Shown piece after piece: positions 1-63,826 of a stretch of 63,826 nucleotides of DNA. The stretch is from Leucoraja ocellata (Eukaryota). Location: the NCBI GenBank assembly GCA_036785375.1, contig JAWMAR010000022.1, positions 1,302,001 through 1,365,826 on the forward strand. The letters are read 5' to 3'. Within the stretch, counting starts at the first letter, position 1, and the number at the start of each line of letters is the position of its first letter. Below the pieces are notes generated by a model. It was given only the letters and a program-made list of their open reading frames with translations. It was not told where the DNA came from and made no database searches. Both the position numbers and the translations under genes were made by a program.

Positions 1-54
1 TACTCTGACTCCAAAATTCAGTACAATGGATTTCAATGGGTCATCAATTTCAGG

Positions 55-560
55 CCCATAGAGTCAAGCAGCACGGAAACAGGCCCTTCGACCCAAGACA
101 TCCACGCTGAACAAGATGCCCTATCTAAGATTGATTCCCCAACTGTGGGCAAAAGTCTCTGTGCATTCACCTATGACACTCATGATTTTATACACCTTTA
201 TAAGATCACCCCTCAGCCTCCTTCGCTCCAAGGATGATATTCCTAGCCTGACCAACTTCTCCCTATATCTCAAACCCTCGAGTCCTCTGCAACACCCTCC
301 TACATCTTCTCGGCACCCTTTCCAACTTAATGACATCCTTCCTACAGCAGTGTGACCAAAACTGTACGCAATACGTCAAAGGTGGCCTCACCAATTTTGT
401 GTGCAAGTAACATAACATTCCAACTTCTGTACTCAGTACTGTGACTGATGAAGGCCAATGTGCTAAAAGCCTTCTAATCCCCGCTATCGAGGAAGAGTAT
501 AATTTACTGCCAATGCCACCATGCAACTCTATCTGACCAAGGATATTCTTCCAGGCAACT
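55..560 (-). mobile_element. CR1 LINE 3' fragment, degraded
   Basis: Translations LVRPPLTYCVQFWS and YREKLVRLGISSLERRRLRGDLIKVYKIM are typical of the CR1 ORF2 C-terminus. Boundaries approximate. Confidence 0.85.
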
Positions 561-1699
561 TTTCTAATGCTGTGAGTCAAACCCTATTTACTATTAAGGT
601 ATTTGTATTCATTGCTGTGTTCTCTCGTCCATAATTCAACTGTTGCCAGCACATTTCATAAATGCTTAAATACTGTGGAATGCAGAAACTCTGTGAAATT
701 CCAACATTTAATGTTGTTATCTGGAAATACTGCACAAGGAGAGGCAAATGTAAAATCTCACACTAGTCTATTGCTGCTGTTACCTATTAGTAATTCATAT
801 TTTACAACAATGTTGATCTGCCAGTCAGTCTGTTAAAAAAAGACTGATAAATATTTATGCAGCAGTTTTCATAAAAGCCTTCTTCACAGATAAAAACTAT
901 CCTTTCACTCAAGATGTCCTGTCCCATTTCAAATTTGGAAGATTTTTCATGGATGTAGCAATTCCAGATCTTTTCAAGAGGTAATGTCTCCCAAATGTGT
1001 AATATGCTGTCTATCAAAACGTTGCTTATGAAAGATATCAGTCTTTTAAGCTACATTCAAATTACACAGCATCAAATTTCATATAAACTTCTTCCCATCC
1101 ATTCAGCATTTGGGCAAATGTTATTTAAATAGCATAATATGTTTTAGCTATCACAAATTTCAATTCCACATCTAGATACAGAAGGATTACAGCAATGACA
1201 TGTTAAAGCTTTTTACTAATAACTGTAAGCTCAAATTTTGCAGGAAATCTGCCAGCAATTTTTGCATCCAAATGTTGGCAATACAACATTTAAGTGTCAA
1301 AGTAACAAAATGCGATTGCACATATAAACATGCAATTCCTGACGACTAATATTTTTTCCAACTGAGCACCCCTCGTGTAGTCCAGTGCTGGTGGGGAAAG
1401 CTATGGTAGTTCCCCACATCTACTGCAAGAACAATATCTCCTTTCATTTGGATAGACAATGACCAAAGTAGGCCTCAATTTTTTTTTTCTTTCGTCGTAT
1501 TTCAATTTATGGTTTTTAATGTTTTTAAGTAATTTACATGAATCCAATTTCTTTTAATGTTTACATCTTCAAAAAAGTGAATCACGAATTGAAGAGACGA
1601 TGGTTCCAAGGAACGTAAAACATGCTACAGATATGACTGTGGTGTTGTTGATGGTGAGTGGGGGGGGGGGGGGGGGGGGGGGAAGGGGGAGCTCTCCTA

Positions 1700-2215
1700 A
1701 AGTCTACTATCAATTCCAACCTAAGAGCTCCAGGTTGTTACAAAGGCACCAGGAGGCCAGCCGTGTCACTTCCTGTCTGTAGGCAGATTCCTCCCCATCC
1801 TGGATCAGTCCAATCAGGGTTGTGTCGTCCGCAAACTTGAGAAGCTTGACAGAGGTCTGTGGAGGTGCAGACGTTGATGTAGAGAGAGTAAAGGAGAGGC
1901 AAGAATACGCAGCCTTGCGGTGCTCCTATGCTGAGGGTCTACAGGTCCAAGATGTGCTTTCCCAGCCTCACATGCTGCTTCCTGTCTGTCAGGAAGTTGG
2001 TGATCCACTGACAGAGGGGTTCAGGCACAGTCAACTGGGAGAGTTTGGAATGTAGTCGCTCTGGCACAATGGTGTTGAATGCAGAGCTAAAATCTACAAA
2101 CAAAATCCTTGCATAGGCCCCCTGGCGGTTTTGGTGCTGGAGGATGAAGTACAGGCCTTGGTGGACCTACTTCTCTTACCAGACAGGTCAATAACCAGGG
2201 TTGAGGATAACTTGC
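1700..2215 (-). mobile_element. Rex1/Babar-like LINE RT fragment
   Basis: Minus strand reads LLKFADDTTLIGLIQDGEESAYRQEVTRL and contains an FSSAFNTIVP motif. Confidence 0.8.
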
Positions 2216-2459
2216 AGGGCTGAAGATGAGTTAATGAGAGTTTCAAACAGTGTTTGAAAAATTGTGAGGCTGAAAACCTAATTCATAACAGCTCCCAAAT
2301 GCCGGACATCCATAACAAGGGCAGCAGTGAATGGAAACAGCACCACCTGCAGGTTTCCCATTAGGTGACATGTCATCCGAACTTGGAATTACATTGCTGT
2401 CCTTCTTATGAGCAACTGGGGATGCACATTGGGATGCACATTGTCATACATGGTTTACT

Positions 2460-2700
2460 GGAAACAGGTTGTACATAATTAGCTGAGAGAGATTATCAAG
2501 ATAATTTACTTTAAATGATATTGCTTGAGGGCTGAATACTGTGCAGGAAACTGAGCAATCCTTGACTTCTTCAAAATAGTGCCATGGAATATTTTATTCC
2601 CATCTTGGAGGGCACATAAAGCCTCAGTTTAACATGCCATCTGCAAAGCAGCCCCTCTGATGGTATTCTCATTATTTCATTGTGGTGTTAGCCTAGATTC
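2460..2700 (-). mobile_element. Deu-domain SINE (SacSINE1/AmnSINE-like) fragment
   Basis: cttcaaaatagtgccatggaatattttattcccatcttggagggcacataaagcctcagtttaacatgccatctgcaaag...gttagcctagatt matches my recollection of the Deu domain consensus (reverse strand). Related to the 34870-35630 copy. Confidence 0.65.
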
Positions 2701-2749
2701 CGTTATTAATGTTTGTGAGTGCATTTCAATCAACAAATTTTGTCTCAAA

Positions 2750-3215
2750 TTACCAAGACTCGAGGGTGTGAGGTATAGGGAGAGGTTGAATAGGCTGGGT
2801 CTCTATTCCATGGAGCGCTGGAGGGTGAGGAGGGATCTTATAGAGGTGTACAAAATCATGAGAGGATTAGATCAGGTAGATGCACAGAGTCTTTTGCCCA
2901 GAGTAGGCGAATCGAGGACCAGAGGATATAGGTTCACGGTGAAGGGGAAAAGATTTAATAGGAATCCGAAGGGTAACTTTTTCCACACAAAGCATAGTGG
3001 GTGTATGGAACAAGCCGCCAGAGGAGGTAGTTGAGGCTGGAACTATCCCGTTGTTTAAGAAACAGTTAGACAGGTACATGGATAGGACAGGTTTGGAGGG
3101 AAATGGACCAAGCGCAGGCAAATGGGACTAGTGCAGCTGGGACATTGTTGGCCTGTGTGGGCAAGTTGGGTCGAAGGGCCTGTTTTCACACTGGATCACT
3201 GGACTCTATGACTCT
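2750..3215 (+). mobile_element. CR1 LINE 3' end
   Basis: YRERLNRLGLYSMERWRVRRDLIEVYKIMRGLD...; 3' UTR ending ctatgactcta. Confidence 0.9.
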
Positions 3216-3564
3216 AAATACAAGTGTTCTATCAACAGGGTATCCCTGTTGGATCTCACGGATGCTAATCATTTTAACCTCTCTTCCCAATCCCATACTG
3301 ACCTTTCTGGCCTGGGCCTCTTCCATTGCCAGAGTGAGGCCTCATGCAAAGCAGAGGGACAGCACCTCATGTTCTTCCCAGCTGCTATCAGGCAACTGAA
3401 CCATCCTATCAACAACTAGAGAGCAGTCCTGAGCTACCATCTACCTCATTGGAGACCCTCAGGCTATCTGTAATCGGACTTTGCCTTTCACTAAACATTA
3501 TTCCCTTTATCCTATATCTGTGCACTATAGACGGCTCTATTGCTGCCGGTGGTGGGATCCCGTT

Positions 3565-4012
3565 GGTAGACAAAGCTGGAGAAAATCAGAGGGTGAGGCA
3601 GCATCTATGGAGCGAAGGAATAGGCAACGTTTTGGGTCGAGACCCTGCTTCAGACTGATGTCGGGAGGGTTCGGGGGGCGGGAAAGAGAGAGGAAGAGGC
3701 GGAGACAGTAGGCTGTGGGAGGGCTGGGGATGGGAGAAGGAGGGGGAAAGCAAGGACTACCTAAAATTGGAGAAGCCAATGTTCATACCGCTGGGGTGTA
3801 AACTACCCAAGCAAAATAAGAGGTGCTGTTCCTCCAATTTGCGGTGGGCCTCACTCTGGCCATGGAAGAGGCCCAGGACAGAAAGGTTGGATTCGGAATG
3901 GGAGCGGGAGTTGAAGTGCTGAGCCACCGGGAGATCAGGTTGGTTATTGCGAACTGAGTGGAGCTGTTGTGCGAAGCGATCGCCAAGCCTGCACTTGGTT
4001 TGACCGAGGTTG
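3565..4012 (-). mobile_element. Penelope-like element 3' part (GIY-YIG endonuclease tail plus terminal repeat with degenerate hammerhead core)
   Basis: ORF 3757..4017 GQTKCRLGDRFAQQLHSV...PVAQHFNS...GSLHPSGMN; downstream on the minus strand CTGAAGC-AGGGTCTCGACCC-AAAACGTT (core mutated). Confidence 0.85.
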
Positions 4013-4373
4013 ATCATACGCTGAATAATCCGACCAGATTTTTGTTTTGAAGTGGAAAGAGGTCATAGAAATTGCATACATTGTAACATGTAAAAAGTGA
4101 TGAGATACTGTACTGTAATTTTGCTGCATGTCATTGTGGTATATAAGTCATGTCTTGATTGGTGAATATGTTTAGTTTGCGACTTTATTTGAGGCAGAAA
4201 TAATATGTGAATGTTTCATTGACCATAATTCCGACTGGTAGCTACGCACTTCGTCCGAGCACATTATCACACGCGTCATGCTTAAATGACCACCTAAACT
4301 GTCATTTGGCAACCAAAAAAGTTGCTGAGGTTGCCCAGCTGGCAACAGGGAAAAAAGATAAGTGAGAGCCCTG
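4013..4373. mobile_element. Possible right end of a non-autonomous hAT-like DNA transposon
   Basis: Ends in ...tgagagccctg (reverse complement CAGGGCTCTCA, a hAT-like terminus) with subterminal ggcaac/gttgcc repeats. No matching left end or TSD found. Confidence 0.35.
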
Positions 4374-5520
4374 TACATTCCAAGAAAGCTCTTTACTCAA
4401 TAGTCCAGTACTAGATAGACAAGAAAATGGACTTCAAGCAAAGTTACAACTATTTTTTTCCATTTGAATGAGACATGGTGTTGAAAGCATGATTGGATGA
4501 TTGGGATAATATAAAAACCAGGATGTCAGTAATCCAACAATACAAATATCAGTGTGGCTTGTTAGAATGTTTTCCAATCATTTATTGCAGGTTGGGTTTT
4601 GAAAGTGGTGAGGGACTACTTTTTATTCCAGTCTCCTAATACTTCACCGAGGCTTCTCTGGGAGCAAAAACAACTCTAGTTTCATAACCAAACAAAGATG
4701 ATTGCAATTTGTACCTTGACCGAGTTGGGGTTCATTACCTCAAGACAGATGGCTGTGGAGGCCAAGTCAGTGGATATTTTTAAGGTGGAGATTGACAGAT
4801 TCTTGATTAGTAAGGGTGTCTGGGGTTATAGGGCGATGGCAGGAGAATGGGGTTGAGAGGGAAAGATAGATCAGCCATGATTGAATGGCGGAGTAGGCTT
4901 GATGGGCCAAATGGCCTTAGTCTTCTCCTAGAATTTAAAAACTAAAAAAATGATCACACATATTAAAATAAATTTTAATTAGCAAGTCTATTTGACATGT
5001 CCAGAATCAATGGATAATATTAAAATGCTTAATTCAGCCTTCTTCACATTCCAGGTATTGATCATTCACTCACGTATTTTACAATAATCAGTGACATTCA
5101 TTTGAACCCCGTGCATTATAATTTTGCATATTCTTGGATTTGATGCACTGCTTTATGTGTCCACATATCTGGAGTTTACGTATGCTCAGCATTGCTAATA
5201 CCTGCCTGTCCGTATCTTTGCACAAATATAACTATTTCTCGTAATTTATGGCACAGGGTGTTAATGCTGCAAACCTGGGTGACACATTACAGCTTATCAG
5301 ATATGGGTTTTAGATTTTTTCCCTTTTACTTAATTTGTTCAATTTTTACATGTATGCACTCATGTAATTTTAAATTTGCTGCATCACTACTCTGTGGACA
5401 GTCATAAGGCCAGGTAGGATTCAACTGTTTATTACAAACATTAACTGCCTCATATCATATTTTTATTCCAATGCTGCAGTGATACAATAATGCTCTGAAA
5501 CATGCAATTTTAAAACAAAC

Positions 5521-5704
5521 CTTGAAACGATCCTGGCGTTCACAAAGTTTTCCATTGGTCATAGGTGCTTGGCATTTGTGCTTTACAGGTTCAAACTTCC
5601 TTGCAAAGGTTATGTATCTGGTTTTCAGCAAGGCTTCCACCTCCTTGTTTTCAGACTCATCCTCCGTTTCTTTAGGCCCCCAGAATCGATGCGGAATATC
5701 AATT
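5521..5704 (-). CDS. UVSSA: UVSSA exon with first half of zinc finger ([12 protein letters not shown]...[25 protein letters not shown])
   Basis: tattag|AATTGAT...TTCAAG|gtttgt; 184 bp, phase 2 to 0; resembles human HRFW...[25 protein letters not shown]. The next exon (CPFHG...) was not found in the window. Confidence 0.96.
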
Positions 5705-6696
5705 CTAATAGATACACACAAAAGATAAAATCCTTCCAGCAGAGATGCATGACACTAGTTTTCATTAACGTGACAACTATAATTTGTTATATTGCAAATT
5801 AAATTTTGAAATTCAGTGGTTTCACGATGCAGTTCAAAAGCATTATATTGTGCCATACAGTAGCATGGAGGGATACATTCTATTTATCCATGGGGCCCAA
5901 GTCATCAGTGTGGTCACAATTTAGATTTTACAGCCAGAACAATCCTTCAAAATTAATTCAATGGCAGTGAGGTGCTTTGCAATGTTGTGGAAGAAATCAT
6001 ATAAATGCAAGGCCTTTATTCTAACTCCATTGTTGTTAATGGAGGTAAATTAACAGATGATAGTACAGATTCAGACCTAAAACACAGATGAAGAGTTACA
6101 CGTAAAATGCTAATCTGTTTTACTCTATTGATTAATCGATACATTTGCACCACAATGTATAGAGGGCAGGGGGTGGCACTTACTGGGCATAGAGCAGGCT
6201 TGGATTCAATGTGATGAATGGCCTTGTTTCATGACCTAACAATTCTGAGATTCAGTAATACTGCATTTTCTACATTTCCATTATAGTACGAAAAATCTAT
6301 ATTACCCATTTCAACTCCACATTTAATCAACATTTGTTTTCCTAAAATCTAGAAATCCAGCACTGGGCTCATGAATGTATCTGACTACCATTGGTTAACA
6401 AAGAGTAGAATGTCCTCTGGTGGCTATATGGATACATTGCACAAGAAAATGAATCATTTACTAAACTGTACCATTTAATTTACAATTGTTTCTGACCAGA
6501 GGTGTAGATGTCAAAATGTGACTAATTTCCATAACAACTCTTTCAAAACAATGAACAGCAAATATAGATGCTGCAACATCATATTTGACATGACATCTCA
6601 ATCTCTTGTAGTTAATGTCTCCCATCGTTGGCAGTGTTGCCATCAGAAAGATCATTGGCACACTTTTTTGGAGAGCTCAAGCACAAATGGGAATAG

Positions 6697-6826
6697 GACA
6701 ATCAAAGATATGCGAGCCTCAAAATTGGGATTTAAAAAAATATATACTTTTTTCTAGTTAAGACAATCAAAGATATGCGAGCCTCAAAATTAGGATTTTT
6801 TTTTGAAGATGTACTTTTTTCTAGTT
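6697..6826. repeat. Local tandem duplication, about 64-bp unit x2
   Basis: gacaatcaaagatatgcgagcctcaaaatt(g/a)ggatt...tactttttt(t)ctagtt occurs twice in tandem. Confidence 0.85.
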
Positions 6827-8121
6827 TAATCTTGGAGGATTGGACTAGAAGAAAAGGTCCGGACAGAAATAGGGCATTGCAGTGTCACACAAAGTACAAC
6901 TATGGAATGTGTTGAAATAAAATTCATTGCTCGATATCAGCTGTAATCATGCCATGCAATATCAGTAACAAAATTATGTACGTACATTATTATTATTTAA
7001 CTGATAAAGCAATTCTAAACGGGCAAACAAATCTGTATGACTTAACATTGTGGGGGAAGATTTCAACACATTATAGTTTATCCCAAGTTAAAATGGGCAA
7101 ATGGCCACTATGTATTGGAAGCAGTCTGATTAAATCATCTCAAAACAAATAATTTTAATTGTTACATGTTTCTTTTCATTTTGACCAAATGCCTTGAAGA
7201 TATATCTCCACATATAATCATGGCTATATTGGTTCAAGAGTTTGGTATTAAATAAAAATCTTCGAACATATTGAACAGGAGAACGTAGACAGAGAACCGC
7301 CTAACCTCAACCCTCTAATATCAGGCAATCTAAAACTTCAGTTTCTTAAAAAATTCTATATTAATGGAATTGATCTATTTCCCATTGTTGCAAACAACTT
7401 TATCTTTGTGAACTCAGACATATGTTATTACGTAGAGAACATCACTTTCATTATCTCCAATACTTTATACAAGCTGTGACACTTGAAAGCAATCTGCACT
7501 TGATTTGATGAATAAATCTATGGAATTGAATTCACATTGAATTTGTCTTGGATATTTCACATTGTTTCCATTCTAGCGTTACTCAACATTATTCCCTTAT
7601 GATGTTCATACACACCGTAAATGAATCAATTGTAATCATGTATTGTCTTTCTGCTGACTGGTTAGCACACAACAAAAGCTTTTCACTGTACCCCTGTACA
7701 TGTGACAATAAACTAACTGAACTGAATATTCCTCATAATTCTTATCAAAAGTCCCAATCCTTTTCATTAAAGCAAAGAAAAAGATGCAGCCATATCAAAT
7801 ATTTATGTTAAGCATTTTAAACAATTCATAAGGATTCTAAATTGTATGCAAGCAATAAAGACAGGGCTGTTATTTTAATTAATTACAAACCATCAATTAA
7901 AGAGATTGTCTTGTCAGTTTACAAATAAAATCTCTTTTGTGGCCTCCTGTTGTGGACCAGCTGCTGTGATACTCATAGACAATGGGGTCTGTTTGATTAC
8001 CGCTGGCAAGTTACAAGTACACAGTTGAGGTGTATTTTCTCGCAATTCTGTAAGAATCAATTTTTATTCCATATCTCAATTCTTTTGGGAGTGATTTATG
8101 AATTCCATAATGGTAAACCTA

Positions 8122-8154
8122 TCTATATCTATCCATATACTATTAAACATCTTG

Positions 8155-8205
<51 letters not shown>

Positions 8206-9412
8206 CGCGCATGCGCGCACATGTTATTGTATCTTCGCCAAAATGGTACACAGTAGCGCTGACATTTTTGCAGAAATTTACTCAGCTTTTTTCCGCCGTC
8301 AGTCTTATCAAGTTTCCTACAGATATGATGTTATATTTCACAACTTATTGATATTTAAAGTTTAAAAAAAAGCCAACTTTGATACAAAATAATAGCTGCC
8401 TTTGAGACGGAGACTCTTCAGGCGGCTTCCAGTGATGATGTCACAATGCCATCTCACAGTCCTCCAATCACAATGGGATCTCATTTACACAAGCTGCCGT
8501 GAACATTCCGACAATCGCAAATGACATCACATTGGGACCTCTGCTGCCAATACACAAGCTATGAGAGTTGACGGGATGGGGGATGGGAGGAGAACAAATG
8601 TTATTTAAACATTGTCTTTAGTGGTGAGTGCGAAGGGGAGAGGTGAAGGAGGGAGTAACTGATGGCAGGGAAAAGGAGAGGGAGGGAGAGGTGACAGACA
8701 GACAATTGTATCAGCAGATTCAAGGGGAGTAAGTAAGGAGAGTGAGATTTTTACCCCCCCCCCCCCCCCCCCCCATGTGGGAAGGATTGATAGGGACAGC
8801 GAGAGACTGACAGTTTTGACATCACGATGCCCTACCGGCTACAATGCTTCTATCCCAGAACAGAGTCTTTCACAGCAAATGTCCTTCAGGGAAAGTATCT
8901 GCCAGCCTAACCCAGCACAGCAAAGTTTAATGATTAGATTTGGATAACAAAAGATGTTCCTGTCGGTGGCACCTACATCACATTAAATCTTAGTGCAATT
9001 GCATTCTTTTTCAAGTTTAAAGTTTCAAGAATATTGTGTTAGGGGAACGGGTGTGTAATGGAAACGGGTTGCGTTGGGGAAATGGGTGAGTGGTGGAATA
9101 ATGCGTTGGAGGAACGGGGCCCAATGGGTCAAGGGGGTAGGGAGGGGAGAGGGGTTATGGAGGGTGGGAGGGAGGGACTGAGGATAGGGGAAAGCAGAGG
9201 AAGAGAGAGGTGAGGGAAGGAGTGGAGGGGAGGAGGAGAGGGGAGAGAAGAGGGAGGGTGAAGAGGAGTGGGAGGGAGTGTTGGGGGATGAGGGGAAAGG
9301 AGCCGCGCCTGCGCAGTTGCGGGTTATGGGTGAGTGGTGAAATATTGCGTTGGGGGAACGGGTGAGTGGTGGAATATTGCGTTGGGGAACGGAGCCTAAT
9401 GGGTCCTTCTAG
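8122..9412 (+). mobile_element. Non-autonomous Helitron-like element A1 (train 1), with (TG)n and poly-C tracts
   Basis: 5' TCTATATC...TATACTATTAAAC; 3' degenerate hairpin then CTAG (9409-9412). Shares cgccaaaatggtaca...tagcgc with the element at 62975. Confidence 0.65.
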
Positions 9413-9759
9413 TATCTATATTACTAAATCTCTGTTCTTGACTGCTTTTGGCCATCTGTGCTGTGATTTCCAAGAGATCGCCACCACCTACGGCCGTCAT
9501 TTTTGGCCACCTTGCTCAGAGCCCCCCTCCACCGCATGTGTGCAGAGGATTTTTCCCGTCGGTGAAAAATGACAGATATTAATGTTTTTACAAAAGTTCC
9601 CATTTTCTCTGCTGCCCTTGCTGGCGACAGGGGGGAGGGACCTTAAAACCAGGAAGTGGTGTGCCTCACAGTCTCTTCAAGATGGAGGAAGGCAGAGGGT
9701 CACGTTTCTCTGAGCTGTGAATAACACTGAACACATGTCTACTCAAATGTAAGTGCCCT

Positions 9760-10025
9760 TTGTGGTTCTAAAATGCTTGCAGAATGTGTCTATTGGTTCT
9801 AAAATGTTTGCAAGAAGTGTCTATTGGTTCTAAAATGTTTGCAAAAAGTGTCTCTTTTGGTTCTACAATGCTTGCAAAAAAATGTCTATTGGTTCTAAAG
9901 CTTGCAAAAAAAATGTCTATTGGTTCTAAAGCTTGCATAAAAATGTCTATTGGTTCTAAAATGCTTGCAAAAAGTGTCTCTATTGGTTCTAAAATGCTTG
10001 CAGATAGTATCTCTATTGCTTCTAA
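9760..10025 (+). repeat. Minisatellite, about 30-bp unit tattggttctaaaatgcttgcaaaaagtgtc, about 8 copies
   Basis: Directly visible tandem units inside element A2, followed by a degenerate (TG)-rich tract to 10331. Confidence 0.9.
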
Positions 10026-10331
10026 AGTGTGTGTGCGCGTCGTCTGTCTGTGCGTGCGTATGTATGAGTTGCTGTGTCTGTGTAAGTGTCTGTGGATGAG
10101 TGTGTGAGTGTCTGTGTATGAGTGTGTGTATGTGTGAGTGTCTGTATGTGTGAGTGTTTAACTGTGTCTCTGTGTATGAGTGTCTGTCTGTATGTGTGTC
10201 TGAGTGTGTATCTGCGTGAATGTCTGAGTATCTGTGTGAGTGTGTGTATGTGTCTGTCTGAATGTGTGTACGTGTTTGTGACTATGTGTGTGTCTTTGTG
10301 TTTGTGTGTATTTCTGTGTGAGTGTGTCTGG

Positions 10332-10528
10332 NNNNNNNNNNNNNNNNNNNNNNNNNNNNNNNNNNNNNNNNNNNNNNNNNNNNNNNNNNNNNNNNNNNNN
10401 NNNNNNNNNNNNNNNNNNNNNNNNNNNNNNNNNNNNNNNNNNNNNNNNNNNNNNNNNNNNNNNNNNNNNNNNNNNNNNNNNNNNNNNNNNNNNNNNNNNN
10501 NNNNNNNNNNNNNNNNNNNNNNNNNNNN
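10332..10528. other. Assembly gap (N run)
   Basis: Run of n characters next to low-complexity TG sequence. Confidence 1.
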
Positions 10529-11304
10529 AATTGGCTTGGAGTGCTGTGAGGTTGGACTTGCGGCCTGCACTCCATGATGACTTTTGAGGTAAATTCTCAG
10601 ATTTTCTTTGTTATAATTTGACCGCTTAATCTCTCTATATTAAAATTGTCTTTTTTTTTAAATATCAAGAGGCAGTGAGCAGCAGAACACAGCAAGAGAC
10701 ACAACAAAAAATAACTTAATAAATCTCATCTTTAACGTTTAAATTGGTGTTATATTTTAAGCCATTCACATTTTAAACTTTAATAAATCCTTTTTCCAGT
10801 TGCCATGCCTGCGTGCTCTTCATCACAATAGTAACCTAATAGGCAGGAATGGTTGCGCTGTCGGAGAGCCACTAAGAGTGCATGGGGGGAGATTGAGGAG
10901 GAGATAGACTGAATGTGTGTGGGGGAGGGGAATGGCATGGAGCAGAGTGGGGGGAGAAGGGAAGAGGGGTGACTGAGTGAACTGCCACCACCAGCTGTGA
11001 GTGACTGGGCTGCCAGCCCACCAGCCATGAGTAAGTGAAATGCCAGCCCACCAGCTGTAAGTGACTGAAGTGCCAGTCCACTACCGATGACTTAGTAAAC
11101 TGCAAGTCGAAAAATCCATTCAGTCCACAATGTCCATACTAGCCCTCTGGAAACCAGTCCCTTCAGTGCACAACAGCCTGAGTGACTGAGCTGCCCGGCC
11201 AGAGTGACTGAGCTGCCCGGCCAGAGTGACTGAGGTGGAATATTGTGTTGGGGGACCAGCCCTCCCGTGTGAAGCTGGGACCCAACGTGTCCCACTTAGT
11301 CTTG

Positions 11305-11858
11305 TATTTTACTAAAACTCCCATCTTGTTTGTTTGTGTCATATTTTACAAGTTATTCACATTAACTTTATAGTTAACTTTAGTTTGAGAAAGAATCACT
11401 TGAACACAGCAGTGGCAGTTGAGTGGCAGTTACAGCTATGACGTCACAGGTGTGTGGTGGAATATTGCATTGGGGGAACTGGGCCCAACGGGTCAGAGGG
11501 GTATGGAGGGGAGAGGGGTTACGGAGGGAGGGAACGACTGAGGGTAGGGGAAGGAGATGGCGTGAGAGGTGAGGGAGGGATTGGAAAAGGAGAGGGGAGA
11601 GAAGAGGGAGGGTGAAGAGGAGGGGGAGGGAGTTGGGGATTTGGAGAAATAAGCCGCACCTGCGCAATTGGGGGCTGTGGGTGAGTGGCGGAATATTGCC
11701 TTGGGGGAACGGGTTGCGTTGGGGGAACGGGTGAGTGGTGGAAACGGATTACGTTGGGGAAACGGGTGAGTGGTGGAAACGGATTACGTTGGGGAAACGG
11801 GTGAGTGGTGAAATATTGCGTTGGGGGAACGGGGCTCAACGGGTCCCTCTTGGTCTGG
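11305..11858 (+). mobile_element. Non-autonomous Helitron-like element A3 (train 1)
   Basis: Starts (t)attttactaaaactc; internal gttggggaaacgggtgagtggtgga repeats; 3' ggggctc-aac-gggtccc-tcttggt-CTGG. Confidence 0.65.
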
Positions 11859-12212
11859 TTTCTATTATAAAATTCTGTCGTAACGCTGAGGTCACCTGTA
11901 ACATAATTTCCCTATTATGCATCTCCTAAATATTGAATTTAATGGTCAAATATTTATCAGATCTCAATGATGGGGTCATACAGTGCAAGGAATGGCCCAG
12001 CAATTGGCAATAATCAATTTTACTATTTTGCTGCAGCATTCCGTTGACTTTGGTGCTTGCTGATCTGTAATTGTTGGAAATATTGAAAGATATTCTTGAA
12101 ATTCATCATGTTGATTGCAAGAGGCAATTGTCCACAATGTCCATTAATTTCAAAGTAAACAAAACTTTTGACTCTCAAAGTATAAACAATTCTATAACAT
12201 ACCTGAAAAAGT

Positions 12213-12285
12213 GCCCACTCCCAAGGTCAGGACCAAACACGGGTCTCTAGTGCTGTGAGGTAGTAGCCTACCAGCTGTGCCAGTG
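12213..12285 (-). mobile_element. tRNA-derived V-SINE (HE1-like) head fragment
   Basis: Minus strand ggcacagctggtaggctactacctcacagcactagagacccgtgtttggtcctgacc resembles the elasmobranch HE1 head with degenerate A/B boxes. Confidence 0.6.
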
Positions 12286-12861
12286 CATTGTTTATGTTTC
12301 CACCCAGGGAAAAAGGTTCTTACTGTCTACCCTATCTATGCATCTCATAATTTCCTATACTTCCATCTTGCCTCCCCTCAATCTCCAATATTACAGAGAA
12401 AACAATCTAAGTTTGTCCAACCTCTCCTTATAGAAACATAGAAACATAGAAAATAGGTGCAGGAGTAGGCCATTCGGCCCTTCGAGCCTGCACCGTCATT
12501 CAATATGATCATGGCTGATCGTCCAACTCAGTATCCTGTACCTGCCTTCTCTCCATACCCCCTGATCCCTTTAGCCACAAGGGCCACATCTAACTCCCTC
12601 AATAGCTCATGCTTGCTGACCAAAGTAGTATTCTTGTAAACTTCTTCCGCAAAGTCTTCACATCTTTCCCGTCATAAGGCAACAAAAACTGCACAACAAA
12701 TGCAGCCTAACCAAAGTTTTATAAAGCTGTTATACAACTTCCTGAATCTTATGCTCAATATCTTGAGCATACCATACCCCTTCTTTACCATACTATTTAT
12801 TTTGCCACTTTCACAGATACATAGACATGGATCGCAAGAACTAATGATAAAAGTAAATTAC

Positions 12862-13038
12862 TTGAGAATTTTGCCAGTCGTTGACTGCTCTTCTCCCCAG
12901 TAGTGAAGGTCCAACCCGAAAGGCATCACAGGTGCTTTTTTCATCTCTTCACTTTTTCTTTTCTTGGCATCTTCACTGGACAGATCTGGCACTGCTGGTG
13001 TGGATGACCAAATGTTGTCGTCCGAGGTTCCAGGTAGG
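12862..13038 (-). CDS. UVSSA: UVSSA exon ([60 protein letters not shown])
   Basis: Polypyrimidine tract then ctaatag|CCTACC...CTCAA|gtaatt; 177 bp, phase 2 to 2; [14 protein letters not shown] resembles human APVVPYGVDLHYWG. Confidence 0.95.
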
Positions 13039-14850
13039 CTATTAGAAGAACACATTAAAAAAAGAAAAAATCAATGGAAAGCGGCATGCCACACAATCAC
13101 ATTTCCAATTTAATTAACCTCTGCACTAATATTCACATTAATGTAAGATCACTTTGACTAATACCATCATTATATACTTTACAACTTGCTAGTCAATTTG
13201 AAGTTTCCAGCATGCAACTTATTCCTGGGTCACCCATGCAAAAATAAAAGTTGACACCACCTATAATTGTGATAATTAAAAAAGAAACAATGACCAATTT
13301 TCCTTTGCACCTCTTCTCTGGTATCTGCTTCAATGATAGGCACCAAAGTCTAAACATGTCAACATCTAAACAATCTTTTACACGCAATAGGAAAGGATCT
13401 AAAGTACATTTAAAATAGCCACTTGAGCATCCCCCACCAGTCAATTGGATCCTGGACCTCAAATTAATTTTCTCAACTCATCACCATATTTCCTGTCCCA
13501 TGCTCAACTGAACAATGAACAATTGAGAAGTATGAGATTACTACCATTTACTGAGGTGAGTATTTTTTTTGGAGACAACAAAGTATTTTCTCTGGTATGA
13601 CATGAGCAAGTCACTGTTAGGACATGGAAATTTTAAAAATCATTGTGAAAGTATCATGCCTTAAAGTGGTCCATAGAAAAAACACCGATATCACAACAGC
13701 TAAGATTTTCGATCACCTTTTCAATCTGGTAAACATACTTGACATAATGTATACCATGGCAAATTTCAATTATATTCTCTTAAAACCTCCTCTTGTTTAA
13801 CTCGTATCCAATGAACTATACTTAATTGATTAATAGCTTCTGATTAAGAATGAACTGAAGTGAAACCCGATTAGCCACCTTTTGCATTTGAAAATGATTT
13901 GCGCAAATGGTTTGGTGTGTTTATTGAAAATTGCCTTCAGAATCACGATATTTTATGCTACACTGCAATAGTACCTTCACTTTACTCCAACCATTGAATA
14001 AAGTCATACAACATTTGTATTTTGTATTTGTGACTTTTGTCCAATCAACTTTAATAAATTAGAATCTGTTTTTGGACAGGTAGGAAAGTGTCAGACGAGA
14101 AGATAGAATTAAAAAATTTCAAGCTCTAGAGAAAAATTCAAGCTCTAGAGAAAACTCCAACTAGAAACATCTAAAGACTAAGATTATAACATTTGGGATT
14201 ATAACATTATATCATTAGGCCCTCAACAGTTTTATTTTAGTACAAGACTCATTGTGCAGTGTGCTGCTTGGAAACAAAAATGTTGTGGCAGGAAAAGACA
14301 AAGTACTGGAGTAACTCAGCAGGTCAGGCTGATCCTATCCCAGTGCTACAAATATGTATTTTCCAGGTATCATAGTCATAGTCACAGTAATGTGGAAAAC
14401 AGGCGCTGCGTCCCAATTCGCCCACACCGGCCAACATGTCCCAGCTACCCTAGTCCCACTTGCCTGCGCTTCGTCCATAACTCTCCAAACCTGTCCTATC
14501 CATGTACCTGTCCAACTGTTTCTTAAATGACGGGATAGTCCCAACCTCAACTACCTCCTCTGGAATCTTATTCCATACACCCACCAACGTGTGTGTGAAA
14601 AAGTTACGCGTCAGATTCCTATTAAATCTTTTCCCCTTCACCTTGAACCTGTATCCTCTGGTCCTCGATTACCCAACTCTGGGTAAAAGACTCTGTGCAT
14701 CTACCCGATCTATTCCTCTCATGATTTTGTATACCTCTATAAGATCTCCCCTCATCCTCCTATGCTCCATGGAATAGAGACTCAGCCTACTCAACCTCTC
14801 CCTATAGCTCACACCCTCTAGTCCTGGCAACATCCTCGTAAATCTTTTCT

Positions 14851-15457
14851 GAGTATAGAAGTTGGGATGTAATGTTAAAATTGTACAAGGGATTGGTGAG
14901 GCCAATTCTGGAGTATGGTGTACAGTTTTGGTCGCCTAATTATAGGAAGGATGTCAACAAAATAGAGAGAGTACAGAGGAGATTTACTAGAATGTTGCCT
15001 GGGTTTCAGCAACTAAGTTACAGAGAAAGGTTGAACAAGTTAGGGCTTTATTCTTTGGAGCGCAGAAGGTTAAGGGGGGACTTGATAGAGGTTTTTAAAA
15101 TGATGAGAGGGATAGACAGAGTTGACGTGGAAAAGCTTTTCCCACTGAGAGTAGGGAAGATTCAAACAAGGGGACATGACATGAGAATTAAGGGACTGAA
15201 GTTTAGGGGTAACATGAGGGGGAACTTCTTTACTCAGAGAGTGGTAGCTGTGTGGAATGAGCTTCCAGTGAAGGTGGTGGAGGCAGGTTCGTTTTTATCA
15301 TTTAAAATTAAATTGGATAGTTATATGGATGGGAAGGGAATGGTGGGTTATGGTCTGAGCGCAGGTATATGGGACTAGGGGAGATTATGTGTTCGGCACG
15401 GACTAGAAGGGTCGAGATGGCCTGTTTCCGTGCTGTAATTGTTATATGGTTATTATA
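14851..15457 (+). mobile_element. 5'-truncated CR1 inserted antisense into the host CR1
   Basis: Uninterrupted ORF 14872..15378 (LVRPILEYGVQFWSP...); tail gtgctgtaattgttatatggtt; host reads aatcttttctga|accctttcaag across the insert. Confidence 0.9.
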
Positions 15458-15793
15458 TGAACCCTTTCAAGCTTGACAATATCTTTCCTATAACATGGTG
15501 CCGAGAACTGAAAACAATATTCTAAATGCGGTCTCACCAACATCTTATAAAACTGCAACATGACCTCCCAACTTCTATATTCAATACTCTGACTGATGAT
15601 GGCCAAAGTGCCAAAAACCTTTTTGACCACCTTATCTACCTGTGACTCGAACTTCAAGGAACCATGCACTTGTACTCCTAGATCCCTCTGCTCTACAACA
15701 CTCCCCAGAGGCCTACCATTTGTTGTGTAAGTCCTGCCCTTGTTCGACATCCCAAAATGTAACTCCTCACACTTCTCTGTATTAAATTCCATC

Positions 15794-15964
15794 TGTGGCG
15801 GCACCGGGAGGTGGGCCATGCACTATACCTAACCTTCAACTCTTGGGGGGTTTACGTGTCCCGGTGACGAGAGGTAGGGGGTCACGGCATGGTCACGGGT
15901 GCCCCTGTGGAGTATTTAAGGGGTTAATTGCACTCGTTCCTTAACGGACAACACATCTGTTACA
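15794..15964 (+). repeat. 5' LTR (171 bp)
   Basis: Starts TGTGGCGGCACCGGG, ends GTTACA, followed by the PBS. Lacks an ~80-bp segment present in the 3' LTR. Confidence 0.9.
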
Positions 15965-18378
15965 TTTGGTAACCCAGACGTCCAGACTAGATATTCTGGA
16001 AGAGAAAATGTGCCCCGCCAGTGCCCAACCCGCCGATGACGACCAGGCTCAACTCAGCGCTGTCGCCATGAAGCTGCCGACCTTATGGACTGAGCAGCCG
16101 CAGGTATGGTTCCATCAGGCCGAATTCTTCGTTCGCAGGGTAACAAATAATGAGACCCGCTACCATTAGCGGTCGGCGCGCTGAAATAATCCCTTTCCTG
16201 CAGGATCCACCGGCGGCCAATAAATATGGCGGCCTGAAGGCACTGCTGCTCCATACCTTCAGCCTCAGTCGGATGGACCGAACGACCCGTATTTACAACA
16301 TGGGTGTGCTCGGCGACTGTAAACCATGGGCCCTAATGAGTGAGATGCTCTCGCACATGGACAGCCACCACTATTGCATGATTTTTGAATATGCCTACAG
16401 CTTCCAGACCGCATCCACCCGCTCCTCGCAGGGGTAAGTTTAGAAAACCCCTGGGCTCTAGCGGAGCGTGCTGACGAACTGTGGTTGTCCCATCGGCAGG
16501 AAGCGGGCCAGCTGGATCGAGTGTCCACAGTGCCCAGGATGGCACAGTGGCCTAGACCCATGCCCATCAGGAGCTCCGCGGAGCATCTGGAGCCTGCCCT
16601 TAATGGGGAAGTCCTTAAAGGGGAAGTTCTTAAAGGGGAGTGATGCTTTTACCACCAGCGTTGGGGCTCGACAGCCCCCCCAATGCCGCCCACCCTGTGC
16701 GTTTCTGGGAAACGCTAGGGACGGCTGCCGGCAATCACTGCAGCGGTCGGCAACGTTCATCGCCTTTACCTCTGGGGGCGAAAGAGGCGTTGGCTCGGGT
16801 GGCGATGCTGGTACATCTGCGGATCAACGCCCCCAGAGCACTAACTGTGGAGGCCTCGGACTCTGCGGTTGGTGGTGTATTGGAACAGTTTGTAGACAGT
16901 CACTGGTGGCCTCTCGCCTTTTTCAGCTGCCAACTTAACCCGGCGGAGCATAAATACAGCTTGTTCAACCGGGAACTGATCGCTTTATATCTGGCAGTTA
17001 AGCATTTCCGTTATTTCCTGGAGGGCCAGAACTTTGTTGCGTTTACTGACCATAAGCCCCTCACCTTCACCTTCGCCAAGGTGGCTGACTCTTGGTCCGC
17101 TCGGTAGCAGTGCCACCTCATCGCTATCTCCGAGTTCACGACGGGCATCCGCCACATCACCGGGAAAAATAACTTGGTCATGGACGCCTTGTCCCGCTCG
17201 GCTGTTAAGGCCGTTCTCGACATGTCCCCGGTAATCGATTACTCAGCTTTAGCGGCGGCGCAGCTAGCAGACGAGGAGATGAGGGCGTACCGAACTGCCA
17301 TCACAGGACTGGTGCTCGAGGATGTGCCTTTGCGTTCCACTGGCATCACCGTCGTGTGTGACATCTCCACGGGGCAGCCGTGGCCTATTGTTCTGGTGAC
17401 CTGTTGTCGTTGGGTTTTCAACGCCATTCATGGTTTGGCCACCCATCCATCCGGGCAACAGTGGCGTTGGTTGCTGCAATATTCGTATGGCATGGATTGC
17501 GGAAGCAGTTCGGTCATTGGGCCTGGACGGGCATTCCCTGTCAAACATCTAAGGTTCAGCGGCACGTCTGGGCGCCAGTTCAAGACTTTGCGGTGCTTCG
17601 CCGGTGTTTCAAACATGTCCACATGGATATCGTGGGGCTGCTACCTCCGTCCCGCGGTATTTCACACTTGCTTACGGTGGTGGACTGTTTCACCCGGTGG
17701 CCGGAGGTCATCCTGCTTGTCGACACCTTAGCCCTGTCCTGCGTGTGTGCCCTGGTGGCCTATTGTGTTGCCCATTTCGGGGTACCGCTGGACATCTCAT
17801 CCGAACGAGGTGCCCAATTCACGTCGGAGCTGTGATCAGCAATGGCTCGCCTGTTGGGGGCTCAGCTCCACCACTCGACAGCATATCACCCCCAGTCGAA
17901 TGGGTTGATGGAACATTTCCACCGCCGGCTTAAGGACGCTTTGAAGGCTCGCCTCACCGGTCCCGGTTGGATGGACGAGTTGCCGTGGATCCTGCTGGAG
18001 ATTTGCACGGCCCCAAAGGAGGACTTGCAGGCTTCATTGGCGAGTTGGTTTACGGCATTCCATTAATCGTGCCTGGAGTGATTATCCCAACCGCTGGTGA
18101 CCCCCAGGAGTCGCCATCATCCATGTTGGTCCGACCGCGGGAGAAGGTCGGCGCCCTGTCTCCTGTCCCAACATCGCGGCATGGTGTTGCTCTATCTCAC
18201 GTGCCTCTGGCTCTTGCGGACTGTCAGTATGTCTTCTTTTTCGGGTGCTACAGCATGGGCTCACGATTTTTGAATTGGACATGGGGGGTTCGGGGGGGAG
18301 ACTGAGTCGGTGTCTCGTTTGAAGCTGGCCCATTTGGACCCGAGTAAGCCAGTCCAGGTGACCCAACCTCGCCGTCAA

Positions 18379-20328
18379 TAATAATAATAATAATAATAAT
18401 AATTTTATTTATAGAGCACTTTAAAAACAAACATAGCTGCAACAAAGTGCTGTACATCACTAATCATTGACAAAAAAGTTAATACACACCAAAAATAACA
18501 ATCAAAAGAAATAGTAGGAAAAGACATGTAAAATAAAGAAACATCAAAAACACCACAAACAGAAACAAAGCCTCAGGCATGGTCAAAAGCCAGGGAGTAC
18601 AAATGCGTTTTAACACTGGATTTGAAGATGGACAGTGAGGGGGCCTGTCTGATGTGCAGCGGCAGGGTGTTCCAGAGTGCCGGAGCAGCAACAGAGAAGG
18701 CTCTATCCCCTCTGAGCCTCCGACTAGACCTCGGTACCTCCAGGAGCAGCTGACCAGCTGACCTGAGGGACTGGGCAGGAGTGTATGGGTGGAGCAGCTC
18801 AGAGAGGTAAGGCGGGGCGAGCCCATTCAGAGATTTAAAAACAAATAACAGTAACTTAAAATGAACCTGAAAGTGCACCGGGAGCCAGTGTAGGGAGGCC
18901 AGAATTGGCGATATGTGCTCCCTCTTTCGAGTCCCTGTTAAAAGGCGAGCAGCAGCATTCTGAACCAACTGGAGACGAGCCAGTGAAGAACGAGCAACAC
19001 CAAAATAGAGCGCGTTACAGTAATCCAGCCTAGATGTAATAAAGGCATGGATTACTGTCTCAAAATGCTGCCGCTCGAGAATGGGCTTCACCTTCGCCAG
19101 CTTCCTTAGGTGAAAGAAGCTGGACTTAACCACCGCGCATATTTGGCGATCTAATTTAAAGTCACTGTCCATCCTAAAACCCAGGTTCACAACTGTTGGC
19201 TTCACGTACCTTGACAATGGACCTAAATCAACAAATGGAGGTTCACGGCAGCCATTGGGATCAAATAAAATCACCTCTGTCTTCTTTTCATTAAATCCAA
19301 GAAAGTTTAGGGCCAACCAGGACTTAATGTCATCAAAACAAGACAGAAGCGATTTTACAGAAAAGGCATCTTCCCCCCTCAGCGGCAAATAAAGCTGGGT
19401 ATCATCTGCATAACAGTGGAAGGAGATGCCATGCTTTCTAAGGATGGAACCCAGAGGAAGTATGTACAGCGAGAAAAGCAGGGGCCCCAGAATCGAACCC
19501 TGTGGAACCCCATATGACAGGGGAGCGGAAGAGGATTCAAACCCAGCAAGGCTAACACACATGGTTCTGCCCGCCAGATAGGACCTGAACCATCCCAGGG
19601 CACTGTCGCAGATGCCCACTAACTGCTGTAGCCGAGATAATAAGATATTATGGTCCACCGTATCAAAGGCGGCAGACAAGTCCAGCAGGACAAGAACCAC
19701 ACAATCCCCAGAATCATTAGCCAGGAGGATATCGTTAAAAACCCTTAGCAATGCTGACTCCGTGCTGTGCATGGTTTTAAATCCAGACTGGAAGATCTCC
19801 CGAATATCATGCTCCTCCAGGAATAGTTTTAGCTGAGCATAAACAACTCTCTCCAGTAATTTAGAAATAAAAGGCAATTTCGAGATGGGTCTAAAATTGG
19901 CCAGAACAGATTGATCCAGGCCAGGTTTCTTAAGTAGTGGTTGCACTACCGCATGCTTAAAACTCACGGGGACAACCCCAGAACACAAGCTGCTGTTAAT
20001 AATGGTAAGAACCGACTGCCCTATACTAGAGAAAACCTCCTTAAAAAGATGTGGAGGGACCGCATCACAAGGAGAACCCGATGGCTTAATATGGGAAACC
20101 ACATCCTTTAAATACGATATAGTCACAGGCTCAAACTTGTTGAATACCACCAGGCAAGGGACCGAAACAGAAGGGTCAGAGGCAGGTGCTGAAATGTTAG
20201 CCCTTAAGGAAACAACCTTATCAACAAAAAAGTGCAGGAAGTCATTACACATTTCAGGTGAAGCTTCCAGACAGACAGGCTGCGGGGCATTTAGAACAGA
20301 GTCAATGATTTCAAATAGCACACGAGGG
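18379..20328 (-). mobile_element. 5'-truncated L2-clade LINE nested in the Gypsy element
   Basis: TSD CGTCAA at 18373-18378 and 20329-20334; 3' tail gtacagcactttg...gtgctctataaataaaa(TTA)n. Confidence 0.93.
18573..20321 (-). CDS. L2 LINE reverse transcriptase ORF (582 aa, no stops, N-terminally truncated)
   Basis: NFRPISKLPF, LLDLSAAFDTVDH, GVPQGSILGPLLF, HCYADDTQLY, SRLDYCN, LQLVQNAAARLL, LHWLPV. Confidence 0.92.
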   Translation of the reverse strand: MLFEIIDSVLNAPQPVCLEASPEMCNDFLHFFVDKVVSLRANISAPASDPSVSVPCLVVFNKFEPVTISYLKDVVSHIKPSGSPCDAVPPHLFKEVFSSIGQSVLTIINSSLCSGVVPVSFKHAVVQPLLKKPGLDQSVLANFRPISKLPFISKLLERVVYAQLKLFLEEHDIREIFQSGFKTMHSTESALLRVFNDILLANDSGDCVVLVLLDLSAAFDTVDHNILLSRLQQLVGICDSALGWFRSYLAGRTMCVSLAGFESSSAPLSYGVPQGSILGPLLFSLYILPLGSILRKHGISFHCYADDTQLYLPLRGEDAFSVKSLLSCFDDIKSWLALNFLGFNEKKTEVILFDPNGCREPPFVDLGPLSRYVKPTVVNLGFRMDSDFKLDRQICAVVKSSFFHLRKLAKVKPILERQHFETVIHAFITSRLDYCNALYFGVARSSLARLQLVQNAAARLLTGTRKREHISPILASLHWLPVHFQVHFKLLLFVFKSLNGLAPPYLSELLHPYTPAQSLRSAGQLLLEVPRSSRRLRGDRAFSVAAPALWNTLPLHIRQAPSLSIFKSSVKTHLYSLAFDHA

Positions 20329-20486
20329 CGTCAAGGGCGTCCGCCGTCTCGTGCCCCATCTAGTTCGTCCTTACCAGAAAATAAACCTTTACGTGGGGAT
20401 GTACGTACGAGGTCCGGCCGCCTCGTTTGGCTGCCCGTCCGTTTTTGTGCCTCCTGTTCTGGGAGGGGGCGGGGGGGGGTAGGTAA

Positions 20487-20736
20487 TGTGGCGGCACCGG
20501 GTGGTCGGCCACGCATTATACATAACCATCAGCTCTTGGTGGGGGGGTCACGTGTCCTGGTGACAAGAAGTAGGGGTCACGGTGTGGTCACGGGTGCCCA
20601 TGGGGAGTATTTATGGGATTAATCGCGCGCGCACGGGGTTGGTGAGTGAGGAGAATTAGTGTAGCAATAAAGAACAAGAATTTCAGACAAACTTTGTCTG
20701 CCTCGTTCTTTAACGGACAACTCCGCATCCGCTGCA
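20487..20736 (+). repeat. 3' LTR (250 bp)
   Basis: Starts TGTGGCGGCACCGGG after the purine tract, contains AATAAA, ends GCTGCA. Confidence 0.9.
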
Positions 20737-23524
20737 CATTAACCATTCCTCTGCCCGCCTGTCCAATCGATCCAGATCCTGCTGCAATCGTTAACAACCT
20801 TCTTCACTATCTGCAAAACCACTAACTTTTGTATCATCAGCAAACTTGCTAATCTTGCCCTGTAAGTTCTCATCCAAATCATTGATGTAGATGACAAACA
20901 GTAACGGGCCCAGCACCAAACCCTGTGGCACACCACTAGTCACAGGCCTTCATTCTGAGAAGTAACGTTCCACCATCACCCTCTGCTTCCTTCCATAGAG
21001 CCGATTTGCTATCTATTTAGCTATCTCTCCTTGGATCCCATGAGATCTAACCTTCCAGAGCAGGCAACCATGCGGTACCTTGTCGAACGCCTTACTAAAG
21101 TCCATGTACACAACATCTACATCTCTGCCTTCATCAACTTTTATGCTCATGTCTTTAAAAAAAATCAACCAGATTTGTGAGACGTACCTCCCACGTACTA
21201 ACCATTCTCACTGTACCTAATCAGCCCTTTGGCATCTCTCCTGTATTTAAGGACGACATAAATTTGAACCAGAGCTCCCGCAATGTCCTCGGATAGATCT
21301 CATCAGGCACCGGAGATTTTTCTACCTTCAAACACGACAGTACCTTCAGTACTTCCTCGTCGATAACCCTGACTGCTTTCATGACACCTCCAGTAACTGC
21401 TCCAATTTCCTCCATCCTACTATCTTTCTCCTCGGTAAATACAGAGGAGAAATACTCATTGAGGACCTTGCCCATCTCCTGTGGCTCCACACAGAGGTGA
21501 CCGCTTTTATTCCTGAGAGGTCCCACTCTCACTCTAGTTACCCTTTTCCCCCTTATGTATTTATAAAAAATGTTGGAATTGTCTTTTATGCTACTCACCA
21601 GAGCTCTCCTGTCCACTTTTTGCCTTTCCGATCTCCTTTTTAAGTTTGCTCCTTAGTTCCCAAAACTCCTCTTGGGATGCACTTGATCCCAGCTGCCTGC
21701 TCCTGCCCCATGCATCCTTCTTGTTTTTGACTAACGTCGCAATTTCCCTCGTCAGCCAAGCTTCCTTACATTTGCCTGCTTTTCCTTTCACTCTAACGGG
21801 GACGTACACATCCTGAGCTCTCTTCAGTACACTTTTAAAAACATCCCACTTGGCCGATGTTCATTTTCCCTCAAATAACCTGCTCCAGTCAACTTGAGCG
21901 AGATCTTCTCTCATGCCCTCAAAGTTGGCCTTACCCCAGTTGAGCATTTTAACACCTGGACCCTCTCCGTCCCGATCCATAACCATCTTAAACCTAATTG
22001 AACTGTGGTCACTTGACCCAAAAGGCTCCTCCACACACACTTCATTAACTTGCCCTTCCCAATTTCCCAATATTAGATCCAGCGTTGCTTTCTCACGTGT
22101 GGGGGCCTTCACATACTGTTTGAGAAAACTCCCCAGAACACTTTTGAGGAATTGCACCCCATCTAAACCCATCACACTATGATTTTCCCAGTATATATTG
22201 AGAAAGTTGAAATCCCTGACTACAACAACCTTATTTAACATGCAGCTGTCTGCAATCTACTGGCACATTTGGTCTTCTTAATTCCCACTGACTATTTGAG
22301 GGTCTGTAGTACACCCCCAACAAGGTGATCATCCCTTTCTTGTTCCTCAACTCCACCCATATAGCCTCACTAGACGAACCGTCTGTAATGTCACCTCTGA
22401 ACACAGCCGTGATAGCCTCCTTAACCAATAATGCAACCCCCCTCCTCTTTCTTCCTCACCCCCGTCTCTCCTGAAGCTACTGTACCACGGAACATTGAGC
22501 CAGTCCTGCCCCCCTCACTTAACCAGGTTTCAGTCATAGCTACAACGTCCCAGTCACTCGTACCTATCCACACCCTAAGCTCATCTGCCTTACCCGTCAA
22601 GCCCCTTGCATTAAAATACGTGCAGTTTAAACCAACCCTCCTTCCTCACTCTCTGGATTTTTGCCTATTCTGTCCATTAACCTTTCCCACACCACCATCC
22701 ATTCCAACTTCTAGTCTCTCCTGTGCCTCTGTCCTACACGAGATCCCACCCCCCTGCCAATCTAGTTTAAACCCTCCCTTGTAGCATTAGCAAACCTTCC
22801 CGCTAGGATGTTGGTCCCACTCCAGTTTAGGTGCAACCCATCCCTTTAATTCGTCATCCAATGATCCAGAAATCCAAATCCCTGCCCTGTGCATCAACTC
22901 CTCAGCCATACATTCATATCCTCCATCTTCCTATTCTTACCTTCACTCGCATGAGGTATTGGAAGCAATCCTGAGATCACTACCCTGCTGGTCCTGCTTT
23001 TCAGTCTTCAGCCCAATACCATAAAATCTTGTTACAGAACCTCCTTCCTCTTCCGACCTATATCATTTGTGCCAACATGCACAACAACCTCCGGCTGCTC
23101 CCCCTCACTCTTGAGGATGTCGTGCAGCCGCTCCGATACGTCCTGGACCCTGGCACTAGGTAGGCAACACACTGGTGCTAAGTTGACATATTAGTCAATG
23201 GTTCACGAGAATTTTATTGTCACATGCACCTAGGACAGTGAAATTCCTATTTTGAATATAGTTCAGTTAATATCTGACTCAACAAGCACAATCATACTAA
23301 GTACAAGAGTGTAAGATTACATTACATTGAGACAGTATAAAAGAGTCGCCACGTTTCTGGTGCTTACTTCTACCCTGCATGGTAAAAGTCGTGAAAAATG
23401 TCATAACATGGATAATGAAAGGTCACCTATCCATGTTTTCCAGAGATGCTGCCTGACCTGCTGAGTTACTTCAGCACATTGTGTCCTTTTATATATTAAC
23501 CAGCATCTGCAGTTCTTTGTTTCC

Positions 23525-23815
23525 AAGACAATAGCAGCAGGAATAAGCCATTCGGCCCTTCGAGCCAGCACCGCCATTCAATGTGATGATGGCTGATCAT
23601 CCACAATCAGTACTCTGTTCCTGCCTTCTCCCCATATCCCCTGACTCTGCTATCTTTAAAAGCCCTATCTAGCTCTCTCTTGAAAGTATCCAGAGAACCG
23701 CCCTCCATCGCCCTCTGACGCAGAGAATTTCAGACTCACAACTCTTTGTATGAAAAAGTGTTTCCTCTTCTCCGTTCGAAATGGCTTACCCCTTATTGTT
23801 AAACTGTGGCCCCTT
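23525..23815 (-). mobile_element. CR1 3' end, preceded by a Penelope terminal-repeat fragment (about 23420-23525)
   Basis: GHSLTIRGKPFRTEKRKHFFIQRVV; highly similar to 42855-43165. Confidence 0.85.
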
Positions 23816-26800
23816 CTATCTAATATTGTGGTTTGAGTACATGGCCAAAGATGACCCGGGTATGTTTTAAAACTTAACCTCTTCTTGAAGTTCAAGTATA
23901 TCTGCCTGACCATAAGGTTGCAAAGAGTTTTTGGGTAACCCTTGTATTAATCGCCAATGACAAATCAACAGCACAATCATCCTACAATAGCAGATTATGA
24001 AAAAAATCCTCAGCTGCCCACATTCTTTGGGATCATTAAGACCCCTGAGTGATAGCAATTATTTCAATTGTTCCCTGCTTCAAACATCATTGGACAAACC
24101 CTTTCAAAATCTACCAGGAACTTTAATTTACATAGAGCTATTTCTTTAAAACCTAGATATCCCCTGCTTCTTCACGTGCACCAACATCGTCCATCTCCAC
24201 GCAAGAATGGAAACCACCATGTCATCCTAATAATTAGACCTGTAACAAAGGTACTAAACAAGAGGCATACGAATGAAATTAGTCAATAAAATGGCACTAG
24301 ACAGCAGAAAATAACATTTTGCAGAAACAAATGTGCAGTTATATGCAGTGCTATTACCCTTTGACCAGCAGGACTAGTGATTCTCTACATCACTCTCATT
24401 TTGCCATAATCATTATGCCCCTGTAAACCATCAGTGTCATTAACAAAATAATGAGGCAGGATTGGCTTGATTAGGTTCCCTGAAAGATAGATGAACCCAC
24501 AGACTTTACTTCAACAATTTTTCCATTTTTTTTCCTAGTTTTTCACATCTGCTGAAACTATGAAAAAGATTGTCTGATGGTTCTCTCTCATTCATCTAGT
24601 TTGTATGTCGAGTCTTACTAGCAACGAGTTGTCAGTTTCAGACATCCCCAGGCAGATCGCTCGACTGTTTGGGGTACATTTCCTTCATCTATCCCTGCTA
24701 AGTGACCTGAAACCCTTCAACTAATTCATAAAGGCCAAATTGTTTTGACTGAATCGATTCAAAGAACTCAGTCACTGAAACCATGGTACAATTACTTGAT
24801 CAAAATCTATTTCAGCAGTGCTTTCCACTACATCATGAATTTCAAAAGCTCCTTGGATTCATTAACAAAAGATTCAATTTGTAATGTCTTTATCTCATCC
24901 AACAGAAAATACCTCCAGTGTTCAGCTGTAATCAACACCCTCACTTCAGAGAAATCTGGATCTCTATGCATGGATAGTATTATTTGTTTAATCCAGATCT
25001 TGTTGATTGAAAATTACCAAGAAATGGAATTGAAGAAGAAACCAATATTTGACTTCCTTAAGAAACTGGAAGTCCTCAGACTACATCGCAAATGATTCTG
25101 CAAATAGCATCCTTCAGAAAGAATGATGGTTGATAGTTAATTAAAACCCATTACACAATTTACAAAGTACACACAGAGTCTTTTATTAGCCATGGTTGCA
25201 CTATTTTCAATATAATTGTTTTGAACATATAACAAAAAATTATGTTAACAATCAAAAACAAAGCTCTATTCAAAGGAATTATGATTGAAATTATAACATC
25301 TGAAACATTCACATGGAGCTGCTATTTTCATAGTATTTTACAATAAACATGAAAAAAATTAAGATCTATGAAAAAGTGTTGGCTTCCAGAGCTGCCTTTT
25401 CTCTACATACTTGCTCTATGGTTCTGATACATCCATTCCCATTTTGTGGTGGGACATTTTGTTTACTAATGAACTAGTAAAAAAAATTGATTGTTTATCG
25501 TTGTGTTTTTCCTCTGTGCTCCATTAGGAACGTCAACACCTGTTGCTGCTCCTATTGGATATCCTGACAATGGTACCAACATGTACCCTAGCTAGCTGTC
25601 AATTGAGTAATTTATTTTTCCCCAACTTGTTTCGAATTTGTCCTAAACGTGGCAATCAGTCAGCATTTCACAATTAATTTAGAGAAGAATATAGTTCATT
25701 AAAAATACGTTGACATATTTCAGTGCAAATAATTTGATGCAATTTAATTAATAGATGAGAATTGTTTTCATTGAATCGTCGAAGGTTACGGCAAACAGTC
25801 AGGTGAGCTAGTCCATGCCAACTGGACGTAAAGGTTAATTCTACTACAGGTCTTCAAGTGGTTATCCACAAATTTACCTTTAAATGTGGGGAGATTTTCT
25901 GCCTTCCCCCCCTTCAGACAGTGAGCAATAGAATTCCATCAATCTGAAGCAGGATCCCGACCTGAAACTTCACCTATTCATGCACTTAGAGTTGTTGCCC
26001 GACCTGCCAAGTTATTCTGGCACCTTGTGCTCTACTGTAAAAATTTCCCCCCTCAACTACACTCTATTCTTTCTGTCAAAGAAATATCTGATAGTTCTAC
26101 CAATTGCCTATGAGTAATCTCTTTTTATATTTAAAAAAATCATTGACAGAAGCTTTGACAAAGGGCCCATGACCTAAACTTTTAACTGTTTCCTCAGATG
26201 CTGCGGAAGGACATGCTTAATATTTACAGCATTTTCTCCTTTAATCAGATACTTTAGTCAAATGTTATTTGCTCTTAAAGTTTTGAGATAGTTGAGCTGA
26301 AACCACATCAAAAACAATTCCAGGGTGTACTTGCTGCAATACTTAAGAACAGCATTCTTCAGTTTCACGGATGTCTTCACCACTGCTATCCTTGACTGAG
26401 AAGGACAAGTCCTGACAGCTTCTAGTCCCTTTTCATGCCCATTCTCCCACTTCTTCTTTCGTGTCCATCGTCTATGTTTCAAATGTTCAGCCTGGCTCTT
26501 GCACAGTGGACAGCCTTTTCGTTTGCCACCACTAGATCTTCCAGGCAGCATTGTTCACCAAGAAGTGGGCATCTTAGTAGGGCTTCCCACAAACAACTTA
26601 GCATCCCACTAGCAACTCTTACTCCAAATACTCTACTGATCGGTATTATCCTCCCTCCGCTCCCAACTCTGTCTCTCCACCATCACTCCCATCCCCAATT
26701 TGCTCTTGCCAAAAGATAAAGGCCTATATTTAAATAAAGCTTGTTCAATAGAACATGACAATAGGACGTGCCTTGTGTTTAGTTCATGAATAAAATCCAC

Positions 26801-27020
26801 CAGGTGGCAGCTATTCAATATGCTCTCGCAGCTAACCAATTTCTTGACCAGTATTCTTCAAAGTTGCCTAACCAGCAACTTACAAATCGTAATTGCTACC
26901 TCCTTATTTTCCAGCTGTGTGTTAATACAACATTGATGCTGTGTTTTTTTTTAAATATATTGAAACTTTGCTGGATTTTCTCTACAGCTCGCTTACCTTG
27001 CTGCATTATCTAGTTCAACA

Positions 27021-27939
27021 CAAAGATGAACTTATATCAGAGTGATGGCAAGAGCAAAGTATGGAGGAGAGAAGGAACTGCCCAAGATTGTGTATTGTGT
27101 GTTCTTTTTTATTGTACTGCAGCTGGCAAGTTCATTTCACTGCACTTTATTGTGTATGTGACGAATAAATCTGACTATTGACTATTGATCCAAAACATAC
27201 CACCTCATCAGTGAAAGTGGGGGTGTTAGGCCTGGGCATGTATGGCTGCTGAAGGTACTGGCTCACATCTTCATTGATGATACAACTGCTGATGGTAGCA
27301 GCATAATGAATTCTGAAGTGTATAGACACATCCTCTCTGCTCAAGTTCAAACAAATGCCTCAAAACTCATTGGCCGGCGGTTCATTCTACGGCAAGACAA
27401 TGATCCCAAACACATTGCTAAAGCAACAAAGCAGTTTTTCAAAGCTAAAAAATGGTTAATTCTTGAGTGGCCCAATCACCCGATCTGAACCCAATTGAGC
27501 ATGCCTTTTATAGGCTGACGAGAAAACTGAAGGGGACTATCCCCCATAACAAGCATAAGCTAAACATGCCTGCAATACAGGCCTGGCAGAGCATCACCAG
27601 AGAAGACACCCAGCAACTGGTGATATCAATGAATTGCAGATTTCAAGCAGTCATTGCATGCAAAGGATATGCAACAAAATACTAAACATGACTACTTTCA
27701 TTTACATTACATTGCTGTGTCCCAAACATTATGGTGCCCTGAAACTGGGGGACTATGTATAAACACTGCTGTAATTTCTATATGGTGAAACCAAAATGTA
27801 TAAACATGGCCTTTATTAAAATCTGACAATGTGCACTTTAACTAAATGTGATTTTTTCTATTACAAATCTCAAATTGTGAAGTACGGAGGCAAATAAATA
27901 AATGATGGGTCTATGTCCCAAATCTTATGGAGGGCACTG
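27021..27939 (+). mobile_element. Tc1 (DD34E) transposon, 3' half with right TIR
   Basis: RRFILRQDNDPKH...WP / QSPDLNPIEHAF; ends tatggagggcactg|TA; same family as 43319-46242. Confidence 0.92.
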
Positions 27940-28404
27940 TATCACATAGCCCTGTATCCCAGCAGCATTATTAAGATTGTGGTTGTTTTGACCATGGTCA
28001 CGTTTCATCCTGTTCCCCACTCTGCTACATAATAAGATCCTGCCTGTCTCTGGCATGAATACTTTCAATGATTTAACCTCCAGAACTTCAAGCAGGACAG
28101 TTTCAAAGATTCACAATCCTGAGGAAATCTATCCTGGTATTGTGAATTAAGCCCTTAAATTCTTCATTTTCTCAGAGGGAAAAGGACCTCTTAGTATCTA
28201 CTCTGTCAAGTTCTCTCAGAATCTTATACATTTTTCTCATTCCTGAAATCCAATGAATATTTGCCCAAGCTGCCCAATCTTTTTTTAAATCATTTAAATC
28301 ACCTGGTGAATCTTCCCTCAGCAGCCACCAATACAACTATATCCTCCATTGAGTAAACAGATCAAAACTATATGTAGCACTCAGTTATGGACAGCCCTCC
28401 ACTT

Positions 28405-29170
28405 TAACAGTCAAGAGTGTTTAATTATCATATGTACAGACAGATGTACCATAAAAAACTGTCAATTTATAACCGCAATATTAGTGGAAAGAAAACACAA
28501 AGTCTGTGGAATAACTAAAGACACAGTTCATCGATGTTCAGTTGTTGTGGACACTGATGTGTAGTGTTCATGAGCCTGATAGTTCAATGGCTCAGTGGTG
28601 CATTATTTGTCACATGTGCAACTGCAGTAATTGCATATTTACACATGCAGGCGCTGCCATGTTGTGGCACCATTTCCAGAATCCAAAGTCCAGTACACAC
28701 GCGCGCTTGGAGCAGCTCCTGATTCAGGTAAGTCCCAGGTTCCTGCAGGGCCTTCCACCATGTCCTTCGACCAGATTGGCCCGCAAACCGACGTCCCTCT
28801 CCTCGTTCGGCAGCTGACCTTGAAGGCGCTGGAGGCATTATCCTGTTCACTCTGCTACCGACCCCTGCTCCTCGCGTCCGACGTCTCTTGCGGCTCGCTC
28901 CCGGTACCATGGGCCACTGTGCCTTGTGTTCTCAGCTGACTGCTGTACCAGTCATCCTGGCAGATTTCCGGTTCCGCAGTCTGCCGATCCTTCGAGCATG
29001 TTCCCAGAGTTGCATGGAAGAAGTTGTCCTTGAATCTGGTGATTCCTGTACCTTCTTCCCGATGGTCAGAGCAAAATGTGTGAGAGTTTTTGATATTATC
29101 GCCGGCCTTTTTGAGGCAATACATCCGAAAGATCCCTTTACATGGCAGAGAGGTCAGTATCTGCAAATGA
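28405..29170 (-). mobile_element. Rex1-like LINE 3' remnant containing a GC-rich segment (about 28640-28990)
   Basis: YCLKKAGDNIKNSH...TRFKDNFF resembles the Rex1 C-terminus; tail-like sequence near 28410-28440. Confidence 0.55.
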
Positions 29171-29399
29171 CAAAGCAGTGTCTACTACTCTCTATAATCT
29201 CCTTCATTCCTGGGTGTTCTAGTTACCAAACCAGGCCATGTTACAGTCAGTCAGGTGCTTTCTCTTTTACTCTACATCCCCTGCATAATATAGGCCAACA
29301 TCCCATTTAGCTTCCTATTTACTTCTTGAACTTGCATGTTAATGCTCAATGATCTCCATATTCAATAGTGCCCAATGCCATGGGACTGGGCCATTACTT

Positions 29400-29599
29400 T
29401 TAGGCAAAACAAAGCGCTGGAGGAACTCAGCAGGTAATTCAGCATCTGTGAAGGGAATAGTCAAACAATTCAGTTTCAGATTCAGAAAGGTCCGGACCTG
29501 GAACAATGCCCATTCCCTCCATAGATTCTACCTGAACCACTGAGTTCTTCCAGCACTTAATTTCACTCAAGATTCGAGCATTGGAAGTTTCTTGTGTCT
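29400..29599. mobile_element. Old palindromic Penelope terminal-repeat-only insertion
   Basis: gcgctggaggaactcag...ctgagttcttccagcac inverted arms; TSD CCATTACTT at 29391-29399 and 29600-29608. Confidence 0.7.
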
Positions 29600-31004
29600 C
29601 CATTACTTAGATCCAAGTGATGGTCCTTTACCAAATGGTTATTTGTGCATCATGGACACCAACTGAACATGCCCCTGCAAGTTCTAATGCATTTATAGAC
29701 CTATAAATTTACCCATAAAGTAGTTCAACACAAAACAGGGAGATTCGAGCAATTCACAGAATGGGCAGAGTTTACTCATCTGAGCAGGAAACTATAACCA
29801 GCCTTTGTGCCCTGGCTTGCAACAGGATGATACTTGAAGGTTTATTTCCAAATCTCAACTGAAATACTACAATGTTCTACTTGGACATTGGACAACTGGA
29901 ATGGGCTTGTTTGCAAATCTCATGGATTGGCAGATTCTGACAATGAATAATGATCAAGTGCACAGAAAGCCAATTAATCATTGCAGATACACCATATCCC
30001 AAACAAAAAACTGATAATTCAATTGTACAATGATGACATAGGTTATTTTTAGTGCATATCAAAAGCTTCTATTCAGTCACGGCGAAGTTCATCAACTATG
30101 ACTTTTTATTATTCTGTAGATATTGACATACTATTTATATTTATAATCTTGCTCATTACAAATTCTGTTTATCTCCATATGCTTTATGCTTTCAATTTTA
30201 GCTACAGTTATTACTATAGCAACAGCAAGAAACAATCACTCAGTTAACAACTGCAATTGTAGGAAAACCAAGCTACAAATATAAAAGTTTTTCTTCAATC
30301 TCATGTATTGAATGGTGGCCTGCGGAAAATGGCCATTAGGTTTGTCCTCATAACGGTCAATGCTTTTCAAAGAAATGCCTTTTATGTGAAGTGTATTGAG
30401 GTGTGAAATGCTATACTGCATAAACATGTCCTTCTAATGTTCCTTCATTTTTGTTCAAAATTTACCGCTCTCCATTTATCTGCATAATCATTTCTGGTGT
30501 GCTTTATCCAGGTGAATTCATAGATCAACATAAAACAAACTACTGCAAAGGTACAGCTGGGGGACACAGAAGCAAACAGCGTAACGTGAGAAACTCTGCA
30601 TCTTCTATGGCCTAATCGTTATTAATAAGTGATTAATGGTGCATTGTGCAGAATGAAGGATGCAAGGTCACCGTAGATCACGGGTGTGAACAGCAGGCAA
30701 AAACAAGAAACTTGCCTATAAAATCAGCTTTGCACTGATACTGTAGCACCAACAGAGCAACACTCAGGGAGAAACTTATTATAGTAGAGTGCTGCTTCCT
30801 CTTTTTAATATTCTGGTATAAAGTTGCTTTCTGTTGTGAAAGCAATATGAAACCAAGAGCTTTACCCCAATTATATTTCTGTTAAGGGCATTATACGTTT
30901 GGGGCAAAAAAAAGTAGGTTAAAATTATTTTTAAGGTCATGTTGTTCTTGATTTGGTCAAACTTACTCATGAGAAAATAAACAAAAGTAAATAGAAACAT
31001 CTAC

Positions 31005-31164
31005 CTGTCCATCTGCGAGGACAGCTGTTCTTTCCAGATTTTTAACGTTGCTGCAGCACATGTTGGGTCAAGTTCCTCGTCATTCCTCCGCGCTGCTAAG
31101 GGTTCAGCAGATGGTGTTACTCTTTTCACTGCTTCCTTGGTCTTCGGTATCAGTGGCTCCAGTC
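31005..31164 (-). CDS. UVSSA: UVSSA exon (GLEPLIPKTKEAVKRVTPSAEPLAARRNDEELDPTCAAATLKIWKEQLSSQMD)
   Basis: ctccag|GACTGGAG...GACAG|gtagat; 160 bp, phase 1 to 2, in frame with both neighbours; DEELDPTCAAA resembles human DEEVSDPTSAAA. Confidence 0.92.
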
Positions 31165-34100
31165 CTGGAGTTACAGATAATACAAACCGCCTGCTTTAGA
31201 TGTTGTGAACTAGAACATTGAAGAAAATAATAATAATAATCACCAATGTCTTAAAAAAATATATTGTACTCAAGTGCTATTATGTCCAGTTCGCTTGTCA
31301 CCAGATACAATTCTGATTCAATAACTGACAGGAAATGCATAAAATATTGATTAAAGGTTAAAATCTGCTATCAAAACACAATAGCAGGTACACACCATTT
31401 CTATGGAGCATTAAGATTCAAATATCCCGTCAATTAAGTCATAGTATTGGTTATAGCATTGGGGGTTCACTTAAAGTAAAACATTTCCATTGGATAGCTA
31501 CTGTGACGGAAAGTGTGCAGATATTTGTAATAGAAAACAAAAACAGAAGAGCAGAATTTTTAAATACCAAAGTTGCTTGAGTGACATTTAATAGTGTATT
31601 AAAGGATTTATTTCTTCAAACCCCTGATTAACTAAATAAATGTTCTGACAGAAAGGCTTAAAGACCTAGTAGCTACCAGTTTGAATTTCCAGACCTACAG
31701 CAAGCCAATCAATCTCAGCCAAAGCAGCGGTAGGATATTAAGCTTGCATTGAAATCACAAAGGAATAGGAAAAATCTCCGCTGTGTACTTAATCACAACT
31801 AGGCAATGCTTGCAGGAAAGAAAAGTGCAGGCTTAGTTATTAGGGCCTGAAGATCAAATGAACGACATAACCACACAAGACAGCATACACTAGGCTAGTG
31901 CACAAACTACCATATGGACAAGATATCAGAAACATACATTTCCCTCTGAAATTGTACATTGATAGGGGAAAAAAGTAGGAAATTAAAAAATGTAGTCGGT
32001 TTGGCTAATAATCTCAAATTAAATAATTTCAAGACACAAAACAGTTGTTAATACAAATGTTTATTTTCCAATACAAAAGCAAAGTTGTGGAGTAAAAGTA
32101 TCTTAAGGTGCAGGGTTTGTTGTAGCCAACAGATTTCAGCAGGACGTTTGACAAGCGCAAAGCCCATGGGATACAAGGGAGAGTGGCAAATGGAATCCAA
32201 AATTGACTCAGTGGCAGGAAGCAAAGGATAGTGGTTATCTGGTATTATTGTGACTAGAAGTTTCCAGATTATATACAAATTTTCAGTGACGAGAGGCTGG
32301 CACATAGACCAGCTGCATATTTCCCAACAAACACACCATCCTAATTTGGAAGCCATCGATGAATCTAAATGCTGGTACTTTCTACTCTACAGCAGCGTGG
32401 AGATACCCTCACCACTACAGTGGTGCAAGGAACAGCTCACCACCAACTTTAAGGATAGGCCAATAACACTCTTCTTACCAATGACACCCAGATCCCCCCT
32501 CCCAAAAAAAGGAAAACCTTATTTTCATTAAGAAGGATTACAAACTGGGTAACATGAAGTAATTAGTAGATTAATTAAGGGGAGATGTAGATGAGGTTTA
32601 TAACCCAGAGATAGGGGTTTGGAACTTCCAGCCTGTAAGAATGGTAGAGAGGCAAAACCTCATTACACTTGACTAATACACTTGAATGAGTGTTTCAAAA
32701 TCATTTGACTGCAGTTCTCTGAAATAATTCTTAGCGGATAGGATTAGGCTGGTTTGCTTTTTCAAGCTCAGCACAGCCCCAATGATCCAAAATGCCTCCT
32801 CCTGTGCCATAAACTTTCTGTATTGAGACTTTGTTGAAAATAGTGCTTGCTTCATTTTTAAGTTTTAATTTTTCAAACAGAGAGACATTGTTATAAATGT
32901 GACCTCATTCTAAAACTATAAAACGCTGAAATCTTTTTGAAATTGCTCCGCATCACCCATTTGCCTGAAGCAATAACATGGATAGAGTTAAAAAGATTAA
33001 TCAATAGCAGGAAATGGCAAGGCAGGGCCTATGGCTCAAAGCTAGGCCACTGAATGCTGACATTATTGATTTTAGCAAGTTCACCAGGACTTGTAATTAA
33101 AATGTAAATTTGAGAAAGAGATTATGTCCTGACAGAAATCTTAGGATTAGGGAGAAGATAAAGCGCCTCAGTGGTGCAGAGAGAGAGAGAAGGAAGGTTT
33201 CCTCAGCTGTGTGGCTTTACCCTTACTTTAACAACATTGGATCTGCTCTGAAGTTTAATTGGCAAATTGTTGAGACAGATAATAGAAACTGCTGATAGAA
33301 GTTGAACCATGGAAAGCTCCTATGAACTCTAATGCTTCTGACTTAACTGTTTAGCCTCTTTCAACTGAGCAACATAACATTTGCAGCAATTTTTAACATG
33401 ATAAGCAGAATGGGGATTGGTGATGATGCAAATAACATGTCACTGAATAATTTTTTAAAAAGCAATTGTTTTAACCACTGAACTCTTTTTTGACAACCGT
33501 TGTCAATATGTTTTAAAAGTCAACTGTGTTAAGAACATTATTTTGCATAAAGAAGGCTTTTTCCATCCAAGTCACTTACAGGTTTTGTTTTTTTTACAAA
33601 AACATTTGGCACATGGATTCAATGGCAACTCTCAGAGCAATCATAGCAGTCCTATTTCCCCCAGTTATTCTACTGTAATCTAAATGCGTCTCACATGTCC
33701 ATCAAATCCCCAATTCGCCAGCCACCCACCTGAACTAAGGGCAATTTGCACAGTCAATTAAGTGTGTCTTTGGGATGCAAAATACTTAAAGGGAGACAGA
33801 ACCAAAACTGGTCAGTTGCACTGTGGGCATTTACACATCACCTCCACAGTGACCATCCTCTGACAATAATTCTGTTATCCCACTTTCTCATCCATTTCCC
33901 ACACATTAGGGGCCATTTACAGAGGCCAAATAACCTGCAAATCCATACATCTTTGGAATGCCCCTCCCGAGCCATGTGGGCGGCAGAAGCATCCTGGCAA
34001 CATTTCTATAAGCTGGATGACGAAAACTGAACACTATACTCCAAGGGCATCCCCACCAACATCTTGTCCAACTGCAACATAACATCCCAACTTCTATACT

Positions 34101-34869
34101 CAATGGAAACACAAGAGAGTGCAGATGCTGTAATTTTGAGCAAAACAATGCGCTGTAGGAACTCAAGCGGGTCAGGCAGCACCAAGGGAGGGAAAAATCA
34201 AAGCGCAAAACTTTGCATACATTCAGAGCTCTTGCCTAGGAGCAGAGATTCTGTACTCAGTAAATGGAGAATCCCACGATAAACCAATGTTTACAGCTTT
34301 ATGGCTTGCATTTCACAACAATATAATTTTCCAAATATATTACAAACATCAGCAAAACAATCAAAAAATCTAATCAACACAATTTTAAATCATCTTGTTT
34401 TTCCCATCCAGCTCACTCTACAAGAGGCACAAGAGACCACAAAAAATTAGCTGCTTGGATTCCAGCATCTAGTCTCATGTCAAGATTTCGACATCTGCAG
34501 CTTCTGTCTCCGGCTGCTCATTCTTAACTTCACAAGCACGTTATTTCATCCAGCAAATTCAATTCAAAGATCATATCTTTGCACATGGACCACTAAACTA
34601 TATGTGACATCAGAAAATAATTTGATCCCATCATTAAGGTGCATGCCTCAATCATGTGTAATAATAATGGGAAGTTGACCTGCAATTTCTGTTCGCTTTC
34701 CAATTACACTGTAATAAGTTGTGTTACTATCTAGTGTCATGCTGTCATTTTTGTAATGGACCTTGAACCTTAAGCATTACAAGAGGCAAAAGACCTAAAC
34801 TGTTTAAATTTCCTTGACAGCATGTTACAAAAGGTTTTTACACTCAAGTATTTTCAGTCCAGATTGTTA

Positions 34870-35630
34870 ACTGTGGCTCAATGGTAGCACTCGTAGTGGT
34901 CATCAAACAATTCCAGGTTCAAGTTCTGCTGGGAGACTAGACTATAAAAACCTCTAGTGACATAATACAGTCCTGAGGGACTCCTGTGTTAACGGAGGTG
35001 CTGTATTTCAGATGAAAACTCGGTTGAATCTAAAAGACCCAAAGGCACTATACAGAAAAAGGACATGGGTGTTATCACCAGTAATCTGTCCAATGTTTAT
35101 TGATCAATCCTTTTTAAAAAATAATTGAGTATCTGGTTATTATCAACTTGCAATACACAGAATAGGTGTTCATAAATTCTAGGAGCAGAATTAGGCCATT
35201 TGGCCCATCAAGTCTACCCTGCTATTCAATCATGGCTGATCTATCTTTCTTCCTCGAACCCATTCTCCTGCCTTCTCCCCATAACACCCTTACTAATCAA
35301 GAATCTGTCAATCTCCGCCTTAAAAATATCCATTGACTTGGCCTCTACGGCCGTCTGCGGCAAGACATTCCAGATTCCACACCCTCTGACTAACAAAATA
35401 CCTCCTCATCTCCTTTCTAAAGGCATGTCCTTTTATCCTGAGGCTATGTATGCTCTCTGATACTAGACTCTCCAGGTGCTTGGAGCTATTTTCACTTTGG
35501 CTATCATGCTTCCTACTTTAGAAAAGTAACTATTTCTTCATAAAAGTAACTTCAAAAGTACTTCATTGACTGTGAACACTTGGGGATGTTCTGAGAGGAT
35601 TGAAAAAGATTCAATTTAAATTAAAGTCTC
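34870..35630 (+). mobile_element. Near-complete Deu-domain SINE (SacSINE1-like) interrupted by a CR1 3' end (about 35157-35474, minus)
   Basis: tRNA-like head gtggctcaatggtagcactc...ggttcaagt; Deu-like core ctgagggactcctg...ggaggtgctgtatttcagatga...aaagacccaaaggcactat; tail cttcaaaagtacttcattgactgtga. Confidence 0.7.
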
Positions 35631-36117
35631 TTCTATCAACATCTTCAATCAATATCACAGGCAGATTAACTGATCATTATTACATGGGAGCTTGTGAGAC
35701 CTAGCTATTTGCAACACTGCAGCACTTTGATACAAAATGCTTCCTTGAAAGATATAATTTTAATAATGTGGTGGTTTTTCAATTCCTGTACTTGATGTCA
35801 AGAACATTTAGTCGGGAGTTGGGTTCCTGAAGCCAAAATCTGGTAACTCTTATCAAAATGTTAATTGGAAATTAGTCCACAATGTTCTGTTTTAAAACGT
35901 ACTAAATTTCATTTTTAAAAAGATCATCATTGTAAAATTACAGAAAACTAAATGATAATCTAAGGATTAAGAACACAATATATATAGATATGAAAGGCTG
36001 TTCATTCATAAAAGGATTAATTTACATTATATAGGCAGGATTTGGTAAATTATTTTAGTATTATGACATGTTAATTTAGTGTCCAATTATTTATAATCAG
36101 GCAAGTACAATGAAAAT

Positions 36118-36335
36118 AGACAAAATGCTGGAGTAACTCAGCATCTCTGGAGAGAAAGAATGGGTGACATTTCGGGTTGAGACCCTTCTTCAGTCGGACG
36201 GTCTGAAGAAGGGTCTCTACCAGAAACTTCACCCATTCCTTCTCTCCAGAGATGCTGCCTGTCCTGCTGAGTTACTCCAACATTTTGTGTCTATCTTCGG
36301 TTTAAATCAGCATCTGCAGCTCCTTCCTACACATT
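36118..36335. mobile_element. Palindromic Penelope terminal-repeat-only element with two opposed hammerhead-like cores
   Basis: Inverted arms centred near 36197; 15-bp TSD AAGTACAATGAAAAT at 36103-36117 and 36336-36350. Confidence 0.85.
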
Positions 36336-37187
36336 AAGTACAATGAAAATTCCTTTGACTGTTTCAATTAAATTTAGCATAGAGGGTAAAAATATTGAGA
36401 ATCAAGAATGATTACTCGTTTAGCAACACAAAACCTTCTATTTCCTTCAACTAAACTAGTCACTTTTCTGATTCCAACCACAGTGCAAGCTGCCAGAAAT
36501 GGATTTAGTATCAAGATTGAGACGATGGACTGATTCAGCTCAGTTATGGGTGTAATATTATTGTATCTTGCTTCAACTGCCACATTCATGTCATGATCTC
36601 TTATAAATATTTGTTTGACATGAATTTTGTGGAGTATACCCAGTTGAATTACACTCCTAATTTAGATATACATTAAAAAAAAACTGTTCCAGAATGGGTT
36701 GACAGTGCCAACATGAATTTACATTATCATAAACATTGATTGCTATGCCCTAACCATTAAACAAAGACCAACATCACTATAATGTGATTGCACAACAGCT
36801 TACAGATTTGCTTATATCCATCCTATAAAGATTGTGCTGTGATTTTTTTTTAAACGGGAGGAAAGACTTGGATTTATACACCAGGAGGTACTGGAGTTAG
36901 GATGTAGTGTTCAAGGTATAATGAGCTTTGAAAAAGATGTGAAATGGGACAGTTAGCCAATTTAACTAACATTCATGAGATAGAAAGTTATGAGATCCTT
37001 ATTGGGGAAGAGAGGTTTATTTGTCAATTTACAAATAAGTGTTCAAATAACTCGGTGACAGCTTCTTCAGTCATCAGTGGACAGAATAAACACACAGCTG
37101 ATCACCTTATTGCTTAATAACAGGGTTTGTTTACTTAGCTGCGGGAGAGTGTCCTGGAAGTGGCAGCTAGCAGCTGCATCAACTCAC

Positions 37188-37299
37188 CATACTCCTCTCG
37201 AAGGTGCTCCTTAATGTGCGGCTCATAACCTTCCTTCTCAGGAACTTCAACAAAATCATCATCGTCGTCGTCATCATCATCCTCATCAGTTGCTTTCAT
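37188..37299 (-). CDS. UVSSA: UVSSA exon with acidic TFIIH(p62)-binding motif ([37 protein letters not shown])
   Basis: cgacag|ATGAAA...TATG|gtgagt; 112 bp, phase 0 to 1; [15 protein letters not shown] matches the human motif as recalled. Confidence 0.96.
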
Positions 37300-39289
37300 C
37301 TGTCGAAGCAAATCAAAAGAAAACCTGTCACTATCGCTGACCTGTGAAACATCCTAATTATACTCTTCGGAAATGACAGGAGCACTTAACTTTCTCAGTG
37401 AATAAATGACAGCAATCAATCAAGTCTGAATAACAATGAGCTGCGGACCTGAAAATTATTTTTGTATAGAATCTAGCCAGGAATTTATGAAAGGTGAAAC
37501 ACAACCCAAGGTTTAGGGTATTATGGCTTTCAGCTTGCACATTGCACATCAAACACTAAACAGAATTTATGTTTTAATTTTCTGAAAGGTAAAGTAGGAG
37601 GGGGTCTTGTGCTACAATGCATAACATATAGAGCATCTCTGCTAAACACACAACATGCCACTGTAATCAAGTGCCTCAAAAGTAATCTTCAGAAAATTGT
37701 AATTATCTTTCTAAATAATGTATTTAAGTCAGGTAAATTTGGTATTAATCGGGAAAAAAACATAAATATGAATCTTTCAGAAGAAATATTACATCTTCTT
37801 GTAAAGTTGGGGTTCGAGCGAGGCTGGGCACTGTTCTTTATTCCCACTCGTTTTATCTTTAAAAAAATGGGGTGTCAATTTCCAGTCGCCCATTTTGTGC
37901 TGCACCCAAGCTGAATGTATATCCCTCCATGCACTGTCACCTTTAAACATCTCAAAGGTGTTAGATGATGATTTATTTTTGAAATCAGTGCTTTTTCTTA
38001 TGGCGTAAATAAGACTACATACATACACAGGGTCCCTGCATCACATTAATTAAATCAGAAAACCAATAATTTTTTATTCCAACTATGAGTATATCAATAT
38101 TCCTCAGACAAAAAATCTAACACCACTGTTGTATTCAAGATTGGGTGAATGTAGCTGCAAATTCTAATTTAATTTTAAAGAAAATGATTATGTCACTGTT
38201 TACAGAAACATTTCCAATGTCCAATTAAAAATATGGTAAAAACATTAAAATATAACATTAGGAATTATATTTCTGGATGGGTCATAACAGGACTGTTTAA
38301 TTTTGCCTTGTAATGCAAGAATAGGTTAAGAATAAGGATCATTCTCTATGTTCAAGTGGTTGAAGAAATCTGCTTTCTTATACTTTTTGTTTTGTGAAAA
38401 ATCTTAATAGAATCATAAAATACATTTTCCGTCGTCTAATTAATTTGGGAGGCAATCTCAATTATTTCCCACCCAGGAAATCAGTTTTGTCCTTAAATAA
38501 GTGTCTGTTATACTCTAAAAAATGATGTTATAAGGCATCCTTAGACAAGTGAACTCTAAACTTCATTTGTCATTCTGCAAGCTTGATGGCTATGCATTTA
38601 AAAACCCATTCTATCTTATAAACTAAAAATTAAATGTACTCAGCTGTGATAGTCGTCATTGCATCTGCTATTTATATGCTAATATCCTTTCTGGAAGGTC
38701 CTGCAAATTATAGCACTCCAGTAAGTCAGGTGCATCTAGCCTTAGGCTTCAACCGTGCAGCGAAAAAAAAGCACAACATTTTGAAAGACTGTGGCAAAGA
38801 CTTAAAATCACAATCAACTTAGATTGTTTCAACTTCCCTTTAAAGTTGATAGAGACACTGCTGACTGACAAATAATTAGCCAATAACAAATGAGAAGGAA
38901 CGTACAATCACAGTACACAAGGGAATGTTTTGGCAGTGAGGCAAAACCAAGTGCTGGAAAGAATGCTGATGCTCAGATTAATGCATTTCTCTGAGCTGTT
39001 AAGCATTTCTTTAACAAACTACTCGCAAAATGTTTTAAGGACTTGTTTCATGTTTTGTTTCAGCCAATGGTTACATTGTTTTAGAAATAGTTATTTTAGA
39101 ATGCAAATTAAGAGATTAGCCCATAATTTACTTCATTGTAATTTTATCAGGGGACAATGAAAGGTTCAGAAACTAACCAAAATGAGCCGGTATCAGCTTT
39201 TGTGATAATTGGATGGATGGGGAACATGTTTTTTCATTAACACCAGAATACACGCATTGCAATTGTTCAGAGAGGGAACCCTGGGTGAG

Positions 39290-39840
39290 CTCGCCAATTG
39301 TATTCAAAATTAGGACATCGTGAGACCACACTTGGGAGTCAGATTTGGAGTTGTGTACAGATCTGGTCACCCACTACAGGAGATGCCATTGAGTTGGAAA
39401 GGGTGCAGAAGAGATTCAGCAGGAAGTTACCTTTGCTTGAGGGTTTGAATTATACAGAGAGATTGGATAGGCTGAGATGTTTTCTTTGGAGCAGAGGAGG
39501 ACTGAAGGGGCCTTAGTGAGTTGTACAAGGTCATGAGGGGAATGGATAATGTGAACACTTAATCTTTTTCTTAGGGTAGTGTTCTTAAAAACGAGAGGGC
39601 AATGGCTCAAGGTGAGTGGAGAGAAATTTAAGAGGGACCTCAAGCAGCAATATTTTCATGCAGACGATAATCGATATCTTAAATGAGTTGCCGGAGGAAG
39701 CTATGGAAGTGGATACAAAGACGAGAGTACTAAGGAGCCAAATGCAGGCAATGGGTATAAGCCCAGTATGCCAACTTTGTCAGCATGGACAATGTGGTCC
39801 ATAGGGTCGGTTCCTCTGCTGTGCAGCTCTATAATTCTAT
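39290..39840 (+). mobile_element. Degraded CR1 3' fragment
   Basis: CVQIWSP...IELERVQKRFSRKLP...YTERLDRL. Confidence 0.8.
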
Positions 39841-40039
39841 GCCACCCAGCATTCCTTGCATTCATTTTTCATGTTTCTCTTCCTGTAAATAAAAATGTCA
39901 TTCCCCAGTTGGGCATGAGAGCAAACATTGCTGGATTAATAAACCAGTGGAATTAGCAGGACAGATAAGAGTTCAAGAGTTCATCATTGTACTGAGTGAG
40001 TTTAACTTCTGTTAATGGATTAAATCAATTTGAAACTTG

Positions 40040-40720
40040 TCATTGAAGTGTACAGCACAGAAACAGACCTTTGGCCCAATGCATTCATGCCGACCAAGAA
40101 GCTCCAACCAAGCTGGTCCCATTTCCCCACATTTTGCTAATTTCCTTATGAACCTTTGCTTTTCATGTACATGCCCAAATGTTTTTTTAAATGGTGTTAT
40201 TGTACCTGCCTTAATCTGGCAGTTTATTCCATATACCTCGGACTGAAAAAGTTGCCCCTCAGGTTCCAATTGAATCTTTCCCCTCTCACCTTAAACCCAA
40301 GCCCTCCAGTTCTTGATTCCCCTACTTTGGGACAAAAACTGTGCATTCAACCCATCCCCCTCATGATTTTACACACCTCTATAAGATCACCCCACAGTTT
40401 CCTACATTCCAAGGAATAAAGTCCCAGCGTGCCCAACCTTTCCCTATAGTTCAGATCACCGAGTCCTGGCAACATTCTCATATATCTTCTCTGCACTTAT
40501 TCTAGCTTAATGGTACTTTTCCTTTTGATGGGTGACCAAGACTGAGGACAATACTCCAACTGGGACCTCACCAATGTCTTCTACAACTGCAAGATAACTT
40601 CCCAACTTCTATACTTCATTCCCTGACTTGTATTCAATTGACTTCTCAAAATGCAACACCTTAACCATCTTCACCCTCTATGACACTCCATATGTTGGTG
40701 TCATCTGTAAACTTTGTGCC
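40040..40720 (-). mobile_element. Degraded CR1 3' fragment
   Basis: Homologous to 14370-14850 (ctcatgattttacacacctctataagatcacccc). Confidence 0.8.
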
Positions 40721-40949
40721 CACAGACCAGATTATGATAAAGACTATCTAGTTCACAAAAGCACGTTTCTTCCATAGCTCCAGACCCACAGCAACATGGC
40801 TGAGCTACAATTGGTCTCGGGAATGGCTGGGGAAACCATTCAATTCATGGGAAAACACAATAACAAACACATACATCGCAAGAGCCGATGGGAGTCCCCC
40901 CCCCCCCCCCCCCCCTCCGATCGACCCTCCCCACTCCCTGCCTTGTGGC

Positions 40950-41810
40950 CAATCACCAGGAACATGGAGCAGCAACCTCGTTACCGTTTGTAATGTCCCA
41001 TTGCCATGTCATTGTGGTAGTCGGCAGCTTGAGAGCCCAATGTGATTGGTGCAGTGTGAGTGGCATTGTGACATCATCACTGGAAGCTCCTAGAAATGAG
41101 CTGTCAGTGAGAAGGCGGCTTTGGCTTTTTTTTAAACTTTAATCATGAATAACCTTTGAAATATAGCATGAAATCTGAATTGAGCCCGATTACGGCGTGG
41201 AGGGGAATCAGAAGTTGAGGAGCAGCCCCTTCTGATATTAGTGCAGTGGCAGCAACCTAGTTACCATTGGCAATGCCCCATTGTGATGTCATTTGTAAAT
41301 GAGATCCATTGATTGGACGTTTGTGAGATGGCATGGTGACATCATCACTGGAAGGTGCTGCAAGAGTCTGCCACTAAAAACCCGTTAATTATTTTTCAAA
41401 TTTGGCTATTTTTAAAAACTTTAATCATTAATAACTTTTAAAATCTTGCATGAAATCTCAAGTGAAGCAGAGTATGGTGTGGGACTAAAATGCAACCAGA
41501 ACTTGAGGAGCAGCCCCTTCAAATATTGGTAGAGGGGCTGTAACCTCATTACCGTTGGCAACGACCCATTGTGATGTAATTGTGGCAGTTGGCAGCCAGC
41601 TTGAGAGTCCATTGTTACCGTTGGCAATGTCCCATTGCGATGTCATAGTGGCAGTCGACAGCCAACTTGAGAGTCCATTGTGATTGGTGCACCGTGAGAG
41701 GCATTGTGACATCAACACTGCGAGAAGGCTGGAAGCTGTCTGTGAGAAGGCAGTTTTGGCTGTTTTTAAAATTTCAATGATTAATAACTTCTGAAATATA
41801 TGTGGAAAGG
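40950..41810 (-). repeat. Internally repetitive element related to Helitron-like A1, about 280-300-bp unit x3 with about 60-bp subrepeats
   Basis: gtgacatcatcactggaag and aaatgagatccattgattgga are reverse complements of motifs at 8425-8490; gttaccgttggcaatgtcccattgtgatgtcattgtggcag recurs. Termini not recognisable. Confidence 0.6.
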
Positions 41811-42854
41811 CGACGGGAAGATGTTTATCGTCACAATGTGAAAAATGTAAGTAGGATGTGCGGAAATGGGAAGGCTGTGGCCTAGCATTTGGAAGAAGAT
41901 AGAAAAACCAGATTGACACATCGTGGGCACAAACAAGATGAAGACTTTTACTTATATAGAGATGGGATAGGGACAAAAATTGGGTCACTGATGGCCTGAT
42001 CCCAAACAAGTTAACAGGGAAAGAGGTGTGGAACTGGTTAGATCAGGGCAGATGAACAGAGAGTGCAGCAGGTGGGTTTCATGAATGAGATCAGCTCTGC
42101 TGGCGATGTGAATCCTGGCCTAGGAAGAAGGGGTGGAGCCTGTAGCAGTAGCAGCATTGAACATTTTAAATTTTAGAAAGAGAAAAGGTAATAATTTTGA
42201 ACTGGATGAGGCAAATCACCTTGCTCCATCACACTTACCAAATTCTAGAGTCATTTGTAATTGGAGTCGTATAGCATGGAAACAGGTCCCAAGGCCCAAC
42301 TCATCCATGCCGACTGAGATGCCCCAGCTCAGCTTGTCCCATTTGCCTGCGTTTAGTCCAGATGCCTCAAAACCTTTCCTATCCAAGCACCTATCCAAAT
42401 GTATTTTATGTATTCAGAGAGTCATACAGCATGGAAACAGGACCTTCGGCCCAACTTGTCCACGTCAACCAACATGCCTCATCTGCCTGCATTTGGCCCA
42501 TGTTCTCTAAACCTATCCTATCCTTGTACCCATTCAAATTTTATTATTACACCTGCCTTGACGACTTTCTCTCCACAGATATCCCTCCTGGGATAAATAC
42601 ATTTCTATTGTATCGTACTGCCTGACTGACTGAATATATCCAGTATTTTAGAATGAAGAAAAATCTAACCCGACTATCCTTTTGGAATTTCAGTACAAGT
42701 TCTCAATTGAAAAGTCAATTCCGTCCACTCGTATCAGGTTTCTCAGCCAGGAATCTTTTAGCAGATTGAGCTGCCATCAAAGTGCTCTTTTCCCTACCAC
42801 CAGGTTGAGATAACAAGGATGGCTTGGAATACCCTTATAATGATACAGCCTGAA

Positions 42855-43165
42855 TACAATAGACAATAGGTGCAGGAGTAGGCCATTTGGCCCTCCGGGC
42901 CAGCACCGCCATTTAATGTGATCATGGCTGATCATCCCCAATCAGTACCCCGTTCCTGCCTTCTCCCCATATCCCCTGACTCCGCTTTTTTTAAGAGCCC
43001 TATCTAGCTCTTTCTTGAAAGCATCCAGAGAACCTGCCTCCATCGCCCTCTGAGGCAGAGAATTCCACAGACTCACCACTCTCCGTGAGGAAAAAGTGTT
43101 TCCTCGTCTCTGTTCTAAATGGCTTACTCCTTATTCTTAAACTGTGGGCCCTGGTTCTGGAGTAC
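42855..43165 (-). mobile_element. CR1 3' end
   Basis: SRTRAHSLRIRSKPFRTETRKHFF; tail acaatagacaata on the plus strand. Confidence 0.85.
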
Positions 43166-43729
43166 TGATCAGGAATGATCCTAACATTACTCACAACCAA
43201 AGTAAGAATTTCATTGTTTTGTTATATTAAAAACATTGCTTAATTTATCTAGCATAGCTACATAAAAGCTACTGATGGTCCCTGAAATAGAGAATGTAAA
43301 GTGGGAATGTTGCAAATTCAGTGCCCTCCATAATGTTTGGGACAACGACCCATTATTTATTTATTTATTTGCCTCTGTATTCCACAATTTGAGATTTGTA
43401 ATAGAAATAAATCACATGTGATTAAAGTGCGCATTGTCAGATTTTATTAAAGGGTATTTTTAGACATTTTGGTTTCACCATGTAGAAATTATAGCTGAGT
43501 TTATACATAGCCCCCCCATTTCAGGGCACCGTAATGTTTGGGACGCATGGCTTCACAGGTGTTTGTAATTGCTCATGTGTGTTTAAATGCCTCCTCAATG
43601 CAGGTATAAAAGAGCTCTCAGTACCTTGTTTTTCCTCCAGTCTTTCCATCACCTTTGGAAACTTTTATTGGTGTTTATCAACATGAGGACCAAAGTTGTG
43701 CCAATGTAAGACAAAGAAGCCATTATGAG

Positions 43730-43853
43730 TTTAAGAAGGAACTACAGATGCTGGAAAATCGAACACAAAAATGCTGGAGAAACTCAGTGGGTGCAGCAGC
43801 ATCTATGGAGCGAAGGAGGTAGGCAACATTTCAGGCCAAAACCCTTCTTCAGA
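43730..43853 (-). mobile_element. Penelope terminal-repeat-only insertion in Tc1
   Basis: TSD CATTATGAG at 43721-43729 and 43854-43862; minus strand begins TCTGAAGAAGGGTTTTGGCCTGAAATGTTG. Confidence 0.85.
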
Positions 43854-44844
43854 CATTATGAGACTGAGAAACAAGAATAAAACTGTTAACAGTCATCAGC
43901 CAAAGCTTTGGCTTAACCTATTCAACTGTCTGGAACATCATTAAGAAGAAAGAGAGCACTGGTGAACTTACTAATCGCAAAGGGACTGGCAGGCCAAGGA
44001 AGACCTCCACAGCTGATGACATAAGAATTCTCTCCATAACAAAGAAAAATCCCCAAAAACCTGTCCGACAGATCAGAAACACTCTTCAGGAGTGAATTTG
44101 TCAATGACCACTGTCTGCAGAAGACTTAATGAACAGAAATACAGAGGCTACACTGCAAGATGCAACACTGTTAGCTGCAAAAATAGGATGGCCAGGTTGT
44201 AGTTTGCCAAGAAGTACTTAAAAGAGCAAAAAGGTGTTGTGGACAGATGAGACGAAGATTAACATATCAGAGTGATGGCAAGAGCAAAGTATGGAGGAGA
44301 TAAGGACCTGCCCAAGATTGTGTATTGTGTGTTCTGTTTTATTGTACAGCTGCTGGCAAGTTCATTTCACTGTACTTTATTGTGTATGTGACGAATAAAT
44401 CTGACTATTGACTATTGATCCAAAGCATACCACCTCATCAGTGAAACACGGTGGTGGGGGTGTTAGGCCTGACATGTATGGCTGTTGAAGGTACTGGCTC
44501 ACTTATCTTCATTGATGAAACAACTGCTGATGGTAGTAGCATAATGAATTCTGAAGTGTACATCCACATTTTATCTGCTCAAGTTCAAACAAATGCCTCA
44601 AAATTCATTTGCCGTAGGTTCATTCTACAGCAAGTCCATGGTCCCAAACATACTGCTAAAACAAGAAAGGAGTTTTACAAAGCTAAAAAAATGGCCAACT
44701 CTTAAGTGGCTAAGTCAATCACCCGATCTGAACCCAATTGAGCATGCCTTTTATATGCTGAACAGAAAACTGAAGGGGACTAGCCCCCAAAACATGCATA
44801 AGCTAAAGATGGCTGCCATACCATCCTGGCAGAGCATCACCAGC

Positions 44845-45872
44845 AAAGAGTAGGAGTTAACGGGTCCTTTTCAGAATGGCAGGTAGTGTCTAGTGGAGTA
44901 CCGCAAGGCTCAGTTGCTGGGACCCCAGCTATATACAATATATATTAATGATTTGGACGAGGGAATTGAATGCAACATCTCCAAGTTTGCGGACGACACG
45001 AAGCTGGGGGGCAGTGTTAGCTGTGAGGAGGATGCTAAGAGGCTGCAAGATGACTTGGATAGGCTGGGTGAGTGGGCAAATGCATGGCAGATGCAGTATA
45101 AAGTGGATAAATGTGAGGTTATCCACTTTGGTGGCAAAAACAGGAAAGTAAACTATTACCTGAATGGTGGCCGATTAGGAAAAGGGGAGATGCAACGAGA
45201 CCTGGGTGTCATGGTACACCAGTCATTGAAAGTAGGCATGCAGATGCAGCAGGCAGTGAAGAAAGCTAATGGTATGTTAGCATTCATAGCAAAAGGAATT
45301 GAGTATAGGAGCAGAGAGGTTCTACTGCAGTTGTACAGGGTCTTGGTGAGACCACACCTGGAGTATTGAGTACAGTTTTGGTCACCTAATCTGAGGAAGT
45401 TCATTCTTGCCATAGAGGGAGTACAGAGAAGGTTCTGATTCCTGGGATGTCAGGACTTTCATATGAAGAAAGACTGGATAGACTTGGCTTGTACTCGCTA
45501 GATTTTAGAAGATTGAGGGGGGATCTTATAGAAACTTATAAAATTCTTAAGGGGTTGGACAGGCTAGATGCAGGAAGATTGTTCCCGATGTTAGGGAAGT
45601 CCAGAACAAGAAGTCACAGTTTAAGGATAAAGGGGAAATCTTTTAGGACTGAGATGAGAAAAACATTTTTTACACTGAGAGTGGGCAATCTCTGGAATTC
45701 TCTGCCACAGAAAGTAGTTGAGGCCAGTTCATTGGCTGTATTTAAGAGGGAGTTGGATGTGGCCCTTGTGGCTAATGGGATCAGGGGGTATGGAGAGAAA
45801 GCAGGTACAGGATACTGAGTTGGATGATCAAGCATGATCATATTGAATGGCCTACCCCTGTTTCTATGTTTC
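44845..45872 (+). mobile_element. 5'-truncated CR1 inserted into the Tc1 transposase 3' end
   Basis: [12 protein letters not shown]...LVRPHLEY; Tc1 reads catcaccag|gaagacacccagcaac across the insert (compare 27593-27618). Confidence 0.92.
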
Positions 45873-47984
45873 GAAGACACCCAGCAACCGGTGATGTCCA
45901 TGAATGTCCATGATGTCCATGAATCGCAGACATCAAGCAGTCATTGCATGCAAAGGATATGCAACAAAGTACTAAACATGACTACTTTCATTTTCATGAC
46001 ATTGCTGTGTCCCAAACATTATGGCGCCCTGAAATGGGGGGGACGGGGGGGGGGACTATGTATAAACACTGCTGCAATTTCTACATGGTGAAACCAAAAT
46101 GTATAAAAATGGGCTTTATTAAAATCTGATAATGTGCACCTTAACCGCATGTGTTTTTTTTTCTATTACAAATCTCAAATTGTGGAGCAGAGGCAAATAA
46201 ATAAATAATGAGTCTTTGTCCCAAACAATATGGAGGGCACTGTATATGCATTACAAATTTTCCTTATTCCTACATTAATTCTAAATGTATATCCTGAAGA
46301 AATCATTCTTGGCATAGCTTTTATAGCTTTTATTTTTAAGAATACCACTGTAAAGGAATTACAAAGAATAAATTCTAGTTTGGGGATAAATACTGCATTC
46401 CCTTACTCAGAGGGAAGAAAAAATCAGTCCAGCTTAAAATAATTAAAACTCCAATTGAAACTAAATACTAAATCACCAATGAAATGTTGTGATTATCTGG
46501 TGTTGTTCTTCCAGCAATGATGCTTATGTATTCTGGCCCAGCAAACCAGCACAAAGCACTAACTCCCTCTGCTGGATTTTATGGTAGTATTCCAACCCAA
46601 GCTGTAAAGGCTGAAGAAAATAAAATCCACAAAGGCTTCACAGAGTCACCTTAAAAGTAAACCTTAATATGTTTTTAGTAGTGCTTATGTGCTATTTCAA
46701 GAAGGCAATAGATCAAACTAAATAACTTCAGTGTTCACGACTAAAAATGTTTACTTGGTTAATCCAAACAAAGGTTCACAATTCCATCCCCGCATCATTT
46801 TACATTTGCACAGCACCTACACCCATAGTGACTTAAGAACTGAAAAGTTTTCCCATTTTTTCATTGTGAATAACACCTTAAAAAAATGGAGCCTGACATA
46901 GCACATCAATACTGCAAATACAGTTTACTATTAAATACCCAAAGTTGTGATTTTCCCTCTCCATAAAAGTTAATGCTATCGGAGCAGAATTAGGTCATTC
47001 GGCCCATCAGATCTATTCCGCCATTTAGTCATGACTGATCTATCTTTCCCTCCCATCCCCATTTTCCTTAGTTTATTTTAAAGCATTTCTTCATTCTGCC
47101 ATAATTAGTTGTTGTAAACCCAATGGCCTAAAGATATTGAAGGAGAAATTTAGCTTTGGTTGTCTGGCTTATAGCATTCAGCTTTAATACAATTACAATG
47201 CTTTTGGTGCTCACAATTGAGACTCCTCTGCTACATTGTAGGAACCCAATCCAGATTGGGTGTTTATTTTGCAAAATACCTTCTTTAGTTCACAAAAGTG
47301 ACCCTGTGCTTACGGTTGTTTATCACTTTAATTGTAGTCTCCCCATTTCCCATCTGACCACTTTGTCTTTATTATCCCAACAACATCCAATCCAAGATCA
47401 AGGAACAGCATCTCAACTTCGTTTTGGGCATGTTGCAGCTTCTGGAACAATACTGTTACGATGACAACTTTTGTCTGTGCCCTGTCATAGACATTACCTC
47501 AGTTTTCTGCATCACCACCCTGCCAACCTAACCAAGCGGTTTTCTTGCTTGCAAGTTCCTTGACAGGATATGTTATATTTTGTTGCTCTCCCCATAAATG
47601 CTGCTTGCCCTGTTGTGCACTTGCAATATTTTCAGTTTCTGAAGCAGGATGTACTGCCCATCAAAGAATCAGATTTAATTATGGCTTCCAAAAGACAACT
47701 AAATCAATACTTAAAAGAAACGGAACCACAGGGTTGAAAGGAAATCATGGGGGAATGCGACTAGCTAGATTGTTTTTCGGGGACAGGTATGAACTTTGGG
47801 GGCTTCCTTCAGTGCTTCAATCATTCAATAACCTATAATATAAAATATCTTCAATACCTTAGGATGTGTCAAACCACGTCAGTAGTCTCTCCTTATCCCG
47901 TTCTTGTTTCCTTTTCACATCTAGCCTTTGTCACTTACTCCACAAATCAAATCTCCCTCACCTGCATCCACGTATCACTTCATA

Positions 47985-48525
47985 AGGTCATGTCATAGGA
48001 GCAGAAGTAGGCCATTCGGTCCATAGAGTCTAGTCCACCATTCAATCATGGCTGATTGATCTTTCCCTTTCAACCCGATGCTCCTGCTTTCTTCCCATAA
48101 CCCTTGACACCCTAATCAATTATCTGTCAATCTCTGCTTTAAAAACACCTAAAAGCCTCCACAGCCATCTGTGGCAATGATTCCACACATTCACCACTCT
48201 CTGACTAAAGAAATTCCTCTTCATCTCCTTTCTAAAAGGTATGTCCTTTTATTCTGAGGCGATACCTGTTGGTTCTAGATTCTCCCACTAATGGAAACAT
48301 TCTCTCACCACATCCACTCCATCCAGGCTTTTCATTACTCGATAAGCTTCAATGGGGCTCCCCGCTACGCTCATCCTTCTAAATTCCAGCAAGTACAGGC
48401 CCAGTACCGTCAAACGCTCATCATACTTTAACCCAATCATCCTCGGGATCATTATCTTAATTCTCCTCGCCCTTCTCCAACATCAGCGCATCCTTGCTCA
48501 GATACGAGACCTAAAACTGCTCACA
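47985..48525 (-). mobile_element. CR1 3' fragment
   Basis: Homologous to 35160-35474 and other CR1 tails in the window. Confidence 0.75.
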
Positions 48526-48903
48526 TGTTAGGCTTTTTCACCCCCCCTCCCCGCCCCCCACTACAATCAGTCTAAAGAAGGGTCCTGATCTGAAACATTG
48601 CCTGTCCATTACCTCCAAAGGTGCAACCTGGCTCGCTAAGTTACTCCACTTACTTATTTAGGAATATAAAAGCCAATTTTCTTGCCAGCAACATATCCCA
48701 ACAATAAATAGAAAATAAATATTGTCACTTTCCTTCAGGAGGAAAACTCCAGTTTGAAAGTAAATTTGATAAGATGAATGAAGGCTGTATCACAGTAAGT
48801 ATCTGCAGTTCACAGTATTTGTCTGCAAGCCTTCAAAGCAGAAATGTTGCTTTCCCATACAAGAATTAAGAATCGTCAATTTAAAAATCTCTGGAATACT
48901 CAC

Positions 48904-49032
48904 CACTTTCCTGTATCTCTTCTTCGAACGAATGTTCATCTCATCATGTTTTTCTAATGTGCGATCTATTGCACTTTTTAAGTCAATGGCTCGTCTCAAT
49001 CGGTTATCACTAATACCTGCTTTGGTGAATGT
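48904..49032 (-). CDS. UVSSA: UVSSA internal coding exon (TFTKAGISDNRLRRAIDLKSAIDRTLEKHDEMNIRSKKRYRKV)
   Basis: tgttacag|ACATTC...AAAGTG|gtgagt; 129 bp, phase 0 to 0; LRRAIDLK motif; lies in ORF 48790..49041. Confidence 0.93.
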
Positions 49033-49779
49033 CTGTAACAAAATTACAGAGGTGTTACTTCAAACTAGATCATTTTAATCATTGTTCAGATAGAAAATTG
49101 CATATTTGAATGAAAACATTGAAAAGCCAACCACCATAAATTCAACAAAAGGCAACGTTCTGGAGTAACTCACCGGGTCAGGCAGCATCTCTGGAGAATG
49201 TTTCAGGTCACGACCCTTCCTCAGACTCAACAAATTCAACATCTTACTTAGAGTATTCTTTACATGTGCTCAGATACAAGAGAAAATCTCACCCGCCTGT
49301 GGTCAACCTAACCTTACGCAAACTTGACAGATATAGTCAGCTCCCAGTCGACAAAAGTCAGGCAGCCGTGCTTTATTCTGGAGTACTTTGCAATAAAGGC
49401 AAATGATGAACATCAAGCATGAAATAAAAAAATATTAGAATAGAAAAAAATGGCTTTTTGATAATAGGAAAAACGATAATGACAAACCCAACAGAAAATT
49501 CTCAAAGGAGTCAGCAACAAGCACAATCCACTTCAGAATTATGAAATCAAAACACCCACACAACTACAAACAGGGTTCTAGGAATTCAAAGTAATGACAA
49601 TAAAGGAAAGACAAGACATTTCCAAGTTGAGATAGTGTGGTAAAGATAACCAGTAGATGGCAGTGTTCCCTGCTGTTTTTATACTCCTAAATGATAGATT
49701 ATAGGTTGCAAGTTTGAAACAAATTGTCAAATTCATCAGTTTTTGCAAAATAGAACAGCAGAGGAGAATCAAATCAGTA

Positions 49780-50920
49780 ATTATTATCTGAATGGTGGCC
49801 GATTAGGAAAAGGGGAGATGCAACGAGACCTGGGTGTCATGGTACACCAGTCATTGAAAGTAGGCAGGTACACAGAAATGCTGGAGAAAATGCGGGTGCA
49901 GCAGCATCTATGGAGCGAAGGAAATAGGCGACGTTTCGGGCCGAAACCCTTCTAGTAGGCATGCAAGTGCAGCAGGCAGTAAAGAAAGCGAATGGTATGT
50001 TAGTATTCATAGCAAAAGGATTTGAGTATAAGAGCAGGGAGGTTTTACTGCAGTTGTACAGGGTCTTGGTGAGACCACACCTGGAGTATTGCGTACAGTT
50101 TTGGGCTCCTAATCTGAGGAAAGACATTCTTGCCATAGAGGGAGTACAGAGAAGGTTCACCAGACTGATTCCTGGGATGGCAGGACTTTCATATGAAGAC
50201 CAAGCAAGAGGACATGACTTCAGAATTAAGGGACAGAAGTTTAGGGGCAACATGAGGGGGAACTTCTTTACTCAGAGAGTGGTAGCGGTGTGGAATGAGC
50301 TTACAGTGGAAGTGGTGGAGGCAGGTTCGTTGGTATCATTTAAAAATAAATTGGTTAGGCATATGGATGAGAAGGGAATGGAGGGTTATGATATGAGTGC
50401 AGGCAGGTGGGACTAAGGGAAAAAAGTTGTTCGGCACGGACTTGTAGGGCCGAGATGGCCTGTTTCCGTGCTGTAATTGTTATATGGTTAAGACTGGATA
50501 GACTCGGCTTTTACTCGCTGGAATTTAGAAGATTGAGGGGGGATCTTATAGAAACAAACAAATTTCTTAAGGGGTTGGACAGGCTAGATGCAGGAAGATT
50601 GTTCCCAATGTTGGGAAAGTCCAGAACAAGGGGTCACAGTTTAAGGATAAGGGGGAAGTCTTTTAGGACTGAGATGAGAAAATAATTTTTTACACAGAGA
50701 GTGGTGAATCTGTGGAATTCTCTGCCACAGAAAGTAGTTGAGGCCAGTTCATTGGCTATATTTAAGAGAGAGTTAGATGTGGCCCTTGATCAGGGTGTAT
50801 GGAGAGAAGGCAGGTACAGGACACTGAGTTGGATGATCAGCCATGATCATATTGAATGGCGGTGCAGGCTCGAAGGGCCGAATAGCCTACTCCTGCACCT
50901 ATTTTCTATGTTTCTATGTA
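49780..50920 (+). mobile_element. CR1 3' portion with a nested Penelope terminal repeat (49867-49953) and a nested CR1 tail (about 50200-50489)
   Basis: Highly similar to 45150-45870; TSD AGTAGGCA at 49859-49866 and 49954-49961; host reads atatgaaga|aagactggataga. Confidence 0.9.
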
Positions 50921-51489
50921 ATGGAAAGTATGGGAGTGGAAGCTAAGTGCAGTCACAATAAAGCCAGATATCAAAACTTGCCAATATATTTTGAAATTGC
51001 GGGCAAATGGAAGATAGCAAGCGCTTACAGGAACTGGAGAAAATTCAGCATAAATCATCCAGCTGGAGCAAATGTTGGTCTCGATATCAACAGAGAATTG
51101 AAGAATGCATCAACAACCTCCTGTCATGGATTATGTAGTAACTGAGCAAAAAAACATTATTGACGATACGAAAATCAATATTTGGAATGACTTCCGACCT
51201 GTTGTTCAACAGCAATGGGAATTGAAATAACGTCAGGATCTCTGTGTGCTTGGTTTTGGCTTCAACAAGGTAAGCGCCCTACTCTGTTCTTTAAAGCCAA
51301 CAAAGTTATGATACCCAAAACATACATTCTTTTAGGAAGGAGATGAGGAGAAGTTTCTTTAGGCAGAGGGTGGTGATTCCGTGGAATTCTTTACCACAGA
51401 AGGCTGTGGAGGCCATGTCAGTGGATATTTTTAAGGCAGAGATGGATGGATTCTTGATTAGTACGGGTGCCAGAGGTTATGGGGCGTAA

Positions 51490-54400
51490 GGTGCATTTAA
51501 ACTAAATAGCGGAGGGGTCGGTTGACAAATTGGGAGTATAAGGATGAAGTTAAAAGGGAAGAGAGTACAGGAAAAGTTACGAAAGACACCACAATTAATG
51601 GGACGGAAAGTTCAAGAAGGGATAAGAGGGTAAGGTTAGGTGAAATAGGAACCAGTGTGAGAGGCGAGGTGTATTCCAAATTAAAAGTGTTATATATGAA
51701 TTTGCAAAGTATAAGAAATAAAGTGGATGAGCTTGAGACTCTGTTAGAAATTGGTAAGTATGATGTTGTGGGAATTACAGAGACATGCCTGCAAGAGCTG
51801 GGAACTGAATATTCATGGGTATACGTCCTTTCAAAAAGACAGATAGGTGGGCAGAGGGGGTGGGGTAGCTCTGTTGCTAAAGAATGAAATTCAGTCCCTT
51901 GCGAGGGGTGATAGAAAATCAGAATATGTAGATAGATGTGGATAGAACTGAGAAATTGTAAGAGTAAAAATACCCTAATGGGAGTTATCTACAGGCCCCA
52001 AAACAGTAGCCTGGATAGAGGGTGCAAGTTGCATCAGGAGTTAAAATTGTCATGTAACAAACGTAATGTTACGGTGGTTATGGGAGATTTCAACATGCAG
52101 GTAGACCGGGATAATAAGGTTTAATCAAATAATATTGTACTGGACCAAAGAAAGGGACTTTGCGAGGTGCCTCCGAGATGGATTCTTAGAGCAGCTTGTA
52201 CTGGAGCCTACCAGGGAGAAGGCAATTCTGGATTTAGTGTTGTGCAATGAACTGGATTTGATAAGGGAACTTAACGTAAAGGAACTATTAGGAGGTAGTG
52301 ACCATAATATGACAAGTTTTAATCTGCAATTTGAGAGGGAGAAGGTAAAATTGAAAGTGTCAGTATTGCAGTTGAACAAAGGAGACTATGGTGCCACGGG
52401 GGAGGAGCTGGACAAAGTTGACCAGAAAGGGACCCTAGCATGGATGACGGTGGCTGACAGGTATTTCTGGGAATAATCCGGAAGATGCAGGTTCATTTAA
52501 TTCAAAAAAGGAAGAAAGATTCTTTTGTTGTTGTTGTTTTTTTTATTAGAAGTTAATACAGCACAAAACAGTACAGTGGAACCTAATTTTAGGTGCCAAC
52601 TATGTAATACCGTAATCCATTCTATGTACAACCTCTAGTTTTATGTTATGAGAAGGAAGTAAGCAAGACAAGAAAAAGAAAACAATAGAAAGAGGAAAAA
52701 GTGGATAAATAGATGGTAGAGAGTAGAAAAACGTGAAGTGTGTATATAAAAAATAAAAAAGGAAGAGAGAAAGTGGAAAGTAGAAATAGAAGAGAAGGCC
52801 CCTTAAAAGAGAATTTTTCAAATCTGTATTCGGAGATGTAGATCTATCCGCGTCATGAACTGAAATCGGCAATCTTTACGGTACCGCTGCATCACATGAT
52901 TCCAAAAAGTCGATGAAAGGAGACCAACTACTTAAGAATTGGTCATATTTATCTATTAGTCGGAGTCTCATTTCTTCAAGGCGTGCTATGTCCATCATAT
53001 TCCTAATCCACATTTTAACAGTTGGTATGGTTGTATTTTTCCAAAATTTAAGTATCAATTTCTTTCCAATTATTAACCCATAATTAAAAAAAACATTTTG
53101 ATCTTTATTTAAATTGGTATCTTCTCCTATTATTCCAAATATAATCCATTCCGTTTTGGGTTCTATTCTTGACTTGAAAAGCTTTGTAAATATATCAAAT
53201 ATATCACTCCAAAATGTATTCAACTTTGTACATCCTACAAATGAATGTGTTATATTAGCGTTTTGAAACAAACATTTATCGCATCTGGGAGAGACGTTTG
53301 GATAAAATTTATTCAACCTCGTTTTTGAATAATATAGTCTATGTAATAATTTGAATTGAATTCAATTATGTCTTGCATTAATAGAACAGTTATGTGTATT
53401 CATCAAATACTTTTCCCATCTATCCTTCGAGATCTTTATCATTAGCTCATGTTCCCAATCTTCCCTTAATGCTTCTGTTGAGGGTGATTCTCTATTTAAT
53501 ATATTATTATAAAAGTATATTAATTTTTGTGAATCAGCCTTAATATTCATTGCTTCTTCTAAAGGATCTAAAAATAGTTTGAAATCTATGTGTATATTTC
53601 TTCATAAAGTCACATGCCTGTATATATTTAAAATATTGATTATCCTTCAATTTAAATTTAAATTTTAATTGTTGAAATGATAACAGTTTGCCCACTTCAT
53701 ATATATCCCCTACTTTCCTAATCCCCAGTCTATCCCATTGTTGATATGTGTTGTCGATGAGAGAAGGTTTGAATGCGGGGTTGTTCAATAGTGGGGTTAG
53801 TACTGATAAATTATTTAATTTCAAGGATACTTTTATTTGTTTCCAAATTCTTATTATATTGTGAATAATTGGGTTCTTCTTATATATTATACTATTCAAT
53901 TTTATCGGTGAGAGCAGGATCGTTCCTATATCGTGCGGATAGCACTCCTCTTTCTCCATTCTTATCCACTCCAACTGCTGAGTGGAACTATCCAGCCAGT
54001 ACATTATGTTCTTAATATGCACTGCCCAGTAGTAATACATAAAGTTAGGTAATGATAAACCCCCAACTTCTTTAGATTTGCACAAATGCTTTTGTTGAAT
54101 TCTATGTGTTCTGTAGTCCCATATAAAATTAGTGATAGTGGAATCTAGTTTTTTGAAAAAATATTTTGGAATATATATTGGGATCGCTTGAAACAAATAT
54201 ATTAATTGTGGTAAGTCATTTTTATAGCGTTAATTCTACCTATCAATGAGAGCGGAAGCGTTTTCCAAAATTTAATCGTATCATTCAGTTTATTTAATAG
54301 TGGCATAAAATTGGCACTAAATAATGATTTGTGTCTTCTCGTAATTTGAATACACAGATACTTGAATTTTTCTGTTGCAATTTCGAAGGGGAATTTCAGT

Positions 54401-56476
54401 GTCTCGAATCCTGTGGTTTTAAAGACATAATTTCGCTTTTATTCCAATTTATTCTATATCCTGAAAAAGAGCCAAATTCCTCAATTAGTGTTAATAAGGT
54501 GGGTATACTCGTTTGTGTATTAGTAATATATAAAAGGATATCATCAGCATATAATGAAATTTTATTCTTTGAGTCCTTGCTGTTATATCCGTGAATATTC
54601 GGGTGATTTCTAATCCTTTCGGCCAGCGGTTCTATCATAAGGGCAAATAGCAATGGTGATAAGGCACACCCTTGCCTATTACCCCTTGATAAGTAAAATT
54701 TTGGAGATAGCGTATTGTTAGTTAATCTTCTTGCCGTAGGTCTATCGTAAAGTAGTTTAATCCATCTAATAAAATTCTCTCCCGTATTAAATTTTTGGAG
54801 TACCTTGTATAAATACTGCCATTCTACTTGATCAAATGCCTTCTCTGCATCCAGCGTGACAACTGAAATATCTTCATTGTCCTCATTATGAGAGTACATT
54901 ATATTAAAAAGCCTTCTCAAATTATTAAATGATTGTCTTTTGGGTATAAATCCCGTTTGATTCGTATTTATTAAATTGTTAATATAATTATTTAGCCTTC
55001 TAGCTAGAATCTTTGCTAAAATTTTCTGATCCGTATTTAGAAGTGAAATAGCTCTATAAGAACCCGGTTCATCTAAATCTTTATCTTTTTTTGGTATAAG
55101 CGTTATTGTTGCTTCTGCTAGGGTTTCTGGTAGTTTATTTTCAGTATAAGCCTGCATGTATAAATTGAATAATCTTGATACGATTGACTCCTGAAATCTT
55201 TTATAAAATTCATTACTAAAACCGTCTGGTCTTCCCATTTTTCAGTGAGTTTATTATTTGTTTTATTTCTTCACTAGTAATCCGTGTTCCTAATTGCTCT
55301 TGTTCTAAACTATCCAATTTTGGGAGCTTGCAATTATCTAAAGAAATTTGTAATTTTACTTACATCTGTCTTTATTTTAGATGTATATAAATTATGATAA
55401 AATTGGGCAAACCTCTTATTAATATCCTTAGGCAATGTTAGAAACTCACCCTTATCCGATTTAATTTTAGTAATAGTTTTTTCCTTTTCTCGTTGCTTCA
55501 GTTGCCTCGCAAGTAGTTTATGAGGCTTATCCCCAAATTCGAAGTGTGCTTGTTTTGTAATTTGGAATAATCTTATTACTCTAGCCGATAGTATTCTATT
55601 GACTTTATATTTCAATAAGGTTATCTTATTATGTTTATTTATGGTTGGGTCGGTTGCATTGTCCAGTTCTAGTAATTTTATTTTCTGTTCTATCCGCTGA
55701 AGTTCTCTTTTATTTTCCTTATTTTGAAAACTTTGGTAAGAGATTATGACACCGCGAATATATGCCTTGAAGGTTTCCCATAATAGTGGTGCAGAAATAC
55801 CCGGCTTGTCATTTATTTCGAAAAAAAGTTTTGTTTGTTCTTTTATATACTCATAACCCTGCGGGTTATTTAATATGTGTGCATTGAACCTCCAAAAAGG
55901 TTTTATACTCGGCATTCCCTCAATTTTAAGTATAAAAGTCCATGGTGAGTGATCAGAAATAATACTATTATGATATGATGGTTTATTCGTATACGGGATC
56001 AATTTTGTGTCCAATAAGAAATAGTCAATTTGCGAATAAGTTTTGTGAACTGATGAATAAAATGAGTATTCCCTACCACTTGGATTTGCTATTCTCCAAA
56101 CATCAGCTATGTTATTATTTTTTATATAAGTATTTAAAAATTCACAGGTCTTAGTTTTAACAAGACGCTTCCCTAGCTTTATTGATTTATCTAAGTATGG
56201 GTCTATAACACAGTTGAAATCTCCCCCCATTATTATATTTTGAAAATTATGCTCTGCGATTAAATCTATTATTTTCCTAAAAAATTGAGGGTTATCAAAA
56301 TTAGGCGCGTAAATATTTATCATAGTTAATGGTGTATTGTAAATTTCTCCCGTGACTATAACATATCTTCCCTCAGGAAGAAAGATTCTAAGGGGAGTAA
56401 GAGGTGACCAGGCTGACAAGGGAAGTCAAGGACAATATAAAAATAAAAGAGAAAACGTATAACATAGCAAAGATGA
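51490..56476 (+). mobile_element. CR1 5'/endonuclease region (51490-52523 and 56375-56476) split by L1
   Basis: LKVLYMNLQSIRNKVDEL...VVGITET, GVIYRPQN, MGDFNM, LGGSDHNM. Confidence 0.88.
52524..56374 (-). mobile_element. L1-clade LINE, 5'-truncated ORF2 (EN, RT, Cys-rich C-terminus), frameshifted, AT-rich
   Basis: INIYAPN, GGDFNCV, SQIDYF, ISDHSP; YRAISLLNTDQKILAK, LDAEKAFD, GNRQGCALSPLLF, LYADD; CDKC...HSFVGC; A-rich tail; 15-bp TSD AGGAAGAAAGATTCT at 52509-52523 and 56375-56389. Confidence 0.95.
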
Positions 56477-57505
56477 ACGACTGCATTGGTGCTACCTCCT
56501 GCACCCATGCAGAACTCACTGACTTCATCAACTTCACCACTAATTTCCGTCCTGCACTCAAATTCATTTGGACCATCTCCGACATCTCCCTACCATTTCT
56601 AGATCTCACCGTCTCCATCACAGGAAACAGACTATTGACCGACATCTACTACAAACCTACTGACTGTCATAACTATCTTGACTACATTTCTTCCCACCCT
56701 GCTTCCTGTAAAGACTCTATCCCCTACTCCCAATACCTCAGTCCACGCCGCAGCAGCGCCCAGGATGAGGTGTTCCATGCCAGGGCATCGGAGATGTCCT
56801 CATTCTTTAGGAAACGGGGGTTCCCCTCTTCCATTATAGATGAGGCTCTCACTGGGGTCTCCTCGATATCCCGCAGCTCCTGCTCTTACTGCCCCTCCCC
56901 CTATTTGTAACAAGGACAGAGTCCCCCTTGTCCTCACCTTCCACCCCATCAGTGGACACATACAGCATATAATCCTCAAACATTTTCACCACCTCCAACA
57001 GGATCCCTATTCCAGGCATACTGGCCACATCTTCCCATCTCCACCCCTTTCTGCAGAGATTGTTCCCTCCGAAACTCCCTGGTCAACTCGTCCCTTCCCA
57101 CCCAAACCACCCCCTCCCCAGGTATTTTTCCACTGCAACCGCAAGAGATGCAACATCCCCCCCTCAACACCAACCAAGGACCCAGTCTTTCCAGGTGAGG
57201 CAGAGGTTCACTTGCACCCCCTCCAACCTCATCTACTGTATCCTCTATTCCAGGTGTCAACTTGTCTACATTGTTGAGACCAAGATCGTTTCGCTGAACA
57301 CCTCCGCTCAGTCAGCCTTAACTTACCTGATCTCCCGGTGGCTCAGCACTTCAACTCCCCCTCCCATTCCCAATCTGACCTTTCTGTCCTGGGCCTCCTC
57401 CATTGTCATGGTGAAGCCCAGTGCAAATTGGAGGAACAGCACCTCATATTATGCTTGGGTAGTTTACACCCCAGCGGTATGAACATTGACTTATCTAACT
57501 TCAGA

Positions 57506-59563
57506 ATAGAATAAGAATAGTTTCTTTATTGTCATTGTAACATGAACCATGTACAACAAAATTTAAAAATGTCAGCCAGTCAGTGCACCATTCAAACATT
57601 TCTAAAAGCTAACGATACATACAAGGTAAAATATTAAAAAAGATAAACAACTAAAATAAATATCATGAAAATAGCACGCATAAACACCCAATCCCACATC
57701 CTTCTGTCGATTTCACAAAGTACCACAGTCCCTTAGTATTGGGCGGCTACATTTAGTGCCTTTATAGCAGTGGGGTAAACTGTTTTTAAGTCTGTTTGTC
57801 CTTGTCCTTGTAGATCTGTACAGTCTGCCCGACGGCAACAGTTCAAACAGGGAGTGGGAAATGTCCTTTATAATACTCTGGGATTTTTTGATGCAGCGGG
57901 AACTGTGTAAGTCCTCCAAGGTAAGGAGATGGCAGCCGACAATCCTCTGGGCGTTGTCAATGGCCCTCTGGAGCACTTTCCTCTGAGCCGCTGTGCAGCT
58001 GGTGTACCATGCGCATACACAGTATGTTAGGATGCTCTCAATGGAGCACCGATAAAAGGACAGCAGCAGTCTCTGATTGATGTTATTCTTCCTGAGCACC
58101 CTCAGGAAGTGCAGTCTCTGCTGGACCTTTTTCAGCAGCGCAGAGGTGTTCACGCTCCATGTCAGGTCCTCCTCAATATGGATTCCCAGGAAGCGGAAAT
58201 CCGCCACCCTCTCCATACAGTTGGTACAATGTCCGTTTTATTCTTCCTGAAGTCTATTATTATTTCCTTTGTCTTTAAGGTGTTGAGGAGCAGGTTATTT
58301 TTTCCATACCACACTGTCAGCTGCTCCGCCTCATCCCGGTAGGCGTACTCGTCCCCCCCGGAGACGAGTCCCACCACCGTAGTGTCATCCGCAAATTTGA
58401 CAATGCTGTTGCTGTGGTGGGCGGGGGTGCAGTCATGTGTGTAGATGGTGTAGAGCAGGGGGCTCAGTACGCAGCCCTGTGGAGAGCCGGTACTGAGGCC
58501 GAGGACCGTGGATGTGTGATGGCCCACTCTGACTCTCTGGCTGCGACCCGACAGGAAGCTATTTATCCACATGCAGGTGGAGTGTGGAAGTCCCAAGTCC
58601 CCCAGTTTGTCCACCAGTTTGTGGGGAAGGATGGTATTAAAAGCAGAGCTGTAGTCCACAAAGAGCATCCGCACGTAGCTCCCCCGCTGCTCCAGGTGGG
58701 ACAGTGCAGCATGGAGAGCTGTGCCTACAGCGTCCTCTGTAGATCTATTCACTCTGTACGCAAACTGGTGGGGGTCAAAGCTTCGGGGCAGGAGTGATGT
58801 GATATGACCCCGGACCAGTTTTTCAAAACACTTCATCACCACTGGTGTGAGTGCGACTGGCCGGTAGTTGTTGAGGCTGGAGATGTTGTTTTTTTTGGGC
58901 AAGGGGACTATGGTTGAGGACTTCAGACAGGGTGGAACAGTGGACTGGGCCAGAGACTGGTTGAAAATCCTCGTACAGACTCCAGCCAGCTGGTCTGCGC
59001 AGTCCTTCAACACGCGTCCAGATACGCCGTCCGGACCAGTGGCCTTCCTTGGATTGATGGCCCGCAGCGTGCGCCTCACCTCATGCTCCTCTATCTTGAG
59101 GGTTAGGCTGCTGTGGACCATGTGGTGTGATGTGGCTGTCTCGGGTGGCTCCACTTCAAAGCGAGCAAAGAAGAGATTCAGCTCCTCTGCCAACGAGGCG
59201 TCACCTTCAGCAGCTCCAAGGTTGGTCTTGTAGTTGGTGAGATACTGGATCCCCTGCCACACCTGCCTGCTGTTGTTACTGTCCAGGTGGTCCTCTATCT
59301 TCCTCCTGTAGTCTGATTTGGCCTCTCTGATGCCTCTCTTCAGGTTAGCTCGGGCCGTGCTGTATAAAGCCCTATCGCCAGACCTAAAAGCGGTGTTCCT
59401 CTCTTTTAACAGCCGCTGGACCTCCCGGGTCATCCAGGGCTTCTGGTTGGGGTAGACCCGGATGCGTTTGTCCACTGTGACAGTGTCCATGCAGTTTTTA
59501 ATGTAACAGTACACTGTCTGTGAACACCTCCAGGTCCCGGTGTTCAAACACATCCCAGTTGGT
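57506..59563 (-). mobile_element. 5'-truncated Rex1/Babar LINE nested in the Penelope element
   Basis: ORF 58162..59553 with [52 protein letters not shown]; short-repeat tail; TSD CTTCAGA at 57499-57505 and 59564-59570. Confidence 0.94.
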
Positions 59564-59670
59564 CTTCAGACAGCCCTTGCTTTCTCGCTCCATCCCCTTC
59601 CCAGTTCTCCCACTAGTCTCACTGTCTCCAACTACATTCTATATTTGTCCCGCCCCCTCCCCTGATATCA

Positions 59671-59705
59671 GTCTGAAGAAGGGTCTCGACCCGAAATGTC
59701 ACCCA
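59671..59705 (+). ncRNA. Minimal type-I hammerhead ribozyme-like motif in the Penelope terminal repeat
   Basis: GT-CTGAAGA-A-GGGTC-TC-GACCC-GAAA-TG-TC-AC: CUGANGA and GAAA core boxes, 5-bp stem II, GUC site. Stem I is very short and stem III is minimal. Confidence 0.6.
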
Positions 59706-60284
59706 TTCTTTCTCTCCAGAGATGCCACCTCACCCGCTGAGTTACTCCAGCATTTTGTGTCTACCTTGGGCCAAGTCAGCATGGATTTACGAAGGGGAAA
59801 TCATGGAGTTTCATGGAGAAGGGGAAATCACGGTGTTTCAAGTCGTGACCCTTTTTCAAACCGAATATATCCGAGGAAGGGTTCCAACCCGAAACGTCAC
59901 CCATCCACGTTCGCCGGAAATGCTGCCTGACCTGCTGAGTTACTCAGGCACCTTGTGTCTTTTTTTTGTAAACCAGCATAGAGGTTAACTGGTGCAGAGA
60001 AAGTGAGTGTGCGGTGGTGGCAGGAGGGCACTGGGTAGGAGACAAAAATTATTTGCAAGTCCTTACAGAAAAGCTTAACTTAAAACTATCATTCCGGTGG
60101 CAGAGAGATAGACGTACAATTTATAATTTTTACCTTGGTGGCTGGAACATAATAGATGATTGATGAAGCATAATTGATGAACCATCATCATTTATAAATA
60201 ATACTAAGTAGATATGACAACTCAAAGGCTTCTTTGCACAAAACCAATTATCATGCTGTAGTATAAAATAAGGATTATTCATAC

Positions 60285-60394
60285 CTGGATCCAGCACTGC
60301 ACAGTCGGCAGGTATTTATTAGTGATCAATCTTTGGAAATCCTCCACATTGTTAATTACAGCAGTGTTGTCCTCATCCTCGTTGATCTTTAAAT
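60285..60394 (-). CDS. UVSSA: UVSSA internal coding exon (xLKINEDEDNTAVINNVEDFQRLITNKYLPTVQCWIQ)
   Basis: Minus strand gatgacag|ATTTAAAG...ATCCAG|gtatga; 110 bp, phase 1 to 0. Resembles human UVSSA [36 protein letters not shown] (recalled). Confidence 0.93.
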
Positions 60395-60924
60395 CTGTCA
60401 TCCAAATATATAGATTATTCTAAATGGGTACAGATTCTTTCAAAATAAACTTTACTGTATATTTAAACACATAACTAGACAGACTGATACACAAAATACA
60501 AGCAATGTAAATAATTTATTCATACAGCTTAAAAACTGGCCCTTCGCTCGCAAGACTCTGTGTCTACCATCAACATTAATTCTACCCAAATCCAAGTTCT
60601 TCATCCACCTCCCCAATTCTCAGAACCAAACCCCGAGAATATTATTCATCTGAAAAACGCCCATTTGCGAACATTGCAAAAACCTAGCTTTGCAATACAG
60701 CAGCTTATTGTTGCACTTTCAGCAGTCCATACCTGATAAGAAATATCTTTAGCATCCTTTCCCCAATTAAGCCTCACATGTCAAAATTAAATTATATTTG
60801 CCATTCCTTGGCCCACCTTCCCACATGATCAGGATCTTCATATAAATTTAGATAATCCATCCTCGGCATCTGTTGTACCACCAATGTTAACTGCAAGATC
60901 TATCTATCTACATCTATATATATA

Positions 60925-61788
60925 TCTATATTACTAAAAGTCTGATCTTGACCGCTTTTGGCCCATTGTGGCGCAATTTCCGAGAGAACGCCGTCACCTA
61001 CGGCCGTCATTTTTGGCCACCTCCCTCAGAGCCCCCCTCCGCCTTCCAGGACCAGAGGATTTTTCCCATCGATGAAATATGAGAGAGATATTAATGTTTT
61101 TACAAAATTCCGCATTCTCTCTGCTGCCCCCGCTGGCAGCAGGGGGAGGAACTATAAAACCCGGAAGTGTCGTGCCTCACTCAGTCTCTGCCAGACCCAG
61201 GAAGCGAGAGGTTCACGGCTGTCTGAGCTACGAATAACACTGAACACACGTCTACTCCACGGTGAGTCCCCTCGATGCAGCTGTAAAGTGGCTGTAGCCC
61301 TTTTTAAAAAGTTTGTGTTCACAGAATGAGTTTTGGCTGTCAGGTGGCTGCAGCCCAAATGTTTGCCTCGCCTTTTGAACAAGTTTGTGTTCACAGAATG
61401 ACTTTTGGTTGTCGGGTGGCTGCAGCCCAATTTTTTTGCCACGCATTTTTAACAAGTTTGTGTTCACAAAATGAATTTTGGTTGTCAGGTGGCTGCAGCC
61501 CAATTGTTTGCCTCGCCTTGGCTTTTAAAATCATTGCAACAGTTGGCTGCCAGCCCAAGAATCCATTCGGGCCACAATGTCTATACTTGCCCTCTGGAAA
61601 CCAGTACCTTCGGCCCACAACACCCATACTAGCACAACAGACAGCCCCCCCCCCCCCCCCCCCCCCCCCCCCACCCGCCCCCGCCGCCACTGGCGAGCAA
61701 TATTGGAATTGGTGGAGAGGTGGAATGTTGCGTTGGTGATCAGCCCTCTCATGTGATGCTGGGACCCAACGGGTCCCACATAGTCTAG
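60925..61788 (+). mobile_element. Non-autonomous Helitron-like element B1 (train 2), with an internal about 72-bp tandem repeat x3 (61309-61520)
   Basis: A|TCTATATTACTAAAA start; perfect hairpin TGGGACCC-AAC-GGGTCCCA at 61760-61778; CTAG at 61785-61788 then T; no TIR or TSD. Confidence 0.8.
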
Positions 61789-62974
61789 TCTATCTATCTA
61801 TCTATATTTAAAACTCTGGCTACCGCCTGCCTGCCGGCTACCTGACGGCCGGCTTTCTGCCTTTGATTCGTTGCTACGCTGACACCAGACGCAAAATTGC
61901 CGAGATTTTTTCCATTTCGGTAGAAATGTTACTTTTCATTCCAAGTATCCACTCCCGATTAAATTTCGTCGTATTTATGTACACATTTTAAATAAAATCC
62001 ATCTCCCCCCCCCCCCCAGATGGACTGTCCCTACCCCTCCCCCTTCCACTCTCCCTCCCCACTATTTCCCCTCTCCCTCTCCCTCCACACTCTTCCCCCT
62101 CCCTCCCCTACCCCATCTCCCTCCTCCCCCCTCCCCACACCTCTCCCCCTCCCCCATCCATCCCTCTCTCCCTCTCTCCATCCCTCTCTCCCCGTCCCCA
62201 TCCCTCTCTCCTCCCCTTCTCCATCTCCCTCTCCTCACCACTCTACTCCTCCCCCTCCTCCTCCTCTCACCCCATCACTCTCTCGCCCACCCCCCTTCCC
62301 TCTCCCCTTCCTCTCTCCTCCACCCTTCTTCCCCCACCCCTTTCCCTCTCCCCACACTCTTCCCCCTCTACCATCTACCCCATCTCCTCGCCTCCCTCCC
62401 CCTCACCTCTCCCCACCCCCTCCCCATCCCTCTCCTCCCCCTCCCCTCCCCATCCCTCTCCTCCCCCCTCTCCCTACCCCTCTGTCCCTCTTCCACCACT
62501 CCCCCTTACCCCACCCCTCTCCCTCCCCCACACCACACTCCCCCTCCCTCCCCTACCCCTTCCCCCTCTGTCCCTCTTCCATCACTCCCCCTACCCCTCT
62601 CCCCCTCCCTCCCAACTCTTCCACTTCTCTCCCCCCCTCCCCCTCCCCTATCCCTCCCCACTCTTTCCCCTCTCTCCCTCACCCCTCTCCCCCTCCCTCC
62701 CACCCCCACACCTCTCTCCCCATCCCCCCTCTCTCACCCCATACCCCGCTCTCCTTTCCCTCACAAATCTCTCCCGTTTCCTCCTACTCCTCTCCCCTCT
62801 TCTCATACTCCCCTCTCCCCACCCCGTCTCCTTCTCCCCCCCTACCCCCACCTGTGTGTTTGGGGGGTGGTTAGTGTGGGTGTGATGCCGCTGCCCCCCA
62901 CCCCCCCCCCCCCCCACCCACCCCCCGCAAACGCCGTTGGGGAAACAGACCCAACGGGTCTGCACTTGGTCTGG
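61789..62974 (+). mobile_element. Non-autonomous Helitron-like element B2 with an about 850-bp pyrimidine-rich tract
   Basis: (TCTA)n-TATTTAAAACTCTG start; hairpin CAGACCC-AAC-GGGTCTG at 62946-62962; CTGG at 62971-62974. Confidence 0.75.
62005..62852 (+). repeat. C/T-rich low-complexity tract
   Basis: Almost only C and T with scattered A; produces the spurious proline-rich ORF. Confidence 0.95.
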
Positions 62975-63760
62975 TAATTACTAAAACTCTTGTCTTGTTT
63001 GGACGTCTGTCTGTCTGCGTGTGTGCGTGTGATCTCAAGGAACTACGCCAAAATGGTACAGAATAGCGCAAAAATGTTTGCACCACCTCACTAACCTTTG
63101 TCCCGTGGTCATTCCTATATAGTTTTGAACACATTGATGTTATATTTCACAAGAAATTTTACATTTTTAAACTTAAAGTCAACATTTTAGAAAAATAGCT
63201 TCACCCTCCGGCTATATCTACAGCTATAACTTCACAACGCTCCATTGTTCGAATCTGGGCACAGTCAGTCCTGTCAGGCTGCCAGCACAAGAAATTTTAC
63301 ATTTTTCAAACTCAGCTATGACCACAATGCTACATTGTTGCAATCTCGGCACACTCAGTCCAGCCTGGCTGCCAGCACTACAAAGTGCTGTTGCTATCAT
63401 TTTTTCTTTATTCCTGGCAGCATGGATGCCAGCATTTTCTAGTGCTGTTGCTATTCCCTTTTTTTTAAATTCCTGGCAGCATGGAGCGAGGGTGTCCAGT
63501 AAAAGTCACAGTACACTGAATTTTGAATAAGGCGAACTGAGCAGCCCTCGCACAGTTGGGGGCTATGGGTGAATGGTGGAATATTACGTTGGGTGGAACG
63601 GGTTGCGTTGGGGAAACGGGTGAGTGGTGAAATATTGCCTTGGGGAACGGGTTGCGTTGAGGACTAGGCCTCCTGTGGGGCTATGGGTGAATGGTATAAT
63701 ATTGCATTGGGGGACCAGGTCTCTGTGTGAAAGGGATCCAATGGATCCCAGTTGATCTAG
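62975..63760 (+). mobile_element. Non-autonomous Helitron-like element B3
   Basis: taattactaaaactcttg start; hairpin GGGATCC-AAT-GGATCCC at 63733-63749; CTAG at 63757-63760. Confidence 0.75.
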
Positions 63761-63762
63761 TA

Positions 63763-63826
63763 TCTATATACTTTTAAAACTCTGTATGTGTGTGGGTGTA
63801 CGGGATTTTGCCTTTGAAACGCATCT
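63763..63826 (+). mobile_element. Start of a fourth Helitron-like element B4 (runs off the window)
   Basis: TA|TCTATATACTTTTAAAACTCTG follows the CTAG of B3 directly; gattttgcctttga resembles ctttctgcctttga in B2. Confidence 0.6.

Follow-up and report, generated by a model that had tools for sequence, protein, structure and literature searches.

How a Helitron chooses and joins its target is the least understood step of its cycle, and the available text of the sources cited here gives one rule for it, insertion at A^T in an AT-rich context. Helraiser favours AT-rich DNA, chiefly 3′ of the insertion, and its logo shows an AT-rich preference within ~20 bp (PMC4778049). Canonical Helitrons (HLE1) are described as having a CTRR 3′ end with a 16–20-nt hairpin 10–15 nt from that end, and HLE2 elements (Helitron2/Helentron) as defined by short (asymmetric) terminal inverted repeats and T^T insertion (PMC11417382, PMC13286980). 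The head-to-tail arrangement of Helitrons is already known as isolated cases. A maize pair of different Helitrons is joined as CTAG-TC, for which insertion at the A^T formed by a host A and the first T of the resident was proposed (PMC2267711), and maize Helitrons inserting near other Helitrons are also on record (via PMC3288121). In fungi, one FoHeli4 sits 2 bp ahead of where another begins at its 5′ end, and three Helitron copies stand in tandem in Metarhizium (PMC5148889). Multiple termini have been ascribed to self-insertion or nesting (PMC13342296, PMC3288121). Repeated targeting is therefore not a new idea, having been proposed for maize (PMC2267711) and reported in fungi (PMC5148889); what is added here is recurrence, the offsets of the junctions and a target rule. 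The available text of PMC12001565, PMC4224331 and bioRxiv 2024.11.21.624632 holds no mixed Helitron stacks, and a full-text literature search, with subscription journals and repeat-database reports mostly outside its scope, returned no titles on Helitron stacks of cartilaginous fishes or on target mimicry.

We analysed a window of 63,826 nt from the skate Leucoraja ocellata (GCA_036785375.1, contig JAWMAR010000022.1, positions 1,302,001–1,365,826). At its right end lie three complete Helitrons and the start of a fourth, all on the + strand and abutting, as the initial annotation described. Unit A (60,925–61,788), a non-autonomous Helitron, starts with TCTATATTACTAAAA, carries an internal 72-nt repeat in three copies and ends with the hairpin GGGACCC-AAC-GGGTCCC (61,761–61,777), 7 nt and CTAG. 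Unit B (61,789–62,974) begins with three TCTA units (61,789–61,800) ahead of its own start TCTATATTTAAAAC at 61,801 and closes with CAGACCC-AAC-GGGTCTG (62,946–62,962), 8 nt and CTGG, a terminus that reads CTAG in ~99% of the depth in public sequencing runs. Unit C (62,975–63,760) ends with GGGATCC-AAT-GGATCCC (63,733–63,749), 7 nt and CTAG; it opens with TAATTACTAAAA and has no TC, so that the TCTATA..TAAAA-type start claimed for every unit does not extend to C. TA and the start of unit D (TCTATATACTTTTAAAACTCTG from 63,763) occupy 63,761–63,826 and run off the window end. Between the units are 0–12 nt of TA/TCTA and otherwise no host DNA. Position 60,925 stands as the start of unit A but not as that of the block, which is headed by a TCTA/TA run from 60,899 to 60,924 (+); judged by its sequence, this run may consist of leftover 5′ bases, slippage or a target microsatellite.

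The ends follow the scheme of hairpin, 7–8 nt and CTRG in all of A, B and C, and the hairpins differ in sequence while keeping perfect pairing, with 7-bp stems and 3-nt loops. A, B and C are unalignable and share matches of merely 11–23 nt, which bears out the mostly unrelated interiors noted initially. The main-stack units are, however, not independent designs, as BLAST finds terminal and subterminal modules in common with the units of a second stack. Unit C is a mosaic: its 5′ module and its subterminal repeat module are abundant, and the middle between them is near single-copy. The interior of unit B contains ~700 nt of degenerate C/T-rich repeat (62,029–62,733), G-rich on the other strand.

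The second stack (8,132–11,858, units a, b and c), overlooked in the initial annotation, was revealed by BLAST of the block against the window. It lies on the + strand behind a TCTA/TA-like run (8,118–8,131). Unit a (8,132–9,412) has a C/D-like 5′ part, a decayed hairpin and CTAG. Unit b (9,413–11,304) belongs to the A family, matching unit A at 80.6% over 351 nt at the 5′ end and at 85% at the 3′ end; it begins with TA and TCTATATTAC (from 9,415), ends with a one-mismatch hairpin and CTTG, and contains an assembly gap of 197 N (10,332–10,528). Unit c (11,305–11,858) starts with TATTTTACTAAAA, again without TC, and ends with a decayed hairpin and CTGG. Behind it, at 11,859–11,882 (+), is a 5′-like motif (5′ profile E 8.7) with no recognisable element following; the stretch 11,859–12,430 gives matches of only 13–15 nt to other window units, and the motif is either a decayed unit or a 5′-end-like host target. 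Units a (9,085–9,130) and c (11,451–11,494) also contain internal half-ends, comprising the subterminal repeat and most of the hairpin but no CTRG, which precede a purine-rich tract and then a second full end; we read them as a trace of end duplication or bypass. A solitary related element e (40,960–41,962, − strand), likewise recovered by BLAST, starts as A followed by TCTCTATATAAGTAAAAG and has no recognisable 3′ end.

A profile built from six ends recovered exactly six complete 3′ ends in the window, plus the two half-ends without CTRG, and a profile from A, B and C alone recovered b (E 7e-12), c (E 0.0075) and, weakly, a (E 6.8). The T..TAAA motif stands behind all six complete ends and a real unit behind five of them. 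The order of units is not fixed, since the A-family unit leads the main stack and comes second in the 8.1–11.9 kb stack, there before a C-like unit. Oriented A^T sites in the window number 10,264, and resident 5′ ends eight; random A^T insertion at one of these eight has p ~0.004, and for the pair of real junctions in the second stack, which lie outside the original finding, the chance is ~1.5e-5.

Several other repeats occur in the window. On the − strand are a 585-aa reverse transcriptase frame (18,573–20,330; Pfam RVT_1), a nearly complete L1-like ORF2 in pieces (53,540–56,425) and a further reverse transcriptase frame (58,162–59,565). The named matches of the L1 protein are bony fishes (44–63% for the top named), with no cartilaginous fish among the 120 matches listed. 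An LTR-type RNase H/integrase remnant (16,634–17,835, +) was recognised by eye, and a 187-nt imperfect inverted repeat (36,112–36,298, 77%) consists of two short interspersed repeats in opposite orientation. We take the short repeats in the window to resemble shark and ray SINEs.

A search pattern that specified the 3′ end only, leaving the 5′ end free, matched three metagenome loci (L001–L003) and one locus in a prokaryote genome set (L004), with no match in viral contigs. All three metagenome ends run on into a D-like 5′ end, and BLAST of these loci against the window gave no match. L003 and L002 overlap by 88 nt, so the three loci are probably two sites; together L003 and L002 probably form one mixed stack, terminated by a free end of another hairpin type. 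L001 (1–1,588) has identical 111-nt ends and one exact CTAG-TC junction and has the appearance of a 1,477-nt non-autonomous Helitron present as a circle or as a collapsed tandem. L004 is a solitary A-TC...CTAG-T element whose 5′ end differs from the start of unit D by one mismatch in 22 nt. It lies in the tail of contig C38, where the 3′ profile finds four ends, one of them stacked. This contig (G001:C38, L007–L024; 353 kb), filed as a Bacteroidia genome, is ~90% coding in its first 220 kb and switches near 221–232 kb to eukaryote-like DNA with little coding, LINEs, a P-element-like transposase and Helitrons; either the assembly is chimeric here or bacterial DNA has become part of a host chromosome. 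A Helitron within a bacterial genome was dropped as a reading of L004, all copies lying in the eukaryote-like tail.

The termini place these units with the canonical Helitrons, as initially proposed. A, B and C combine a 3′ CTRR with a subterminal hairpin of 17 nt that stops 11–12 nt short of the element end. In an alignment of hairpins from ten ends (five in the window, five at other loci), 91.4% of cells are paired; two of seven stem pairs carry changes on both sides, and the covariation score was attained by none of 500 shuffles, in a test that relatedness alone can inflate. Folded singly, the ends give z-scores from −0.09 to −2.87, modest values that on their own count for little. Rfam gave no match in the window, and the hairpins thus belong to no known RNA family. 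The 5′ TC is present in A, B, D, a, b and e and missing in C and c, where we read it as lost at the junction, although decay could also account for it. T follows all 13 tabulated 3′ ends, and A precedes the stack head at 60,899, element e and the solitary L004 copy, as in insertion at A^T without target duplication. Copies with the same termini and different flanks are dispersed, namely the A-family copy at 9,413 and free B-type ends in run contigs. Among the 19 repeat-finder pairs listed, none joins unit ends by a terminal inverted repeat. Assignment to HLE2 was rejected on the same absence of an inverted repeat and on the TC/CTRR ends and A^T flanks.

Nine assembled junctions could be compared. 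Two are exact CTAG-TC (G-TC) joins (A-B and L001), two lie 2 nt upstream of the downstream TC (C-D and a-b), and in the remaining five the downstream TC is absent (B-C, b-c, L002, L003 and C38 333784); one of the five junctions within the window is exact. Seven of the nine are thus off the exact form and are not circle-type joins. A rolling-circle tandem array of near-identical units with exact CTAG-TC was likewise rejected, given one exact junction in five and the unalignable A, B and C. The first TCTA of the downstream unit is missing at some of the junctions. In all four runs compared, a B-type end is joined to a D-type start (62,974 to 63,767, minus TA and TCTA; offset +4), and this joint, at about single-copy depth, may be one shared locus. 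Contig C38 offers a direct comparison: the family start TCTATATACTTATAAAA occurs at two solitary copies, and the stacked copy opens TATACTTATAAAA / TATACTTATAAAAC, cut at TCTA^T, which places the upstream copy at TCTA^T inside the resident start. Extra TCTA units also precede a solitary C38 copy, and we therefore abandoned the idea that the TCTA runs at the stack heads record earlier insertions.

Copy depth was compared over 62,927–63,826 (900 of the block's 2,902 bases) in 4 of 24 listed public runs, those with small word shares being left out; the runs are assembled contigs, and depth serves as a rough contrast only. The end bins of unit B reach depths of 336,090–1,462,921, and the middle of unit C (63,197–63,316) has 0–107, with long contigs of three runs matching the interior of C at 98–99.5% and low depth. 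The middle of C is thus near single-copy and the end of B thousands of times deeper, so B-C-D has not spread as a block. In run X1, a mutated end (CGAG) before a D-type start reaches a depth of 565, or about tenfold single copy, pointing to amplification of some composite. Free B-type ends were found in at least 53 contigs of X1 and at least 64 of X18, continuing for ~250 nt into diverse AT-rich DNA with flank agreements of 0.38 and 0.49, respectively. The 5′ motif follows every complete end in the window (6/6) and the pattern-matched ends of the metagenome loci (3/3); free ends are common in the runs, and on C38 three of the four profile-found ends are free.

The free flanks hint at what is recognised. 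The loose-end consensus of X18, with agreement 0.49, has TAAAA at +8, a position noted there before C38 was examined. On C38, TAAA stands at +8 behind two of three free profile-found ends, or three of four counting one end seen by eye. The background frequency is 1.1% of A^T sites, which gives a chance of 5e-6 for 3/4 and, by hand, ~3e-4 for 2/3, this background not being matched for local AT richness. The free flanks at C38 320395 and behind the second end in L002 lack the motif. The target motif is thus drawn from 3–4 free flanks and one low-agreement consensus.

The best account of the stacks, at a probability of roughly 65%, is in our view that elements inserted one after another into the 5′ ends of residents, driven by a preference for a target that the 5′ end itself matches. 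The initial suggestion of repeated targeting of pre-existing ends fits best in this form, which refines the target to the resident 5′ end and puts the newcomer upstream; the adaptive ‘safe harbour’ also envisaged there would be a further, conjectural step. The junction offsets and the single orientation are those predicted for A^T insertion around a resident start, and they favour serial insertion; counting against it, free 3′ ends are common and just one of the four profile-found C38 ends is stacked. A RepHel supplied in trans is known to copy a Helitron unit, beginning at the 5′ TC and stopping at the hairpin and CTRR, and to place the copy between an A and a T with no duplication. The units would be non-autonomous Helitrons of one lineage, a newcomer entering an A^T that coincides with the 5′ end of a resident or lies a few bases from it. 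To judge from the few sites at hand, the lineage appears to prefer A^T with TAAA at about +8. Its own start (TCTA^TATAC..TAAAA) would fit this preferred target at several A^T steps, and because the element start matches the target, each insertion would create a good target for the next. Stacks would then extend to the left, always in the same orientation, and the order of subfamilies would be random. A newcomer would cut off the first TCTA of the downstream unit, a loss that would probably leave the resident unable to initiate transposition; in Helraiser the left end as a whole is essential (PMC4778049). Secondarily, read-through of a mutated internal end would be likely to move a composite occasionally.

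That stacks arose rarely and then spread as units, by transposase bypass of internal 3′ ends, is improbable, and for this block the composite trains moving as a unit that had been envisaged initially are disfavoured. The order of subfamilies differs between the two stacks, as the initial annotation had proposed to check, and the middle of C stands at 0–107 against 336,090–1,462,921 for the end of B. B-type ends join C-type as well as D-type starts, and the origin of the first precise junctions would be left unexplained. Composites can nevertheless arise, as the mutated junction at about tenfold depth in X1 indicates; end bypass has been shown for Helraiser (PMC4778049), maize Helitrons with multiple termini and damaged internal CTAG are described as common (PMC3288121), some internal ends here are mutated (CTGG, CTTG), and units a and c contain half-ends. 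A generic preference for A^T wherever the DNA is AT-rich or a TA/TCTA microsatellite, free of position-specific mimicry, would account for the TCTA/TA runs at both stack heads and before B and for free flanks that are AT-rich with low agreement, in line with the AT-rich ~20 bp of the Helraiser logo (PMC4778049). It is quite improbable all the same, as no microsatellite lies at B-C or b-c, every junction has the same orientation although A^T is symmetric, the window holds 10,264 oriented A^T sites from which to choose, and TAAA keeps a fixed +8 in most free C38 flanks.

Integration in one piece, of rolling-circle concatemers or of circles joined in trans, is very unlikely. Such joining predicts exact junctions (PMC4778049, PMC5876387), whereas seven of nine here are not exact G-TC, the offsets −2 and +4 recur, and A, B and C do not align; that the block is not one rolling-circle concatemer, as the initial annotation held, is upheld on these grounds. 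Helraiser does yield precise CTAG-TC junctions, with tandem arrays reported in plants and bats, and in one assay about half of its circles had aberrant junctions (PMC5876387); L001, with its exact junction and identical 111-nt ends, is of the kind expected. We find it scarcely credible that a junction is instead the single end structure of another element (e.g. a Helentron/HLE2 or TIR element) or an assembly artefact. Hairpin-CTAG and T..TAAA do occur nearly always together in the window, and the second stack spans an N gap. The two motifs are nonetheless found apart, at opposite ends of solitary elements (L004, C38), and the existence of such solitary A-TC...CTAG-T copies contradicts a single end structure; the repeat finder pairs no unit ends by terminal inverted repeat, and contigs of three runs match the middle of C at 98–99.5%.

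An autonomous RepHel element with the same ends, as initially called for, was not found in the window; a RepHel remnant is present in L002, in the upstream unit, which has the same 3′ end. Among longer proteins this fragment has one hit, P0001 (51% over 121 aa, E 6.8e-24), which comes from the skate Rhinoraja longicauda, is 1,614 aa long and contains Helitron_like_N and PIF1 domains. It was the protein search that identified the fragment as RepHel; in Pfam so short a piece gave only a HipA hit below cut-off. The cluster of P0001 has 11 members at ≥90% identity in one skate, several of them full length, which suggests a recent family in a vertebrate outside bats. Among the matches listed, its relatives are Leucoraja (77–79%), Physella (72% and 67%) and unnamed records (65–69%), the remaining ones being at 55% or less (other Helitrons 41–55%); no relatives were found in viral contigs or in G001. 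In a tree that sampled 25 of the 120 proteins listed, the eight closest proteins (within the set P0001–P0018) group as a clade with support 100/100. This clade of skates (Rhinoraja, Leucoraja) and the freshwater snail Physella hints at horizontal transfer. The tie between the skate RepHel and the window units is indirect and would run through similarity to the L002 end.

These findings lead to a wider, tentative proposal, which we hold as somewhat doubtful: a lineage common to skates and distant invertebrates may read its target by its own left-end code and so target itself, stack and decapitate residents. Decapitation would here amount to insertion four bases inside the resident start, a step we regard as equally conjectural. 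If true, the proposal implies that Helitron integration is guided by sequence and that non-autonomous families compete directly. Should the target mimic the left end, a single rule would cover head-to-tail pairs, multiple 5′ termini and Helitrons near Helitrons, and the predicted polarity of a stack would have the youngest unit at the left. Mixed stacks also provide the internal ends that give rise to mosaic subfamilies, and in repeat libraries they lead to misleading, fused consensus sequences.

The units described here share with Helibat1/Helraiser (HLE1) the 5′ TC (seen in A, B, D, a, b and e), a hairpin ~11 nt from CTRR, A^T insertion without duplication and AT-rich DNA 3′ of the site (PMC4778049, PMC11417382). 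They differ from Helraiser-type elements in that different subfamilies are frequently stacked on the same strand and in that the junctions deviate from the exact circle form; the Helraiser features described in the available text of the same sources include no position-specific target motif. The skate and snail RepHel clade of P0001 provides the best match of the remnant inside an element that shares the 3′ end (L002). The FoHeli cases have Helitron2-type ends and are single cases, mostly within one family, with no target-mimicry rule in the available text (PMC5148889, PMC13342296). Tandem arrays in plants, bats and Hydractinia subtelomeres are likewise head-to-tail Helitron runs, but of one subfamily and ascribed to rolling-circle concatemers (PMC5876387, bioRxiv 2024.11.21.624632), whereas the units here differ. 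The maize pair is a single case with an exact junction and, as described, unresolved order (PMC2267711); in contrast, the stacks reported here recur with 3–4 or more units in several genomes, often cutting into the resident start.
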